Assembly: GCA_002269645.1 (NCBI GenBank) | Contig: NIVC01001045.1 | Coordinates: 117,032 to 181,031 of the forward strand | Direction: 5' to 3' | DNA from: Macrostomum lignano | Lineage: Eukaryota | DNA length: 64,000 nt | Shown here: piece by piece, positions 1 to 64,000 of the stretch | How the letters are laid out: each line of letters opens with the position of its first letter | Position numbering within the stretch: position 1 is the first letter of the stretch | Translations under genes and position numbers: made by a program | The notes under the pieces: generated by a model | Seen by the model: only the letters and a program-made list of their open reading frames with translations | Told to the model about the DNA's origin: nothing | The model's database searches: none

Positions 1-651
1 CAAGGGTCCACCGAGGCGAGTATGAGAGTTTTTATTTAAAGAAAGTTCTATGGACGGGCAGCAAAATCGTGTGCTTGAGGCATTACGTACGCCTCACTCG
101 GTCGTAATTCAAAGCATAAAAACAAGTAAATCCCAGAGCTGTCTGCTTGTCGAGATTGAAGCCAAAAATCCTCATACTGCAGAGACTGACAGTTAGTTGA
201 GAGGGGCAGTTCGCGGATGGATTGGATGGATGGCATTAGAAATCCTGTGCTAAACAAGTAAAACTGATGTAGGATTGGATCTGCCAAGCTGCTAAATCAA
301 TTCTGATTTGGGAAACGGTTTTATTATAGTTATCTAATGCGAGCCAGTGTATAGATGCAGGGTGTAATTACTAATTAATAGAAATTAATGCTACTGAATA
401 ACTATATCGCTAATCAAATAAGGCTGGACTGAGGGTATGGAAAAAACCGTGACACCGTGACAGAGATTGGCAGGCATTAAGAAGCATCGCTAAATTGTAA
501 TTTTATTTTCTGTATTGTACTACATGCAATCAACTGAATGGCTATATAACTTGCTTGACTGATAGGGAATAACTTTACTGATAAGTTTTTAGAATTGCTT
601 TTATATATCGTATACAATAGCTAGAAATTAAATCATGCAAGTGGGGTAAAG

Positions 652-1080
652 TCACGTGACTGATGAGTCAACCAGACGAATGATTTAATGGAGTCAACGC
701 TTTCATTTATTAAACTTTAATTTTTACACTTAGCTATAGAGCTGTGTCAAATCACGTGATCAAATAGAGTCAACACTTGTATCAATTAACACCAATTCTA
801 CGCCTAGCCATAGAGCTACGAGCGTACATATAAGGCCAGTCACGTGATTTAATGGAGTCAACACTTTCATCAATTAAAACTTCAACTCTAGCTACGCCTA
901 GCCATAGAGCTATGAGCGTACATATAAGGCCAGTCACGTGATTTAATGGAGTCAACACTTTCATCAATTAAAACTTCAACTCTAGCTACGCCTAGCCATA
1001 GAGCTATGAGCGTACACATAAGGCAAGTCACGTGATTTAATGGAGTCAACACTTTCATTAATTAAAACTTCAATTCTACG
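652..1080. repeat. ~94-bp tandem repeat (about 3 good copies plus degenerate 5' copies)
   Basis: GTCACGTGATTTAATGGAGTCAACACTTTCATCAATTAAAACTTCAA recurs at ~840, ~933 and ~1027, with degenerate versions from ~652. Confidence 0.85.
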
Positions 1081-1904
1081 CTCAATCCAGTCAAAATGCA
1101 TTAAGAGACAACCTCTCCACAGCAGATCTTTTGCACAAGTAGACCATATAGTTCTCAATCTATTTCTCCTTCAATCGTCATTCAGGTCAAACCAAGGACA
1201 AACAGGCCTGTCTTGAATTCTTGATCATTTCACCCTTCCGTCAATCAATGCATTCTTACTCCAGTTCTCGTTAGACAAATAAGTCCACTGCTTGAACTTA
1301 TATAATCTTGGGATGTGGAAAGAAAACGAACAAAAAATCCAAGCGGGCTTGTGGTGGAGGGGACTGCTTTGCAAACGCTAACCACTATATGTAGGGTGCA
1401 CGAAGCTTATGAAGGGGAAAAAGGGGAAATTAATTGACCCTGCAAACTTCGGACTGGGAAGGGGGATTGCATGGGGACAGGAGTGGGTGGAATCTGGACT
1501 GTCTATAGGATTTTTTCCCAAATCTCAGCAGCTTCCGAAGCCGGCTGATGAGGCATTAGTGTTCAGCCAGCCAACCCCGTCACCATAGCGAGATTTGGGG
1601 CGAGAAAATGAGAGAACAGAGAAATAGATGAAGAGGGCAGCAATGGGATCCAAAGCTCTGAGCACTTGGGAAGAAATTATTCGAGCTCAAACTCAATTTT
1701 GAGCGCGCATTCTGACCAAAAATTATTCATCAATTTTTATAGTTTTCATTTACAGAGCTATTAATTTTCGGCGGAATCTGATTATGGGAGGGAAGAGATG
1801 GAGTCGCCTCGTGTTCAAGATTTCTGTCCAATTCTGTTTAGTAATGCTGAGGGGCCGTGCTATGGGGGCTTGTAGGGAAAGAATTGATGGCAGTCGAGAG
1901 TGAG

Positions 1905-2374
1905 AGTGAGAATGAGAATGAGTTGGGAGAGTGAGAGTGAGAGCGAGAGTGGGAGAATGGGAGTGAGAGTGGGAGAGTGAGAGTGGGAGAGTGGGGGAAT
2001 GAGAGTGGGAGAGTGGGAGAGTGAGAGTGGGATAATGAGAGTGGGAGAGTGAGAGTGAGAGTGAGAGTGGGAGAATGGGAGTGAGAGTGGGAGAGTGAGA
2101 GTGAGAGGGTGAGAGTGGGAGAGCGGGAGAATGAGAGTGGGAGAGTGGGAGAGTGAGAGTGGGAGAATGAGAGTGGGAGAGTGAGAGTGAGAGTGAGAGT
2201 GGGAGAATGGGAGTGAGAGTGGGAGAGTGAGAGTGGGAGAGTGGGGGAATGAGAGTGGGAGAGTGGGAGTGAGAGTGGAAGAATGAGAGTGGGAGAGTGA
2301 GAGTGGGAGAGTGAGAGTGGGAGAGTGAGAGTGAGAGTGAAAGTGAGAGAGTGGGAGAGTAAGAGTCAGAGTGG

Positions 2375-2405
<31 letters not shown>

Positions 2406-2406
2406 G

Positions 2407-2444
<38 letters not shown>

Positions 2445-2532
2445 AAGTGAGAGAGTGGGAGAGTAAGAGTCAGAGTGGGAGAGTGAGAGTGAGAGTGAGA
2501 GTGAGAGAGTGAGAGTGAGAGTGGGAGAGAGA

Positions 2533-2576
<44 letters not shown>

Positions 2577-2708
2577 AAGTGAGATAGTGGGAGAGTAAGA
2601 GTCAGAGTGGGAGAGTGAGAGAATGGGAGTGAGAGTGGGAGAGTGAGAGTGGGAGAGTGAGAGAATGGGAGTGAGAGTGGGAGAGTGAGAGTGGGAGAGT
2701 GAGAGTGG

Positions 2709-2749
<41 letters not shown>

Positions 2750-2805
2750 AGTGGGAGAGTAAGAGTCAGAGAGGGAGAGTGAGAGTGAGAGAGTGGGAGT
2801 GGGAG
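1905..2805. repeat. Purine-rich compound microsatellite (GAGAGT / GGGAGAGT)n
   Basis: Directly visible run of gagagt/gggagagt units. Confidence 0.95.
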
Positions 2806-3489
2806 ATAAAGGGACAAGTCAGCTGCTTTAAAGCCTGTTTCACAGAGATTCTCACACAAGCGCAGCTAATTATTTTCTAATCAATAAGTAAGCAACCGAT
2901 GCTCAGCAGTTTAGAAGTTTTTCACATGCAGAGAAAAAGCCTTGTAAAAGTGTCATTTCGCATTGAGATCCGCAAAGTATAGTTACTGTACTGAGTATCG
3001 ACGCATTATTACTAGGAGCTACAAGGCTTACTAATCCGTCTGGATTATTGAACCTTAAGAAACGGAACTGGGGGAGCCGGTATATCCATAGCAGCACCAA
3101 ACGGTGCTGAAGTGGAGAGTTGGATAGCGGCTGGGTGGGAGCGTTGGACACTTCAGACCATGCTCCAAGAGGATCGTTGCAATGACCCAAGAAGAGTCCT
3201 AGTTTTCGTTCAATCGGTGTAACTCAACAATTATTTTTGCTGCTAATTCTATAAGCCATGTTAATTCGCCAGTGTGTGTGAATTGGTTTAGCAATCATCT
3301 ATAGGTCGATATTTAATATGATAGAGACCGCGGGTTCTTGAAGGATTGCTTGTTGTTTTTTATATTGCAAATTTAATCAAGAGATTCCGTTGATACAAAT
3401 TGGTAGTGAATGAAACGCATTTAAGGATTTTGAGTTCCGTAGACACAACACAACACGGCAAAAGGAGGCAGAAAGAAAGGAAAGCGGGT

Positions 3490-3735
3490 AAAAAGAGGGT
3501 AGGGAGGGAGAAGAGGGAGAGAGGGAGAGAGGGAGAGACGGAAATGGGGAGAGGGTGAGAGGGAGATGGGAGAGGAAGAAGGGAGGGAGGGTGAGGGAGA
3601 GAGTTATATAGGGAGAGGGAGAGAGGCAGAGAGGGGGGTGAGAGAGGGACAGATAGAGGGAGAGTGAGAGGGAAGGGGTGAGAGAGAGGGGAGGGGAGAG
3701 GGAGAAAGGGACTTATGAGAGTGAGACAGGGTGAG
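3490..3735. repeat. GA-rich low-complexity tract
   Basis: Almost exclusively G/A. Confidence 0.85.
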
Positions 3736-4661
3736 ATAAATATTAAAAAGATTTTATCAAACCTAATCTGCTGTTGTTTTCCAGAGCCCCAATAGCATCA
3801 TCATTGACAACTATCAAACGTAAGGTTATTTTTCACTCCTAGGAGAGCTACATGAAAGTAGAGGGTATCGATAGATAACATGCTATCACAGTCACTATGG
3901 GGAACCATAAAAATTGTATCTATGGCTATAATTACCACTCTGTCAACTTCACTGATTGTTTACCTGAAGTGTCTAACATTACCTATGAATATGGATATAG
4001 ATGCATGAAACTGGTTAAAGGGATCGATAATATAAAAACGAATAGTCACTTGTGAAGCTAGTTACCAAGGAACCTAATTATATATGCATAAAAAACAAGA
4101 TTAACTATATAAGCCACTAACATATAAATCGTGCAGATCAAGATGACCACATCTGATAGGTAAACGCAAAGAGGAAAAATAATTCATTAGCAATTTTTGT
4201 GCCTGCCTTGAACGCAACTAACAGAGTTTTGCCTGCTGCCAGTGTGGGGAATGTACAGACCCGATGGGGGTATAAGGATCCCTTGATCCCCTTCCCACCT
4301 GCGCAGAGGTTTAACACGAAAATTGCATTAACAATATATTTTCTTAGCTGACCAAAGGTTCAGGGCGTACAGCTGTCAATCCGGAGAAAAATACCAACAG
4401 CACTTTGACGTCTCGTTTTCGACAACAAAATGGCTGACAAACTAATTTAGCTAAGTGAAAAAACAGCACATTTTTCCAATGCGAAACTTTCAGATTGACA
4501 CAAAAGTACTTATGAGTACTTTAATCTTAGGTTATAGTGAGTAGAGCGGCACTGAGTATCAGATTTCGGTTGTGCAATAATCACCTGTAATTTTGCTAGG
4601 AGAGCAGCTAACAACATGCTTCGGTTAAAGTACTGTGGGATACTTGCAAACAGGAATGGCT

Positions 4662-6197
4662 GAGTGAAAGCGGTGAGGCTGATTCAGTGACTGATGAAGC
4701 GTGGAGGCTGATTCACTGACTGAGAGAGGCTGATTCAGTGACTGATGCAGCGGAGAGGCTGATTCAGTGACTGATGAAGCGGGGAGGCTGATTCAGTGAC
4801 TGAGAGAGGCTGATTCAGTGACTGATGAAGCGGTGAGGCTGATTCAGTGACTGATGAAGCGGTGAGGCTGATTCAGTGACTTATGAAGCGGGGAGGCTGA
4901 TTCACTGACTGATGAAGCGGCGAGGCTGATTCAGTGACTGATGAAGCGGGGAGGCTGATTCACTGACTGAGAGAGGCTGATTCAGTGACTGATGAAGCGG
5001 TGAGGCTGATTCAGTGACTGATGAAGCGGTGAGGCTGATTCAGTGACTTATGAAGCGGGGAGGCTGATTCAGTGACTGATGAAGCGGCGAGGCTGATTCA
5101 GTGACTGATGAAGCGGGGAGGCTGATTCACTGACTGAGAGAGGCTGATTCAGTGACTGATGCAGCGGAGAGGCTGATTCAGTGACTGATGAAGCGGGGAG
5201 GCTGATTCACTGACTGAGAGAGGCTGATTCAGTGACTGATGAAGCGGTGAGGCTGATTCAGTGACTGATGAAGCGGTGAGGCTGATTCAGTTACTTATGA
5301 AGCGGGGAGGAAGATTCAGTGACTGATGAAGCGGGGAGGCTGATTCAGTGACTGATGAAGCGGGGAGGCTGATTCAGTGACTTATGAAGCGGTGAGGCTG
5401 ATTCAGTGACTGATGAAGCGGGGAGGCTGATTCAGTGACTTATGAAGCGGGGAGGCTGATTCAGTGACTGATGAAGCGGCGAGGCTGATTCAGTGACTTA
5501 TGAAGCGGTGAGGCTGATTCAGTGACTGATGAAGCGGGGAGGCTGATTCAGTGACTGATGAAGCGGGGAGGCTGATTCAGTGACTGATGAAGCGGGGAGG
5601 CTGATTCAGTGACTGATGAAGCGGGGAGGCTGATTCACTGACTGAGAGAGGCTGATTCAGTGACTGATGAAGCGGTGAGGCTGATTCAGTGACTGATGAA
5701 GCGGCGAGGCTGATTCAGTGACTGATGAAGCGGGGAGGCTGATTCAGTGACTGATGAAGCGGCGAGGCTGATTCAGTGACTTATGAAGCGGGGAGGAAGA
5801 TTCAGTGACTGATGAAGCGGGGAGGCTGATTCAGTGACTTATGAAGCGGGGAGGCTGATTCAGTGACTTATGAAGCGGTGAGGCTGATTCAGTGACTGAT
5901 GAAGCGGGGAGGCTGATTCAGTGACTTATGAAGCGGGGAGGCTGATTCAGTGACTGATGAAGCGGGGAGGCTGATTCAGTGACTTATGAAGCGGGGAGGC
6001 TGATTCAGTGACTTATGAAGCGGGGAGGCTGATTCAGTGACTGATGAAGAGGGGAGGCTGATTCAGTGACTGAGAGAGGCTGATTCAGTGACTTATGAAG
6101 CGGGGAGGCTGATTCAGTGACTGATGAAGAGGGGAGGCTGATTCAGTGACTTATGACGCGGGGAGGCTGATTCAGTGACTGATGACGCGGGGAGGAA
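4662..6197. repeat. ~29-bp minisatellite (GAGGCTGATTCAGTGACTGATGAAGCGGG)
   Basis: About 50 tandem copies with shorter variants; each unit holds the palindrome TCAGT-G-ACTGA. Confidence 0.95.
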
Positions 6198-6789
6198 GAT
6201 GTGCGGCAAAAACAGCAGTCCTTTAAGATCTTGTCAGAAAATTAGTAGAAACGCTGCTTTTGACAAGAAGCAGGTGTCACCCCCACAGGTGGCTCCCCCT
6301 GTGTAGTCGAGGAAATTCTCCAACGAAATGTGAAGCAAAATACAAATTAATAGCTTTGGACCCTAAAAGTTTTTGAGCATCCGTTCTCAAGTCGAGAAGT
6401 TCTAAGAACATGAACTCACAAAATTAGAGGGTTTCTTAAGTTTGAACAGCGATTCCCAACACCTCCTGTTTGCTTTCCATTTCGAGATTGGAGAGAAGTC
6501 TTCTTGCGCAAATAATTAGTACCTAGAAGAAGGTTTTGTCGATCAATATTTGCCAACGCACCTTCAAGCTGCCTTCAACTGGGAGAAGGATTTGCCAATA
6601 AGGGACTTTAGAGCGTGTGGAACCGATTTTATCATTTGGGAAACTTTCCCAATAATCTTTCTGCTTTGTGTGTTGAGGGGGGAAGCTGGGATAGCAAATG
6701 TTTTTTCTCTTCCTTTATTCAACTTTTCTGGGGGAACAAGCGGTTTCTGTGGCTATTCAAGTTAAGTTGAAGGCTGACTTCACAAAACA

Positions 6790-7388
6790 GTAGTAGAATT
6801 GCCGGCTCTTTCTGTAGAATTGCCGGCTCTTTCTGTAGAATTGCCGGCTCTTTCTGTAGAATTGCCGACTCTTTCTGTAGAATTACCGGTTCTTTCTGTA
6901 GAATTACCGGCTCTTTCTGTAGAATTACCGGCTCTTTCTGTAGAATTACCGACTCTTTCTGTAGAATTACCGACTCTTTCTGTAGAATTACCGACTCTTT
7001 CTGTAGAATTACCGGTTCTTTCTGTAGAATTACCGGCTCTTTCTGTAGAATTACCGACTCTTTCTGTAGAATTACCGACTCTTTCTGTAGAACTACCGGC
7101 TCTTTCTGTAGAATTACCGACTATTTCTGTAGAATTACCGACTCTTTCTGTAGAATTACCGACTCTTTCTGTAGAATTACCGAGTCTTTCTGTAGAATTA
7201 CCGACTCTTTCTGTAGAACTACCGGCTCTTTCTGTAGAATTGCCGGCTCTTTCTGTAGAATTACCGACTCTTTCTGTAGAATTACCGACTCTTTCTGTAG
7301 AATTACCGGCTCTTTCTGTAGAATTACCGGCTCTATCTGTAGAATTACCGGCTCTTTCTGTAGAATTACCGGCTCTTTCTGTAGAATT
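6790..7388. repeat. 21-bp minisatellite (TCTTTCTGTAGAATTACCGGC)
   Basis: About 28 tandem copies; gives the 7-aa periodic pseudo-ORFs LSVELPA / GNSTERA. Confidence 0.95.
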
Positions 7389-7824
7389 AAGCGCACGCAA
7401 AGTCTGTAAAATCAGACACCACAGCAAGTTGTTACTCAATTCTTTGTCCTTACTGTACTTTTCAAATTCAGCACACTTGGCACTGGATTGCCTGAAGTGT
7501 CAAATTGGATGGGGCTTCTGCTTCCATCAAAGCCGACTTGGTTTTCCGTGTCAAAGCAACAACGAAAGCGTGTTTCTGAAAGAGACGAGTTTTGTCTCTA
7601 TTAAGACTCTTCTTCTCCCGCGCTCTTCTTCGCCGCAGACATCGCCGCCCCCACCCTCCGTCGCCGTTATCCATATTTCCTATCGCACGCAATCGCAAAA
7701 TGAGATGACGGCGCTGGGGCTCCTAGGGGACTCGACAGAATCTGGGGGCGCCTGTGGGGTGATTGAGAAGTCTGCCAACTATCAGGGAAGCACGCGTCTG
7801 CTGCATGCGGTTCTTGTAGCTGCA

Positions 7825-8147
<323 letters not shown>

Positions 8148-8187
8148 GTATCAAAAGTACACTAAATTGTTTTTTACTTCACTCCAG

Positions 8188-8287
8188 ACTGGGTTGCCGG
8201 CAGGGCTCTGTGCAAGGCGATGCCCTACCTGCAAGGTGTGGCCGTCGCAGCCTCAGTTACCACCTTGAGCGTCATCGCCTTTGATCG
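8188..8287 (+). CDS. Class A GPCR (NPFF/SIFamide receptor-like), exon encoding ECL1-TM3
   Basis: ctccag|AC TGG...GAT CG|gtgagc reads WVAGRALCKAMPYLQGVAVAASVTTLSVIAFDR; conserved ECL1 Trp, disulfide Cys and DR of DRY; phase 2 joins the next exon. Confidence 0.9.
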
Positions 8288-8417
8288 GTGAGCTTTACCA
8301 TGAACTACCTCTGCTTTTGGTATCAAGCAGCATGCTTAGCATGGACTGCACTCATGGACACTAACACCCTGCAGACCTGGACCTGTTACGAGCGTACATG
8401 CGTTAAATAACACGGAC

Positions 8418-8940
8418 GCTCACACATGTTAGACATGGACACTCACACCTGTTAGACATGGACACTCACACCTGTTAGACATGGACACTCACACCTGTTA
8501 GACATGGACACTCACACCTGTTAGACATGGACACTCACACATGTTAGACATGGACACTCGCACCTGTTAGACATGGACACTCACACCTGTTAGACATGGA
8601 CACTCACACCTGTTAGACATGGACACTCACACCTGTTAGACATGGACACTCACACCTGTTAGACATGGACACTCACACCTGTTAGACATGGACACTCACA
8701 CCTGTTAGACATGGACAATCACACCTGTTAGACATGGACAATCACACCTGTTAGACATGGACACTCACACATGTTAGACATGGACACTCACACCTGTTAG
8801 ACATGGACACTCACACCTGTTAGACATGGACAATCACACCTGTTAGACATGGACACTCACACATGTTAGACATGGACACTCACACCTGTTAGACATGGAC
8901 ACTCACACCTGTTAGACATGGACACTCACACCTGTTAGAC
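8418..8940. repeat. 23-bp intronic minisatellite (GTTAGACATGGACACTCACACCT)
   Basis: About 22 tandem copies in the GPCR intron. Confidence 0.95.
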
Positions 8941-8949
8941 TCAATCACT

Positions 8950-9152
8950 CTCTATCTATCCCCTCCATCCTCTTCTCTCCCCCCTTTCCCTTCTTCGATA
9001 CCCCACTCACCTCTCCTCTCTCCCCTCTCCTCTCTCCTCTCTCCTCTCTCCTCTCTCCCCTCTCCTCTCTCCTCTCTCCCCTCTCCTCTCTCTTCTCTCC
9101 CCTCTCCTCTCTCCCCTCTCCTCTCTCTTCTCTTCCCTCTCCTCTCTCCCCT
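8950..9152. repeat. CT-rich low-complexity tract
   Basis: (CTCTC/CCTCT)n visible. Confidence 0.85.
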
Positions 9153-9325
9153 GTCTAGCTCGTAGTTTCCACTCCCACCTGGCTGATTTCAAACATAAGC
9201 AAATTTTTTATTCGGCTCTGAGCCAAAAACATTTATCGATCCCTGCAGTGCATGTACATGTATGTTTTTAGGTTAAGTCTGCATGCATTTTTCTTCAAAG
9301 TTAACTCCATCACTTGCTTCTTCAG

Positions 9326-9646
9326 TTATCTGGCCATTTGTCGACCATTGAAACGACACCTGTCAAAGAAGCAGACGATTGGTTTCATAATAACGATATG
9401 GGCGTACGTTCTGCTTCTACTGTCGCCCTGGTTCATCACCTACGATCTTCATTCGAGCAGAGAGGCTAACGCCACTCACCTGTCCTGTCGCAGTACCATG
9501 ACACCTTTGTACAACAGGATCTACCAGCTGGGCATCATCTTCTGTTTGCTGTATGCCGGTCCGCTCCTGTTTATTGTGGTCTGTTACACCTTGGTTGCGC
9601 ACAAGCTGAGCCGGCGGACTGGCAATCAAGACGAGTTTCTTAGAAA
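9326..9646 (+). CDS. GPCR exon: Y of DRY, TM4, ECL2, TM5
   Basis: ttcag|T TAT CTG...AGA AA|gtaagt; YLAICRPLK...IWAYVLLLLSPW...C...LLYAGPLLFIVVCYTLVAHKL. Confidence 0.92.
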
Positions 9647-9679
9647 GTAAGTCGAATTTCGCATTTGTTTTACATGGGG

Positions 9680-11560
9680 TTCTGTGTGTGTGATAGTGTG
9701 TGTGATTCTGTGTGTGATAGTGTGTGTGATTGTGTGTGCGATTGTGTGTGTGATTGTGTGTGTGATTGTGTGTGTGATAGTGTGTGTGATTGTGTGTGCG
9801 ATTGTGTGTGTGATTCTATGTGATTCTGTATGTGATTGTGTGTGTGATTGTGTGTGTGATTCTGTGTGATTCTGTATGTGATTGTGTGTGTGATAGTGTG
9901 TGTGATTGTGTGTGTGATTGTGTGTGTGAGTGATAGTGTGTGTGATTCTGTGTGTGATTGTGTGTGTGATTGTGTGTGATTGTGTGTGATTGTGTGTGTG
10001 ATTCTGTGTGTGATTCTGTGTGTGATTGTGTGTGTGATTGTGTGTGTGATAGTGTGTGTGATTGTGTGTGTGATTGTGTGTGTGATAGTGTGTGTGATTG
10101 TGTGTGGGATTGTGTGTGTGATTCTGTGTGTGATTCTGTGTGTGATTGTGTATGATTCTGTATGTGATTGTGTGTGATTCTGTATGTGATTGTGTGTGTG
10201 ATAGTGTGTGTGATTGTGTGTGTGATTGTGTGTGATTCTGTGTGTGATTGTGTATGATTCTGTATGTGATTGTGTGTGATTCTGTATGTGATTCTGTGTG
10301 ATTCTGTATGTGATTGTGTGTGTGATAGTGTGTGTGATAGTGTGTGTGATTGTGTGTGATTCTGTGTGTGATTGTGTGTGTGATAGTGTGTGTGATAGTG
10401 TGTGTGTGATTGTGTGTGATTCTGTGTGTGATTGTGTGTGTGATTGTGTGTGTGATTGTGTGTGTGATTGTGTGTGTGATTGTGTGTGGGATTGTGTGTG
10501 TGATTCTGTGTGTGATTCTGTGTGTGATTGTGTGTGATTCTGTATGTGATTCTGTGTGATTCTGTATGTGATTGTGTGTGTGATAGTGTGTGTGATAGTG
10601 TGTGTGATTGTGTGTGATTCTGTGTGTGATTGTGTGTGTGATTGTGTGTGGGATTGTGTGTGTGATTCTGTGTGTGATTCTGTGTGTGATTGTGTGTGAT
10701 TGTGTGTGTGATTCTATGTGATTCTGTATGTGATTGTGTGTGTGATTGTGTGTGTGATTCTGTGTGATTCTGTATGTGATTGTGTGTGTGATAGTGTGTG
10801 TGATTGTGTGTGTGATTGTGTGTGATTCTGTGTGTGATTGTGTATGATTCTGTATGTGATTGTGTGTGATTCTGTATGTGATTCTGTGTGATTCTGTATG
10901 TGATTGTGTGTGTGATAGTGTGTGTGATAGTGTGTGTGATTGTGTGTGATTCTGTGTGTGATTGTGTATGATTCTGTATGTGATTGTGTGTGATTCTGTA
11001 TGTGATTGTGTGTGATCCTGTATGTGATTGTGTGTGATCCTGTATGTGATTGTGTGTGATTCTGTGTGATTCTGTAGGTGATTGTGTGTGATTCTGTGTG
11101 TGATTCTGTGTGATTCTGTGTGATCCTGTATGTGATTGTGTGTGATTCTGTGTGATTCTGTGTGATCCTGTATGTGATTCTGTGTGATTCTGTGTGTGAT
11201 TCTGTGTGATCCTGTATGTGATTCTGCATTCTGTGTGTGATTCTGTGTGATCCTGTATGTGATTGTGTGTGATTCTGTATGTGATTCTGTGTGATTCTGT
11301 ATGTGATTCTGTGTGATTCTGTATGTGATTCTGTGTGATTCTGTATGTGATTGTGTGTTATTGTGTGTGTGATTCTGTGTGTGATCCTGTATGTGATTGT
11401 GTGTGATTCTGTATGTGATTCTGTGTGATTCTGTATGTGATTGTGTGTGATTCTGTGTGTGTGATTCTGTGTGATTCTGTATGTGATTCTGCATTCTGTA
11501 TGTGGTTTTGTGTGTGTGATTCTGTGTGATTATGTGTGATTCTGCATTATTCTGAGCGAT
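9680..11560. repeat. Compound (GTGTGATT/GTGATTCT) microsatellite filling the GPCR intron
   Basis: About 1.9 kb of TG-rich 8-10-bp units. Confidence 0.95.
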
Positions 11561-11613
11561 TCTGTGCATGATTCTTTGCAGTACGGCATTCCACACCTAA
11601 TTCGGGATTGCAG

Positions 11614-11890
11614 ATCCTCGACCGCGCAGGACAAGAAGCAGATGAGCCGCCTCATCAAGATGCTGGTCACCGTGGTTCTGATATTCGCGCTGTCCTGGCT
11701 ACCGCTGCACATCATCGCCATCATGTTGAACTTTTTAGATAATCCAGGCAGCCTGTGGTTTATGCCGTACGTTGAACAGGGCTTGCCAGTAATCCAATGG
11801 ATTGGCATTAGCAACTGCTGCGTTAATCCGTGGATTTACTGCGCGTTTAGCAAGAGCTACAGGACCAACTTCTTTAACACTCTGCGCTGC
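11614..11890 (+). CDS. GPCR exon: TM6, TM7 and helix 8
   Basis: ttgcag|A TCC... restores the phase-2 codon AA|A; KMLVTVVLIFALSWLPLH and QWIGISNCCVNPWIYCAFSKSYR (NPxxY); donor TGC|gtgagt. Confidence 0.92.
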
Positions 11891-11929
11891 GTGAGTAGAA
11901 TTAAGTAGCTGTGAGTAGAGTAAGACTGA

Positions 11930-12223
<294 letters not shown>

Positions 12224-12230
12224 ACTCCAG

Positions 12231-12605
12231 AGATTCAACGCCCCAGCAGCAGGCACGCAGCACCGCACTCAGCAGCAACAGCAGCAGCAGCACTTGCTGT
12301 CAACTCACTCGCCTAACCGTAAGACACCAGCAGCCGCTGCTGCCCCGGCGGCCACTTTGATGGAGGTGTCGGTGAACGCGGCCGCAGCTGTGTCGGAAAT
12401 TTCAACAGCCCGTCGCCCCGGCAACCAGTCCAGCAGCTGGAGACGACGCAACGGGCCTCAAGATTCGATGCTGAGGAAAAACTGCTTAGCAACAGGGGAT
12501 GCTGATGACGGATCGGCGACAATACCGCTGTTTGAACGGCATAGAATGGAGGAAGCTGAGTCTAAAAATGATGAAGAAGCCGATTTGGCATCCGATGAGG
12601 TGTGA
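12231..12605 (+). CDS. GPCR terminal exon (cytoplasmic tail)
   Basis: ctccag|AGA TTC AAC..., phase 0, in frame with the 12294-12605 ORF; Q/A-rich tail ending ASDEV*. Confidence 0.7.
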   Translation, partial: RFNAPAAGTQHRTQQQQQQQHLLSTHSPNRKTPAAAAAPAATLMEVSVNAAAAVSEISTARRPGNQSSSWRRRNGPQDSMLRKNCLATGDADDGSATIPLFERHRMEEAESKNDEEADLASDEV

Positions 12606-12877
12606 AATTTATTAACCTATATATTCGAGCAGCTATGCTTCATTAGTGTATGTTTCCGTAAACTTAACAAATTTAAGTCTTGCTTCAGTCCTTATAAAGA
12701 TTAATATAAACGTGTTTTGGCCGCACCTGCATGCCTGCAATCCTGCATCAAGGAGTCGTACAACCATGTCAGTACAAGCATATCAGGACGCTAAACTGAA
12801 TCGTGTAATTTTTGGAGGCCAATTTCCTAGAAAAAACACACTGCGGAGATAGGAAAACTTTTTTTCATCACAAAATT

Positions 12878-13570
12878 GTAGCCACCAATTGCGCCGACTG
12901 CTGCCAAATGCGCCGACCAAATGCGCCGACTAGATTTTGGATTCCCCTCGCCAAATAGGATTTCCCTAGCCCATAGACCATAGAATATATGAACATTTAT
13001 CATGCAGCACTAGCGTGACAGATTTCCCCTATGCACATATACAAGCCATAGACAAGAACTCGTCGGCGCATTTGGTCGGCGCATTTGGTCGGCGCATTTG
13101 GTCTATATGTTAGACAAGCCAATGAGAAGCCGGCGCATTTGGTCTATATGTTAGACAAGCCAATGAGAAGCCGGCGCATTTGGTCGGCGCATTTGGTCGG
13201 CGCATTTGGTCGGCGCATTTGGTCGGCGCATTTGGTCTATATGTTAGACAAGCCAATGAGAAGCCGGCGCATTTGGTCGGCGCATTTGGTCGGCGCATTT
13301 GGTCGGCGCATTTGGTCGGCGCACTTGGTCGGCGCATTTGGTCGGCGCATTTGGTCTATATGTTAGACAAGCCAATGAGAAGCCGGCGCATTTGGTCGGC
13401 GCATTTGGTCTATATGTTAGACAAGCCAATGAGAACTCGGCGCATTTGGCTGACGCATTTGGCTGGCGCAGTTGGTCGGCGCATTTGGTCGGCGCATTTG
13501 GTCGGCGCATTTGGTCGGCGCATTTGGTCGGCGCATTTGGTCGGTGCATTTGGCTGACGCAATTGGCTAA
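12878..13570. mobile_element. Non-autonomous TIR element with inverted 13-bp subterminal repeats
   Basis: Left end TAGCCACCAATTGCGCC plus (AAATGCGCCGACC) copies; right side has many (TTTGGTCGGCGCA) copies in the opposite orientation, ending GCAATTGGCTA; no TSD confirmed. Confidence 0.55.
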
Positions 13571-13576
13571 CGCGCT

Positions 13577-14568
13577 TTAGGGTTAGGGTTAGTTATAGCG
13601 TCAATTAGGGTTAGGGTTAAGTTAGGGTTAGGGCTGGCATCAATTAGGGTTAGGGTTAGGGTTAGGGCTGGCGTCAATTAGGGTTAGGGTTAAGTTGGGT
13701 TAGGTCTGGCGTCAATTAGGGTTAGGGTTACGTTAGGGTTAGGTCTGGCGTCAATTAGGGCTAGGGTTACGTTAGGGTTAGGGCTGGCGTCAATTAGGGT
13801 TAGGGTTAAGTTAGGGTTAGGGCTAGCGTCAATTAGGGTTAGGGTTACATTAGGGTTAGGGCTAGCGTCAATTAGGGTTAGGGTTAGGGTTAGGGTTATG
13901 GTTAGGGTTAAGTTAGGGTTAGGGCTAGCGTCAATTAGGGTTAGGGTTAAGTTAGGGTTAGGGCTGGCGTCAATTAGGGTTAGGGTTAACTTAGGGTTAG
14001 GGCTAGCGTCAATTAGGGTTAGGGTTAAGTTAGGGTTAGGGCTGGCGTCAATTAGGGTTAGGGTTAACTTAGGGTTAGGGCTAGCGTCAATTAGGGTTAG
14101 GGTTCACTTAGGGTTAGGGCTAGCGTCAATTAGGGTTAGGGTTAACTTAGGGTTAGGGCTAGCGTCAATTAGGGTTAGGGTTAACTTAGGGTTAGGGCTA
14201 GCGTCAATTAGGGTTAGGGTTAAGTTAGGGTTAGGGCTGGCGTCAATTAGGGTTAGGGTTAACTTAGGGTTAGGGCTAGCGTCAATTAGGGTTAGGGTTA
14301 ACTTAGGGTTAGGGCTAGCGTCAATTAGGGTTAGGGTTAACTTAGGGTTAGGGCTAGCGTCAATTAGGGTTAGGGTTAACTTAGGGTTAGGGCTAGCGTC
14401 AATTAGGGTTAGGGTTAACTTAGGGTTAGGGCTAGCGTCAATTAGGGTTAGGGTTAACTTAGGGTTAGGGCTAGCGTCAATTAGGGTTAGGGTTAACTTA
14501 GGGTTAGGGCTAGCGTCAATTAGGGTTAGGGTTAAGTTAGGGTTAGGGTTATGGTTAGGGTTAGGGTT
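13577..14568 (+). repeat. Interstitial telomere-like array, 39-bp higher-order unit built on TTAGGG
   Basis: TTAGGG TTAGGG TTAAC TTAGGG TTAGGG CTAGCG TCAA repeated; the 13-aa period of the overlapping ORF confirms 39 bp. Confidence 0.93.
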
Positions 14569-14595
14569 GGCTACTCTCAGATAAGCTACACTCAG

Positions 14596-15522
14596 ACAGC
14601 AACAGGCGTTTCCCCAGATAAGTTATTCAAAAACAGCAGCATACGTTTCATTAGTCGAAATGAAATAAAAAATATTTTTTCAGCGCGAAAATTTTCTAAG
14701 TCAAAATAATTTTGACACTTAGAGAAATTTTACATTTCTCGGCCAGCGCAGCGGTCCCCCAGAAAAAAAAGAGGCTGTGACAGGTAAGTGGTTGGGTTTG
14801 GTGTTGTGAATAATGATAGTAATAGGTAATGGGTAGATTGGGTGGGTTAGTTAGTTAGTTGTTGTCCCCATTGATGCTCTAATCCGTCTGTTACTAATAA
14901 ATTACTAAATATAGATAGTTACTATTTTGGGTATCAAATTGTTACCATAAATAGAATGTCATACTGCCCCTAAGAGATATAGATCAAATGAGTGTCTATG
15001 GCATTAAAATGAGTACGACACCTACGACACTCAGTAGGTCTATATCTCTTAGGGGCAGTATGACATTCTATTTATGGTAACAATTTGATACCCAAAATAG
15101 TAACCATCTATATTTAGTAATTTATTAAAATTTCTTAATAACAGACAGACAGATTAGAGTAGTGCGCGATAAGCTCAGCTCAGCTTATCTACCTACTACT
15201 ATCATTATTCACAACCCCAACCCAACCACAATTACCTGTCACAGCCTCTTTTTTTTCTGGGGGACCGCTGCGCTTGCTCGAGAAATTAGGGTTAGGGTTA
15301 AGTTAGGGTTAGGGCTGGCGTCAATTAGGGTTAGGGTTAACTTAGGGTTAGGGTTAAGTTAGGGTAAGGGCTGGCTTCAATTAGGGTTAGGGTTAAGTTA
15401 GGGTTAGGGCTAGCGTCAATTAGATTTAGGGCTGGCGTCAATTAGGGTTAGGGTTAACATATTCTGGGAAACGCTGTATGTGAATACTTTTATCCTGGGG
15501 AAGCCACTTGTTGCTGTCTGAG
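14596..15522. mobile_element. Nested foldback (palindromic) element
   Basis: Three inverted-repeat pairs: ~14596-14622/15489-15522, ~14734-14838/15187-15286 and ~14877-14996/15026-15159. Confidence 0.7.
15286..15457 (+). repeat. Second block of the 39-bp TTAGGG-variant repeat
   Basis: Same unit and orientation as 13577-14568. Confidence 0.9.
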
Positions 15523-16112
15523 GGATCTTGGGGGAAGCCACTCTCCCGATGCTTTCCTCTCCTCTCCATGCCATGGGCCGCTGCAATTCAAAATCACACC
15601 CGCCTATTTGTTTCTTCTATTCGTTTGTGACCGCGATTAAGAAAGTACAAGTTAAACTGTCTGGGTTATAATATAGCATGCTGTTTGTACACACTCTAAA
15701 CTCCCTCCTGGCTGAATACTCCTTCTACTGCCCCCTTTTTGCCATAGAATAAAAATTTGAAGTCTCCCTATCGATTTATCACTCTCGATACGTTGTTGCA
15801 GCCATAGACATAGATTGAGGCCGACCTGTCCGTCTCGATGTTTTAAACCCTGACCATTTCGCTCTTGCTCAGTTGTAAGTAGAGCGGCGTCTTGCGCCCG
15901 GCTCCCTCGCTTGCTCTCTCTCTATTATAGATAAGCATAGCTACTACATCCACCTTTCGCGTTTCTATCAAGTAAGTTGCAACTGTGCTTTTTTAATAAG
16001 TTTTATTATATCACGAGTGGAGCTACGCCTTTGATGAAGGTGAAATAGTACGAACTCTCATCCTGGAAATTCTGAAGCGGAAGAACTCCCATTTACTTTT
16101 ATAATCATGTCA

Positions 16113-16610
16113 AAATTGCACTTTCACTATATGTAACAGGTCCCTTACATGCTGCATGTTTAGGTGGAGCAGCCTCTCTCTCTCTCTCTCTCGGATATGC
16201 TATAGCCCTTAACTACTATTGTTTCACAATTGCACTTTCACTATATGTAACAGGTCCCTTACATGCTGCATGTTTAGGTGGAGCAGCCTCTCTCTCTCTC
16301 TCTCTCTCGGATATCCTATAGCCCTTAACTACTATTGTTTCACAATTGCATTTTCACTATATGTAACAGGTCCCTTACATGCTGCATGTCTAGGTGGAGC
16401 AGCCTCTCGGGTATGCTATAACCCTTTAATTATTATTATTTCACATTTGCACTATCACTATATATAACAGGTCCCTTACATGCTGCATGTTTAGGTGGAG
16501 CAATATGCTATAGCACTTTAACTACAATTATCTAATGATCACAGTTTCGCTATACAACAGGTCTATTACATGATGCGAGTTCAGTTGAAGCAGCCTCTCT
16601 ATTATAAGCC
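16113..16610. repeat. ~105-118-bp tandem repeat with internal (CT)n
   Basis: AATTGCACTTTCACTATATGTAACAGGTCCCTTACATGCTGCATG recurs about 4 times plus a degenerate copy. Confidence 0.85.
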
Positions 16611-17024
16611 CTTTTTATTATAGCTAGCGTCTTAAAACAAGTCATGTTTTCTTATGTGTGGAAAGGCATGGAAACTGTATGCGCTACTATTCTGGATAAA
16701 TTGGGAATCTACTACAACGCACTGCTGGCTAATAACTTCAAGCGTTTGAATCTTCATATCGCCAATTCACATAGACTTTCTATCAGTAGCTTTGCAAGTT
16801 TTAATAAATATACTGACGCTGCTATTCTGACATTTGCAAACCCAACTGAATGGATTGGTTAATTGATGGACTTTCGTGTTTCATTATTGTCATCCAGGGT
16901 GACCGTTTGAACTTTTGATATCCAATGAAGGAAAAACAGCTGGATTCATTTAGCGCAACTGCTTTTGATCGGTAATCGAGGTCAAATCACCAGTCTTAGG
17001 GGTCAAAACACCAGTAGAGGTCAC

Positions 17025-18590
17025 ATCACCAGTCAACATGGTCACATCACCAGTCAGTTGGGTCACATCACCAGTCAGTCGGGTCACATCACCATTCAAC
17101 TGGGTCACATCACCTGTCAACATGGTCACATCACCAGTCACCAAGGTCACATCACCAGTCACCAAGGTCACATCACCAGTCATTAAGGTCACATCACCAG
17201 TCACCAAGGTCACATCACCAGTCATTAAGGTCACATCACCAGTCACCAAGGTCACATCACCAGTCAACGCGGTCACAACACCAGTCAACATGGTCACATC
17301 ATCAGTCAACGCGGTCACATCACCAGTCAACGCGGTCACATCACCAGTCAGTTGGGTCACAACACCAGTCAGTCGGGTCACATCACCAGTCAGTCGGGTC
17401 ACATCACCAGTCAGTCGGGTCACATCACCAGTCAGTCGGGTCACATCACCAGTCAATTGGGTCACATCACCAGTCAGTCTGGTCACATCACCAGTCAACT
17501 GGGTCACATCACCAGTCAACGCGGTCACATCACCAGTCAACGCGGTCACATCACCAGTCAGTCAGGTCACATCAACAGTCAGTCATGTCACATCACCAGT
17601 CAGTCGGGTCACATCACCAGTCAATTGGGTCACATCACCAGTCAACATGGTCACATCACCAGTCACCAAGGTCACATCACCAGTCAGTCGGGTCACATCA
17701 CCAGTCAATTGGGTCACATCACCAGTCAACTGGGTCACATCATCAGTCAACGCGGTCACATCACCAGTCAGTCGGGTCACATCACCAGTCAATTGGGTCA
17801 CATCACCAGTCAACGCGGTCACATCACCAGTCAACGCGGTCACATCACCAGTCAACATGGTCACATTACCAGTCAACGCGGTCACATCACCAGTCAGTTG
17901 GGTCACATCACCAGTCAGTCCGGTCACATCACCAGTCAATTGGGTCACATCACCAGTCAGTCTGGTCACATCACCAGTCAACTGGGTCACATCACCAGTC
18001 AACGCGGTCACATCACCAGTCAACGCGGTCACATCACCAGTCAGTCAGGTCACATCAACAGTCAGTCATGTCACATCACCAGTCAGTCGGGTCACATCAC
18101 CAGTCAATTGGGTCACATCACCAGTCAACATGGTCACATCACCAGTCACCAAGGTCACATCACCAGTCAGTCGGGTCACATCACCAGTCAATTGGGTCAC
18201 ATCACCAGTCAACTGGGTCACATCATCAGTCAACGCGGTCACATCACCAGTCAGTTGGGTCACATCACCAGTCAATTGGGTCACATCACCAGTCAACGCG
18301 GTCACATCACCAGTCAACGCGGTCACATCACCAGTCAACATGGTCACATTACCAGTCAACGCAGTCACATCACCAGTCAGTTGGGTCACATCACCAGTCA
18401 GTCGGGTCACATCACCAGTCAGTCGGGTCACATCACCAGTCAACATGGTCACATCACCAGTCACCAAGGTCACATCACCAGTCCCTAAGGTCAAAACACC
18501 AGTCACCAAGGTCACATCACCAGTCCCTAAGGTCAAAACACCAGTAGAGGTCATAACACCAGTAGAGGTCACATCACCAGTCACTAATGT
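17025..18590. repeat. 21-bp minisatellite (GGTCACATCACCAGTCAACGC and variants)
   Basis: About 74 copies; 7-aa periodic pseudo-ORFs in several frames. Confidence 0.96.
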
Positions 18591-19557
18591 GATGTGACCA
18601 TCCAATCCAATTAAACGTAGAAACAATCAAACGAAGCGGAGACTGGGTGAAATGCGTGAAATGATCAAAACTCGCAAGCAAGAGAATAGCTAACTTAACT
18701 AACTATAGATTGAAGAATTGGCTGGCTGGCTGACTGACTTGCATTCTGCCTTCGATTGATGCTTGCGCGCGCGCGTTTTTATCAGTTAGCGGGCTACCCT
18801 CCACGCTTTCTATTTCGATACCAACGAGTTAAATATAAACGGGGGATGACCCTAGACAGTATACAAATGACCTTGTCATCGGCCAATACAGAGCAGCGAA
18901 AACCAACCCCCATAAATACAAGCCAATAGATGCGTAAAATTGATGCTAAAATTGGCGAGCATGGTATATCCTAGGGTCTTAGCTTTTTAGGAACAAGAAG
19001 TAACATGTTGTGCATATCTAATATACTAAAAATGAAATGCTTGGTTGCTTGCTTGTATTTGATTTTCTCCCGAACGGCTCAACCGATTTTCTTCAAACTT
19101 GCACCATTCGATCAGAAATTTTCCCGGGACGGTACATGCATATTGGCTAAGAAATTGCTCAATGTTAAAGGGATTAAATATTCGAAAAACATGATTTTTT
19201 GCAAAGGTCAAGCAGCTCTTTCGACCTGAAATGCATTGTAAGAATGCTAGAGAAAAATCTGACTGGTTGAATTCTGATTCTGAAATAGATTGCATCACAA
19301 TACACTTTATTTATCGTCTGTGTACTGGCTGAATTTGACACTCAATTGAATTGCGTCACAGCTTTGAGGGTGAAAGTATAGTGCAGTACTGAATTTATAT
19401 TACGTAACCATATTGTTAACTTTCATAGACACTGGTACTGACTTGCCTAAGAAATTGATTATGTCATAACTGCTTCGCGTGACTTTTTACTCTACCTGAC
19501 TTGGTGTGAGTGTTGAATTAATTATATAAGTGGTACAAATTCACTGATAACTTCGAT

Positions 19558-19616
19558 GAGAGCTAGCCTAGAGCTGAGCAGACCAGACTGCAAATGCAGC
19601 GACCTGGGTTCGAATC
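19558..19616 (+). promoter_or_regulatory. tRNA-derived Pol III-like cassette (A box/B box), copy 1
   Basis: TAGCCTAGAGC...GACTGCAAAT...GGGTTCGAATC, followed by T6 at 19645-19650. Confidence 0.6.
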
Positions 19617-19689
19617 TAAGTAGTTTAAAAGTAGTAGTGTAAAATTTTTTATTAAAAGCTTTTATTAAAGGACTAAATAAAAACACTTA

Positions 19690-21767
19690 GATTACTGCAC
19701 TCGATAAGCTAAGGATTATTGCTCTTGGCAAACCAAGGAATACTGCACTCGATAAGCCAAGGAATATTGCTCTTGGCAAACCAAGGATTACTGCACTCGA
19801 TAAGCCATGGATTATTGCTATTAATAAACCAAGGATTACTGCACTCGATAAGCCAAGGATTATTGCTATTAATAAACCATGAATTACTGCAATCGATAAG
19901 CCAAGGATTATTGCTATTAATAAACCAAGGATTACTGCACTCATAAGCCATGGATTATTGCTATTAATAAACCAAGGATTACTGCACTCGATAAGCCAAG
20001 GATTATTGCTATTAATAAACCAAGGATTACTGCACTCGATAAACCAAGGATTATTGCTATTAATAAACCAAGGATTACTGCACTCGATAAGCCAAGGACT
20101 ATTGCTATTAATAAACCAAGGATTACTGCACTCAATAAACCAAGGACTATTGCTCTTGGCAAACCAAGGATTACTGCACTCGATAAGCCAAGGACTATTG
20201 CTCTTGGCAAACCAAGGATTACTGCACTCGATAAGCCAAGGACTATTGCTCTTGGCAAACCAAGGATTACTGCACTCGATAAGCCAAGGACTATTGCTCT
20301 TGGCAAACCAAGGATTACTGCACTCGATAAGCCATGGATTATTGCTATTAATAAACCAAGGATTACTGCACTCGATAAGCCAAGGATTATTGCTATTAAT
20401 AAACCAAGGATTATGCACTTGGCAAACCAAGGATTACTGCAATCGATAAGCCAAGGATTATTGCTATTAATAAACCAAGCATTACTGCACTCAATAAACC
20501 AAGGACTATTGCTATTAATAAACCAAGGATTACTGCACTCAAAAAACCAAGGACTATTGCTCTTGGCAAACCAAGGATTACTGCACTCGATAAGCCATGG
20601 ATTATTGCTATTAATAAACCAAGGATTACTGCACTCGATAAGCCAAGGATTATTGCTATTAATAAACCATGAATTACTGCAATCGATAAGCCAAGGATTA
20701 TTGCTATTAATAAACCAAGGATTACTGCACTCATAAGCCATGGATTATTGCTATTAATAAACCAAGGATTACTGCACTCGATAAGCCAAGGATTATTGCT
20801 ATTAATAAACTAAGGATTACTGCACTCGATAAACCAAGGATTATTGCTATTAATAAACCAAGGATTATGCACTTGGCAAACCAAGGATTACTGCAATCGA
20901 TAAGCCAAGGATTATTGCTATTAATAAACCAAGCATTACTGCACTCAATAAACCAAGGACTATTGCTATTAATAAACCAAGGATTACTGCACTCAAAAAA
21001 CCAAGGACTATTGCTCTTGGCAAACCAAGGATTACTGCACTCGATAAGCCAAGGATTATTGCTATTAGTAAACCAAGGATTACTGCACTCGATAAGCCAA
21101 GGATTATTGCTATTAATAAACCAAGGATTAATGCACTCGATAAACCAAGGATTATTGCTATTAATAAACCAAGGATTACTGCACTCGATAAGCCAAGGAT
21201 TATTGCTATTAATAAACCAAGGATTATGCACTTGGCAAACCAAGGATTACTGCACTCGATAAGCCAAGGATTATTGCTATTAATAAACCAAGGATTACTG
21301 CACTCAATAAACCAAGGACTATTGCTATTAATAAACCAAGGATTACTGCACTCAATAAACCAAGGACTATTGCTCTTGGCAAACCAAGGATTACTGCACT
21401 CGATAAGCCAAGGACTATTGCTCTTGGCAAACCAAGGATTACTGCACTCGATAAGCCATGGATTATTGCTATTAATAAACCAAGGATTACTGCACTCGAT
21501 AAGCCAAGGATTATTGCTATTAATAAACCAAGGATTACTGCACTCGATAAGGCATGGATTATTGCTATTAATAAACCAAGGATTACTGCACTCGATAAGC
21601 CAAGGATTATTGCTATTAATAAACCATGAATTACTGCACTCGATAAGCCAAGGATTATTGCTATTAATAAACCAAGGATTACTGCACTCGATAAGCCATG
21701 GATTATTGCTATTAATAAACCAAGGATTACTGCACTCGATAGCCAAGGATTACTGCGCTTGATAAGC
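19690..21767. repeat. 48-bp (2x24) minisatellite inside Helitron unit 1
   Basis: AAACCAAGGATTACTGCACTCGAT / AAGCCAAGGATTATTGCTATTAAT alternate; 16-aa period in the ORF track. Confidence 0.95.
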
Positions 21768-21798
21768 TTGGCTACATGTATAGGATTATTTCTATCCA

Positions 21799-22005
21799 GG
21801 GATGCTTGCTATTTAGGGATTCTTGCTATGTGCAGGATGCTTGCTATCTGGAAGGATGCTTCTACATTATTTGGGGTATGCTTGCTATCTGCAAGATGCT
21901 TGCTATCTGCAAGATGCTTGCTATCTGCAGATGCTTGCTATCTGGGTGGATGCTTGCTAGGAGTATTAGGGGATGCTTGCTACTGGGGGGATGCTTGCTG
22001 TCTTG
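21799..22005. repeat. (GATGCTTGCTATCT..) ~17-20-bp repeat
   Basis: Same motif family as 31599-31942. Confidence 0.85.
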
Positions 22006-22043
22006 GGAATATTTTCTATTTAGGGGTAATGACTAAAATTCAT

Positions 22044-22102
22044 GAGAGCTAGCCTAGAGGTAAACAGACTAAACTGCTAAATGCAGGGACGATGGTTCGA
22101 AT
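22044..22102 (+). promoter_or_regulatory. tRNA-derived Pol III-like cassette, copy 2
   Basis: TAGCCTAGAGG...AACTGCTAAAT...GGTTCGAAT, then a T7 run about 15 bp downstream. Confidence 0.55.
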
Positions 22103-22157
22103 TTTTAGAGAGTAGAGTTTTTTTAATTAAAGCCTTTTAACGCCAAGACAAAAAAAA

Positions 22158-23075
22158 TTATGGAAGCGTCATGTAAACAATCATACAAGCGTCATGTAAA
22201 CAATCATAGAAGCGTCATGTAAACAATCATAGAAGCGTCATGTAAAAATCATAGAAGCGTCATGTAAAAATCATAGAAGCGTAATGTAAACAATCATAGA
22301 AGCGTCATGTTAAAATCATAAAAGCGTCATGTAAACAATCATACAAGCGTCATGTAAACAATCATAGAAGCGTCATGTAAAAAAATCATAGAAGCGTCAT
22401 GTTAAAATCATAAAAGCGTCATAAAAAATCATAGAAGCGTCATGCAAGCAATCATAGAAGCGTAATGTAAACAATCATATAAGCGTCATGTTAAAATCAT
22501 ACAAGCGTCATGTAAACAATCATACAAGCGTCATGTAAACAATCATAGAAGCGTCATGTAAAAAAATCATAGAAGCGTCATGTTAAAATCATAGAAGCGT
22601 CATGTAAACAATCATAGAAGCGTCATGTAAACAATCATAGAAGCGTCATGTAAAAATCATAGAAGCGTCATGTAAAAATCATAGAAGCGTCATGTAAACA
22701 ATCATAAAAGCGTCATGTAAACAATCATAGAAGCGTCATGTATACAATCATAGAAGCGTCATGTAAACAATCATAGAAGCGTCATGTAAAAAATCATAGA
22801 AGCGTCATGTAAAAATCATAGAAGCGTCATGTAAAAATCATAGAAGCGTCATGTAAAAATCATAGAAGCGTCATGTAAAAATCATAGAAGCGTCATGTAA
22901 AAAATCATAGAAGCGTCATGTAAAAATCATAAAAGCGTCATGTAAAAAATCATAGAAGCGTCATGTAAACAATCATACAAGCGTCATGTAAACAATCATA
23001 GAAGCGTCATGTAAAAATCATACAAGCGTCATGTAAACAAGCATAGAAGCGTCATGAAAAAATTATAGAAGCCTC
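22158..23075. repeat. 22-24-bp minisatellite (ATCATAGAAGCGTCATGTAAACA)
   Basis: About 40 tandem copies. Confidence 0.95.
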
Positions 23076-25156
23076 ATATAAAAACTAATGAAAGTGTGTC
23101 ATTTAAAAAATTAAGAAGCATCATGGAAGAATAAAAGAAGCGTAACGTAAAAATCAAAAGAAGCGTCATGTCAGACATGAAAGAAATGTCATATAAAAAT
23201 TAAATGAAGCTATAGTACAGTGCTGTGCTGGGGAGAATTACTGAGACGTCAAGGCTCACAGAGAATAACTGAGATTACAGGGGGGTTTCTGAGATGTTAA
23301 AGCAAAAGTCAGAAGCTACTTCAAAGTACATGTACTTTACTTAAGTTTTTTATTGCATTCTTTGTTGGCTTGCCACGGTGGGGGGGGGCGCTGATAGAAG
23401 AAGAGTCATGTAAAAATAAAAGGAGCACTATGTATACATAAAATAAAAGTCATGTCAAAGTTAAAAGATTCATTTGGGAATTGCTACGATGTCAAAGCTT
23501 GGAGGGAATCGTTATAGTGCTGTGATTCTTAAAGAAGGAATCACTTAAATGCCAAGGCTTAGGGAAGAAGAATTGCTGTGATTTCAAGGCTTTAGGTTGG
23601 GTGAAAGTTAGGTTTACGTCAGGTTTGGGTTGAGGGTTAGATTTTAGCGCGTTTCAAGGTTAACAGGGGATTTTTTAGATTTCAAGGTTTATGGGGGGCA
23701 TCGCTGACATGTCAAGGCTTACGAGGGGAATCTATCTATCTATCTATAGCTGAGATGTCAAGGCTCACGGGGGAATAAATGAGATGTCAAGGCTAATGTC
23801 AGAAGCTACATGTAGTTTATTGGAAAAAAGTTATACATTATTTGTTGGCTCCTCACGGGAGGGATCGCTGATAGAAAAAGCGTAATGTAAAAAAAAAAGA
23901 AGCTTCATGTCAAAGTTAAGAGATTCATTTGGGAATCCCTACGATGTCGAGGCTTGCAGGGAATCGCTATAATGCTGTAGTAGTGCTATAGACTCTTAGA
24001 GAGAATTACTGAAATTTCAATGCTTTAGGGTTAGGGTTAGGGTTAGGGTTAGGGTTAGAAAATAGACAGATTTTTTAAGATTTCAAGGCTTGTGGGAGCA
24101 TTGCTGAGATGTCAAGGGGGGAGTTGATATGTTAAGGCTTGTGGGGGGGGATTGCTGACATGTCAAGGCTTACAAGGGTACTGGTAGCGTACTGAAGCAT
24201 ACTGGTAGAAGTAGCTCTGAAAGAAGGCAAGTATGGTTGAATTTCAATGTCTGTTATAAAATTCTGCACAAACATGTTTTATTGGTACATAAGCCTGGAA
24301 TTAAAATGAGAATTCGATTCCTAGCCCCCCTCCCTAAGAATTTTTTTTCATTTAAAAGGATTCGTCCCTTGCTTATTGGCCACCCCGAAGGCCATTTTTT
24401 ATCAAAAATGATAAAAATAATTTTTATCAAACACGTTGACATATACAGGGCTCTAAACTAAAAACTGTAAAAAGTTGATAGTTTTGTTTTACCTAAAATG
24501 CGTTATTAACGATCTCCAAAAATTCCTATTTTAAGCTTAAGCTTAAGAAAAACACTTAAAGTACTCCTGCTAAAAGGTATATTATATTAGACGAATATTA
24601 ATTATTTCTGCTCCCCGAAGGGGGGCAAAACTTTAGCTAGTCCTAAATACTAAAAATGGTCTGTCTGTGTCTATCTATCTATCTATCTATCTATCTATGT
24701 GATCGATTAGAGAAAAAATGGCTGGACCGATTTTGTTCAAACTTGCACTGTTCGATCAGAAATTTTCCCGTGACTGTACATGCATCGCGGCTAAGAAATT
24801 GCTCGATGCTAAAGGCATTAAATATTCGAAAAACATGCTTTTTTGCAAAGGTCAAGCAAACTTTTTGACTTGAAATGCATTGTAAGAATGCTAGAGAAAA
24901 AACTGACTGGTTGAATTCTGGTTCTGAAATAGATTGCATCATCACTGAATTGTAACTCCGACTTGAATTGAAAATGCAGTGTGGAAGCGTAGCACCAGAC
25001 TTGATTTAAATTGCGTAACCATATTGTTAACTGATACTGACTGACTGAGAAACTGATTATGTCATAACTGCTTCGTGTGATTTACTCTATGCTTGGATTT
25101 TAAACTGTTGAATTATATATATATATAAGTGCAAAATTTGATGTTATCAAAAAGAT

Positions 25157-25215
25157 GAGAACTAGCCTAGAGGTGAACAGACTGAACTGCTAAATGCAGC
25201 GACGATGGTTCGAAT
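25157..25215 (+). promoter_or_regulatory. tRNA-derived Pol III-like cassette, copy 3
   Basis: TAGCCTAGAGG...AACTGCTAAAT...GGTTCGAAT followed by a T run. Confidence 0.55.
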
Positions 25216-25282
25216 TTTCATAGAGTATAATTTTTTTAATTAAAGCTTTTCAACGTCAGGAAAACTAAAAGACTTTTTAAAA

Positions 25283-26835
25283 AGAAGCGTCATGTAAAAA
25301 TCATAGTAGCGTCATGTAAAAAATCGTAGAAGCGTCATATAAAAAATTATAGAAGCGTCATATAAAAATCATAGATGCGTCATTTAAAAAATCATAGAAG
25401 CATCATATAAAAATCATAGATGCGTCATTTAAAAAACCATAGAAGCATCATATAAAAATCATAGATGCGTCATTTAAAAAACCATAGAAGCATCATGTAA
25501 ACAATCATAGAAGCGTCATTTAAAAAATCATAGAAGCATCATATAAAAATCATAGATGCGTCATTTAAAAAATCATAGAAGCATCATGTAAACAATCATA
25601 GAAGCGTCATTTAAAAAAATCATAGAAGCGTCATATAAAAATCATAGATGCGTCATTTAAAAATCATGGAAGCGTCATGTAAACAATCATAGAAGCGTCA
25701 TGTGAAAATCATAGAAGCGTCACGTAAAGAATCATAGAAGCGTCATGTAAACAATCATAGAAGCGTCATGTAAACAATCATAGAAGCGTCATGTAAAAAA
25801 TCATAGAAGCGTCATGTAAACAATTATAGAAGCGTCATGTAAAAAAATCATAGAAGCGTCATGTAAACAATCATAGAAGCGTCATGTAAACAATCATAGA
25901 AGCGTCATGTAAACAATCATAGAAGCGTCATGTAAAAAATCGTAGAAGCGTCATGTAAAAAATCATAGAAGCGTCATGCAAAAATCATAGATGCGTCATT
26001 TAAAAAATCATGGAAGCGTCATGTAAACAATCATAGAAGCGTCATGTAAAAAATCATAGAAGCGTCATATAAAAATCATAGATGCATCATTTAAAAAAAT
26101 CATAGAAGCGTCATATAAAAATCATAGAAGCGTCATGTAAAAATCATAGAAGCGTCATGTAAACAACCATAGAAGCGTCATGTAAGCAATCATAGAAGCG
26201 TCATGTAAACAATCATAGAAGCGTCATGTAAACAATCATAGAAGCGTCATGTAAGCAATCATAAAAGCATCATGTAAACAATCATAGAAGCGTCATGTAA
26301 ACAATCACAGAAGCGTCATGAAAAAATCATAGAAGCGTCATGTAAACAATAATAGAAGCGTCATGTAAACAATCATAGAAGCATCATGTAAAAAATCATA
26401 GTAGCGTCATTTAAAAAATCATAGAAGCATCATGTAAACAATCATAGAAGCGTCATTTAAAAAAATCATAGAAGCGTCATATAAAAATCATAGATGCGTC
26501 ATTTAAAAAATCATAGAAGCGTCATGTGAAAATCATAAAAGCGTCACGTAAAGAATCATAGAAGCGTCATGTAAACAATCATAGAAGCGTCATGTAAACA
26601 ATCATAGAAGCGTCATGTAAACAATCATAGAAGCGTCATGTAAAAAATCATAGAAGCGTCATGTAAACAATCATAGAAGCGTCATGTAAACAATCATAGA
26701 AGCGTCATTTAAAAAATCATAGAAGCGTCATGTAAACAATCATAGAAGCGTCATGTAAAAAATCATAGAAGCGTCATGTAAAAAATCATAGAAGCGTCAT
26801 GTAAAAATCGTAGAAGCGTCATTTAAAAATCATAG
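25283..26835. repeat. 22-24-bp minisatellite, same family as 22158-23075
   Basis: ATCATAGAAGCGTCATGTAAACA, about 65 copies. Confidence 0.95.
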
Positions 26836-28436
26836 AAAATCATAAAAATCAAAAATTAAATGCAGCTATAATGCTGTGCTGGGGAGAAAAACTGAGACGT
26901 AAAGGCTCTCAGAGAATAACTGCTGAGATTACGGGGGGGGGTTTCTGAGATGTCAAAGCAAAAGTCAGAAGCTACTTCAAAGTTCATGTACTTTACTCAA
27001 TTTTTTTATTGCATTCTTTGTTGGCTCGCCACGGGAGGCGCTTATAGAAGAAGAGTCATGTAAAAAATAAAAGTAGCACTTCGAGCGTATGTACGAGCTA
27101 TACATAAAAGAAAAGTCATGTTCAAGTTAAAAGATTCATTTGGGAATTGCTACGATGTCAAAGCTTGGTGGAAATCGTTATAGTGCTGTGATTCTTAAAG
27201 AAGGAATCACTAAAATGTCAAGGCTTAGGGGAGAAGAATTGCTGAGATTTCAAGGCTTTAGGTTGGGTTAAAGTTAGGTTTAGGTCAGGTGTGGGTTGAG
27301 GGTTATATTTTATCGGGTTTCAAGGTTAACAGAATAACAGGGGATTTTTTAGATTTCAAGGTTTATGGAGGCCATCGCTGACATGTTGAGGCTTACGGGG
27401 GGAATAGCTGAGATGTCAAGGCTCACGGGGTATAAATGAGATTTCAAGGCTAAAGTCAGAAGCTACATGTAGTTTATTGAAAACTTTTTATTACATTATT
27501 TGATGCCTCCTCAGGGGAGGGATCGCTGATAAAAAAAGCGTAATGTAAAAAATAAAAGAAGCTTCATGTCGAAGTTAAGAGATTCATTTGGGAATCCCTA
27601 CGATGTCGAGGCTTGCAGGAAATCGCTATAATGCTGTAGTAGTGCTATAGTGACTCTTAGAGAGAATTACTGAAATTTCAATGTTAGGTTAGGGTTAGGG
27701 TTAGGGTTAGGGCTAGGGTTAGGGTTAGGGTTAGGCTAGGGTTAGAAGGTTGACAGATATTTTTAGATTTCCAAGGCTTATTGGGGGCATTGCTGAGATG
27801 TCAAGGGGGGAAGTTGCTATGTCAAAGCTTGTGGGGGGGGAATTACTGACATGTCAAGGCTTACAAGGTTTGACAGGAGATTTTTTAAGATTTCAAGGAT
27901 ACATGTAGCTTATTAAAAAAACGTGTATTGCATTTATTTGGCTCCCCAACGGGGGGCGTAGATTGCTAGTCCTATATACTAAAAATGAGTTGTCTGTGGG
28001 TATGCGATAGATTTCAGAAAAATTGGCTCAACCGATTTTCTTCAAACTTGCACCATTCATTCAGAAATTTTCCTGGCACGGTACATGCATCTTGGCTAAG
28101 AAATTGCTAAATGCTAAAGGGATTAAATATTCGAAAAACATGCTTTTTTGCAAAGGTCAAGCAAAATTTTCGACTTAAAATGCATTTTAAGAATGCTAGA
28201 GAAAAAACTGACTGGCTGAATTCTGATTGTGGTAATGATTGCATCACAACAAGTTCAAAACAGTGCCGAAGAAATGCACACAAGACTTGATTGTAATTGC
28301 GTAACCATATTGCTAACTTGAATTGAGACTGATACTGGCTGACTGAGAAATTGATTATGTCATAACTTTTTACTCTAACCGATTTGCTATAAGAATTTAA
28401 TTATAAGGGCCACAATTCATGTACTCCAATTGACAA

Positions 28437-28493
28437 GAGATAGCATAGATGCGAACAGACTGGACTGCTAATGCAGCGACCTGGGTTCGAATC
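28437..28493 (+). promoter_or_regulatory. tRNA-derived Pol III-like cassette, copy 4
   Basis: TAGCATAGATG...GGACTGCTAAT...GGGTTCGAATC (tRNA-Ser(GCU)-like anticodon arm), T7 at ~28510. Confidence 0.6.
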
Positions 28494-28563
28494 TTAGCTG
28501 TGCAAAAAGATTTTTTTATTCAAAAACCTTAAAAACACAAAATGCTAAACACAAAAAAGCACA

Positions 28564-31495
28564 ATGTCAAACATTAAAGAGCCACCATGTCGAACATATA
28601 TGTGACTTCATGTCAAACATTAAAGAGCCATCATGTCGAACATTAAAGAGCCACCATGTCAAACATTAAAGAGCCACCATGTCAAACATTAAAGAGTCAT
28701 CATGTCGAACATTAAAGAGCCACCATGTCTAACATTAAAGAGCCACCATGTCGAATATTAAAGAGCCACCATGTCTAACATTAAAGAGCCACCATGTCGA
28801 ACATTAAAGAGCCACCATGTCTAACATTAAAGAGCCACCATGTCCAACATACTGTATATGTGACTTCATGTCAAACATTAAAGAGCCACCATGTCTAACA
28901 TTAAAGAGTCACCATGTCTAACATTAAAGAGCCACCATGTCTAACATTAAGGAGCCACCATGTCTAACATTAAAGAGCCACCATTTCAAACATTAAAGAG
29001 CCATCATGTCGAACATTAAAGAGCCACCATGTCAAACATTAAAGAGCCACCATGTCAAACATTAAAGAGCCATCATGTCGAACATTAAAGAGCCACCATG
29101 TCTAACATTAAAGAGCCACCATGTCGAATATTAAAGAGCCACCATGTCTAACATTAAAGAGCCACCATGTCGAACATTAAAGAGCCACCATGTCAAACAT
29201 TAAAGAGCCACCATGTCCAACATATATGTGACTTCATGTCAAACATTAAAGAGCCACCATGTCTAACATTAAAGAGCCACCATGTCAAACATTAAAGAGC
29301 CACCATGTCGAACATTAAAGAGCCACCATGTTGAACATTAAAGAGCCACCATGTCGAACATCAAAGAGCCACCATGTCGAACATAAAAGAGCCACCATGT
29401 CAAACATAAAAGAGCCACCATTTCAAACATTAAAAAGCCATCATTACAGACATTAAGGTGCCACCAGGTCAAACATTAAAGAGCCACCATGTCTAACATT
29501 AACCAGTCACCATGTCAAGTATATTCGTGACTCCATGTCAAACATCAAAGAGCCATCATGCCAAACATATAAGAGCCACCATGTCGAAAATAAAAAAGCC
29601 ACCATGTAGAACATTAAAGAGCCTTCATGTCAAACATAAAAGAGCCAACACGTCAAACATTAAAGAGGCACCATGTCATGCATTAAAGGACCACCATTTC
29701 AAAAATTAAAGAGCCACCATGTCGAAGATTAAAGAGCCACCATGTCTAACATTAAAGAGCCACCATGTCAAATATTAAAGAGCCACCATTTCAAACATTA
29801 AAGAGCCATCATTACATTAAGGTGCCACCAGGTCAAACATTAAAGAGCCACCATGTCAAACATTAACGAGTCACCATGTCAAGTATATTCGTGACTCCAT
29901 GTCGAACATTAAAGAGCAACCATGTCAAGCATTAAAGAGCCACCATGTCAAACATTAAAGAGCCACCATGTCGAACATTAAAGAGCCACCATGTCAAACA
30001 TTAAAGAGCCACCATGTAGATCATTAAAGAGCCACCATGTCAAACATATACGTGACTACATGTCAAACATATACGTGACTCCCTGTCTAACATTAAAGAG
30101 CCACCATGTAAAACATATACATATGACTACATAACAAACATTAAACAGCCACCATGTCGAACATTAAGGAGCCATCATGTCGAACATAAAAGAGCCACCA
30201 TGTCAAACAATAAAGAGCCACTATGTCAAACATAAAAGAGCCACCATGTAAAGCATATACGTGACTCCATGTCAAACACATACGTGACTCCATGTGAAAC
30301 ATTAAAGAGCCACCATGTCAAACATTAAAGAGCCACGATGTCGAACATTTAAGAGCAACATGTTAAACATAAAAGAGCCACCATGTCGAAAATTAAAGAG
30401 CCACCATTTCAAGCATAAAATAGCCACTATGTCAAACATTAAAGAGCCACCATGTCAAACATATACGTGACTACATGTCAAACATATACGTGACTCCATG
30501 TCAAACATTAAAGAGCCACCATGTCGAACATTAAACAGTCACCATGTGAAGCATATACGTGACTCCATGCCAAAAACATACATGACTCCATGTCAAACAT
30601 TAAAGAGCCACCATGTCACACATTAAAGAACCACCATGTTGAACATTAAAGAGCCACCATTTCAAGCATAAAAGAGCCACTATGTCAAACATTAAAGAGC
30701 CACCATGTCAAACATATACGTGACTACATGTCAAACATATACGTGACTCCATGTCAAACATTAAAGAGCCACCATGTCGAACATTAAAGAGTCACCATGT
30801 AAAGCATATACGTGACTCCATGCCAAAAACATACATGACTCCATGTCAAACATTATAGAACATTAAAGAGCCACAATGTAGAACATTAAAGAGTCACCAT
30901 GTAAAGCATATACGTGACTCCATGCCAAAAACATACATGACTCCATGTCAAACATTATAGAACATTAAAGAGCCACAATGTAGAACATTAAAGAGCCATG
31001 ATGTCAAACAATAAAAAGCCATCGTTTCAAACAATAAAGAGCCACAATGTAGAACATTAAAGAGCCACCATGTCGAACATTAAAGAGCCACAATATGTAG
31101 AACATTAAAGAGCCACAATGTCAAACATTAAAGAGCCATCATGTCAAACAATAAAGAGCCACCATGTCGAACAGTAAAGAGCCACCATGTCGAACATTAA
31201 AGAGCCACCATGTCGAACGTTAAAGAGCCACCATGTCGAACATTAACGAGCCACGATGTCAAACATAAAAGAGCTACCAAGTTAGACATAGAAGAGCCAC
31301 CATGTGAAACATATATGTGACTCTATGTCAAACATTAAAGAGCCACCGTTTCTAGCATTAAGGAGCCACCATGACAAACATAAAACTGGCACGATGTCAA
31401 ACATTAAAGAGCCACCATGTAGAACATTAAAGAGTCACCATGCCAAACATTAAAAAGCCACCAATTCAAACATAAAATAGCCACCATTTCAAACA
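28564..31495. repeat. 23-bp minisatellite (AACATTAAAGAGCCACCATGTCA)
   Basis: More than 100 copies, interspersed with a CATATACGTGACTCCATGT variant unit. Confidence 0.95.
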
Positions 31496-31598
31496 CAGGA
31501 GAGACATTTTCAAACGTAATAAGAAGCGTCATGCCAATCATAAAGGAGCCCCTAGAAAGCTAAAAGGAAATGTTGCACTATATACTTTTTGTCTGGTG

Positions 31599-31942
31599 GA
31601 TGCTTGCTATTTAAGGATAGATACTTGCTATCAATTGGACGCTTGCTATCTGGGGGTTCTTTCTATCTGGGGTGCTTACTATCTGAGGGATGCTTGCTAT
31701 CTGGGGTGCTTGCTATCTGGGGGTGCTTGCTATCTGGGGGTGCTTGCTATCTGGGGGTGCTTGCTATCTGGGGGTGCTTGCTATCTGGGGGTGCTTGCTA
31801 TCTGGGGGTGCTTGCTATCTGGGGGTGCTTGCTATCTGGGGGTGCTTGCTATCTGGGGGTGCTTACTATCTGGGGGTGCTTGCTATCTGGGGGTGCTTGC
31901 TATCTGGGGGTGCTTGCTATCTGGGGATGCTTGCTATCTGGG
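31599..31942. repeat. (GGGGTGCTTGCTATCT) ~17-18-bp repeat near the Helitron 3' end
   Basis: About 18 tandem copies. Confidence 0.92.
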
Positions 31943-33557
31943 AGGAGGGGGGATGTTTGCTGTCTTGGGATGTTTTCTTTTTGCATTGCGCTTCATTTGA
32001 GCAGTTTTTCTATTGTCTTTGTGAAGACTCTATTTGGCGGGTTTTTTTTTATTTGTAGAGAACAGAAGTTCTATCCAGATGTCCCCCATCGGGGGGCGAA
32101 GATTGCTAGTATGCTAGCTAAATTGCATGAAACATGACAATCTTCGCTGCCCAAAATCAAATGCAATCATTGATTGTGTGATGAAAATATAGGATTTTTG
32201 TGTCCTCGAAGCAAATATTTTTCAAAGTAAATGGGCCTGGCCTTCAAAATTACAAAAATCTTCTGAAAGTAGCGTCGCTTGAAAAACTGCTGGTGGTCAA
32301 TGTTCTTCAAGCACATACATGTACGAGTATATGCAACTTAATAATGTAATGCCTATGATAACGCTGTACATGCATCTACACAAACATGCATGTAAGCAAT
32401 TCTCCATCAGTAATAAATAAGCATATAGTGTAGAAGTCAGGATTACATATTCGTATGCGTAATTTAACTGTTACCGTTAGCTTACAATTTACTTTAACCA
32501 ACATGCTATTAGCTTATGCTTATTTAATTTAATCACACTGTATTTCGCCCTAATACGTCAGTATACGTTTTAATTATATATGCTTTCTCTTCCCCAGTAT
32601 GTGTAGCAAACTGCGACCTGCAATATCACACTCTGCCGAGTCAGATTTCGACTATTTTTTACACGTCTCCATGTATACAATGTATGTACAATAGCTATAA
32701 GCTATATGCGTAGCTATATTGCACCGTTGAATACAACATCCAAAAAAGCAAAAATGAAGACGTAAAGTTTGAGTAACGGTGCATGCGCTCGCGATCGATA
32801 ATTGACGCGTTAATACGCTCGTATATACTTGAATTATCTCGATCGCTTATAGCAGCAATTATTATACTTAATCCGTTAATTGTTTTTTAAACGACGGACT
32901 CATGGATATGACAAAATCAAATTCTAAAATTACAAATTACCATTTTTCTGTGGCATTGCATGGACTTCGCACTTTTTATCGCCCATATTCTCGAGCATGC
33001 TGAGAACACTGCGTACTGTATGAGTAGCCGCACCGGTTACATGCGTGCATTTGCACTACCAAAACATCTACTACGTATGGCCATTTTAGTACAAATTTAC
33101 ATGCGCATGTAATATATTAGTACATACATGTAAAACACTGTGCATATACAAGTAAATGTACATACGTAGACCCTAATTGACTACTACTAGTGATGCATAT
33201 AGGTGATATAGCGTTTGAACAGTGTGAGAAATTCGTTAACGCATATACAGAGTACATGTACATTGTGCAAAGCGTAGATGTGCATCTTGTTCGAGGGCAG
33301 TCTGAATCAAGGACGACTTAAGTGTGCATGTTAAACATAGCCCTAACAACTTAGGGACAACTAAAACAATTTAGTTTTAGTTGTCACTAATATAAATACT
33401 CAAGTTGATCGACTTAATTGTCATTTATTGGAATCAATATTATAAACTATACAATATAATTGGCAATAATGCAACGGCCTGGCGTTTAAAATCTTTTAAT
33501 TCACATACATGGCAAAAATTGAGCCAGGTACCGAATGAATAGCTACAGTGCCTGTAC

Positions 33558-35278
33558 CAGGGACTACTCAAACATCGGGACGGGAAACTAGGCAAATCAT
33601 GGCGAAGTTTTTTGCGAGGCTGGTTTGTTAGCAGCTGACGAGGCTGACTGGCTTATTTGTATAGAGCGATACTTTGTTGTCTATGGTTATTTTCTATTAT
33701 TTGAAGCTTGTGATACCGTTATTTCCACTGCAGTCTAGCCGGGATGCTTGCATTATATTATAGCAGCTAAGTTTCTGGCAGACGCGTAGGACAGGCTCGA
33801 TTTTTCTGCTTGTGTTGTTGGCATCAATGCCAAGAAAGTGCAGCGTTGTTGGCTGCAAGTCAAATTACGAGTCCGAACGATTAGCTACGAAAGCGTCCAT
33901 CTGTTTCCGAAGGACTCGGTTGAGCGAGAGCGATGGAAAAAGGCCCTGCCGAACATCCTAGAGGTAGGCGCTATTTACTATAAGGTAAATTGTGCTAAAA
34001 TATTATATATATGCAAATTTTTCCTTTATTCGCAAGTGTTTTTTCCTTTATTCCGCCTTTCAGTCCGTAACAGATCACATGGGAATCTGCGCCAAACACT
34101 GGCCACCGGACACAACAATGGTGAAAAAGCGACGATTTGAGGCACCAAAGGATCCGCCTTCTATTTTCAATGGTGTTCCTCTGTCTTGCCTGGTCCAGAA
34201 CCAAGGTATGACTATATACTTTGAATACGTATTTGTACTTTAGACTTTAGCATTTGGTTCATATAATCTAAACTTCCTCAAAGTTCCCACCATAAATCTT
34301 TTTACATTTTAGATCGCAATAGGGATGTGAAGACGAGAGGTGTTCTCTCTGACGCACGAGGTGGCTTAGCGGATGAATTAGAGGAGTTTCAGCTGAGCGA
34401 CACCTCAGCGAAATTGCGTTCTGATGTTCGATGAAATGTACGTACAACCTTCCATTCGATACCGGTGCAAACATCTGATGGGACGTGATATAGCGACGAT
34501 CACAGTCAGGCTGCACGAACAGTTCTAGCCATCATGGTAAAGCCTCTTTTAGATGGAAAGCCGTTTGTCATGTGATTAGTGCCCATTTTTCTTCTGGCTG
34601 CAGACTTTCTTCGACATCAGCTCACTCACCCGTTTGTGCAACGAGAGTGCAGACACACAACTATAGCTGAAAATTTCTTCCATTACATTGACTTCAACGT
34701 CCAAGGTGTGGCACGAAGAGCAACAAACACATTCTTTAAGGGACTTGTCCGGAGATCATCGAAGGTGGCTCCATCATCCGTCACCGTTCAAGAGAGAAAG
34801 ACAAAAAACTTAGAAGCGCTTGATATTGCGGAACAGACAAGTTCACATCTACTGAGTATTCCCGACTATTTAATGCTTAAATCTGTTAAATATTTTTTTC
34901 GCATCTGTTCATTTTCCCGTCTGTGTATATATATGTTCAAACTTCACATATTTTAATGCTCACATCCACTGTGTGAGTTAACTTTTTATTGTTCGTCTGT
35001 TCCATGTTCACTATTCACCCCTTACAAATAGCCCTCAATGTTACCTTATATGTTTTATGAATTATATTTCCAATGAACTTTCAAGTAAATATACACAGTT
35101 CATAAATGCACATGAATATTAAAATTCACAGATATAATAAAATATAAAATTTATTGAAGATTTATTGAAATATTGAAATAGCTACTGCTGCATTGGCGCG
35201 GCCATAGATTTAAGCAGCCTCGTAAAAACTTCGCCATGATTTGCCTAGTTTCCCGTCCCGATGTTTGAGTAGTCCCTG
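33558..35278 (+). mobile_element. Internally deleted P-element-superfamily DNA transposon
   Basis: ~65-bp TIRs (CAGGGACTACTCAAACATCGGGACGGGAAACTAGG... / reverse complement ending AGTCCCTG); perfect 8-bp TSD GCCTGTAC at 33550-33557 and 35279-35286. Confidence 0.93.
33827..34823 (+). pseudogene. THAP-domain P-type transposase remnant
   Basis: MPRKCSVVGC..(fs)..HLFPKD..RERWKKALP / CAKHW..PPSIF (THAP C2CH, split by GT-AG introns 33964-34063 and 34206-34312); CVLMFDEMYVQPSIRY and ARTVLAIMVKPL resemble the P transposase catalytic region; deletions, frameshifts and a stop are present. Confidence 0.85.
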
Positions 35279-36373
35279 GCCTGTACATGCGAAACATGAT
35301 TTAAAGCATGATTTGATGAATGCACGTATAAATGCTAACGTAAGCACCTTTGACATTCTAATGATATCATTATTAGTTCTTGTAAAATGGTTTTAGAAGA
35401 TTTCAAGAGGATATTTTTGTTCACAGAATCATATTATTTTTAATTACTGAATTAGTTTTGTTAATAATAAAAAATTTTTCTATCTGGAAACTTCTAACAA
35501 TAGAAACTGTAGAATCTAGCGGAATTTTGTTAACATTAACGATTAAAACAAAAAATAAAATAATAATATAATAATGTATAATGTAATAATAATAATGCGT
35601 GAGTAAATATATTGTATAAACGTTATCCTATGATACTAATTAAAAAGCAAGTTTTTTGAATTTTTAATGTGTCAAAATTAAAAACGACTTAACATTTTTT
35701 GTGCTGACTCAGTTTCCTGTAAACGCTATCTTAGAAACCATTTTCGCATTCGCAGTGTGTCAGTAATTCAGTAGTACTTAATGTACTTTGATCGTATGAT
35801 TTATTAGCCTGGGCTAATCGTGTTTTTATGCATACCTATTTATGCTTAGAATGTTATGTTTAGAGCCAAACTAAACTTACTGTTATTTTATGCCTCAGTG
35901 TCTATTTATTTTCTGCCTAAATTTAACCCATACTACCCCCATAGTTTGGTGTTTTGTTTGGCTATATACAGTTAGTGACTTGGGATCTAACACATCTTTG
36001 TCATGTTATTCTTATTCCAATCATGTCATTAGCTTGCTGCCTTAGTGGCAACAAATGTTTATAAAGTTGCAAAAATGCTGACCCAAAAATACAAATGTAG
36101 TACTAATTAGACAATAAGGCATTTTGCCTTGATAGAGAATGATAGTACACTAGTACAGTCACAGTTACTTCTGCCCTGACGTCCTGACGTTTACCTAAAA
36201 TTGTGTTAATTTTGCTTTAGGGTTTCTTTTATATGTAAGTCACATATTTGGTCAAAAATTAAGTTACATAGCCAGTTAAAATTAGATAGATGGCTGCATT
36301 GCATAGGCCTATGTATATATATGTAATAGATAAATAACATCTAATTAAAGAAACACAGTCATCCATTAAACAG

Positions 36374-37386
36374 GAATTCTGGTTGTTTCGCCCCCAAACC
36401 ATTTCGGCCATGGACATTTCACCCCTACCCTAGACCATTTCACCCATAGTCCGTTTCACCCATAAACCAGTTTGGCCATGGACCGTTTCACCTCTAATTT
36501 GGGCATGGGTATTAATATACTATTATGTATTAACTAGAGATACAGCTGTACATGTTTTTTTTCAATGCTAATTTTTAGTTTTAATGTGTAATAAAATATG
36601 ATCTGAATTGTTGCCACAAAATTGTGCTATTGTGTTATTGCAATTTTGTTTATTACAATTGTGAATTATTACAAGTTTTTTAAAGTCATTCCTTTCAAAG
36701 GTACAAGGCAAGGTAATTAGGCCAGAAATATTTGGACTAGAGCGTTATGGACATACAAACCTTAGAGATTTAGTATATTTGGATTGGATTGTTGGTGCTT
36801 TAGCCCCTGGAATGGGGGTGGCTACTAAAGGTCAGACAGGATCCCAATCCCAATCCCGAAATCTCGGGATCCCGAGGAAAATTGAATTCCCGCGGGACCA
36901 GAATCCCAACCCTAAAAAACTCAAGATTCGGGAACAGGTCTTTCGATTAATAATTTATAGAATTAGTGATTACTTGAAGGTATTTTGCTTTAACTTGTAC
37001 TCGTTACATTATTTACTTTGTTGGTTACAAAACTTCACATCAATTTCGTTGTGTTTTACTTCTTGATCTTAACAATCTTTTCTCAATTTTGTTTAACTTT
37101 ACATGGACAATACATTAAAAGACCTGATCCCAATCCCGAAATCCCAAGGTTCAATAGTAGCCGACCTCTAGTGGCTACTATTGAACCTTGCTTTTAATAA
37201 ATCTTATCGTTGGTTGTTAGTGCTCTTGGCACTTTTGCCTCATCTTGCATACTCTCAGCTCACGACTTTGTTCTTGGAGGCAAATTGGAGGCAAAACGTT
37301 CCATGGCCGAAATGGTTTGTGGCAAAATAGTCTGGGGGCAAAATATCCATGGCCAAAACAGTTTATGGGCAAAACGACCAGTTACC
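36374..37386. mobile_element. Non-autonomous TIR element (MULE-like) with subterminal repeats and nested inserts
   Basis: Left CATTTC(G/A)CC-type repeats versus inverted GGC(A/C)AAA-type repeats on the right, ending CAGTTACC; flanking direct repeat TTAAACAG at 36366-36373 and 37387-37394. Confidence 0.6.
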
Positions 37387-40186
37387 TTAAACAGTAGTGT
37401 ACCTAAGGATGGGATATATCCCCATATCCCCATATTTTTTATTTATAGGAAACAAAAAAAAAGTAAAAAAAATGCAAAATGAAGCAGCTTAGATATAACA
37501 AAATTGCCAAAAATTGGCCTATTTCACTTGTAGATTACTATTAAAATGTTTGAAACAATATTTCCACAAATTTCTAATTCTTAAAATGCCTTAGACAGGA
37601 CAGACGTTTGCTGGCTTTATTCTAAATTTAACAAAGTAAAGTTTTTTTAGCCTAATAAGCATGGTTTTTTATACTTTTTAGATGCATCTTTTGAGCAATA
37701 ATTGCAAAAAACTATTTTATTAGTCTACAATTTTATCCCTAAAATTTATCCCCCCTTTTTTCAAAATCCTAGGTATGTCCCACACTCTAGATCATGTAAT
37801 ATATGCCTGAAAATTTGGGCGTGCATTGGCCTTGCATGCCAAAACTCCTGAGAAAATAGTATGCGTGCATACTTGGCGTGCACTTTATAGAATCACGCTC
37901 AAGAGTTATTGTGAAGTAGAAAAAAGATGAAAAAACTCATTTTTAAGTGCAAATTTCAAGCTTTCCGGTTTTTCAAGCTCGTAAAAGAGCAATTAAACAA
38001 ATCTTTTTGTGTATAAATTTTCTGCTGTAAATAGTATTGCCGAAAAAGCATAAAAAGCAACCAAATTATCTGGTAATAAGGGTCTATTATGCAATTTTAA
38101 AAAGGTATTTTATTGTCACAACGTAAAAAAAGGTCATTTATTGTTGCAACACTGGCATATTTTTGAAAATGGGCATGCACTGTATTTTTTGGCGTGCTTT
38201 TGTAATTATTCAATTTTTGTTCAGGCATGCACCCAGCATGATCTAGACTATGGGTTACGCCACTGCGAGTGCCATTAAATCATAATCCTGATCATGCCTA
38301 CACAAAAATTGAACAAAAACAAATGCATAACTGATGTATTCCAAAAATTTTTGAGTGCATACTAGGACTTTACATTTAAAATAAACAATAAAAACTAAAA
38401 AGCATTTTAATTATTTTAATTAAAACAAATCTAAAGATTATAAATTTTATTATTTAAAATATAAATTTTATAATTTATAATTTTTTGGCTATAACATTTG
38501 ATTTATGGCAAAAAACCAATAAGCTTAAAAATTGTTAAAATACACTATTACAAGTTTAAAAAACCAAAAGCTTGAATTTATGCTTAAAAATAAATTTATT
38601 TAATATTTTTTTCCACTTTATACAAACTTTTCCGTATATATCTAAAGATGTAGGCCTAGTATATACCAGAATTTTTTATGTGCACTTAAAATGTTAGCAT
38701 ATATGGCATGCATTTTATAATATTATGATGCAACTAAAAGAAAGTATGTTGTCAATGTGCATAGTTGCCATATAATATATACAGTGTGCCAATATAGGGA
38801 ATATAATGGATAGACTTTAAGTTATTTGCAGCAATATATTTTTACAATTTGAGGATAAATAAGAGACATGATTTTTCTAGAGGTATAGAGTAGGAAAAAA
38901 GTCTTTAATTGAAAGTATATTATCAGTTTATTAGTAGATACATGTATATATAGGTTTTAATAATTGTTTAGTTTAAATAAAAGCTTATATCATAAAAATT
39001 AAAGCTATAAAAGGTCTTTTATTGTTGCACTTGCAAAAAGGTACTTATTGTTGCACCTATAAAAAAGGGTCTTTTATTGTTGCAACTGTGATTGGTACAA
39101 GCTATCAGTGTGCATTGGTTTGAAGTATTCTAGTATACACTCAGCATGATTTGGACTATAGCTTTTTGGCAGCTATAGCTTTTATATAAAGTTCACACCA
39201 GGTATTATATATACCAAACTTTTGCCAATGCATGCCCAAATGTTTGGGCTTAAATTATTATTAAGGCTTAATATAGGCTTAATATATTTGGGCTTAATAT
39301 GATCTAGAATATATCCATTAAAATATACTATTTGGAAGATTAACATTTTCTTTTCTTTTCTCTTATCCAATGTTTAAACAATAGGTTATCATATTTTTGG
39401 AAATATTATGATAAAAAATTAGAAAATGACATCCTATTATAAATATTTGTCTTGTTGTATCTAAGTTGTATAAAAGGAATAAGCTATCACTTTTATAATA
39501 GCTATAACTTTTCTTTATTTCTTACTTTTAAAAATTCATTTCCTTTTTCAATCAACAAAAAGGTAGTGGATGACAAAATAATTATACTTTAATATATATT
39601 TTATTATATCATTAAATTGTATTATATTGTATTCATGTTGTATTTAAAAAAATATATTTTTTATACATTCTAAGGTAAAAAGTAAAAGTCAAATAAGATT
39701 GAAGTCATTGAATAAAACATATTCAAGTAATCTTTGCTAATTCTATAAATTTAAATCAAAAGACCTGCATCCAATTCCAATTTTTTGGGTTGAGATCCCA
39801 ATCCTATGGGAATCTACTTTTTCTTGAGATCCAAAGATTTCAAGATTAGGATCCTGTCCAACTTCTAATAAAAAGCAGCTATGAATAAAAATATTTAAGA
39901 ACTTTATACAAAAGCAAAAATAGCAATAAAACAATTCATTTGCCAATGCACTTATCAATGTATTAAACAAAGAGGGAATGTCATTAAGGCATTTAATTTG
40001 TTTTAAACAGAATGTCTTGACAATATCATTAGATAAGCATTAAGCATTTGCTTCATATACATATAATGCCCTTGCTTTTGCCCTAAAATGGTCCTCACTA
40101 CCCTCAGTTTACTCAGAATAGTGCCCTTCTAGTGTATATTATTCCTCCCCTTATAGTTAAAATCTCTATTTTATTTTTATCTTATA

Positions 40187-40290
40187 TCCATTATACTAAA
40201 AATGGTCTGTCTGTGTGCGCATGTGTGTATGATCAATTTTAGCAAAAATGGCTCAACCAGTTTTTTCAAACTTGCACTGTTTGATCAGAA
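40187..40290 (+). mobile_element. Solo 5' fragment of the same Helitron family
   Basis: A|TCCATTATACTAAAAATGGTCTGTCTG...AAATGGCTCAACCAGTTTTTTCAAACTTGCACTG, truncated after GATCAGAA. Confidence 0.75.
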
Positions 40291-40797
40291 TCAAATATGC
40301 TATATAACCTCATAGTTAAGGTATCTTATATACTTGTATTATAAATTTTTAATAAAAATGTCTAAAGCCAAAGTCTATGCTTATTTAGTATATATAAAAT
40401 TGACAAATTTATTTTGTCCTTGTACATGAATCAAATTATTTGCTACATTAAATGATAAAATAAATAATATAGTATTCTATTTATATAACTAGAGTTCTCA
40501 TAGATTAGGACTAGTTAGTAGTTAGCAATATAATCTTAGTAAAATTATTATAAATTTGTTTCAATTGAAAACTCTCGACTAGTTAATGAAGACAAAGTCT
40601 TTTCGCCCCAGTGAGCTTTGGGGTTGGAATTTTATAATACCTAGTGTTGTATCGATTATTTAAAGACTTTCAAGGCATTATTAACGCTGATGCTCCTAAT
40701 ATTTTGCGTCGTGTCATACATAAAGTTAGCCTAATAGATAAAGTAGGGCGAGAGTTGTAAAATGTCTCTAACGTCAAATGATTTATAGGAAGGGAAT

Positions 40798-41555
40798 TAG
40801 GGATGTCGATTCCCCAGGGAATTATCTTATCGGGGACCCCGGTGAAAAGAAAAAAATAAGTAAAAACGGCGGATCACTTAGATTGTAAGTGGAATTTTTT
40901 AAACTTTGATTTAAGCTTTGTACTACATGTTCAAGGCGCAGGGGTAAAAATTTTAAACAATGTTTTTTTAAACTGTATTTGACAATGTGGCATCACGAAA
41001 TCGTGCGCGCACCTTTATCGGAAAAGTGCATTTGTTGGAATGCATGCTAACCAGCTACGCTCGTGAGAGGATAATTAATGAATGAGACTGTTTTTATAAT
41101 CGGAATTTTATTTCTTGCATATATATGTAAATCACCATTTTGTCCTTGTCTAATAGGGAGTATATGTATGACACCCGCATGTATAGCGCTGCGCCTGCGT
41201 CAAGCCGTCAACGCAGACCAACACAGCAGTCACTAGTCAGTAAGGCTTCTTTTTCCTGACGGGTTTCTTTTCTACGTGCAATTTGCTTGATTGAATGACT
41301 TATTAGTGAAAAAACAATCAAACGTGTGTTGTGTTTCAAATACATGTAATGCATTGAAATAAGCAATTATGCGGTAAAAGAGCATAGACAGAGTTTCAAT
41401 CAGCTTTCTGTGAATCAGTTTCTTATTTTAATGGCAAAAATTAAGTTACAAATGCATTTTTTCATATTTTTTCTCCCCAGGGTCCCCGGTTAAATTCCCC
41501 GGAGAGTATTCCCCGACAAGCTCCCCGGGGAGCACTCCCGGGGTCAACATCCCTA
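40798..41555. mobile_element. hAT-like non-autonomous element
   Basis: Termini TAGGGATG...CATCCCTA with CCCCGG/CCGGGG subterminal motifs; GAAGGGAA on both flanks (one extra T on the left). Confidence 0.6.
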
Positions 41556-43736
41556 GAAGGGAAACGACGAGCATAAGTTCTGCAACACATATACAAGTAG
41601 CTAAGCATTAATAGACGCACTGCACCGATAAAATGTAATGGAATTGCTCGAATCACCGACACCAAGACCCATAAAACTGGAGAAACTGGCAGGATATAGT
41701 AGATACATGTAGAATCAGAAGTGATCATGGGTGGGTGGGTCAAGTGATCATGGGTTCGACCTCGATTGTATTATTCCTTCTTAATCTTATGCAATTAATT
41801 GTAAATTTGGTATGAAGTAACAGTAATTATCCTTGACCATGCTAGAGTAAAGACAAGTCAAAGTCAAGTTAATAAAAATAGACACACAGTGTAACAATAA
41901 CAATGGTTTTTAGAGCCATTTTTCTTGTCTGTGTTTGTCTTTGTACATACATGTACATTTGGGAAGACTTATCTGGACCCAATCCCTTCTTATTCTACAT
42001 GTACGCTGTTTTGAGTATGGGGGTTAGAGTTGGGCCGTCTGACACCCCCTCCCCCCCCCTACCATAGTGGACTGGAGAGAAAGAAGCACATGCTATCGCT
42101 ATTGGCTAGCCTGTCGTTCTCTTTCTCTTTACCTTCTGTCTTGTGTAGCGTACACTATCCAATGCACAAGGCCCAACTTTCCACTAAAGGAAGGTTCATA
42201 TAGTCCGCCCATGGGCTTCCTCTTGCTTTCGCGTACACTCAAGGCCACTCACTCTCAACACCAGCCACTAGAGGCTTGTTTTAAATAATCGATCGATAAT
42301 ATTAAATGTACACTTGAAAGCTTGCTTTGGATCCTAGCAGAAGGGGGAGAAAGTGGCCAAGGCCACCACACCCCACAAGGCAGGCAGGCCGGCCCGGCCC
42401 GAGTGCGATAACGAATGACAAAAAAATAGAAAAGTACAATTTACACATCAACTTTCAATACAATAAATACAATAATAGGTACGGTATTAATGACAGTGTA
42501 TTTTCGCACAAAGTAGCTACGTTCAAACCACCAGCACGTAAACAGCTAAAATTTCACTGTTTATGAAATTTTATAAAATTTAACACATCATTTTAGATAT
42601 TGAAAACTTTTAAAGGAGGGTACTACTGTTGCATGTGACTATAAAATCGTGGTAGGTATAGCTGATGATGAAACTGGTGATTGGTATCTAGCTTTTTTGA
42701 TAACTTAGCCGGTTAGACCCCGAAATAGCTATTGTAATTTGTAACGCTGGAGCCAAATACAAATACAATGGAGCAATTAGTTTCTCTCAAATCTGTCTCT
42801 GCCAGTGCCAGTTTAGTCCATAGTAAGTAACCAAAGTAAAATACCCATTAGTGGTCCCGTTTCTAATGTTTATAAATATTAAGCTTCAATTTACTTTTGG
42901 CACAGTATGCAATTTTGAAAATTCACCCTAATAACGGTTTGCACCAGCAGGAAAGCAACTATTTTGTTGTTGGAAATCGGATTAAGCAGTCAAAAGAGTG
43001 TATTTCTATGAAAAAAGGTACTTTTTTCCATTTTTTCAAATATTTAAACAGGTTTCGCTCTTTCAATAAAAAAATCATCGCAGTACCTTTAAGTACAGTT
43101 AGTTTGGAATTAAATGACGGCGTTGAATTGTTTCTTCCATATTCCAAAAATTATAATGAGCACTTTTCCTCAAATCAGTTTGAGATCATGATTTTTAGTC
43201 TTTCGTCGATAACTTTCTGATTTCAAATGTTTAAGAATTGAAAACTTCCACACTTGTGTATCTTTGCATTGCGCATCGATTGGTGCATAGTATGTATGCT
43301 TAACTATTAGCAGTATAGAAAAAAATGCAAAAAACTGTAAAAGTACATTTTCAATTTTTGCATTTTTTGCAACCAAAGTGCCAACTTTTTGATACAATTG
43401 AAAAAAACAACCCAATAATGTTATGCATCTTAGTAAGGCGCACCTATAACCCTCGAACATTTTTAGCTCGAGTTTTAATGTGCATGAGGAAATGCACTTT
43501 TGTAAAGACATAATCTTAAGACAAACATTTCAACTGAAGCCTGTTCCTTTTCTCCGCAGTGAATCCATACAAAACTATACTCGTTAAATAGATCAGATTC
43601 TTCTCTTTAAAATGACACCTCACTTGTGAAATTCGCACTTGTAGTTTTGAAGTTACAGCAGTTTTTGTGAGATTTTTCTTGTCATTTTTTCGATGCACAC
43701 GTCTCATATTATTATATTCGTCACAAGCCAGACCAC

Positions 43737-43888
43737 CCAATGCGCGAAGCGCATTGGCTGGCTGTTTGTTCCTCATGCTCGGCACTTTGTGCCTCGCGCG
43801 TTCGCTCCGCTCACCCCACAACCCCAAGGACACGCGCTTCGCGCGTGTCCTTGGGTTTGTGGGTTTCGCGGAGCTCACTGGGAACTAG
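43737..43888. other. Pair of GC-rich perfect hairpins followed by ACTAG (possible rolling-circle element end)
   Basis: CCAATGCGC-GAA-GCGCATTGG and AAGGACACGCGC-TTC-GCGCGTGTCCTT, the second with an extended imperfect stem. Confidence 0.45.
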
Positions 43889-44090
43889 AATGAATGTATA
43901 AAAAGTTAATATCTAATATATTATAGAATTTTGAAAATCAAATATTACTTTGAGTTGCTATAAGTAGTACTAATCAAAGCCTTTGTTTTCATGATTGTTG
44001 CAATACAAATTTTAAAAGATTTCAAATAAGTTGTTTTTAAACATTTGAACTGTATTTAACTGACAACTACCAGTGCTTACAAAACAGGGT

Positions 44091-45644
44091 ATGCCAGGCT
44101 GCTCAGCAGCACCCCTACCAGCCATCATGAGCTGCATCGAGCTGATTCGTCAGCGTAAACGTCGCCCAACACTGGAGCGAATTGCTAAAATCTTAAACTC
44201 TTCTCATTCCACTGGTCGCGTCCAAGAGGCTCTCAATTCGGCTGCAGAAGCCGGTCTAATCCTGCGATATGGCAAGCCAGACGATTATGCCTATGCTATC
44301 GTTCCAAAAAGTTGCAATGAAATTAACAACAAATATTCTAATTTGCTTCTTAACGATTCTACAAAGCTTGATGATGTTGGCGGGAATCCTGCCAGAGCTG
44401 CAACAGTCTGGCGTTGCGTTGATTCTCCCAGGCCGGATCTGGCGGCGGCAGACAATGAAGACACTCGCGACAATGACGATGGCAGCGATTCTTCGCATCG
44501 ATCGTTGGTGTTCGAAGATCTCACAGACTATGCGCCAACCCTTGGCGGCGTCGCGTTTAGACCGGTCACTCCACCATTGACGCCAACTTCTTCATCAAAG
44601 CTTCCTAATTCCCCGATGGCCGCGTCCTCTATTCGGAAGAGAACCGGCACTAAGCCGAAGTCGAAAAACAATACGGGAATCAGAAAATCGAATAATTCCC
44701 AAATTGCGAAGCCGAACTCTTATAAGAAGCGTACGAAACGACGCGATCAAGGCCTATACGATGGATTATCTCATCTGTATCACGCCGATTCTAAACGCGA
44801 TCGAAAGCGCAGCGGCTGTCAGCAACAGTCAGCAGCGTCGAATAATTATTGTCCAACAGTTGGCTTTGATGGCGAAGGAACCCTAGATAGCAGTCGCATG
44901 GCCGACGAAGATTCCTCTCTTGCTTGCGTTGAATCTCCATCCGTTTCCATGTCAAAACAGACTGTTGCAATTGCGGATTTGCCAGATCCAGTTCCGGCTG
45001 AGGATGTTGAACTGTTTCGCTTAGTTACCGCGCCAACTGCTGCCCAGCAACAGGTTGGAGTTGCCGAGTTGAGTAGCGGTTTAGCTCTACCACCTGCTGT
45101 TCAAATTGGTCAGCACCGTATCTCCTGCTGGTACTCGGCACCTTATCCGTCTGAGTACCTGCACCTGGCAGTGCTGCACCTGTGTCCTTTCTGTCTGCAC
45201 TACACTAAGTCTGCAAACGTATTAGCTAGACATCTGCTCAAAACTTGCCAATTACGCCATCCGCCTGGTAACGAAATTTATCGCAGAACCGATTTAAGCG
45301 TATTTGAAGTTGACGGCTCATCTGCTAAAGTCTATTGTCGGAATCTGTGCCTATTAGCCAAGCTGTTTCTCGACCATAAGACTTTGTATTTCGACGTTGA
45401 ACCGTTTCTATTCTACGTGCTGTGCCAACGTCGCCAAGACGGCTGGTATCTGTTGGGCTATTTTTCTAAAGAGAAGCGATCCGCTCAGCGTTACAATTTG
45501 TCTTGCATCATGACTTTGCCTTGCTATCAGCGCAGAGGCTATGGCCGATTCCTAATTGACTTCTCCTATCTGCTGTCGCGTAGGGAACTGCTGCCCGGCA
45601 CGCCCGAGCGACCGCTGTCTGACTTGGGTCGCCTGACTTATCAG
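44091..45644 (+). CDS. KAT6: KAT6/MOZ/enok-like MYST histone acetyltransferase, exon 1
   Basis: N-terminal winged-helix ([16 protein letters not shown]), [10 protein letters not shown] motif, WYSAPYP, C2HC finger [48 protein letters not shown]; donor CAG|gtgagg. Confidence 0.88.
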
Positions 45645-45761
45645 GTGAGGCTTGGATACGAACGATTGGGAGTCTGTCTTTGCTGACTCGTACAGACATG
45701 TTGGTCCGGCGGTACGCTGGTTGCTGTCTGTGTGTCGTTTTGACCTCAGGTCCTTGGTTAT

Positions 45762-46715
45762 GTGTCTGTCGGTCTCGGCTGTCTGTGTCTGTCGGTCTTA
45801 AGTGTATCTGTCTGTCGGTCTTAAGTGTATCTATCTGTCGGTCTTAAGTGTATCTATCTGTCGGTCTTAAGTGTATCTGTCTGTCGGTCTTAAGTGTATC
45901 TATCTGTCGGTCTTAAGTGTATCTATCTGTCGGTCTTAAGTGTATCTGTCTGTCGGTCTTAAGTGTATCTGTCTGTCGGTCTTAAGTGTATCTATCTGTC
46001 GGTCTTAAGTGTATCTATCTGTCGGTCTTAAGTGTATCTATCTGTCGGTCTTAAGTGTATCTGTCTGTCGGTCTTAAGTGTATCTATCTGTCGGTCTTAA
46101 GTGTATCTATCTGTCGGTCTTAAGTGTATCTATCTGTCGGTCTTAAGTGTATCTGTCTGTCGGTCTTAAGTGTATCTGTCTGTCGGTCTTAAGTGTATCT
46201 GTCTGTCGGTCTTAAGTGTATCTATCTGTCGGTCTTAAGTGTATCTATCTGTCGGTCTTAAGTGTATCTATCTGTCGGTCTTAAGTGTATCTGTCTGTCG
46301 GTCTTAAGTGTATCTGTCTGTCGGTCTTAAGTGTATGTGTCTGTCGGTCTTAAGTGTATCTATCTGTCGGTCTTAAGTGTATCTGTCTGTCGGTCTCAGC
46401 TATCTGTGTCTGTCGGTCTGAGCTATCTGTGTCTGTCGGTCTCAGCTATCTGTGTCTGTCGGTCTCAGCTATCTGTGTCTGTCGGTCTCAGCTATCTGTG
46501 TCTGCCGGTCTCAGCTATCTGTGTCTGTCGGTCTCAGCTATCTGTCTGTCGGTCTCAGCTATCTGTCTGTCGGTCTCAGCTGTATGTGTCTGTCGGTCTT
46601 AATCTTAAGTGTATCTGTCTGTCGGTCTCGGCTGTCTGTGTCTGTCGGTCTTAAGTGTATCTGTCTGTCGGTCTCAGCTATCTGTCTGTCGCTCTTAGCT
46701 ATCTGTGTCTGTCTG
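45762..46715. repeat. 23-bp intronic minisatellite (GTCGGTCTTAAGTGTATCTATCT), grading into a CTCAGCTATCT variant
   Basis: About 40 copies inside the MYST intron. Confidence 0.95.
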
Positions 46716-46942
46716 TCTGTGTGTTTGTTTATCTGTCCTTCCTTGCTGTCTTTGTCTGTCAGTCTCAGCTTGTTTATTTTTTGTTTATCTTTGTTGTCCG
46801 TCCTTATGGCTGCCTGTCTGTCTGTCGATCTAGGCTGTGTTTGTATCTCAGTATCTTATTAAACTCTATGAATTTTTTTTTTAATTTTGAAGCCTTTACT
46901 ACAAAAGCATCAATTGTCCTTCCCCTACAAAAACATTGCAAG

Positions 46943-47326
46943 GCCTATTGGACAGACGCAGTGCTAGACTGGCTATCAGCAAAAGTTTTCGGCTCAACTG
47001 ACAAACTGGAATCGGCCTCGTTCATCAGCTGTACAGACTTGAGTAGCATAGAATTCTCAATCTCTGAAATGGCTTATAGCACTGGCATTGAAGCTGACGA
47101 TCTGGCTGGCACTCTGCAGCGTCTGGAATTACTGCAGCTGTCATCTGCTCAGCCGCTGCAGCAGCGTCAACAGCTTCAAGTAGACGCCAGTAAACTACGA
47201 CGCCGCTTGCTAGATCGTCGTCGAGTTCGTCAGGGCAGCGGCGGTGCCGGGGCCGGACGACGTACAGTTGAATTGGCCAAATTGGACGAAGAAGCCCTGC
47301 GTTGGGCACCTGTAGTGATTCGCTGA
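46943..47326 (+). CDS. KAT6: KAT6-like MYST acetyltransferase, exon 2 (end of MYST domain, stop)
   Basis: ttgcaag|GCC TAT TGG, phase 0; AYWTDAVLDWL...SISEMAYSTGIEADDLAGTLQRLELL matches the MYST C-terminal helices. Confidence 0.85.
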   Translation, partial: AYWTDAVLDWLSAKVFGSTDKLESASFISCTDLSSIEFSISEMAYSTGIEADDLAGTLQRLELLQLSSAQPLQQRQQLQVDASKLRRRLLDRRRVRQGSGGAGAGRRTVELAKLDEEALRWAPVVIR

Positions 47327-48197
47327 TTTAATTAGTGATTTAATGTGTAAACATGCAGTTTATTATGCTACTGTTGCTGGGGGGGGGGGTCAGGCTCTCC
47401 AGTCAATTCAGTTGAAAACGTTATTCTGACTTTTCAAATAATCAAATAACCGTGACGGTCACTAGCGCATCACGTGAGTTGCTGAATCGTAAGAGGCGCA
47501 ATAAGTCCAAGAGTCGTTGTGTTAGCGCTTAGCGCTTGGCCCCAGAGTCGCAGACAATAAAATGCCTCAAATAGACTCTTAGGCGAATTGTACCGTGACA
47601 TCTCTTCATTTTAGAGTAACTTCTTTCCTATTTTACCTGTGTTACCTGCAAGAACCTGTTTACCTAAGCCTGTTCAACCCTATCTATTAATGAAATTACC
47701 TAAATAAAACAAAATTAATTTGTCCTTAAAGAAAACTAATCAGTAAACAATAAGAACTGTTTCATGTGTCGATTTTTTCAAATTGCATTTTCGTCTTATA
47801 TCTCAATCAAAATAGTGTATTTTAATCTGATTATTTTTCAACTGTTTATTAGTGCTGTATGTTATTATCCAGCTAACTCGCTTATTTGCTAATAACACTT
47901 ATCGCCTGTGCTATTTGTTCATATTAGTTGCTTCAAATACTACTTTCAGCTTACTCTTTATATTCTGCATTCGTTTTGTTGTTTTGCTTTTAAAAATGTG
48001 TGCTAAGTTCGATCAACAATATTCTTGCTGTCCGCACCGTGCGCTAAGTTTTACCGCTTTTTTGCTTTTTTGCTACTTTTTCTTACGAATATAAGTAGTC
48101 TATAGTTGAAACTATGGAAGATAATTGAAGTAGAAGAAACGCCACACTTAAAAATTCTAACATCTAAATTTATATGTTTTGATGTTAAAGTTTTGAA

Positions 48198-49140
48198 GCG
48201 GAGTTTCGTTTGTCTGGCTGACCTCTCTCCTTACTGCTTTCTCTTTGGTTGAGCTAGATTGGGCCTGCTCCTAGGCTGCGTTTCGTCCGTCTGACTGAAC
48301 TCTCTCCTTACTGCTTTCTCTTTGGTTGAGCTAGATTGGGCCTGCTCCTAGGCTGCGTTTCGTCCGTCTGACTGAACTCTCTCCTTACTGCTTTCTCTTT
48401 GGTTGAGCTAGATTGGGCCTGCTCCTAGGCTGCGTTTCGTCCGTCTGACTGAACTCTCTCCTTACTGCTTTCTCTTTGGTTGAGCTAGATTGGGCCTGCT
48501 CCTAGGCTGCGTTTCGTCCGTCTGACTGAACTCTCTCCTTACTGCTCTCATTGGCTGAGCTAGATTGGGCCTGCTCCTAGGCAGCGTTTCGTCCGTCTGA
48601 CTAAACTCTCTCCTTACTGCTCTCATTGGCTGAGCTAGATTGGGCCTGCTCCTAGGATGCGTTTCGTCCGTCTGACTAAACTCTCTCCTTACTGCTCTCA
48701 TTGGCTGAGCTAGATTGGGCCTGCTCCTAGGATGCGTTTCGTCCGTCTGACTGAACTCTCTCCTTACTGCTCTCTCATTGGCTGAGCTAGATTGGGCCTG
48801 CTCCTAGGATGCGTTTCGTCCGTCTGACTGAACTCTCTCCTTACTGCTCTCTCATTGGCTGAGCTAGATTGGGCCTGCCCCCCCCCCCCTAGGCTGAGTT
48901 TCGTCCAGCTAAGTTGACCTTTCTCCTTACTCTTACTGCTCTCATTGGCTGAGCTAGATTGGGCCTGCCCCCTAGGCGGAGTTTCCTCCGTCTCATTTTA
49001 GCCTCTCTCCTTACTGCTTTCTCATTGGCTGAGCTATATTAGGCCTGCCCCCCCCCTACACTAACGTTCGTCCGGCTAACTTTGACTCTCTCCCCTTTTG
49101 ATCTCTCATTAGCTGAGATACTCAGACCTGCCCCTTAGAC
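48198..49140. repeat. 75-77-bp tandem repeat
   Basis: CTCTCTCCTTACTGC..GAGCTAGATTGGGCCTGCTCCTAGG..GTTTCGTCCGTCTGACTGAA, about 12 copies, degenerating at the 3' end. Confidence 0.93.
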
Positions 49141-49999
49141 TGAGTTGCTTCTGTCTTGCGTTCACTTGTGTAACATCAAGTTAAATGCTTAATCATTCTT
49201 TTGCTCCTGAGGCAACAAGCACCGAGGTTAGTGCAAGAACAGGCCGTTTCTTCTATTTCAGTTGTCAAAAACATGGTTAGAATACGCTTGGTATCTATAT
49301 GCTATTTAACCTATAATACTAACTCTTTGTACTCTTTTTTGAAACTGTACCTTTATCTATAAAACAAAGAGTTCAAGCCGGTCTTTCTTTTATTGTGTTA
49401 TTTTGGCGTCCCGAAATGTTAATTTAAGTCTTTTTCGAGAACAAACCGCTGCTCAGTTCCGGTGCGACCTTTTATATATTTACTTATTTTATGATTTAAA
49501 TTGACAACACACCGTATCATTTAGTGCAATTTGAGTTTGTTCTTTTATTAAAACAAATATCAATAATTTACGGTGTTACTATGCGCGTATTATAACTGGA
49601 ATTTCAGCTCATTTTGTTTAGTGCAGTTTATACAGTTGTCCTTTTGTACAGCGCATTGTTTAGCTGTTATATACCTATAATTCAGTTTTTGCCTTTCTAT
49701 TTTAATCTATTAGTATCCGTCTATTTTTAACAGTTTTAATTTGTTTAATATAATCGTATAAAATTGCTGTCTATTTGTTGGTCTTTTTAAAAGAAAACTT
49801 TTCTTACTCGTATCAATGTGTCTTTTTTAAACAAAAGCTCACTTGTTTAATAATAAACAAAGCAGGGTGGTGTATTATTTAAACTTAATTGTTGTTTATT
49901 TATTTTTACACAATAAAATTTTTATAGATTCAAACAATCAGATAGCTAGCTTATCTCACTTTGCTTGGCTTCGACCATAGACATTTGATTAGGTTTAAT

Positions 50000-50329
50000 A
50001 GTTAGAGGCAGTGTATGCATCCTGGCCATGGATGAAGGCGCACTATGTCTCCATTGTCACACAACCAGCGAGAGGCATTACTGCACATTCCGCCGACTCC
50101 AAAGCAGGCACACATAGCTGAGTATACAGCGGCCCTCACTTTACTTACCGTTAGGCATGTAAACTTCACTGTGCCTTGTGGGTTGGCCCACAAGCTGGGC
50201 GTTAAATGCACGAGCAGAGCCAAGCCAAGATTCCAATTTAGCCCTTTAAATTAATGTGACAGCTCTTGGAATCGAGCCTGGGCCGCTAGTACATCAGAGC
50301 GCCTCGCTAGACCACTAGGCTACGGCCCC
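50000..50329 (-). mobile_element. tRNA-derived SINE-like element
   Basis: Minus strand reads GGGGCCGTAGCCTAGTGGT (A box)...GGCTCGATTCC (B box, 50278-50268), followed by a non-tRNA body; 3' end uncertain. Confidence 0.55.
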
Positions 50330-50496
50330 TTGGTGGTCACAAAACGTAGACGGTCCATCTAGCTGAGCTGCAATAGAAATTTTAAGGTTAGGCGTTGCAC
50401 TGTCTCAGCAATGCAGTAAAAATTTAGCCTAATTGAACCGAAGTGAAACGAAGTGAACAAAGGATTACATCCCCCTTTTCTCCACAATCCAATTGC

Positions 50497-51381
50497 ATGA
50501 AGGTTCCACGCGGTGCCGAATTTCAATACTGGCCGCGCTACATCAGCCGGCTGCTGCGTATGCAGGTGAAATACTGCGGCGAATTATTAGGCTACAAATT
50601 GGCTGTGCCTCAGCCTCAGTCTATGTACTTCGGCTTGCCAGACTCGAAGCCTCATCAGCAGAAAGATTTAGTTAATCGGCGACTGTTTGGCGCCACAGAT
50701 AAGGGCTATCCTAATTGGTCATTTAGCGAGCAGTATCCGTGGGATCAGGCTAACACCATAGCCGAGTATGTGTACCCGGATGTCACCTGGACTGTGCAGT
50801 ACCCAGACGGTAGACGCCGGGCCCAGCGAATCAGTGGTCTGACCTGGCAGGATCAGACCATCTATCCGGGTGACATCGTGGTAGTAACGGATCCTAAGCA
50901 TCCTGATTGTGTGAACGCTTCCGCTGTAGCTTCCGGCGAGATGCGCTCCGGTCGCGTGATCTATATTCAACGAATGCAACGAGCCGCCATAGTTTCTGGC
51001 CTGAATATTGATTATGTTCAGCAGGGTAATTCGCCAAACCAGCTGGGGACTGTTGCCAATCTAATCAGTCTGGACAGTCTGTCTCTGCTAGACCCGAAAA
51101 CTCAACAGCCTACTAAAGCCGAATGGCGTCAAAATGAAGCTGGCGAACTTGTTCGAGTCGCTTTGGCTACGGGGCGTATTATACCCCTACCGTTGGAGTG
51201 GGAGACTCTTGACGACCAGACTAGGCCTAGTCAGTACCTGCTGAATGAGCAGCACGATACGCCTGAAGCCGACCTGCTCAACGCCACCTATCGGCCTAGT
51301 AGCAGAACATTTGAAGAAGAGATTGACGCAGAAATGAACTTGCCAGAGCCTGGGCCAAGGCGGGAAACATTTTGGTATTAA
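50497..51381 (+). CDS. MRPL24: Mitochondrial ribosomal protein uL24m (intronless, 294 aa)
   Basis: KOW-like IYPGDIVVV, L24 segment LSLLDPKTQQPTKAEWRQNEAGELVRVALATGRIIPLP, C-terminal TFEEEI..MNL.E..RRETFWY typical of metazoan MRPL24. Confidence 0.9.
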   Translation: MKVPRGAEFQYWPRYISRLLRMQVKYCGELLGYKLAVPQPQSMYFGLPDSKPHQQKDLVNRRLFGATDKGYPNWSFSEQYPWDQANTIAEYVYPDVTWTVQYPDGRRRAQRISGLTWQDQTIYPGDIVVVTDPKHPDCVNASAVASGEMRSGRVIYIQRMQRAAIVSGLNIDYVQQGNSPNQLGTVANLISLDSLSLLDPKTQQPTKAEWRQNEAGELVRVALATGRIIPLPLEWETLDDQTRPSQYLLNEQHDTPEADLLNATYRPSSRTFEEEIDAEMNLPEPGPRRETFWY

Positions 51382-52175
51382 TTAGGGCTCAAGTGTTTGA
51401 ATACACCACAGATATTAAAATAACTGGATGGGCCACCCAGGCATGTATACTTGGTAAAGCAGCTTTCTACTTGCAGTTCAGTAGCAAAGAAGACTACGTA
51501 AGCTAATAAAGGCAGCTAAAATGACTTTGATAAGTTTAGAAGCCCAAGCTTGCAGGCGCGTAAACAACTTGCTAATTGGTTCAGCAATAATGTACATTAG
51601 CCAGCTGTCCACTGAAATGTACATGGCAGCTTTAGGCTGGAATTCCGAGAAAGGCAATAAAAATTGGGGCGGGGCGGGGGGGGTAGTGTAGAAAGAGCGC
51701 GATTGGAGGGTTTTGGAGGGGGGGGGGGTTAAGAGCCACAATATATTATTGAGCCTTGGATTTAAAATACATTAAAATGCTTCTGTTTAACTTACTACTG
51801 AACTGAAAGTAGCTTACACGCAAATGTGCTGAGTGGACCATAAAGTTATTCTAGCATCTGTAGAATGCGCTAAATTCAAAAACTTCACACCTGTTTTTAG
51901 TAGCTTAAAAAACAACAAAAACTAAAGTTAATAATAAAAGTGTTAAAGCATTTCTCAATTATGATAACAATAAAAAATATTTAGTTATTGTTTTTCTGTA
52001 ACGTTTTTATGAACTTTCTTTGCATTATTTTTTCTATTCTCATTTTCATCCTTATTTATAGAGTCGTTAAATGGCGGTTATGACATGGTGAAGCATCTTA
52101 TGATTTGAGTATACGGCATTATTATTTATAATGCAAGTATATACAAGTATCTTTTCTTGTTTATTTCCGTTCCAG

Positions 52176-53048
52176 AATCGCCGACCAAGAACCAGATCGC
52201 GCGAGTTGGCTGAGGCTTCAGCCTCCTCGTCAATCTCTACATCTTCATCTACAGTTGTCGTCCACTCGACATCGTCTGCATCGAATTCTTCATCCAGCTT
52301 TCTTGGTCTGCTATGGACAGAAGAAATACAACTGCGTCGCGCTCTGTTGCGTAGTATGCGCGATTCGAGTTCTAATGGCACTTCCGGTGTGACTTCCGGT
52401 TCTGATAGCGGCACTTCCGGTTCCAGTTGTACCACTTCCGGCGTGACTTCCGGTCCAAATTGCGGCACTTCCGGTTCCAATAGTATCACTTTCGGTGTGA
52501 CATCCGGTCCCAATCGCGACACTTCCGGTTCCAGTAGTATCACTTCCGGTGTGACTTCCGGTCCCAATTGCGGCACTTCTGGTTTCAGTAGTAACTTCAG
52601 TCAACGAAAGCGAACAATGTCGGAATCGAATTTTTCTATCACTGCAATCGACAATAAAAAGTCTAACCAAAAAAGTCGAATCTCATTTCCATCGTCAACT
52701 TACGGAATTTCCGGCTTTGCGTCCGTTAGACGTCTTAGCGAGGCTGCTCAGATTGAGCCGCAGCTTTGCGTAGATCCTGGCACCGGAAATCCGGTTCGTA
52801 CTGGCGATTTCTTAGAGTTCCTCTGCTTTCACGGCGCCAACCCGTCTGTGCCGATGCCACAGAGGTTGCGTTTTTTCGCCCTGCCGCCCAGCCAGCGGAT
52901 TCTACCGATCCAAAAGAGGAAACAGGGAATCCCTCGAGTTTCTAATGAGAACACTAATCCGAGAGGCGGGCTGTTGGAGGCTAAAAAACGCCGAAAATCT
53001 TGCGACACAATGGGAACGGTCAACGGCCAACTCTGTGGAAACGGTTAG
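52176..53048 (+). CDS. JARID2 N-terminus-like protein (UIM plus PRC2-binding motif, no ARID/JmjC)
   Basis: Acceptor ttccag|AAT in frame; GLLWTEEIQLRRALLRSMRD (52305-52364) and PVRTGDFLEFLCFHG (52791-52835) align with recalled human JARID2 [20 protein letters not shown] and KPKTEDFLTFLCLRG; start uncertain (ATG 52085-52087 spliced, or ATG 52131). Confidence 0.72.
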   Translation, partial: NRRPRTRSRELAEASASSSISTSSSTVVVHSTSSASNSSSSFLGLLWTEEIQLRRALLRSMRDSSSNGTSGVTSGSDSGTSGSSCTTSGVTSGPNCGTSGSNSITFGVTSGPNRDTSGSSSITSGVTSGPNCGTSGFSSNFSQRKRTMSESNFSITAIDNKKSNQKSRISFPSSTYGISGFASVRRLSEAAQIEPQLCVDPGTGNPVRTGDFLEFLCFHGANPSVPMPQRLRFFALPPSQRILPIQKRKQGIPRVSNENTNPRGGLLEAKKRRKSCDTMGTVNGQLCGNG

Positions 53049-53110
53049 TCCAAGATCGCTAGCAAGTAAATCGTGTTTTTTCCTGGAAACAGCTTAGATA
53101 CTGTATCTTC

Positions 53111-53358
53111 CGCTGGGAAAAATTCAGCGACGACAGGTTGATGACGAGAAGTTGACGACTAGTCACCCTGTCGTCGCCATTGGCAGTCGACCAATCAGAG
53201 GCCGATAGAAAGCAGGCAGCGAAGCAGATTTGGAAGCGCGCATTTGAACGATACTACTGAGTTGAACAAATCATACTTATTTTAGCAAATCAATAGTTAA
53301 TCGACAGGGCTGTCGTTGCTTGTCGTCAGAGTGTCGTCGCTGCAATTTTTTCCCAGCG
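53111..53358. mobile_element. 248-bp MITE with 3-bp TSD (CACTA/EnSpm-like)
   Basis: TIRs CGCTGGGAAAAATT.CAGCGACGAC / GTCGTCGCTGCAATTTTTTCCCAGCG; TTC on both flanks. Confidence 0.7.
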
Positions 53359-56255
53359 TTCCAAGCATTGGCAGTTTGGCTTTTACTTTAAGTAGTCAAT
53401 TGTTTCCTCATAGCGTTACAAACGTCAATGGCATTTTATTAATAACAATTAATTTTATTATCCACGTGATTTTTTCTTTTTTTCATTGCTTTTTTAAATT
53501 TTGCGTAGCAACTAAACGCGGTCTTGTATTATATTAATTTTGCTTTTATCTACATTTGTTGCGTATTATTATATACGAAATTGCATTTACGTGCAATTCG
53601 TGTGCTTTTTTATAATTGGTTAATAAACAATTCAATAAAAATGCTTGACTAAGTGTGGTTTTATTTAACCAGTAGTACATTTTCTCTTTATGTTTTTTAC
53701 CTTAATTATCAATTAGAATTTTAAGTAAGTGTTTCTTGTTAAAAAAATAGACTAGCAACCTAGCGTTCCCACGCGCGAGGTTAGTGTTGGCTAAACAGCA
53801 AAATGCATAACTCATTAGCAGCATACTTGTAGTACCATATTTAGGATTTTTAATAACTTAGTAGAAGTAAGTAAATTCTATACAAGAAATTACTGAATTT
53901 AAACTCATGCATTTCTTTCGTGCATGCTTAAGTATCTGAATACCCCGTGTGGTGCTCTAATTTTATTGATAACTAGAGTGGAGAAGGTAAACTGCAATTC
54001 GCGATGTGACGACCAATAAATGCCACTGAGGTGGTGATCCATCATCAACCTCTGAGGTCACGTGCAGTGATGATGCTTTACTCGGACAATAACTTGCGTT
54101 GTTTATTTGTAATTGTCAGCTCGTAAATACGCTTGGTAAGGGTTGATTTTACACTTCATCAATAACCTGAGATTATTTACAAGAAGATTCTTTAACTTGG
54201 CATCGTAAATTTATCCAAAAAACTCCAATCAGACGCTGACCATTCTAAGTAGAGTCAATGCGTATTTTTCTAGCTGAAAATTAATTCGAAAAGTAAAGAA
54301 TAAACGGTTGTTTTATTTAGATTCCGTCGTATATATATACAGTACATCAATGTAAGAAACAATTTGTAGCGCTATTTAGCTTCTTCATAGCTCTTTAATA
54401 TAGTCGCTTATCACTCACTCCGAAATTGAGCAATATTTTTTTGATTGTTATTTTCAATTTTTCGCCAAAACTATAGATGTTTACTGTGTGTCTATTTTTG
54501 TTATTCTAATAGAAGCGCCATTACGCAAATCCATCGATGTGCTTATAATGTAGTGTAGCTGATTGTTTTGATCAAGTTTAATTTAAAAAAATAATAATTT
54601 CAATATTTACTCCAGATTCTACTAATTGATATGGTTTGTCAATTAATGTGTTGCTTATTTTTTGTTGAAATAATTGCCCCTAATTATTAATCCTTCTAAT
54701 TGTAGAAGCGATTTTTAAGTTCTCTCTCGGATGAAAGCAAACCAACCAGTGACATTTGCTGTCATTTTTCTGTATCTCTCCTGTCCTTGCGTGTTTGTTC
54801 GTCATTCGCGCTATTAAATCCCATATTTTATTTAGTACGTATGCTCGTATGTATTATTTATTATTTAAGCCTAGAAATTTCGGTTAAAAGAATCTTAATG
54901 GGCCAATATTCCTATATATTATGTATCAATAGTTGTTATGGCTCATTTAGTTCTAATAAAAACATAACCTAATGTATCCATTAATAATACGTTTATTGTG
55001 TGGTCGCGGTTTCTTATGAGGATAAATTGCCTATATTATTCGATTCCGCTTATTGTAATGTTTAATTTACTTTGTAACTTTCACCACGTTATTTTATGTC
55101 ACTATCTGGTACACGAAACTTCAATTAAGATTTTAAATCATTTTAATTTAGTTTTTTTAACTTGCAAACGAAAGGTCATTTAAGGTCAAACAAATCAGCT
55201 GATTCTTGATGCCGCACGAATAATTATGGAAACTTGCTTATAAATTTCAGTGTAATATTTCGGAGTATCTTACGTTCACTGCCAGCTTTTTATTCTTATC
55301 GTTTTGGCAATCTAGTTATTGACGCTTCAATTATATTGTTTATTAATTAGAGTTTGCTGTTTCACTTTATTGTTATCGATATTTTTATTAAATCGTTTTA
55401 AATGTAATTTTTTAACTGCAACAGTTGCTGCACCTTATTCTAGAGTGTTCAATTCTCTTGAACTACATTCGTAGGGATGTAAGTACAAGATATTTTTAAA
55501 TTACCAGTTGCAGCGGTCTCTTGGATTAAAAGTTCAGTAACTAATAGTTTTCTTAGTTGTAGTAATGAGTTAACCTAATCTCTGCGAAAATTAATTGTCT
55601 GAAGTATTTTTGAGTATGTTGGATAGAAAACATTAACTAAAACTTTTTTCAGTAGTTTCTTGAATAAAGTTTCGGTAACTAATTGTCTAAATCGTTTTTT
55701 TGTGTTTTAAAATATATAAGCAAAAATAGTAGATTTGGTATTATTTTTTGAAGCTCTGATTAGTGTGTTAGATTTCTTGTTTATTTCCATTTTAAACTTA
55801 TAGCGGTCCATTAAATTCCTACTTTTTATTAACGCAGAAACGGTTATTGATTTTTGTAAGAATTACACCCACAGGCTCTAGTTCATGTTTTCCAAGTTCT
55901 CTACTTTTGTTTTCTTGTCTCCTTACTCGACAATTAGCTATCATTTAACTACATTCTACGACTATCTGTAAACAGCAATTATAAATTACTATTTTCAACT
56001 TTATTTTGAATCACCTGTAAGTGATATTTTAACAGGCAATATTTAGTCCTTGAAAATTATTTCAAGTCTCTTACAGAGTGTGCTTTTCTTAATAATTTTT
56101 TGTTCTTAATTATTATTCAAAATTAAATATAACTAATAACCTTGATTTCCTTAAATCTATGTTTTCCGTCGAAGGTGGCCAACAAAAGTTCAGCAGAGAG
56201 ATAAAGCCTTCGATAAATTAAGCTGTCGCAATTCGAAGACCGAGACAGCATCATT

Positions 56256-59200
56256 ATGTCTTCAACGTCTTCCACTGCACAGGACGATATGGAAGCAAAG
56301 TTTCGCCAATCTGAAGACAAGATTAACAAGCTCAAAGCTATGGTAATCAAAGAGAAGAAGGCTAACGCCGAATTAAAGTCCAGTTTTGACAAGTGCCAGA
56401 CTGAGCGAGACCAGCTGACTGACCAGCTAGCCAGACTGTCGGCTACAATCGGAGACCTGCAAGTTGATGCCGACGCTTTCGATGATGCTAAGCGTCAATT
56501 AGACAGCCTAAAGCATGAGAATGCTCAACTGAAGGATCAGGTTGTGAGTTTGACAAAGCAAGTTGATGATGCTCAGTCTAGTACCGATTGTCGCGTTGAA
56601 GATGTTAAGCGAGAAAACTCTACGCTTAAAGATGAACTAGCCGCCGTAAAACAACAAATTGACGCACTGAAAGCTAATGACACCAATTTGAATCAAGAAA
56701 ATGCTCAACTTATTAAAGAAATTGCAAGTTTAAAATCGCAGTTAGTCTCAAGAAGAGAATAATTCACTTTTGGATCAAATCAATGAGTTGAAATCCGAGG
56801 TTGGGCGGCTGGAGACTGTCCAACACGAAAAGGAAGAACTTAGTAAAGAAATTGCCAATCTGAAAGCAAGCGCTGATGCTGCTGCTTCTGAGTTGAACTC
56901 TATTCGGCAGGAGAGAGACGATGCACTCTCTCAAATTAATCGAATGAAGAGCCAACTAGAGACTGCAGTGACAATGAAGAACAAGTTTCTAATTTGAGAG
57001 CTGAAAATCTGGAACTTCGCAACGAGTTTTCGCAGCTTCAGGCTCAAATTGAATCAACTAAAAGCACTGCTGACGCTGTCAGTTTCGAGAGAGACGAAGC
57101 ATTGAAAGAGGTTGGTCGTATGCGCACTGAGCTTGAAGCATCAACTGATGCGGCTAGTGAATTGGCCAGCATTCGAGAGTCTAATTCCCAGTTGACAGAT
57201 GAAATAACTCGATTGAAATCTGAGATCGAAGCCTTGAATGCTGAAAATGAAGCTCTTAAGCATGCAAAGACCGACTCTGATGCTATTAACGACAGTCTCA
57301 AAAGTCAAAATGACCAGCTCATTAATGAGTTGGCTGGCTTAAAAGCAGAAATAGACGTCGCGAATGCAAGTGTTGACTCGGAAAAGCTTAAACGAGTGAA
57401 CTAACAGAAGAAATTGCCAAAATGAACTCAGAACTTGAGACAGTGAAAACCATGGGAAATAGTGAGAACACTGAGCTAGTTAGTGAGGTTTCGCGCTTAA
57501 AAGTCGAATTGGAATCAGCATTTGCCACTACAGAGTCTGTCAAGCTTGAGAATGTAGAACTTCTTAAGCAGGTTGACAGCATGAAAGCACAATTAGAAGC
57601 CGAATGTGCAAGTCACGATCAGTTGGAAAGCGTTCGAAATGAGAACGTTAACCTCACTGAAGAAGTCTCTCGTCTTCAGACTCTGATTAAAACTGCTAGC
57701 AGTGATGCTGAGTGTTTCAAGCTCAAGAACAATGAGCTTGCCGAAGAAATTCAAGAATTGAAGATAGAGCTTGAATCAGCTAATTCCAGTAACGTTCAAC
57801 TGAATGAATTGCAACGTGAGAGGGATGCGCTTAGCAATGAAGTTTCTCGATTAAAAGCGGAGCTTGAAGCCAACTCTAGCGCAGCTACCTTAGTTGAGGA
57901 CGATCGTGACGAGTTGAACGAGGAAGTAAAGAGGCTTAAGGCGAAACTTGTTGAAGTTTCTAATGCACATGAAATCGAACGGGATCAGTTAACAAGTGAA
58001 AATAATCGACTCAGTGAAGAAATTTCCAGGCTAAAAGATGAATCCAGCCAAGGTGATGACAATAAAATCAGTGGCCAAGTCGAGCCAACTGACAGTACGC
58101 CCGAAGTTTCAAGTATAAGACTCGAACTTGAAGAAGCCAACGCCGATCGAGACAGGTATGCCGCCGAAGTTGACAAACTGCTCGAATTAAATATGAAATT
58201 GTATGACGACAATGCTAAGTTGGCCAAGTCAAAAGAAGAATTGGAGGCTTTATTAGGTCCACGACCGGAGGGTGAAGGAGAAGAGAGCACATCAGCTGAT
58301 GCGGCATCTTTGAATCCCAGCTCGACTACTGACCCTGAAGCAAGTGTCGAGTTATCTAACCTGCAAGAGGAAATTATTCGATTAAGAGAAGAAAATGCGA
58401 TGCTGCTGTCGAAGAAAGAACAGTCTGAGACTTTAGAGAAAGATCCCGATGAAAATTTTCAAGATATCATTAATGAAAGAGAGGAGCTATTAGACCAGGT
58501 CTCCTGCTTGGAGAAGCAGATAAGATCGCTGGAACGAAGGTTAGATGCGTCTAGCGATATGCTTGCCGAGTCCGATCGGCGACAAGAGACCCTCGAAGCT
58601 GAGAACACGCAACTTAAAGAACTATTAGCCACATTTCAGTCTGACATTGCCGTTCTAAAGGAGGATGTAAAAGGCAGTGAGCCACGTTTGCTGAAATCAT
58701 TAATAGATATATTGGAAAACCTCAGTCAGGTTGCCAGCCAGAGACAGACGATTGACTTTCAAGAACTTCTTTCGCCTTTATCAGATGAAGCTCTTAGTCC
58801 AGACAATATCCAGCAACTTAAATCAGTCCTGGAACCTCTGGCTAATAAGCTGTCTGGTGCCGAGTTGTTAAAGGATGGTGTTGATCGATTAACTAACAAG
58901 TGCAACCACCTTGAAGAGGAATTGCAGTCGCGTGTTGAACAATACGACGAATTGGTTCGCCGACGTGATAAGTTAGCTGAAGAGGTGGACACATTGCAAC
59001 AAGCTGTAGAAAGCCAAGTAAGCATTGCTCGCGACGTTGAAATGGAGAAAAGTAACCTGCAAAGTGAGCTCCGCGAATGGCAGAACCGCGCCGAGGAGAA
59101 AGAATCCTTCCTACAGGAAGAGTTGCGCGATCTTCGACGCTGTGTCAGCACGAAGGAAGAACAGTTGGAACGATTGCAGATTACTCTGCGCCACGAGCTG

Positions 59201-60138
59201 GCGGCAAGAGATAGCGAAATTCAGCGCCTTAACGACGAGTTTGTGAACTATTCCAATCGTGCCGGAGATACGGATGAAGCTCAGTCACGAGTTTCCGCTT
59301 TGGAAGCTGAAAATGCCAGCTTGCGTGAAGCTCACGATGCTCTACATCAACGCGAAGTGGCCAGCGCTGACAAATTAGACAAGATGAAGCAGCTAATTGT
59401 AAAATTAAAACGAGAATCTGGTCCGGCAAAGGAGCAGCTTGAGCAGGCGCGCTCCGAGTCTGGCCAGTTAAAAGCTCGTCTGACGGCGCTAGAAAAAGAG
59501 CTGAGCGTTGCAAAATGCAACTTGATCAGCAGATGTCCGACCGAACAGCTGCCGAGGAAGAATTAAAGAAAGTGAAACGCGAACTTGAAGAATCTACTAG
59601 AGCTCACGAACTCGAAGTTAATCTATTGCAGGAAAGGTTGGAAGCGGCGCAGACCGGCGTCAGCCAATCAAAGATGCTTGATCTTGAACTAGCCGAGCTG
59701 GAGCGAAACGTTGACGTTTATAAAAATCTTCTCGACGATAAGGAAGCTGTATTGGCTGAAAAGGTTAATGAGTTAGCAACCATGACGGAGTCTTGTCGCA
59801 GCTTGGAAACTCAGTTACAAGAAGCTCAGTCACAACGAGCTGCATCCGAGGAGCGAGTAGGCAAGTTAAAGCAGATGCTGGTGAAAAGCAAGAAAGAGTT
59901 GGCTGAAGTGCAGAAGTCGATGCAAGAAACGGAGGAACGCTCACGCGACTCAATTAGAGAGCGTGACTGTCTGACTTCTGAAATTGACGACCTAAAATTG
60001 CAGCTTTCGTCTGCGTTAGCTCTGAAGGTTTCCACAGACCAAGAGTTAACTAATACTAAGAATCGGTTTCAGGCGCGCTTGCAGGCTACGGAAGAGAAGC
60101 TTAACTCTGCTAGAGCTAAACTAGAGCAAGCTGAGCAG
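56256..60138 (+). CDS. GCC2: GRIP-domain golgin (GCC2/GCC185-like), exon 1, long coiled coil with 4 apparent frameshifts
   Basis: Consecutive E/K/L-rich heptad ORFs chain together by single frame changes at ~56745, ~56967, ~57391 and ~59514; includes DKMKQLIVKLKRE and KLKQMLVKSKKELAE; donor CAG|gtgcgt. Confidence 0.78.
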
Positions 60139-60383
60139 GTGCGTGTCTATCTTGTGTCTTGGTTTTGACTTTTGAGTTAGTAAGAACTAAAAGTTAGAAA
60201 AGTTAGTTAGAACTAAAACATAATATTCACTAGGTACTTAGGTAAGAATGTTTTTCGCACTGGATCAGACAGGTTGCAGTGTCCGGAATCGTAGGGGTCA
60301 AGACATGTGGGAAGTCTCCCATGGCTCGCTTCATTAAACTCCAAAAAGTTACAGCCCCCAATGCTCCCCGACCTTCATCGCAG

Positions 60384-60791
60384 GCCCGTCAAACTCTTGC
60401 CGAGGACTTCGACGCCTACAAAACGAAAGTGTCGGCCGCATGGCGCGCCGAAAAGCGCCAGCCAATCGCAGCCAAGACGTCGGCTGCTGCCAACGTGTCG
60501 ACAAAGTCGGCCACTGGTGGCGAGTCCGACGCGGCTGATTCCGAGCTGCTCCGTCAACGACTCGAACAGGCCGTTGCCAGTCTCAAGGAGCAGCTGGCCG
60601 CTTCGCAGGCCGCCACCGCAGACGCTCAAGACGAGCGGGACGCGGTTGCGCGCGAACTCGATGCTCAACGACGGCGTGGCGAAACGCGCGAAGCCGAGGC
60701 TGCGGCACGCGAGGCGCGGCTTCAGGCCCGGCTGGACCAGCTGGCTGAGGCTGAAGCGCGGGCGGGCGAGCGGGCTCGGCTGGAGATGCAG
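60384..60791 (+). CDS. GCC2: GCC2-like exon 2
   Basis: cgcag|GCC CGT..., EDFDAYKTKV motif; donor CAG|gtgagc, phase 0. Confidence 0.78.
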
Positions 60792-60811
60792 GTGAGCACC
60801 CTCCTAGATCT

Positions 60812-61435
60812 TCAGTTGCTGGGCCAGCCTCCCAGTGTGTCAGTTGCTGGGCCAGCCTCCCAGAGTGTCAGTTGCTGGGCCAGCCTCCCAGAGTGTCAGT
60901 TGCTGGGCCAGCCTCCCAGAGTGTCAGTTGCTGGGCCAGCCTCCCAGAGTGTCAGTTGCTGGGCCAGCCTCCCAGAGTGTCAGTTGCTGGGCCAGCCTCC
61001 CAGAGTGTCAGTTGCTGGGCCAGCCTCCCAGAGTGTCAGTTGCTGGGCCAGCCTCCCAGAGTGTCAGTTGCTGGGCCAGCCTCCCAGATCTTCAGTTGCT
61101 GGGCCAGCCTCCCAGAGTGTCAGTTGCTGGGCCAGCCTCCCAGAGTTCAGTTGCTGGGCCAGCCTCCCAGAGTGTCAGTTGCTGGGCCAGCCTCCCAGAG
61201 TGTCAGTTGCTGGGCCAGCCTCCCAGAGTGTCAGTTGCTGGGCCAGCCTCCCAGAGTGTCAGTTGCTGGGCCAGCCTCCCAGAGTGTCAGTTGCTGGGCC
61301 AGCCTCCCAGAGTGTCAGTTGCTGGGCCAGCCTCCCAGAGTGTCAGTTGCTGGGCCAGCCTCCCAGAGTGTCAGTTGCTGGGCCAGCCTCCCAGAGTGTC
61401 AGTTGCTGGGCCAGCCTCTTGATCTCCAGTTGCTG
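60812..61435. repeat. 28-bp intronic minisatellite (GTGTCAGTTGCTGGGCCAGCCTCCCAGA)
   Basis: About 22 copies; explains the periodic tails of ORFs 60279, 60835 and 60872. Confidence 0.95.
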
Positions 61436-61671
61436 CGCTACCACCGCTGGAGTCCTCATCGGTGCAGAGTGAGATTGGATTGTCCGTATAGTGAAAATAG
61501 GGACACTGAAGTGACATAAAATATCATCCTTGGTTGCTGAGCAGTCGCTATTGTCTCAGATCCTCAGATCTTCCCAGCTGCTAATCTACTATTACTACGT
61601 GGCAAATCGTGGTGCTCCTATTAGTAATTATCAAACCAAGTAAGCCCGGCTCCGCTCTTCCCCATCCGCAG

Positions 61672-62141
61672 TCCCGCGAGCAGGCCTGGTCCCAGCTGGA
61701 GGCTGGCCTGCGCGAGCGCATCGCCGAGCTCGAGTCTCGTGTAGACAGCCTAGAAGAGGCCAATCACGAGCTGCAGTGCGCAGCTGATAAAGCTAACGCC
61801 GCCGCTGCCGCTGCAAAAGAAAAAATTCAACAGCAACAGCAACAGCAAAAGCAAACCCATCCGCCGCAGACTCCGCCGCCACCGGCACCGCCTCCTCCTC
61901 CGCCGAAGGAACGTCGACCAGCTGCTGAAGGAAGCGAGGCCACGACTTCCGTTTCCGCTGCCTCCGCCACTTCCGCAGCCACCTCGTCGCCTAGCGGATC
62001 GAGTATTGTTCCGTTAGAGCAGCTGCTTCTGATGCAGCAGCAGAAACTGCAACAGGACGGCAACAGCGGCGGTGGCGGCGGTGCAACTGCTGATTTTGAA
62101 TCTGTTGATGCCATGCGACTGGCTTTAATTAAAGCCAACAG
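61672..62141 (+). CDS. GCC2: GCC2-like exon 3
   Basis: ccgcag|TCC CGC GAG, phase 0; coiled coil, then Q/P/A-rich linker; donor AG|gtatgt, phase 2. Confidence 0.72.
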
Positions 62142-62174
62142 GTATGTTGTTTATTGACCATAGTATTGTCATGC

Positions 62175-62592
62175 TAGTGTCATAGTGTCATGACTCATAG
62201 TGTGCTAGTGTCATAGTGTCATGACTCATAGTGTGCTAGTGTCATAGTGGCATGACTCGTAGTGTGCTAGTGTCATAGTGGCATGACTCGTAGTGTGCTA
62301 GTGTCATAGTGTACGAGTACTAGGGTCAAAGTGTCATGGTGTGCTAGTGTCACACTGTACTGGTGTCATAGTGCACTAGTGTCACACTGCACTAGTGTCA
62401 CACTGCACTAGTGTCACACTGCACCAGTGTCACACTGCACTAGTGTCACACTACACTAGTGTCACACTGCACTAGTGTCACACTGCACTAGTGTCACACT
62501 GCACTAGTGTCACACTGCACTAGTGTCACACTGCACTAGTGTCACACTGCACTAGTGTCACACTGCACCAGTGTCATACTGCACTAGTGTCA
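62175..62592. repeat. Intronic ~31-bp then 16-bp (CACTAGTGTCACACTG) tandem repeats
   Basis: Directly visible; the 16-mer contains the palindrome AGTGT-C-ACACT. Confidence 0.92.
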
Positions 62593-62753
62593 TCGTACAC
62601 AAACTTTTGTAGCTCCGCTCCCCCGTTAGTTCCGCATTGACACCCCCAGTACTTTTCTCAGATTTTCAATCAGAGTAAATCTTACCTTAGTTTGGTGTTC
62701 ACACTTCGATATAACTGACTGCATATCCTCTCTCTCTGTGTCTCACTACTCAG

Positions 62754-63118
62754 ACGAATCGAGCACCTGACCTCGTTGCTAAGCGAGTCCGAAGAGATGT
62801 CCGTGCGCCTGGCCGAACAGGCTCGCGTTCTCAAAGAAGAAATCCGTCGACAAGCGCAACGCGGAGCGCAATAATCGTTGCGCAATTTGGAATATCTAAA
62901 AAATATTGTGCTACAATTTCTAACGCTCAGACAGGAACGCCATCAGCTGTTGCCTGTGTTGAACACTATGCTGCAGTTGAGCACAGATGAGCAGCAGAGA
63001 TTGGCTAAAGCGGCTGCCGACGATGCGGCCGCCACGCGCGGCTGCTGAAGCCTCCAGACGACGGGATCCTGGCGGCGAAGGCTGGAACAGCTACTTCCAG
63101 TGGTCTAGCATTGGCTAA
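62754..63118 (+). CDS. GCC2: GCC2-like terminal exon with GRIP domain (apparent indels)
   Basis: ctcag|A CGA ATC GAG CAC CTG: RIEHLTSLLSESE..EQARVLKEEIRR..NLEYLKNIVLQFL..ERHQLLPVLNTMLQLS..GWNSYFQWS matches the recalled GCC185 C-terminus. Confidence 0.85.
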
Positions 63119-64000
63119 GGGCCTCGTCTAGTCTTAGAATTATACAATTATGAACCAATTCGAATTTTTCCTCGGTTGTTGACTTCAATATTGACAAACC
63201 TGAAACCACCCAAAATAAATCCAAACCACAGGTGACTGCTTAAAACGTGTAGTCTATTATTGACTAACTGTAAGTTCTTAACTTTTCATCCGTGTGCCAA
63301 GTATGCAATAGGTCTACAAATCTCTACAAATACTATAGATAGTGTTCATTTTGTCTTCTGTTTGAAGGATACAAACTTTGCTATTGTGATAATTTCTGTT
63401 TTTTCTTTCACTATAAGCTAGAAATGCCATGTATAAATATTTATATGTAGTTTAACTGACATCTTATATGCTTATTAAAACTCGGGTGAACAGAAATTAT
63501 TTATACGGTTGTCTTTATATATAATACATTGAGACTAGCACTAAATATTTATTAAAGGTTTTTTGGGCGATTTTTTGCTTATGCTACTGTAAGTAGAGCT
63601 ATTTCTGTTGTTAAGGTGTGAACTTTTGTTGCTTAAAAGTTGTTTTTGCCATTATTCACAATGTCACTGCTTTGTTCCGTAAATTCTTGGCAAGCGTAAA
63701 AACTGTCGCAGTGTTTATTTTCTTTAACTAAATATATACAATCCAATTTTCAATATTGTATATAATTTCATTTTATTTGCAAACTTACAGTATTTCGCTT
63801 TGCACGAAGTACAAATTTATTAAGTTTTTGACTACTTTATTTTAAGCTAGTAGTCTACCAAAATACTAATAATAGTCTGATTAATTTCTAAAGTACTGTG
63901 ATTGTGCGTTGCGCGAAATGCCTCTAAGTAGCATTTTAACACATCAGGTACAATAAAAATTAAACTACAATGTTCAGTTCAGCACTTAACCTTATGCTGA

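What the first reader, a model, noticed from the sequence alone, without database searches (positions are those of the whole stretch)
52085..53048. Stand-alone mini-JARID2: H2AK119ub-reading UIM plus PRC2-binding helix without ARID/JmjC
Seen in the sequence: a ~290-aa ORF with GLLWTEEIQLRRALLRSMRD and PVRTGDFLEFLCFHG..P..L.FF, a possible K116-like SQRK, a basic C-terminus and a stop at 53048. The following 3.2 kb up to the golgin is AT-rich, with no recognisable JmjN/ARID/JmjC exon. Established: these JARID2 segments are the ubiquitin-interacting motif that binds H2AK119ub1 and the SUZ12-binding region (human sequences recalled from memory). Inference: this is a split or truncated JARID2 that keeps only the PRC1-to-PRC2 bridging module, i.e. 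a potentially undescribed Polycomb accessory protein.
Basis: partly seen in the sequence, partly recalled or inferred. Interest (0 to 1): 0.8.

Follow-up and report, generated by a model that had tools for sequence, protein, structure and literature searches.

The report
Stand-alone mini-JARID2 gene in a flatworm
A small, mostly disordered protein of the flatworm Macrostomum lignano carries, in the right order, the short motifs by which the Polycomb cofactor JARID2 reads ubiquitinated histone H2A and docks onto PRC2, but lacks the rest of JARID2, so it looks like a natural "minimal JARID2" that nobody has described.

Summary
Window 52176-53048 (+) is a single-exon coding sequence of 290 codons in Macrostomum lignano (window = NIVC01001045.1:117032-181031). 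GenBank calls it a hypothetical protein.

An independent profile of JARID2 N-termini (four vertebrates and a limpet) aligns collinearly with the flatworm protein across the UIM and the SUZ12-binding segment. hhalign gives 95.5%, E 1.4e-8, against control scores of 20.5 or less. An ortholog from a second species has saturated synonymous sites. It conserves little beyond the N-terminal RPRTRS, the UIM, the DFLxFLC...RLRFFALPPSQR block and a KRRR patch, and it stops at the same place.

Three RNA-seq-based gene models end at this stop. The window holds no JmjN, ARID or JmjC on either strand.

New here:
- The exon starts at a TTCCAG trans-splice acceptor in phase with the ATG that ends the spliced leader.
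- It is gene 3 of a polycistronic unit, downstream of an mRpL24-like gene.

Unresolved:
- The K116 equivalent is ambiguous.
- The basic segment that binds the acidic patch is missing.
- A donor-like G|GTTAGT overlaps the stop.
- I could not test whether a separate ARID-JmjC JARID2 gene exists in this genome.

Function is inferred, not shown. Verdict: new variant of a known kind, of moderate to high interest.

The parts
52170..52175 (+). Trans-splice acceptor TTCCAG; the exon starts at 52176 in phase 0
   Evidence: Matches the M. lignano SL acceptor motif [T/C]TNCAG (PMC8629364). The GenBank product P0006 starts exactly at 52176. The same acceptor is present in copy L001, and an acceptor lies at the equivalent place in L002.
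52176..53048 (+). Single-exon CDS of 290 codons plus TAG (mini-JARID2). The initiator ATG is inferred to come from the spliced leader (...TTGCATG)
   Evidence: ORF. Gene models. The SL ends in ATG, and the flatworm SL AUG is used as initiator (PMC12582326 citing Cheng 2006). The first genomic in-frame ATG after the acceptor lies inside the conserved UIM. L002 has an in-frame stop upstream of its acceptor.
52179..52199 (+). N-terminal basic motif RRPRTRS (aa 2-8), the counterpart of the JARID2 N-terminal ERPKRN
   Evidence: R-P is invariant in the alignment of human, window and L002. Patella has RRPKRN. 7 of 8 residues are conserved in L002 at dN/dS 0.08.
52299..52367 (+). Ubiquitin-interacting motif FLGLLWTEEIQLRRALLRSMRDS (aa 42-64), a predicted helix
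   Evidence: hhalign matches aa 43-74 to JARID2 20-51 at 95.4%. 19 of 24 residues are identical in L002 at pS 0.67 and pN 0.16. AF2 predicts a helix at 43-63. It fits the UIM key positions: hydrophobic L53, A56, S60, acidic D63.
52379..52593 (+). In-frame 54-nt tandem repeat (4 copies) encoding a Ser/Thr/Gly-rich linker between the UIM and the RK motif
   Evidence: TRF. It is 21 aa shorter in PAA72514.1 and absent from L002.
52599..52613 (+). Candidate K116-like site SQRKR (K145); ambiguous
   Evidence: R-K is kept in the paralog (SRRK) and in L002 (GNRK). hhalign instead places human QRKFAQ opposite NKKSNQ (K161/K162). MAFFT puts human RKRPRL opposite NQKSRI.
52773..52898 (+). SUZ12-binding (TR) segment homolog DPGTGNPVRTGDFLEFLCFHGANPSVPMPQRLRFFALPPSQR (aa 200-241)
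   Evidence: BLASTP against human 153-170 gives E 6e-4. It corresponds to JARID2 139-169, the peptide of PDB 9c8u_E. It is the most conserved block in L002. It has the highest pLDDT and predicted helices at 209-219 and 229-235.
52983..52997 (+). Basic patch KKRRK (aa 270-274), a possible nuclear localisation signal
   Evidence: Conserved as KRRR in L002. The NLS function is inference only.
53044..53049 (+). Donor-like GTTAGT overlapping the stop codon TAG (53046-53048)
   Evidence: Sequence. L002 has G|GTTAAT in the same phase. It does not fit the M. lignano donor motif GT[G/A]AG, and no gene model uses it.
50503..51381 (+). Upstream cistron of the same transcriptional unit (Mlig007089 g2/g5): mitochondrial ribosomal protein L24-like
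   Evidence: Pfam ribosomal_L24. GenBank names g2 and g3 lie on one contig and g5 and g6 on another. The naming and cutting of units at SL sites is described in PMC5730564.
53622..53639 (+). First two AATAAA hexamers after the stop (53622, 53634): candidate poly(A) signals
   Evidence: Pattern scan. Their use is not shown.

Best explanation
This is a real, expressed Macrostomum lignano gene. It encodes an intrinsically disordered protein of about 291 aa that is homologous to the N-terminal PRC2-interacting region of JARID2 only. It has no JmjN, ARID, JmjC or zinc-finger part.

Expression. The gene is the third cistron of a polycistronic unit (after an mRpL24-like gene). Its mRNA is made by spliced-leader trans-splicing at 52175/52176. 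The leader's terminal AUG supplies the start codon, giving M-NRRPRTRS..., which mirrors the MSKERPKRN start of human JARID2.

Inferred mechanism, by analogy with human JARID2 1-450, which suffices in vitro.
- The DFLEFLC...RLRFF segment docks on SUZ12 and makes the protein a PRC2.2-type accessory subunit.
- The UIM helix binds the ubiquitin of H2AK119ub1 laid down by PRC1. This holds or recruits PRC2 on PRC1-marked nucleosomes.
- An R-K site in the linker may be methylated and stimulate PRC2 through EED.

Shown: sequence homology, motif-restricted purifying selection, gene models, and absence of the C-terminal domains from the locus. Inferred: the SL-donated start, binding to SUZ12 and to ubiquitin, and any activation.
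For: Organism and gene models.
- Searches identify the organism and give three single-exon gene models that end at the TAG. The annotation method is RNA-seq with trans-splice and poly(A) site mapping (PMC5730564).
- The g2/g3 and g5/g6 names show that this gene shares a transcriptional unit with the mRpL24-like gene.

Start of the protein.
- The acceptor TTCCAG fits YTNCAG, and the SL ends in ATG. The flatworm SL AUG serves as initiator.
- No usable genomic ATG lies upstream of the conserved UIM in either species.

Homology to JARID2.
- BLASTP gives E 6e-4.
- hhalign gives 95.5%, E 1.4e-8, collinear from the UIM to the TR, with clean controls.
- The independent HMM gives E 1.8e-4 for the ortholog, and the window ORF is the top-ranked of the 536 ORFs of the window itself (second only to the added ortholog). 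No shuffle reaches either score.

Constraint. The ortholog L002 is 44% identical. Its conservation is confined to the N-terminal motif, UIM, TR and KRRR, at saturated dS.

Structure. AF2 predicts disorder, with helices only at the UIM and the TR.

Precedent. JARID2 aa 24-41 is the UIM helix, and JARID2 1-450 suffices for stimulation on H2AK119ub1 nucleosomes. JARID2 139-169 alone is a crystallised or cryo-EM peptide (9c8u_E).
Against: - The window ORF alone scores weakly against the JARID2 HMM (E 3.3, or 0.33 without the repeat).
- Neither phmmer against the PDB nor phmmer against 1.84 billion proteins retrieves JARID2.
- The invariant AQRKFAQ of JARID2 is not conserved, so the K116 equivalent is ambiguous.
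- The basic segment that sits on the acidic patch (human aa 42-57) is replaced by a Ser-rich sequence.
- The two M. lignano copies differ by 10 nonsynonymous and 2 synonymous changes, so there is no sign of constraint at that short time scale. All changes lie outside the conserved motif positions.
- A donor-like GT overlaps the stop in both species.
- No transcript reads, no protein data and no search for M. lignano SUZ12, EED or RING1 were available.
Confidence: 0.55

Rival explanations
1. It is a JARID2-derived module that acts as a competitor or decoy rather than an activator. It lacks the ARID domain, the nucleosome/DNA-binding parts and a clear K116. It would then occupy the JARID2/EPOP site on SUZ12, or cap H2AK119ub1, and so tune or antagonise a canonical PRC2.2.
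For: The TR and the UIM are conserved, but the AQRKFAQ activation motif and the basic segment that contacts the acidic patch are not. Planarians are reported to have a gene called Jarid2, so a canonical copy may coexist in flatworms. Competition between JARID2 and EPOP for SUZ12 is established knowledge (Chen et al. 2018) and was not tested here.
Against: No canonical JARID2 of M. lignano was seen in any search. An R-K dipeptide is kept in all copies and in the ortholog. Human JARID2 1-450, which also lacks ARID/JmjC, activates rather than inhibits.
Confidence: 0.15
2. It is the first coding exon of a longer, conventional JARID2 gene. The G|GTTAGT at the stop would be a splice donor, and the ARID/JmjC exons would lie beyond the golgin, past the ends of the available contigs.
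For: The donor-like site sits in the same phase in two species. The window and L001 contigs both end about 1 kb after the golgin. In vertebrates and in Patella the module belongs to full-length JARID2.
Against: Three RNA-seq-guided models and one older prediction all stop at the TAG, and the collection records only the longest product per gene. GTTAG does not fit the species' donor motif GT[G/A]AG. The intron would exceed 11 kb and contain a 7-kb gene on the same strand, whereas the mean intron is 1.1-1.4 kb. The 3' flank of L002 is AT-rich with no further ORF.
Confidence: 0.12
3. It is a flatworm-specific disordered protein unrelated to JARID2. It would carry a generic UIM and a hydrophobic helix that resemble JARID2 by chance or by convergence.
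For: The matches are short. The window ORF alone is not significant at proteome scale. Large-scale single-sequence searches do not reach JARID2. UIMs occur in many protein families.
Against: Three or four motifs occur in the same order and at similar positions, including the very N-terminus. The profile-profile score is far above the controls. The ortholog reaches E 1.8e-4 with two collinear domains. The exhaustive search with the TR-containing C-terminal 154 aa returned, besides flatworm relatives, only two spurious weak hits. The profile search in which the DFLxFLC...F block sat alongside the human JARID2 N-terminus returned, apart from the flatworm relatives, only JARID2 fragments and unnamed short fragments closely similar to human JARID2.
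Confidence: 0.12
4. It is a decaying remnant of a duplicated JARID2 5' end. It would be transcribed only because it sits in a polycistronic unit, and it would have no function.
For: There is no genomic start codon. pN/pS between the M. lignano copies is about 1.7 (10 vs 2 changes). The internal repeat is unstable.
Against: The reading frame is intact in at least three genomic copies and in a second species whose synonymous sites are saturated. Motif islands have pN 0.06-0.26 against pS 0.5-1.0. The missing ATG is explained by the spliced leader.
Confidence: 0.05

Closest known systems
N-terminal region of vertebrate JARID2 (human aa 1-~180; used as JARID2 1-450 in PDB 6WKR and 139-169 in 9C8U)
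   Same: The motifs come in the same order: the N-terminal R-P-[KR] motif right after the initiator Met, the UIM helix (human 24-41), a linker with an R-K site, then the DFLxFLCxxG...P...[YF]F segment that binds SUZ12. Both are predicted to be disordered outside the motifs.
   Different: - It is a complete protein, not the N-terminus of a protein of 1246 aa or more. It has no JmjN, ARID, JmjC or C5HC2.
- AQRKFAQ (K116) is not conserved.
- The basic segment 42-57 that binds the acidic patch is absent.
- The UIM is more canonical (Ala at the UIM Ala position, where human has Val).
- There is a lineage-specific 18-aa tandem repeat in the linker.
- The vertebrate intron right after FLCLRG (inferred from truncated fish predictions) is absent.
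Patella vulgata 'protein Jumonji isoform X2' (P0052, 319 aa, NCBI prediction)
   Same: It is a lophotrochozoan product that consists only of the JARID2 N-terminal module (RRPKRN, UIM LSKKEEKELKKALYASLQE, AQRKFAQ, TEDFLTFLCLRG) without ARID/JmjC.
   Different: It is a predicted alternative isoform of a gene that also has a longer product. Its name says 'isoform X2', and it is not on record as the longest product. It keeps the canonical K116 motif, and its expression evidence is unknown. The flatworm product is the only product of its gene.
EPOP and PALI1/2: small or disordered PRC2 accessory factors that use short linear motifs (established knowledge, not tested here)
   Same: These accessory proteins lack catalytic domains and act through a SUZ12-docking or EED-binding peptide. 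EPOP competes with the JARID2 TR for the same SUZ12 surface, and PALI1 mimics K116me.
   Different: There is no sequence relationship to them. They are vertebrate-specific, define PRC2.1 rather than PRC2.2, and have no UIM.
Delta-N JARID2 isoform of mammals (established knowledge, not tested here)
   Same: It shows that the N-terminal PRC2-binding module and the ARID/JmjC body of JARID2 can exist and act separately.
   Different: It is the converse fragment: it lacks the N-terminal module and keeps ARID/JmjC.

Membership tests
JARID2 (Jumonji/ARID domain-containing protein 2) | JmjN, ARID, JmjC and C5HC2 zinc-finger domains | tested here: not met
   Pfam finds no family in the ORF at E<=10. 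tblastn and phmmer with human JARID2 550-1246 against the whole window, both strands, give a best E of 0.89. The ortholog has none either.
JARID2 (Jumonji/ARID domain-containing protein 2) | N-terminal ubiquitin-interacting motif (human aa 24-41) | tested here: met
   hhalign matches aa 43-74 to 20-51 at 95.4%. The motif is conserved in L002 at dN/dS of about 0.1. It is a predicted helix at 43-63.
JARID2 (Jumonji/ARID domain-containing protein 2) | SUZ12-binding TR segment (human aa ~139-169, KTEDFLTFLCLRG) | tested here: met
   BLASTP gives 10/19 identities, E 6e-4. It is HMM domain 2 in L002. It lies inside the collinear hhalign alignment. This is a sequence match only; binding was not tested.
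JARID2 (Jumonji/ARID domain-containing protein 2) | Methylatable K116 in the AQRKFAQ context, which binds EED | tested here: inconclusive
   AQRKFAQ is invariant in vertebrates and Patella but absent here. The candidates are SQRK (K145; SRRK in the paralog, GNRK in L002) and NKKS (K161/162). Different aligners choose different ones.
JARID2 (Jumonji/ARID domain-containing protein 2) | Basic segment after the UIM that contacts the H2A-H2B acidic patch (human aa 42-57) | tested here: not met
   The UIM is followed by SSSNGTSG... in the window and SQASSSSCSS in L002, with no Lys/Arg cluster.
JARID2 (Jumonji/ARID domain-containing protein 2) | Physical association with PRC2 and with H2AK119ub1 nucleosomes | not testable with these tools
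   This needs co-IP or pull-down experiments, or at least complex structure prediction, which was not available.
UIM (Pfam PF02809 type ubiquitin-interacting motif) | Consensus acidic run, hydrophobic residue, x-x-Ala-x-x-x-Ser-x-x-acidic | tested here: inconclusive
   By inspection E49 E50, L53, A56, S60 and D63 fit the consensus (recalled from Hofmann and Falquet 2001). hmmscan against Pfam reported no UIM hit at E<=10.
SL trans-spliced downstream gene of a flatworm operon | Acceptor with the YTNCAG motif at the 5' end of the mRNA, same transcriptional unit as the upstream gene, and no genomic start codon needed because the SL ends in AUG | tested here: met
   TTCCAG lies at 52170-52175, and the annotated product starts at 52176. 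The g2/g3 naming puts the gene in one transcriptional unit that is cut at SL sites. The SL sequence ends in ATG. The SL-containing reads themselves were not examined.

The most novel reading that the evidence does not exclude
In macrostomid flatworms JARID2 has been reduced, or split, to its PRC1-to-PRC2 bridging module. A disordered protein of about 290 aa, encoded in an operon with its start codon supplied by the spliced leader, would then be the only JARID2-type subunit of PRC2. That would show that the UIM plus the SUZ12-docking peptide is the evolutionarily sufficient core of JARID2 function and that ARID/JmjC is dispensable.
Probability: 0.3. Interest if true: 0.75.

Novelty: new variant of a known kind. 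Interest (0 to 1): 0.55.

Why it matters
JARID2 is a large protein, and the in vivo roles of its catalytically dead JmjC domain and of its ARID domain are still debated. Biochemistry and cryo-EM place PRC2 binding, allosteric activation and H2AK119ub1 reading in the first ~450 residues.

A species in which evolution has kept only that module as an independent gene would be a natural separation-of-function experiment. It would indicate which parts are indispensable: the UIM and the SUZ12-docking helix are kept, while the K116 context and the basic segment that contacts the acidic patch are not.

M. lignano has transgenesis and RNAi, so the PRC1-to-PRC2 link could be tested in stem-cell-driven regeneration.

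The locus is also a clear example of a conserved chromatin regulator hidden as a 'hypothetical protein, partial', because its start codon comes from the spliced leader and its homology lies in short linear motifs.

Tried and rejected
- Pfam on the ORF and on the ortholog found nothing relevant.
- phmmer of the ORF against PDB sequences gave no JARID2 hit, only noise.
- The first word-indexed protein search was swamped by the Ser/Thr/Gly repeat: 8000 candidates, one hit. The repeat-deleted query again returned only the paralog.
- Exhaustive phmmer of the C-terminal 154 aa against 1.84 billion representatives returned one true ortholog (P0003) and two spurious hits, a plant subtilase and a repeat protein matching 'DYLNFLC' and 'RLxFFLIPP'.
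- The profile search with human plus flatworm N-termini returned mostly truncated vertebrate predictions. It gave no full-length invertebrate JARID2 and no second M. lignano protein.
- Looking up the genomic context of the Patella short isoform failed because it is not on record.
- Comparing the paralogous copies to find conserved downstream exons was uninformative: the copies are 98% identical downstream.
- Literature and supplement searches for Mlig007089, for JARID2 in Platyhelminthes, planarians, Schistosoma or Macrostomum, and for SRR30276812 gave nothing relevant. The one exception is a planarian RNAi screen that lists a 'Jarid2'.
- Rfam found nothing in 49000-57000.
- I rejected the genomic ATG at 52131 as the start. 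It lies in the polypyrimidine tract upstream of the acceptor and would add a non-conserved hydrophobic peptide. The second species has an in-frame stop there instead.
Full report
**What is there**

The window is the last 64 kb of Macrostomum lignano contig NIVC01001045.1 (record 117032-181031).

Its first 15 codons are a polypyrimidine tract that ends in TTCCAG (52170-52175). The GenBank product for this locus (P0006, 290 aa) begins exactly at 52176 with NRRPRTRS... and ends at the TAG at 53046-53048.

- GLLWTEEIQLRRALLRSMRD, aa 44-63
- SQRK, aa 142-145
- PVRTGDFLEFLCFHG...RLRFF, aa 206-234
- KKRRK, aa 270-274
- a GTTAGT that overlaps the stop

The 3.2 kb that follow have 29-36% GC. A golgin/GRIP-domain gene occupies 56256-63048.

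**Is the JARID2 resemblance real?**

I first checked my recollection of human JARID2 against PDB chains. Residues 1-449 are identical to 6wkr_B, and 550-1246 match 7kso_F over their full length.

Single-sequence methods are weak here.
- Pfam finds nothing.
- phmmer against the PDB does not reach JARID2.
- An exhaustive phmmer of the C-terminal 154 aa against 1.84 billion representatives finds only flatworm relatives and two spurious hits.
- BLASTP against human JARID2 does align RTGDFLEFLCFHGANPSVP with KTEDFLTFLCLRGS-PALP at E 6e-4. That is the stretch solved as peptide 139-169 in 9c8u_E.

The decisive tests used an ortholog and profiles. A Logan contig from a second species (L002, SRR30276812) carries a 283-codon ORF with the same layout. 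It starts after an acceptor, is 44% identical, and stops at the same place.

I built a JARID2 N-terminal alignment containing no flatworm sequence: human, three fishes and the limpet Patella vulgata (A3).
- hhalign of the two flatworm sequences against it gives one collinear alignment, aa 40-241 vs 16-183. Probability is 95.5%, E 1.4e-8, score 60.0.
- A reversed template scores 18.2. Thirty column-shuffled templates or queries score at most 20.5.
- hmmsearch with the same independent HMM, scaled to a 60,000-protein proteome, gives E 1.8e-4 for the ortholog. It finds two ordered domains, UIM then TR.
- The window ORF ranks second overall, behind only the added ortholog, and first among the 536 ORFs of the window itself. 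It scores only E 3.3 (0.33 with the repeat removed) because its low-complexity linker is penalised.
- None of 20,000 shuffles of either protein reaches the observed score.

A further positional match lies at the very N-terminus. Human has M-SKERPKRN, Patella has RRPKRN, and the flatworms have NRRPRTRS and NRPRTRS.

I conclude that homology to the JARID2 N-terminal module is well supported, at about 0.85.

**Is it a functional coding sequence?**

Between the window and L002, synonymous sites are saturated (pS 0.5-1.0). Amino acids are conserved almost only in four islands:
- RPRTRS, 7 of 8 identical
- the UIM, 19 of 24
- DPGTG..DFLxFLC..G / P.RLRFFALPPSQR, 28 of 39
- LExKxRR

That pattern means purifying selection on short linear motifs in an otherwise free-running disordered protein. 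AlphaFold2 agrees: mean pLDDT is 42, with helices only at 43-63 (UIM), 209-219 and 229-235 (TR).

Between the near-identical genomic copies of M. lignano there are 10 nonsynonymous and 2 synonymous differences plus a 21-aa repeat indel. At that short scale there is no sign of constraint. None of the changes touches a conserved motif position.

**Is it stand-alone?**

The NIVC annotation is not ab initio. It comes from genome-guided RNA-seq assemblies that were cut into genes at mapped spliced-leader and poly(A) sites (PMC5730564).
- Three independent contigs carry single-exon models that end at this TAG: PAA72514.1 (Mlig007089g3), PAA49920.1 (g6) and the window's own.
- An older prediction (P0002) ends there too.
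- The collection records the longest product per gene, so no longer isoform is annotated.
- The ortholog stops at the homologous position.
- No JmjN, ARID or JmjC similarity exists anywhere in the 64 kb on either strand.
- No longer protein sharing this module exists in the large libraries.
- The same gene order (mRpL24-like, then this gene) on several contigs argues against misassembly.

One rival remains. Both species have a donor-like G|GTTA[GA]T in phase 1 at the stop, and both long contigs end about 1 kb beyond the golgin. That site does not fit the species' donor motif GT[G/A]AG. Using it would need an intron of more than 11 kb that encloses a same-strand gene. I give this rival about 0.12.

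The upstream mRpL24-like gene is Mlig007089g2/g5 and this gene is g3/g6. They therefore belong to one transcriptional unit that the annotators cut at trans-splice sites.

The M. lignano spliced leader is CGGTCTCTTACTGCGAAGACTCAATTTATTGCATG, and its acceptor motif is [T/C]TNCAG (PMC8629364). TTCCAG|AAT at 52175/52176 fits that motif and is in phase 0 with the leader's terminal ATG.

Flatworm leaders are known to donate this AUG as initiator (PMC12582326 citing Cheng et al. 2006). This explains three things:
- GenBank flags the proteins as 'partial'.
- The first genomic in-frame ATG after the acceptor lies inside the conserved UIM.
- L002 has an in-frame stop just upstream of its acceptor.

The neighbouring mRpL24-like model shows the same behaviour: the product starts right after an AG at 50501-50502. 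The SL-donated start is an inference, because I could not look at reads.

**Most likely mechanism**

In human PRC2.2, JARID2 aa 24-41 form a UIM helix on the ubiquitin of H2AK119ub1. Residues 42-57 sit on the acidic patch, and K116me3 binds EED. The 1-450 fragment without ARID/JmjC is enough for stimulation on ubiquitinated nucleosomes (Kasinath et al. preprint). The TR peptide docks on SUZ12 (established knowledge; the peptide is in PDB).

The flatworm protein keeps the UIM, in a more canonical form with Ala56 and Ser60, and it keeps the TR block. I therefore propose that it is a minimal PRC2.2-type accessory subunit that tethers PRC2 to PRC1-marked chromatin.

Two elements are not conserved.
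- The invariant AQRKFAQ is missing. R-K is kept as SQRK, SRRK or GNRK, but aligners disagree on the equivalent residue.
- The basic 42-57 segment has no counterpart.

Allosteric activation and acidic-patch contact are therefore uncertain. A competitor or decoy role is a serious rival, at about 0.15.

**Comparison with what is known**

By membership criteria it is not a JARID2 family member in the domain sense, because JmjN, ARID and JmjC were tested and are absent. It is a homolog of the JARID2 N-terminal module.

The nearest analogue I found is the NCBI-predicted 319-aa 'protein Jumonji isoform X2' of Patella vulgata. That is an N-terminal-only isoform of a gene that also has a long product.

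I found no paper describing a stand-alone form in any animal. The GenBank entries are unnamed. A planarian RNAi screen lists a 'Jarid2', so canonical JARID2 may exist in other flatworms.

**Verdict**

Function is inferred. It is a new variant of a known kind. I score interest at 0.55. It would rise to about 0.75 if this is the only JARID2-type factor in the species and it binds PRC2.

Noticed in passing
window 52379-52593: An in-frame 54-nt tandem repeat (4 copies, 86% matches) encodes the linker (GVTSGPNCGTSGSSSITS)n. Copy number differs between genomic copies (21 aa fewer in PAA72514.1), and the repeat is absent from the ortholog in L002. At the DNA level the unit contains repeated ACTTCCGG, an ETS-site-like core on the opposite strand. 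It also creates long antisense ORFs (52067-52576, 52311-52670).
   Followed up: partly
window 53118-53349: Imperfect 31-nt inverted repeats (77% complementary, 170 nt apart) lie 70 nt downstream of the stop codon, with a nested 15-nt hairpin. They look like a small MITE-like insertion in the presumed 3' UTR.
   Followed up: no
window 50490-50505: Just upstream of the mRpL24-like cistron the genome reads CAATTGCATGAAG|GTT. The 8 nt ATTGCATG are identical to the 3' end of the spliced leader. The annotated products of the three copies start at K or V on either side of the AG. So the 5' end of this gene is ambiguous between a genomic ATG and an SL-donated ATG.
   Followed up: partly
window 56256-63048: The golgin/GRIP-domain coiled-coil gene is annotated in this copy only as a 540-aa product (59515-62874). 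The 96%-identical copy on NIVC01001087.1 has a model of 1713 aa or more. The ORF is broken into several pieces here. It also contains a 28-nt tandem array of 21.7 copies (60812-61418) that is open in several frames.
   Followed up: no
window 44073-47326: A MYST-family histone acetyltransferase gene (zf-MYST, MOZ_SAS) has an N-terminal SAMD1-like winged-helix domain, so it is KAT6-like. It lies upstream on the same strand. It is another chromatin regulator and may be g1 of the same transcriptional unit.
   Followed up: partly
window 750-31950, 45759-49048: The first half of the window is dominated by many different satellite and minisatellite arrays with periods of 3-181 nt. They include strongly strand-skewed (GAGAGT)n and (TGTGTGTGATTC)n arrays. 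There are also interstitial telomere-like (TTAGGG)-containing 39-nt repeats at 13582-14548 and 15286-15458.
   Followed up: no
window 63064-64000 and the end of L001: The window ends exactly at the end of contig NIVC01001045.1. The paralogous contig NIVC01001087.1 ends about 1 kb earlier, just after the golgin. So both assemblies break at the same place, which suggests a repeat or a collapsed duplication downstream.
   Followed up: no
window 51670-51730: Long G-runs (GGGGCGGGGCGGGGGGGG ... GGGGGGGGGGG) lie in the 0.8-kb spacer between the mRpL24-like cistron and the mini-JARID2 acceptor.
   Followed up: no
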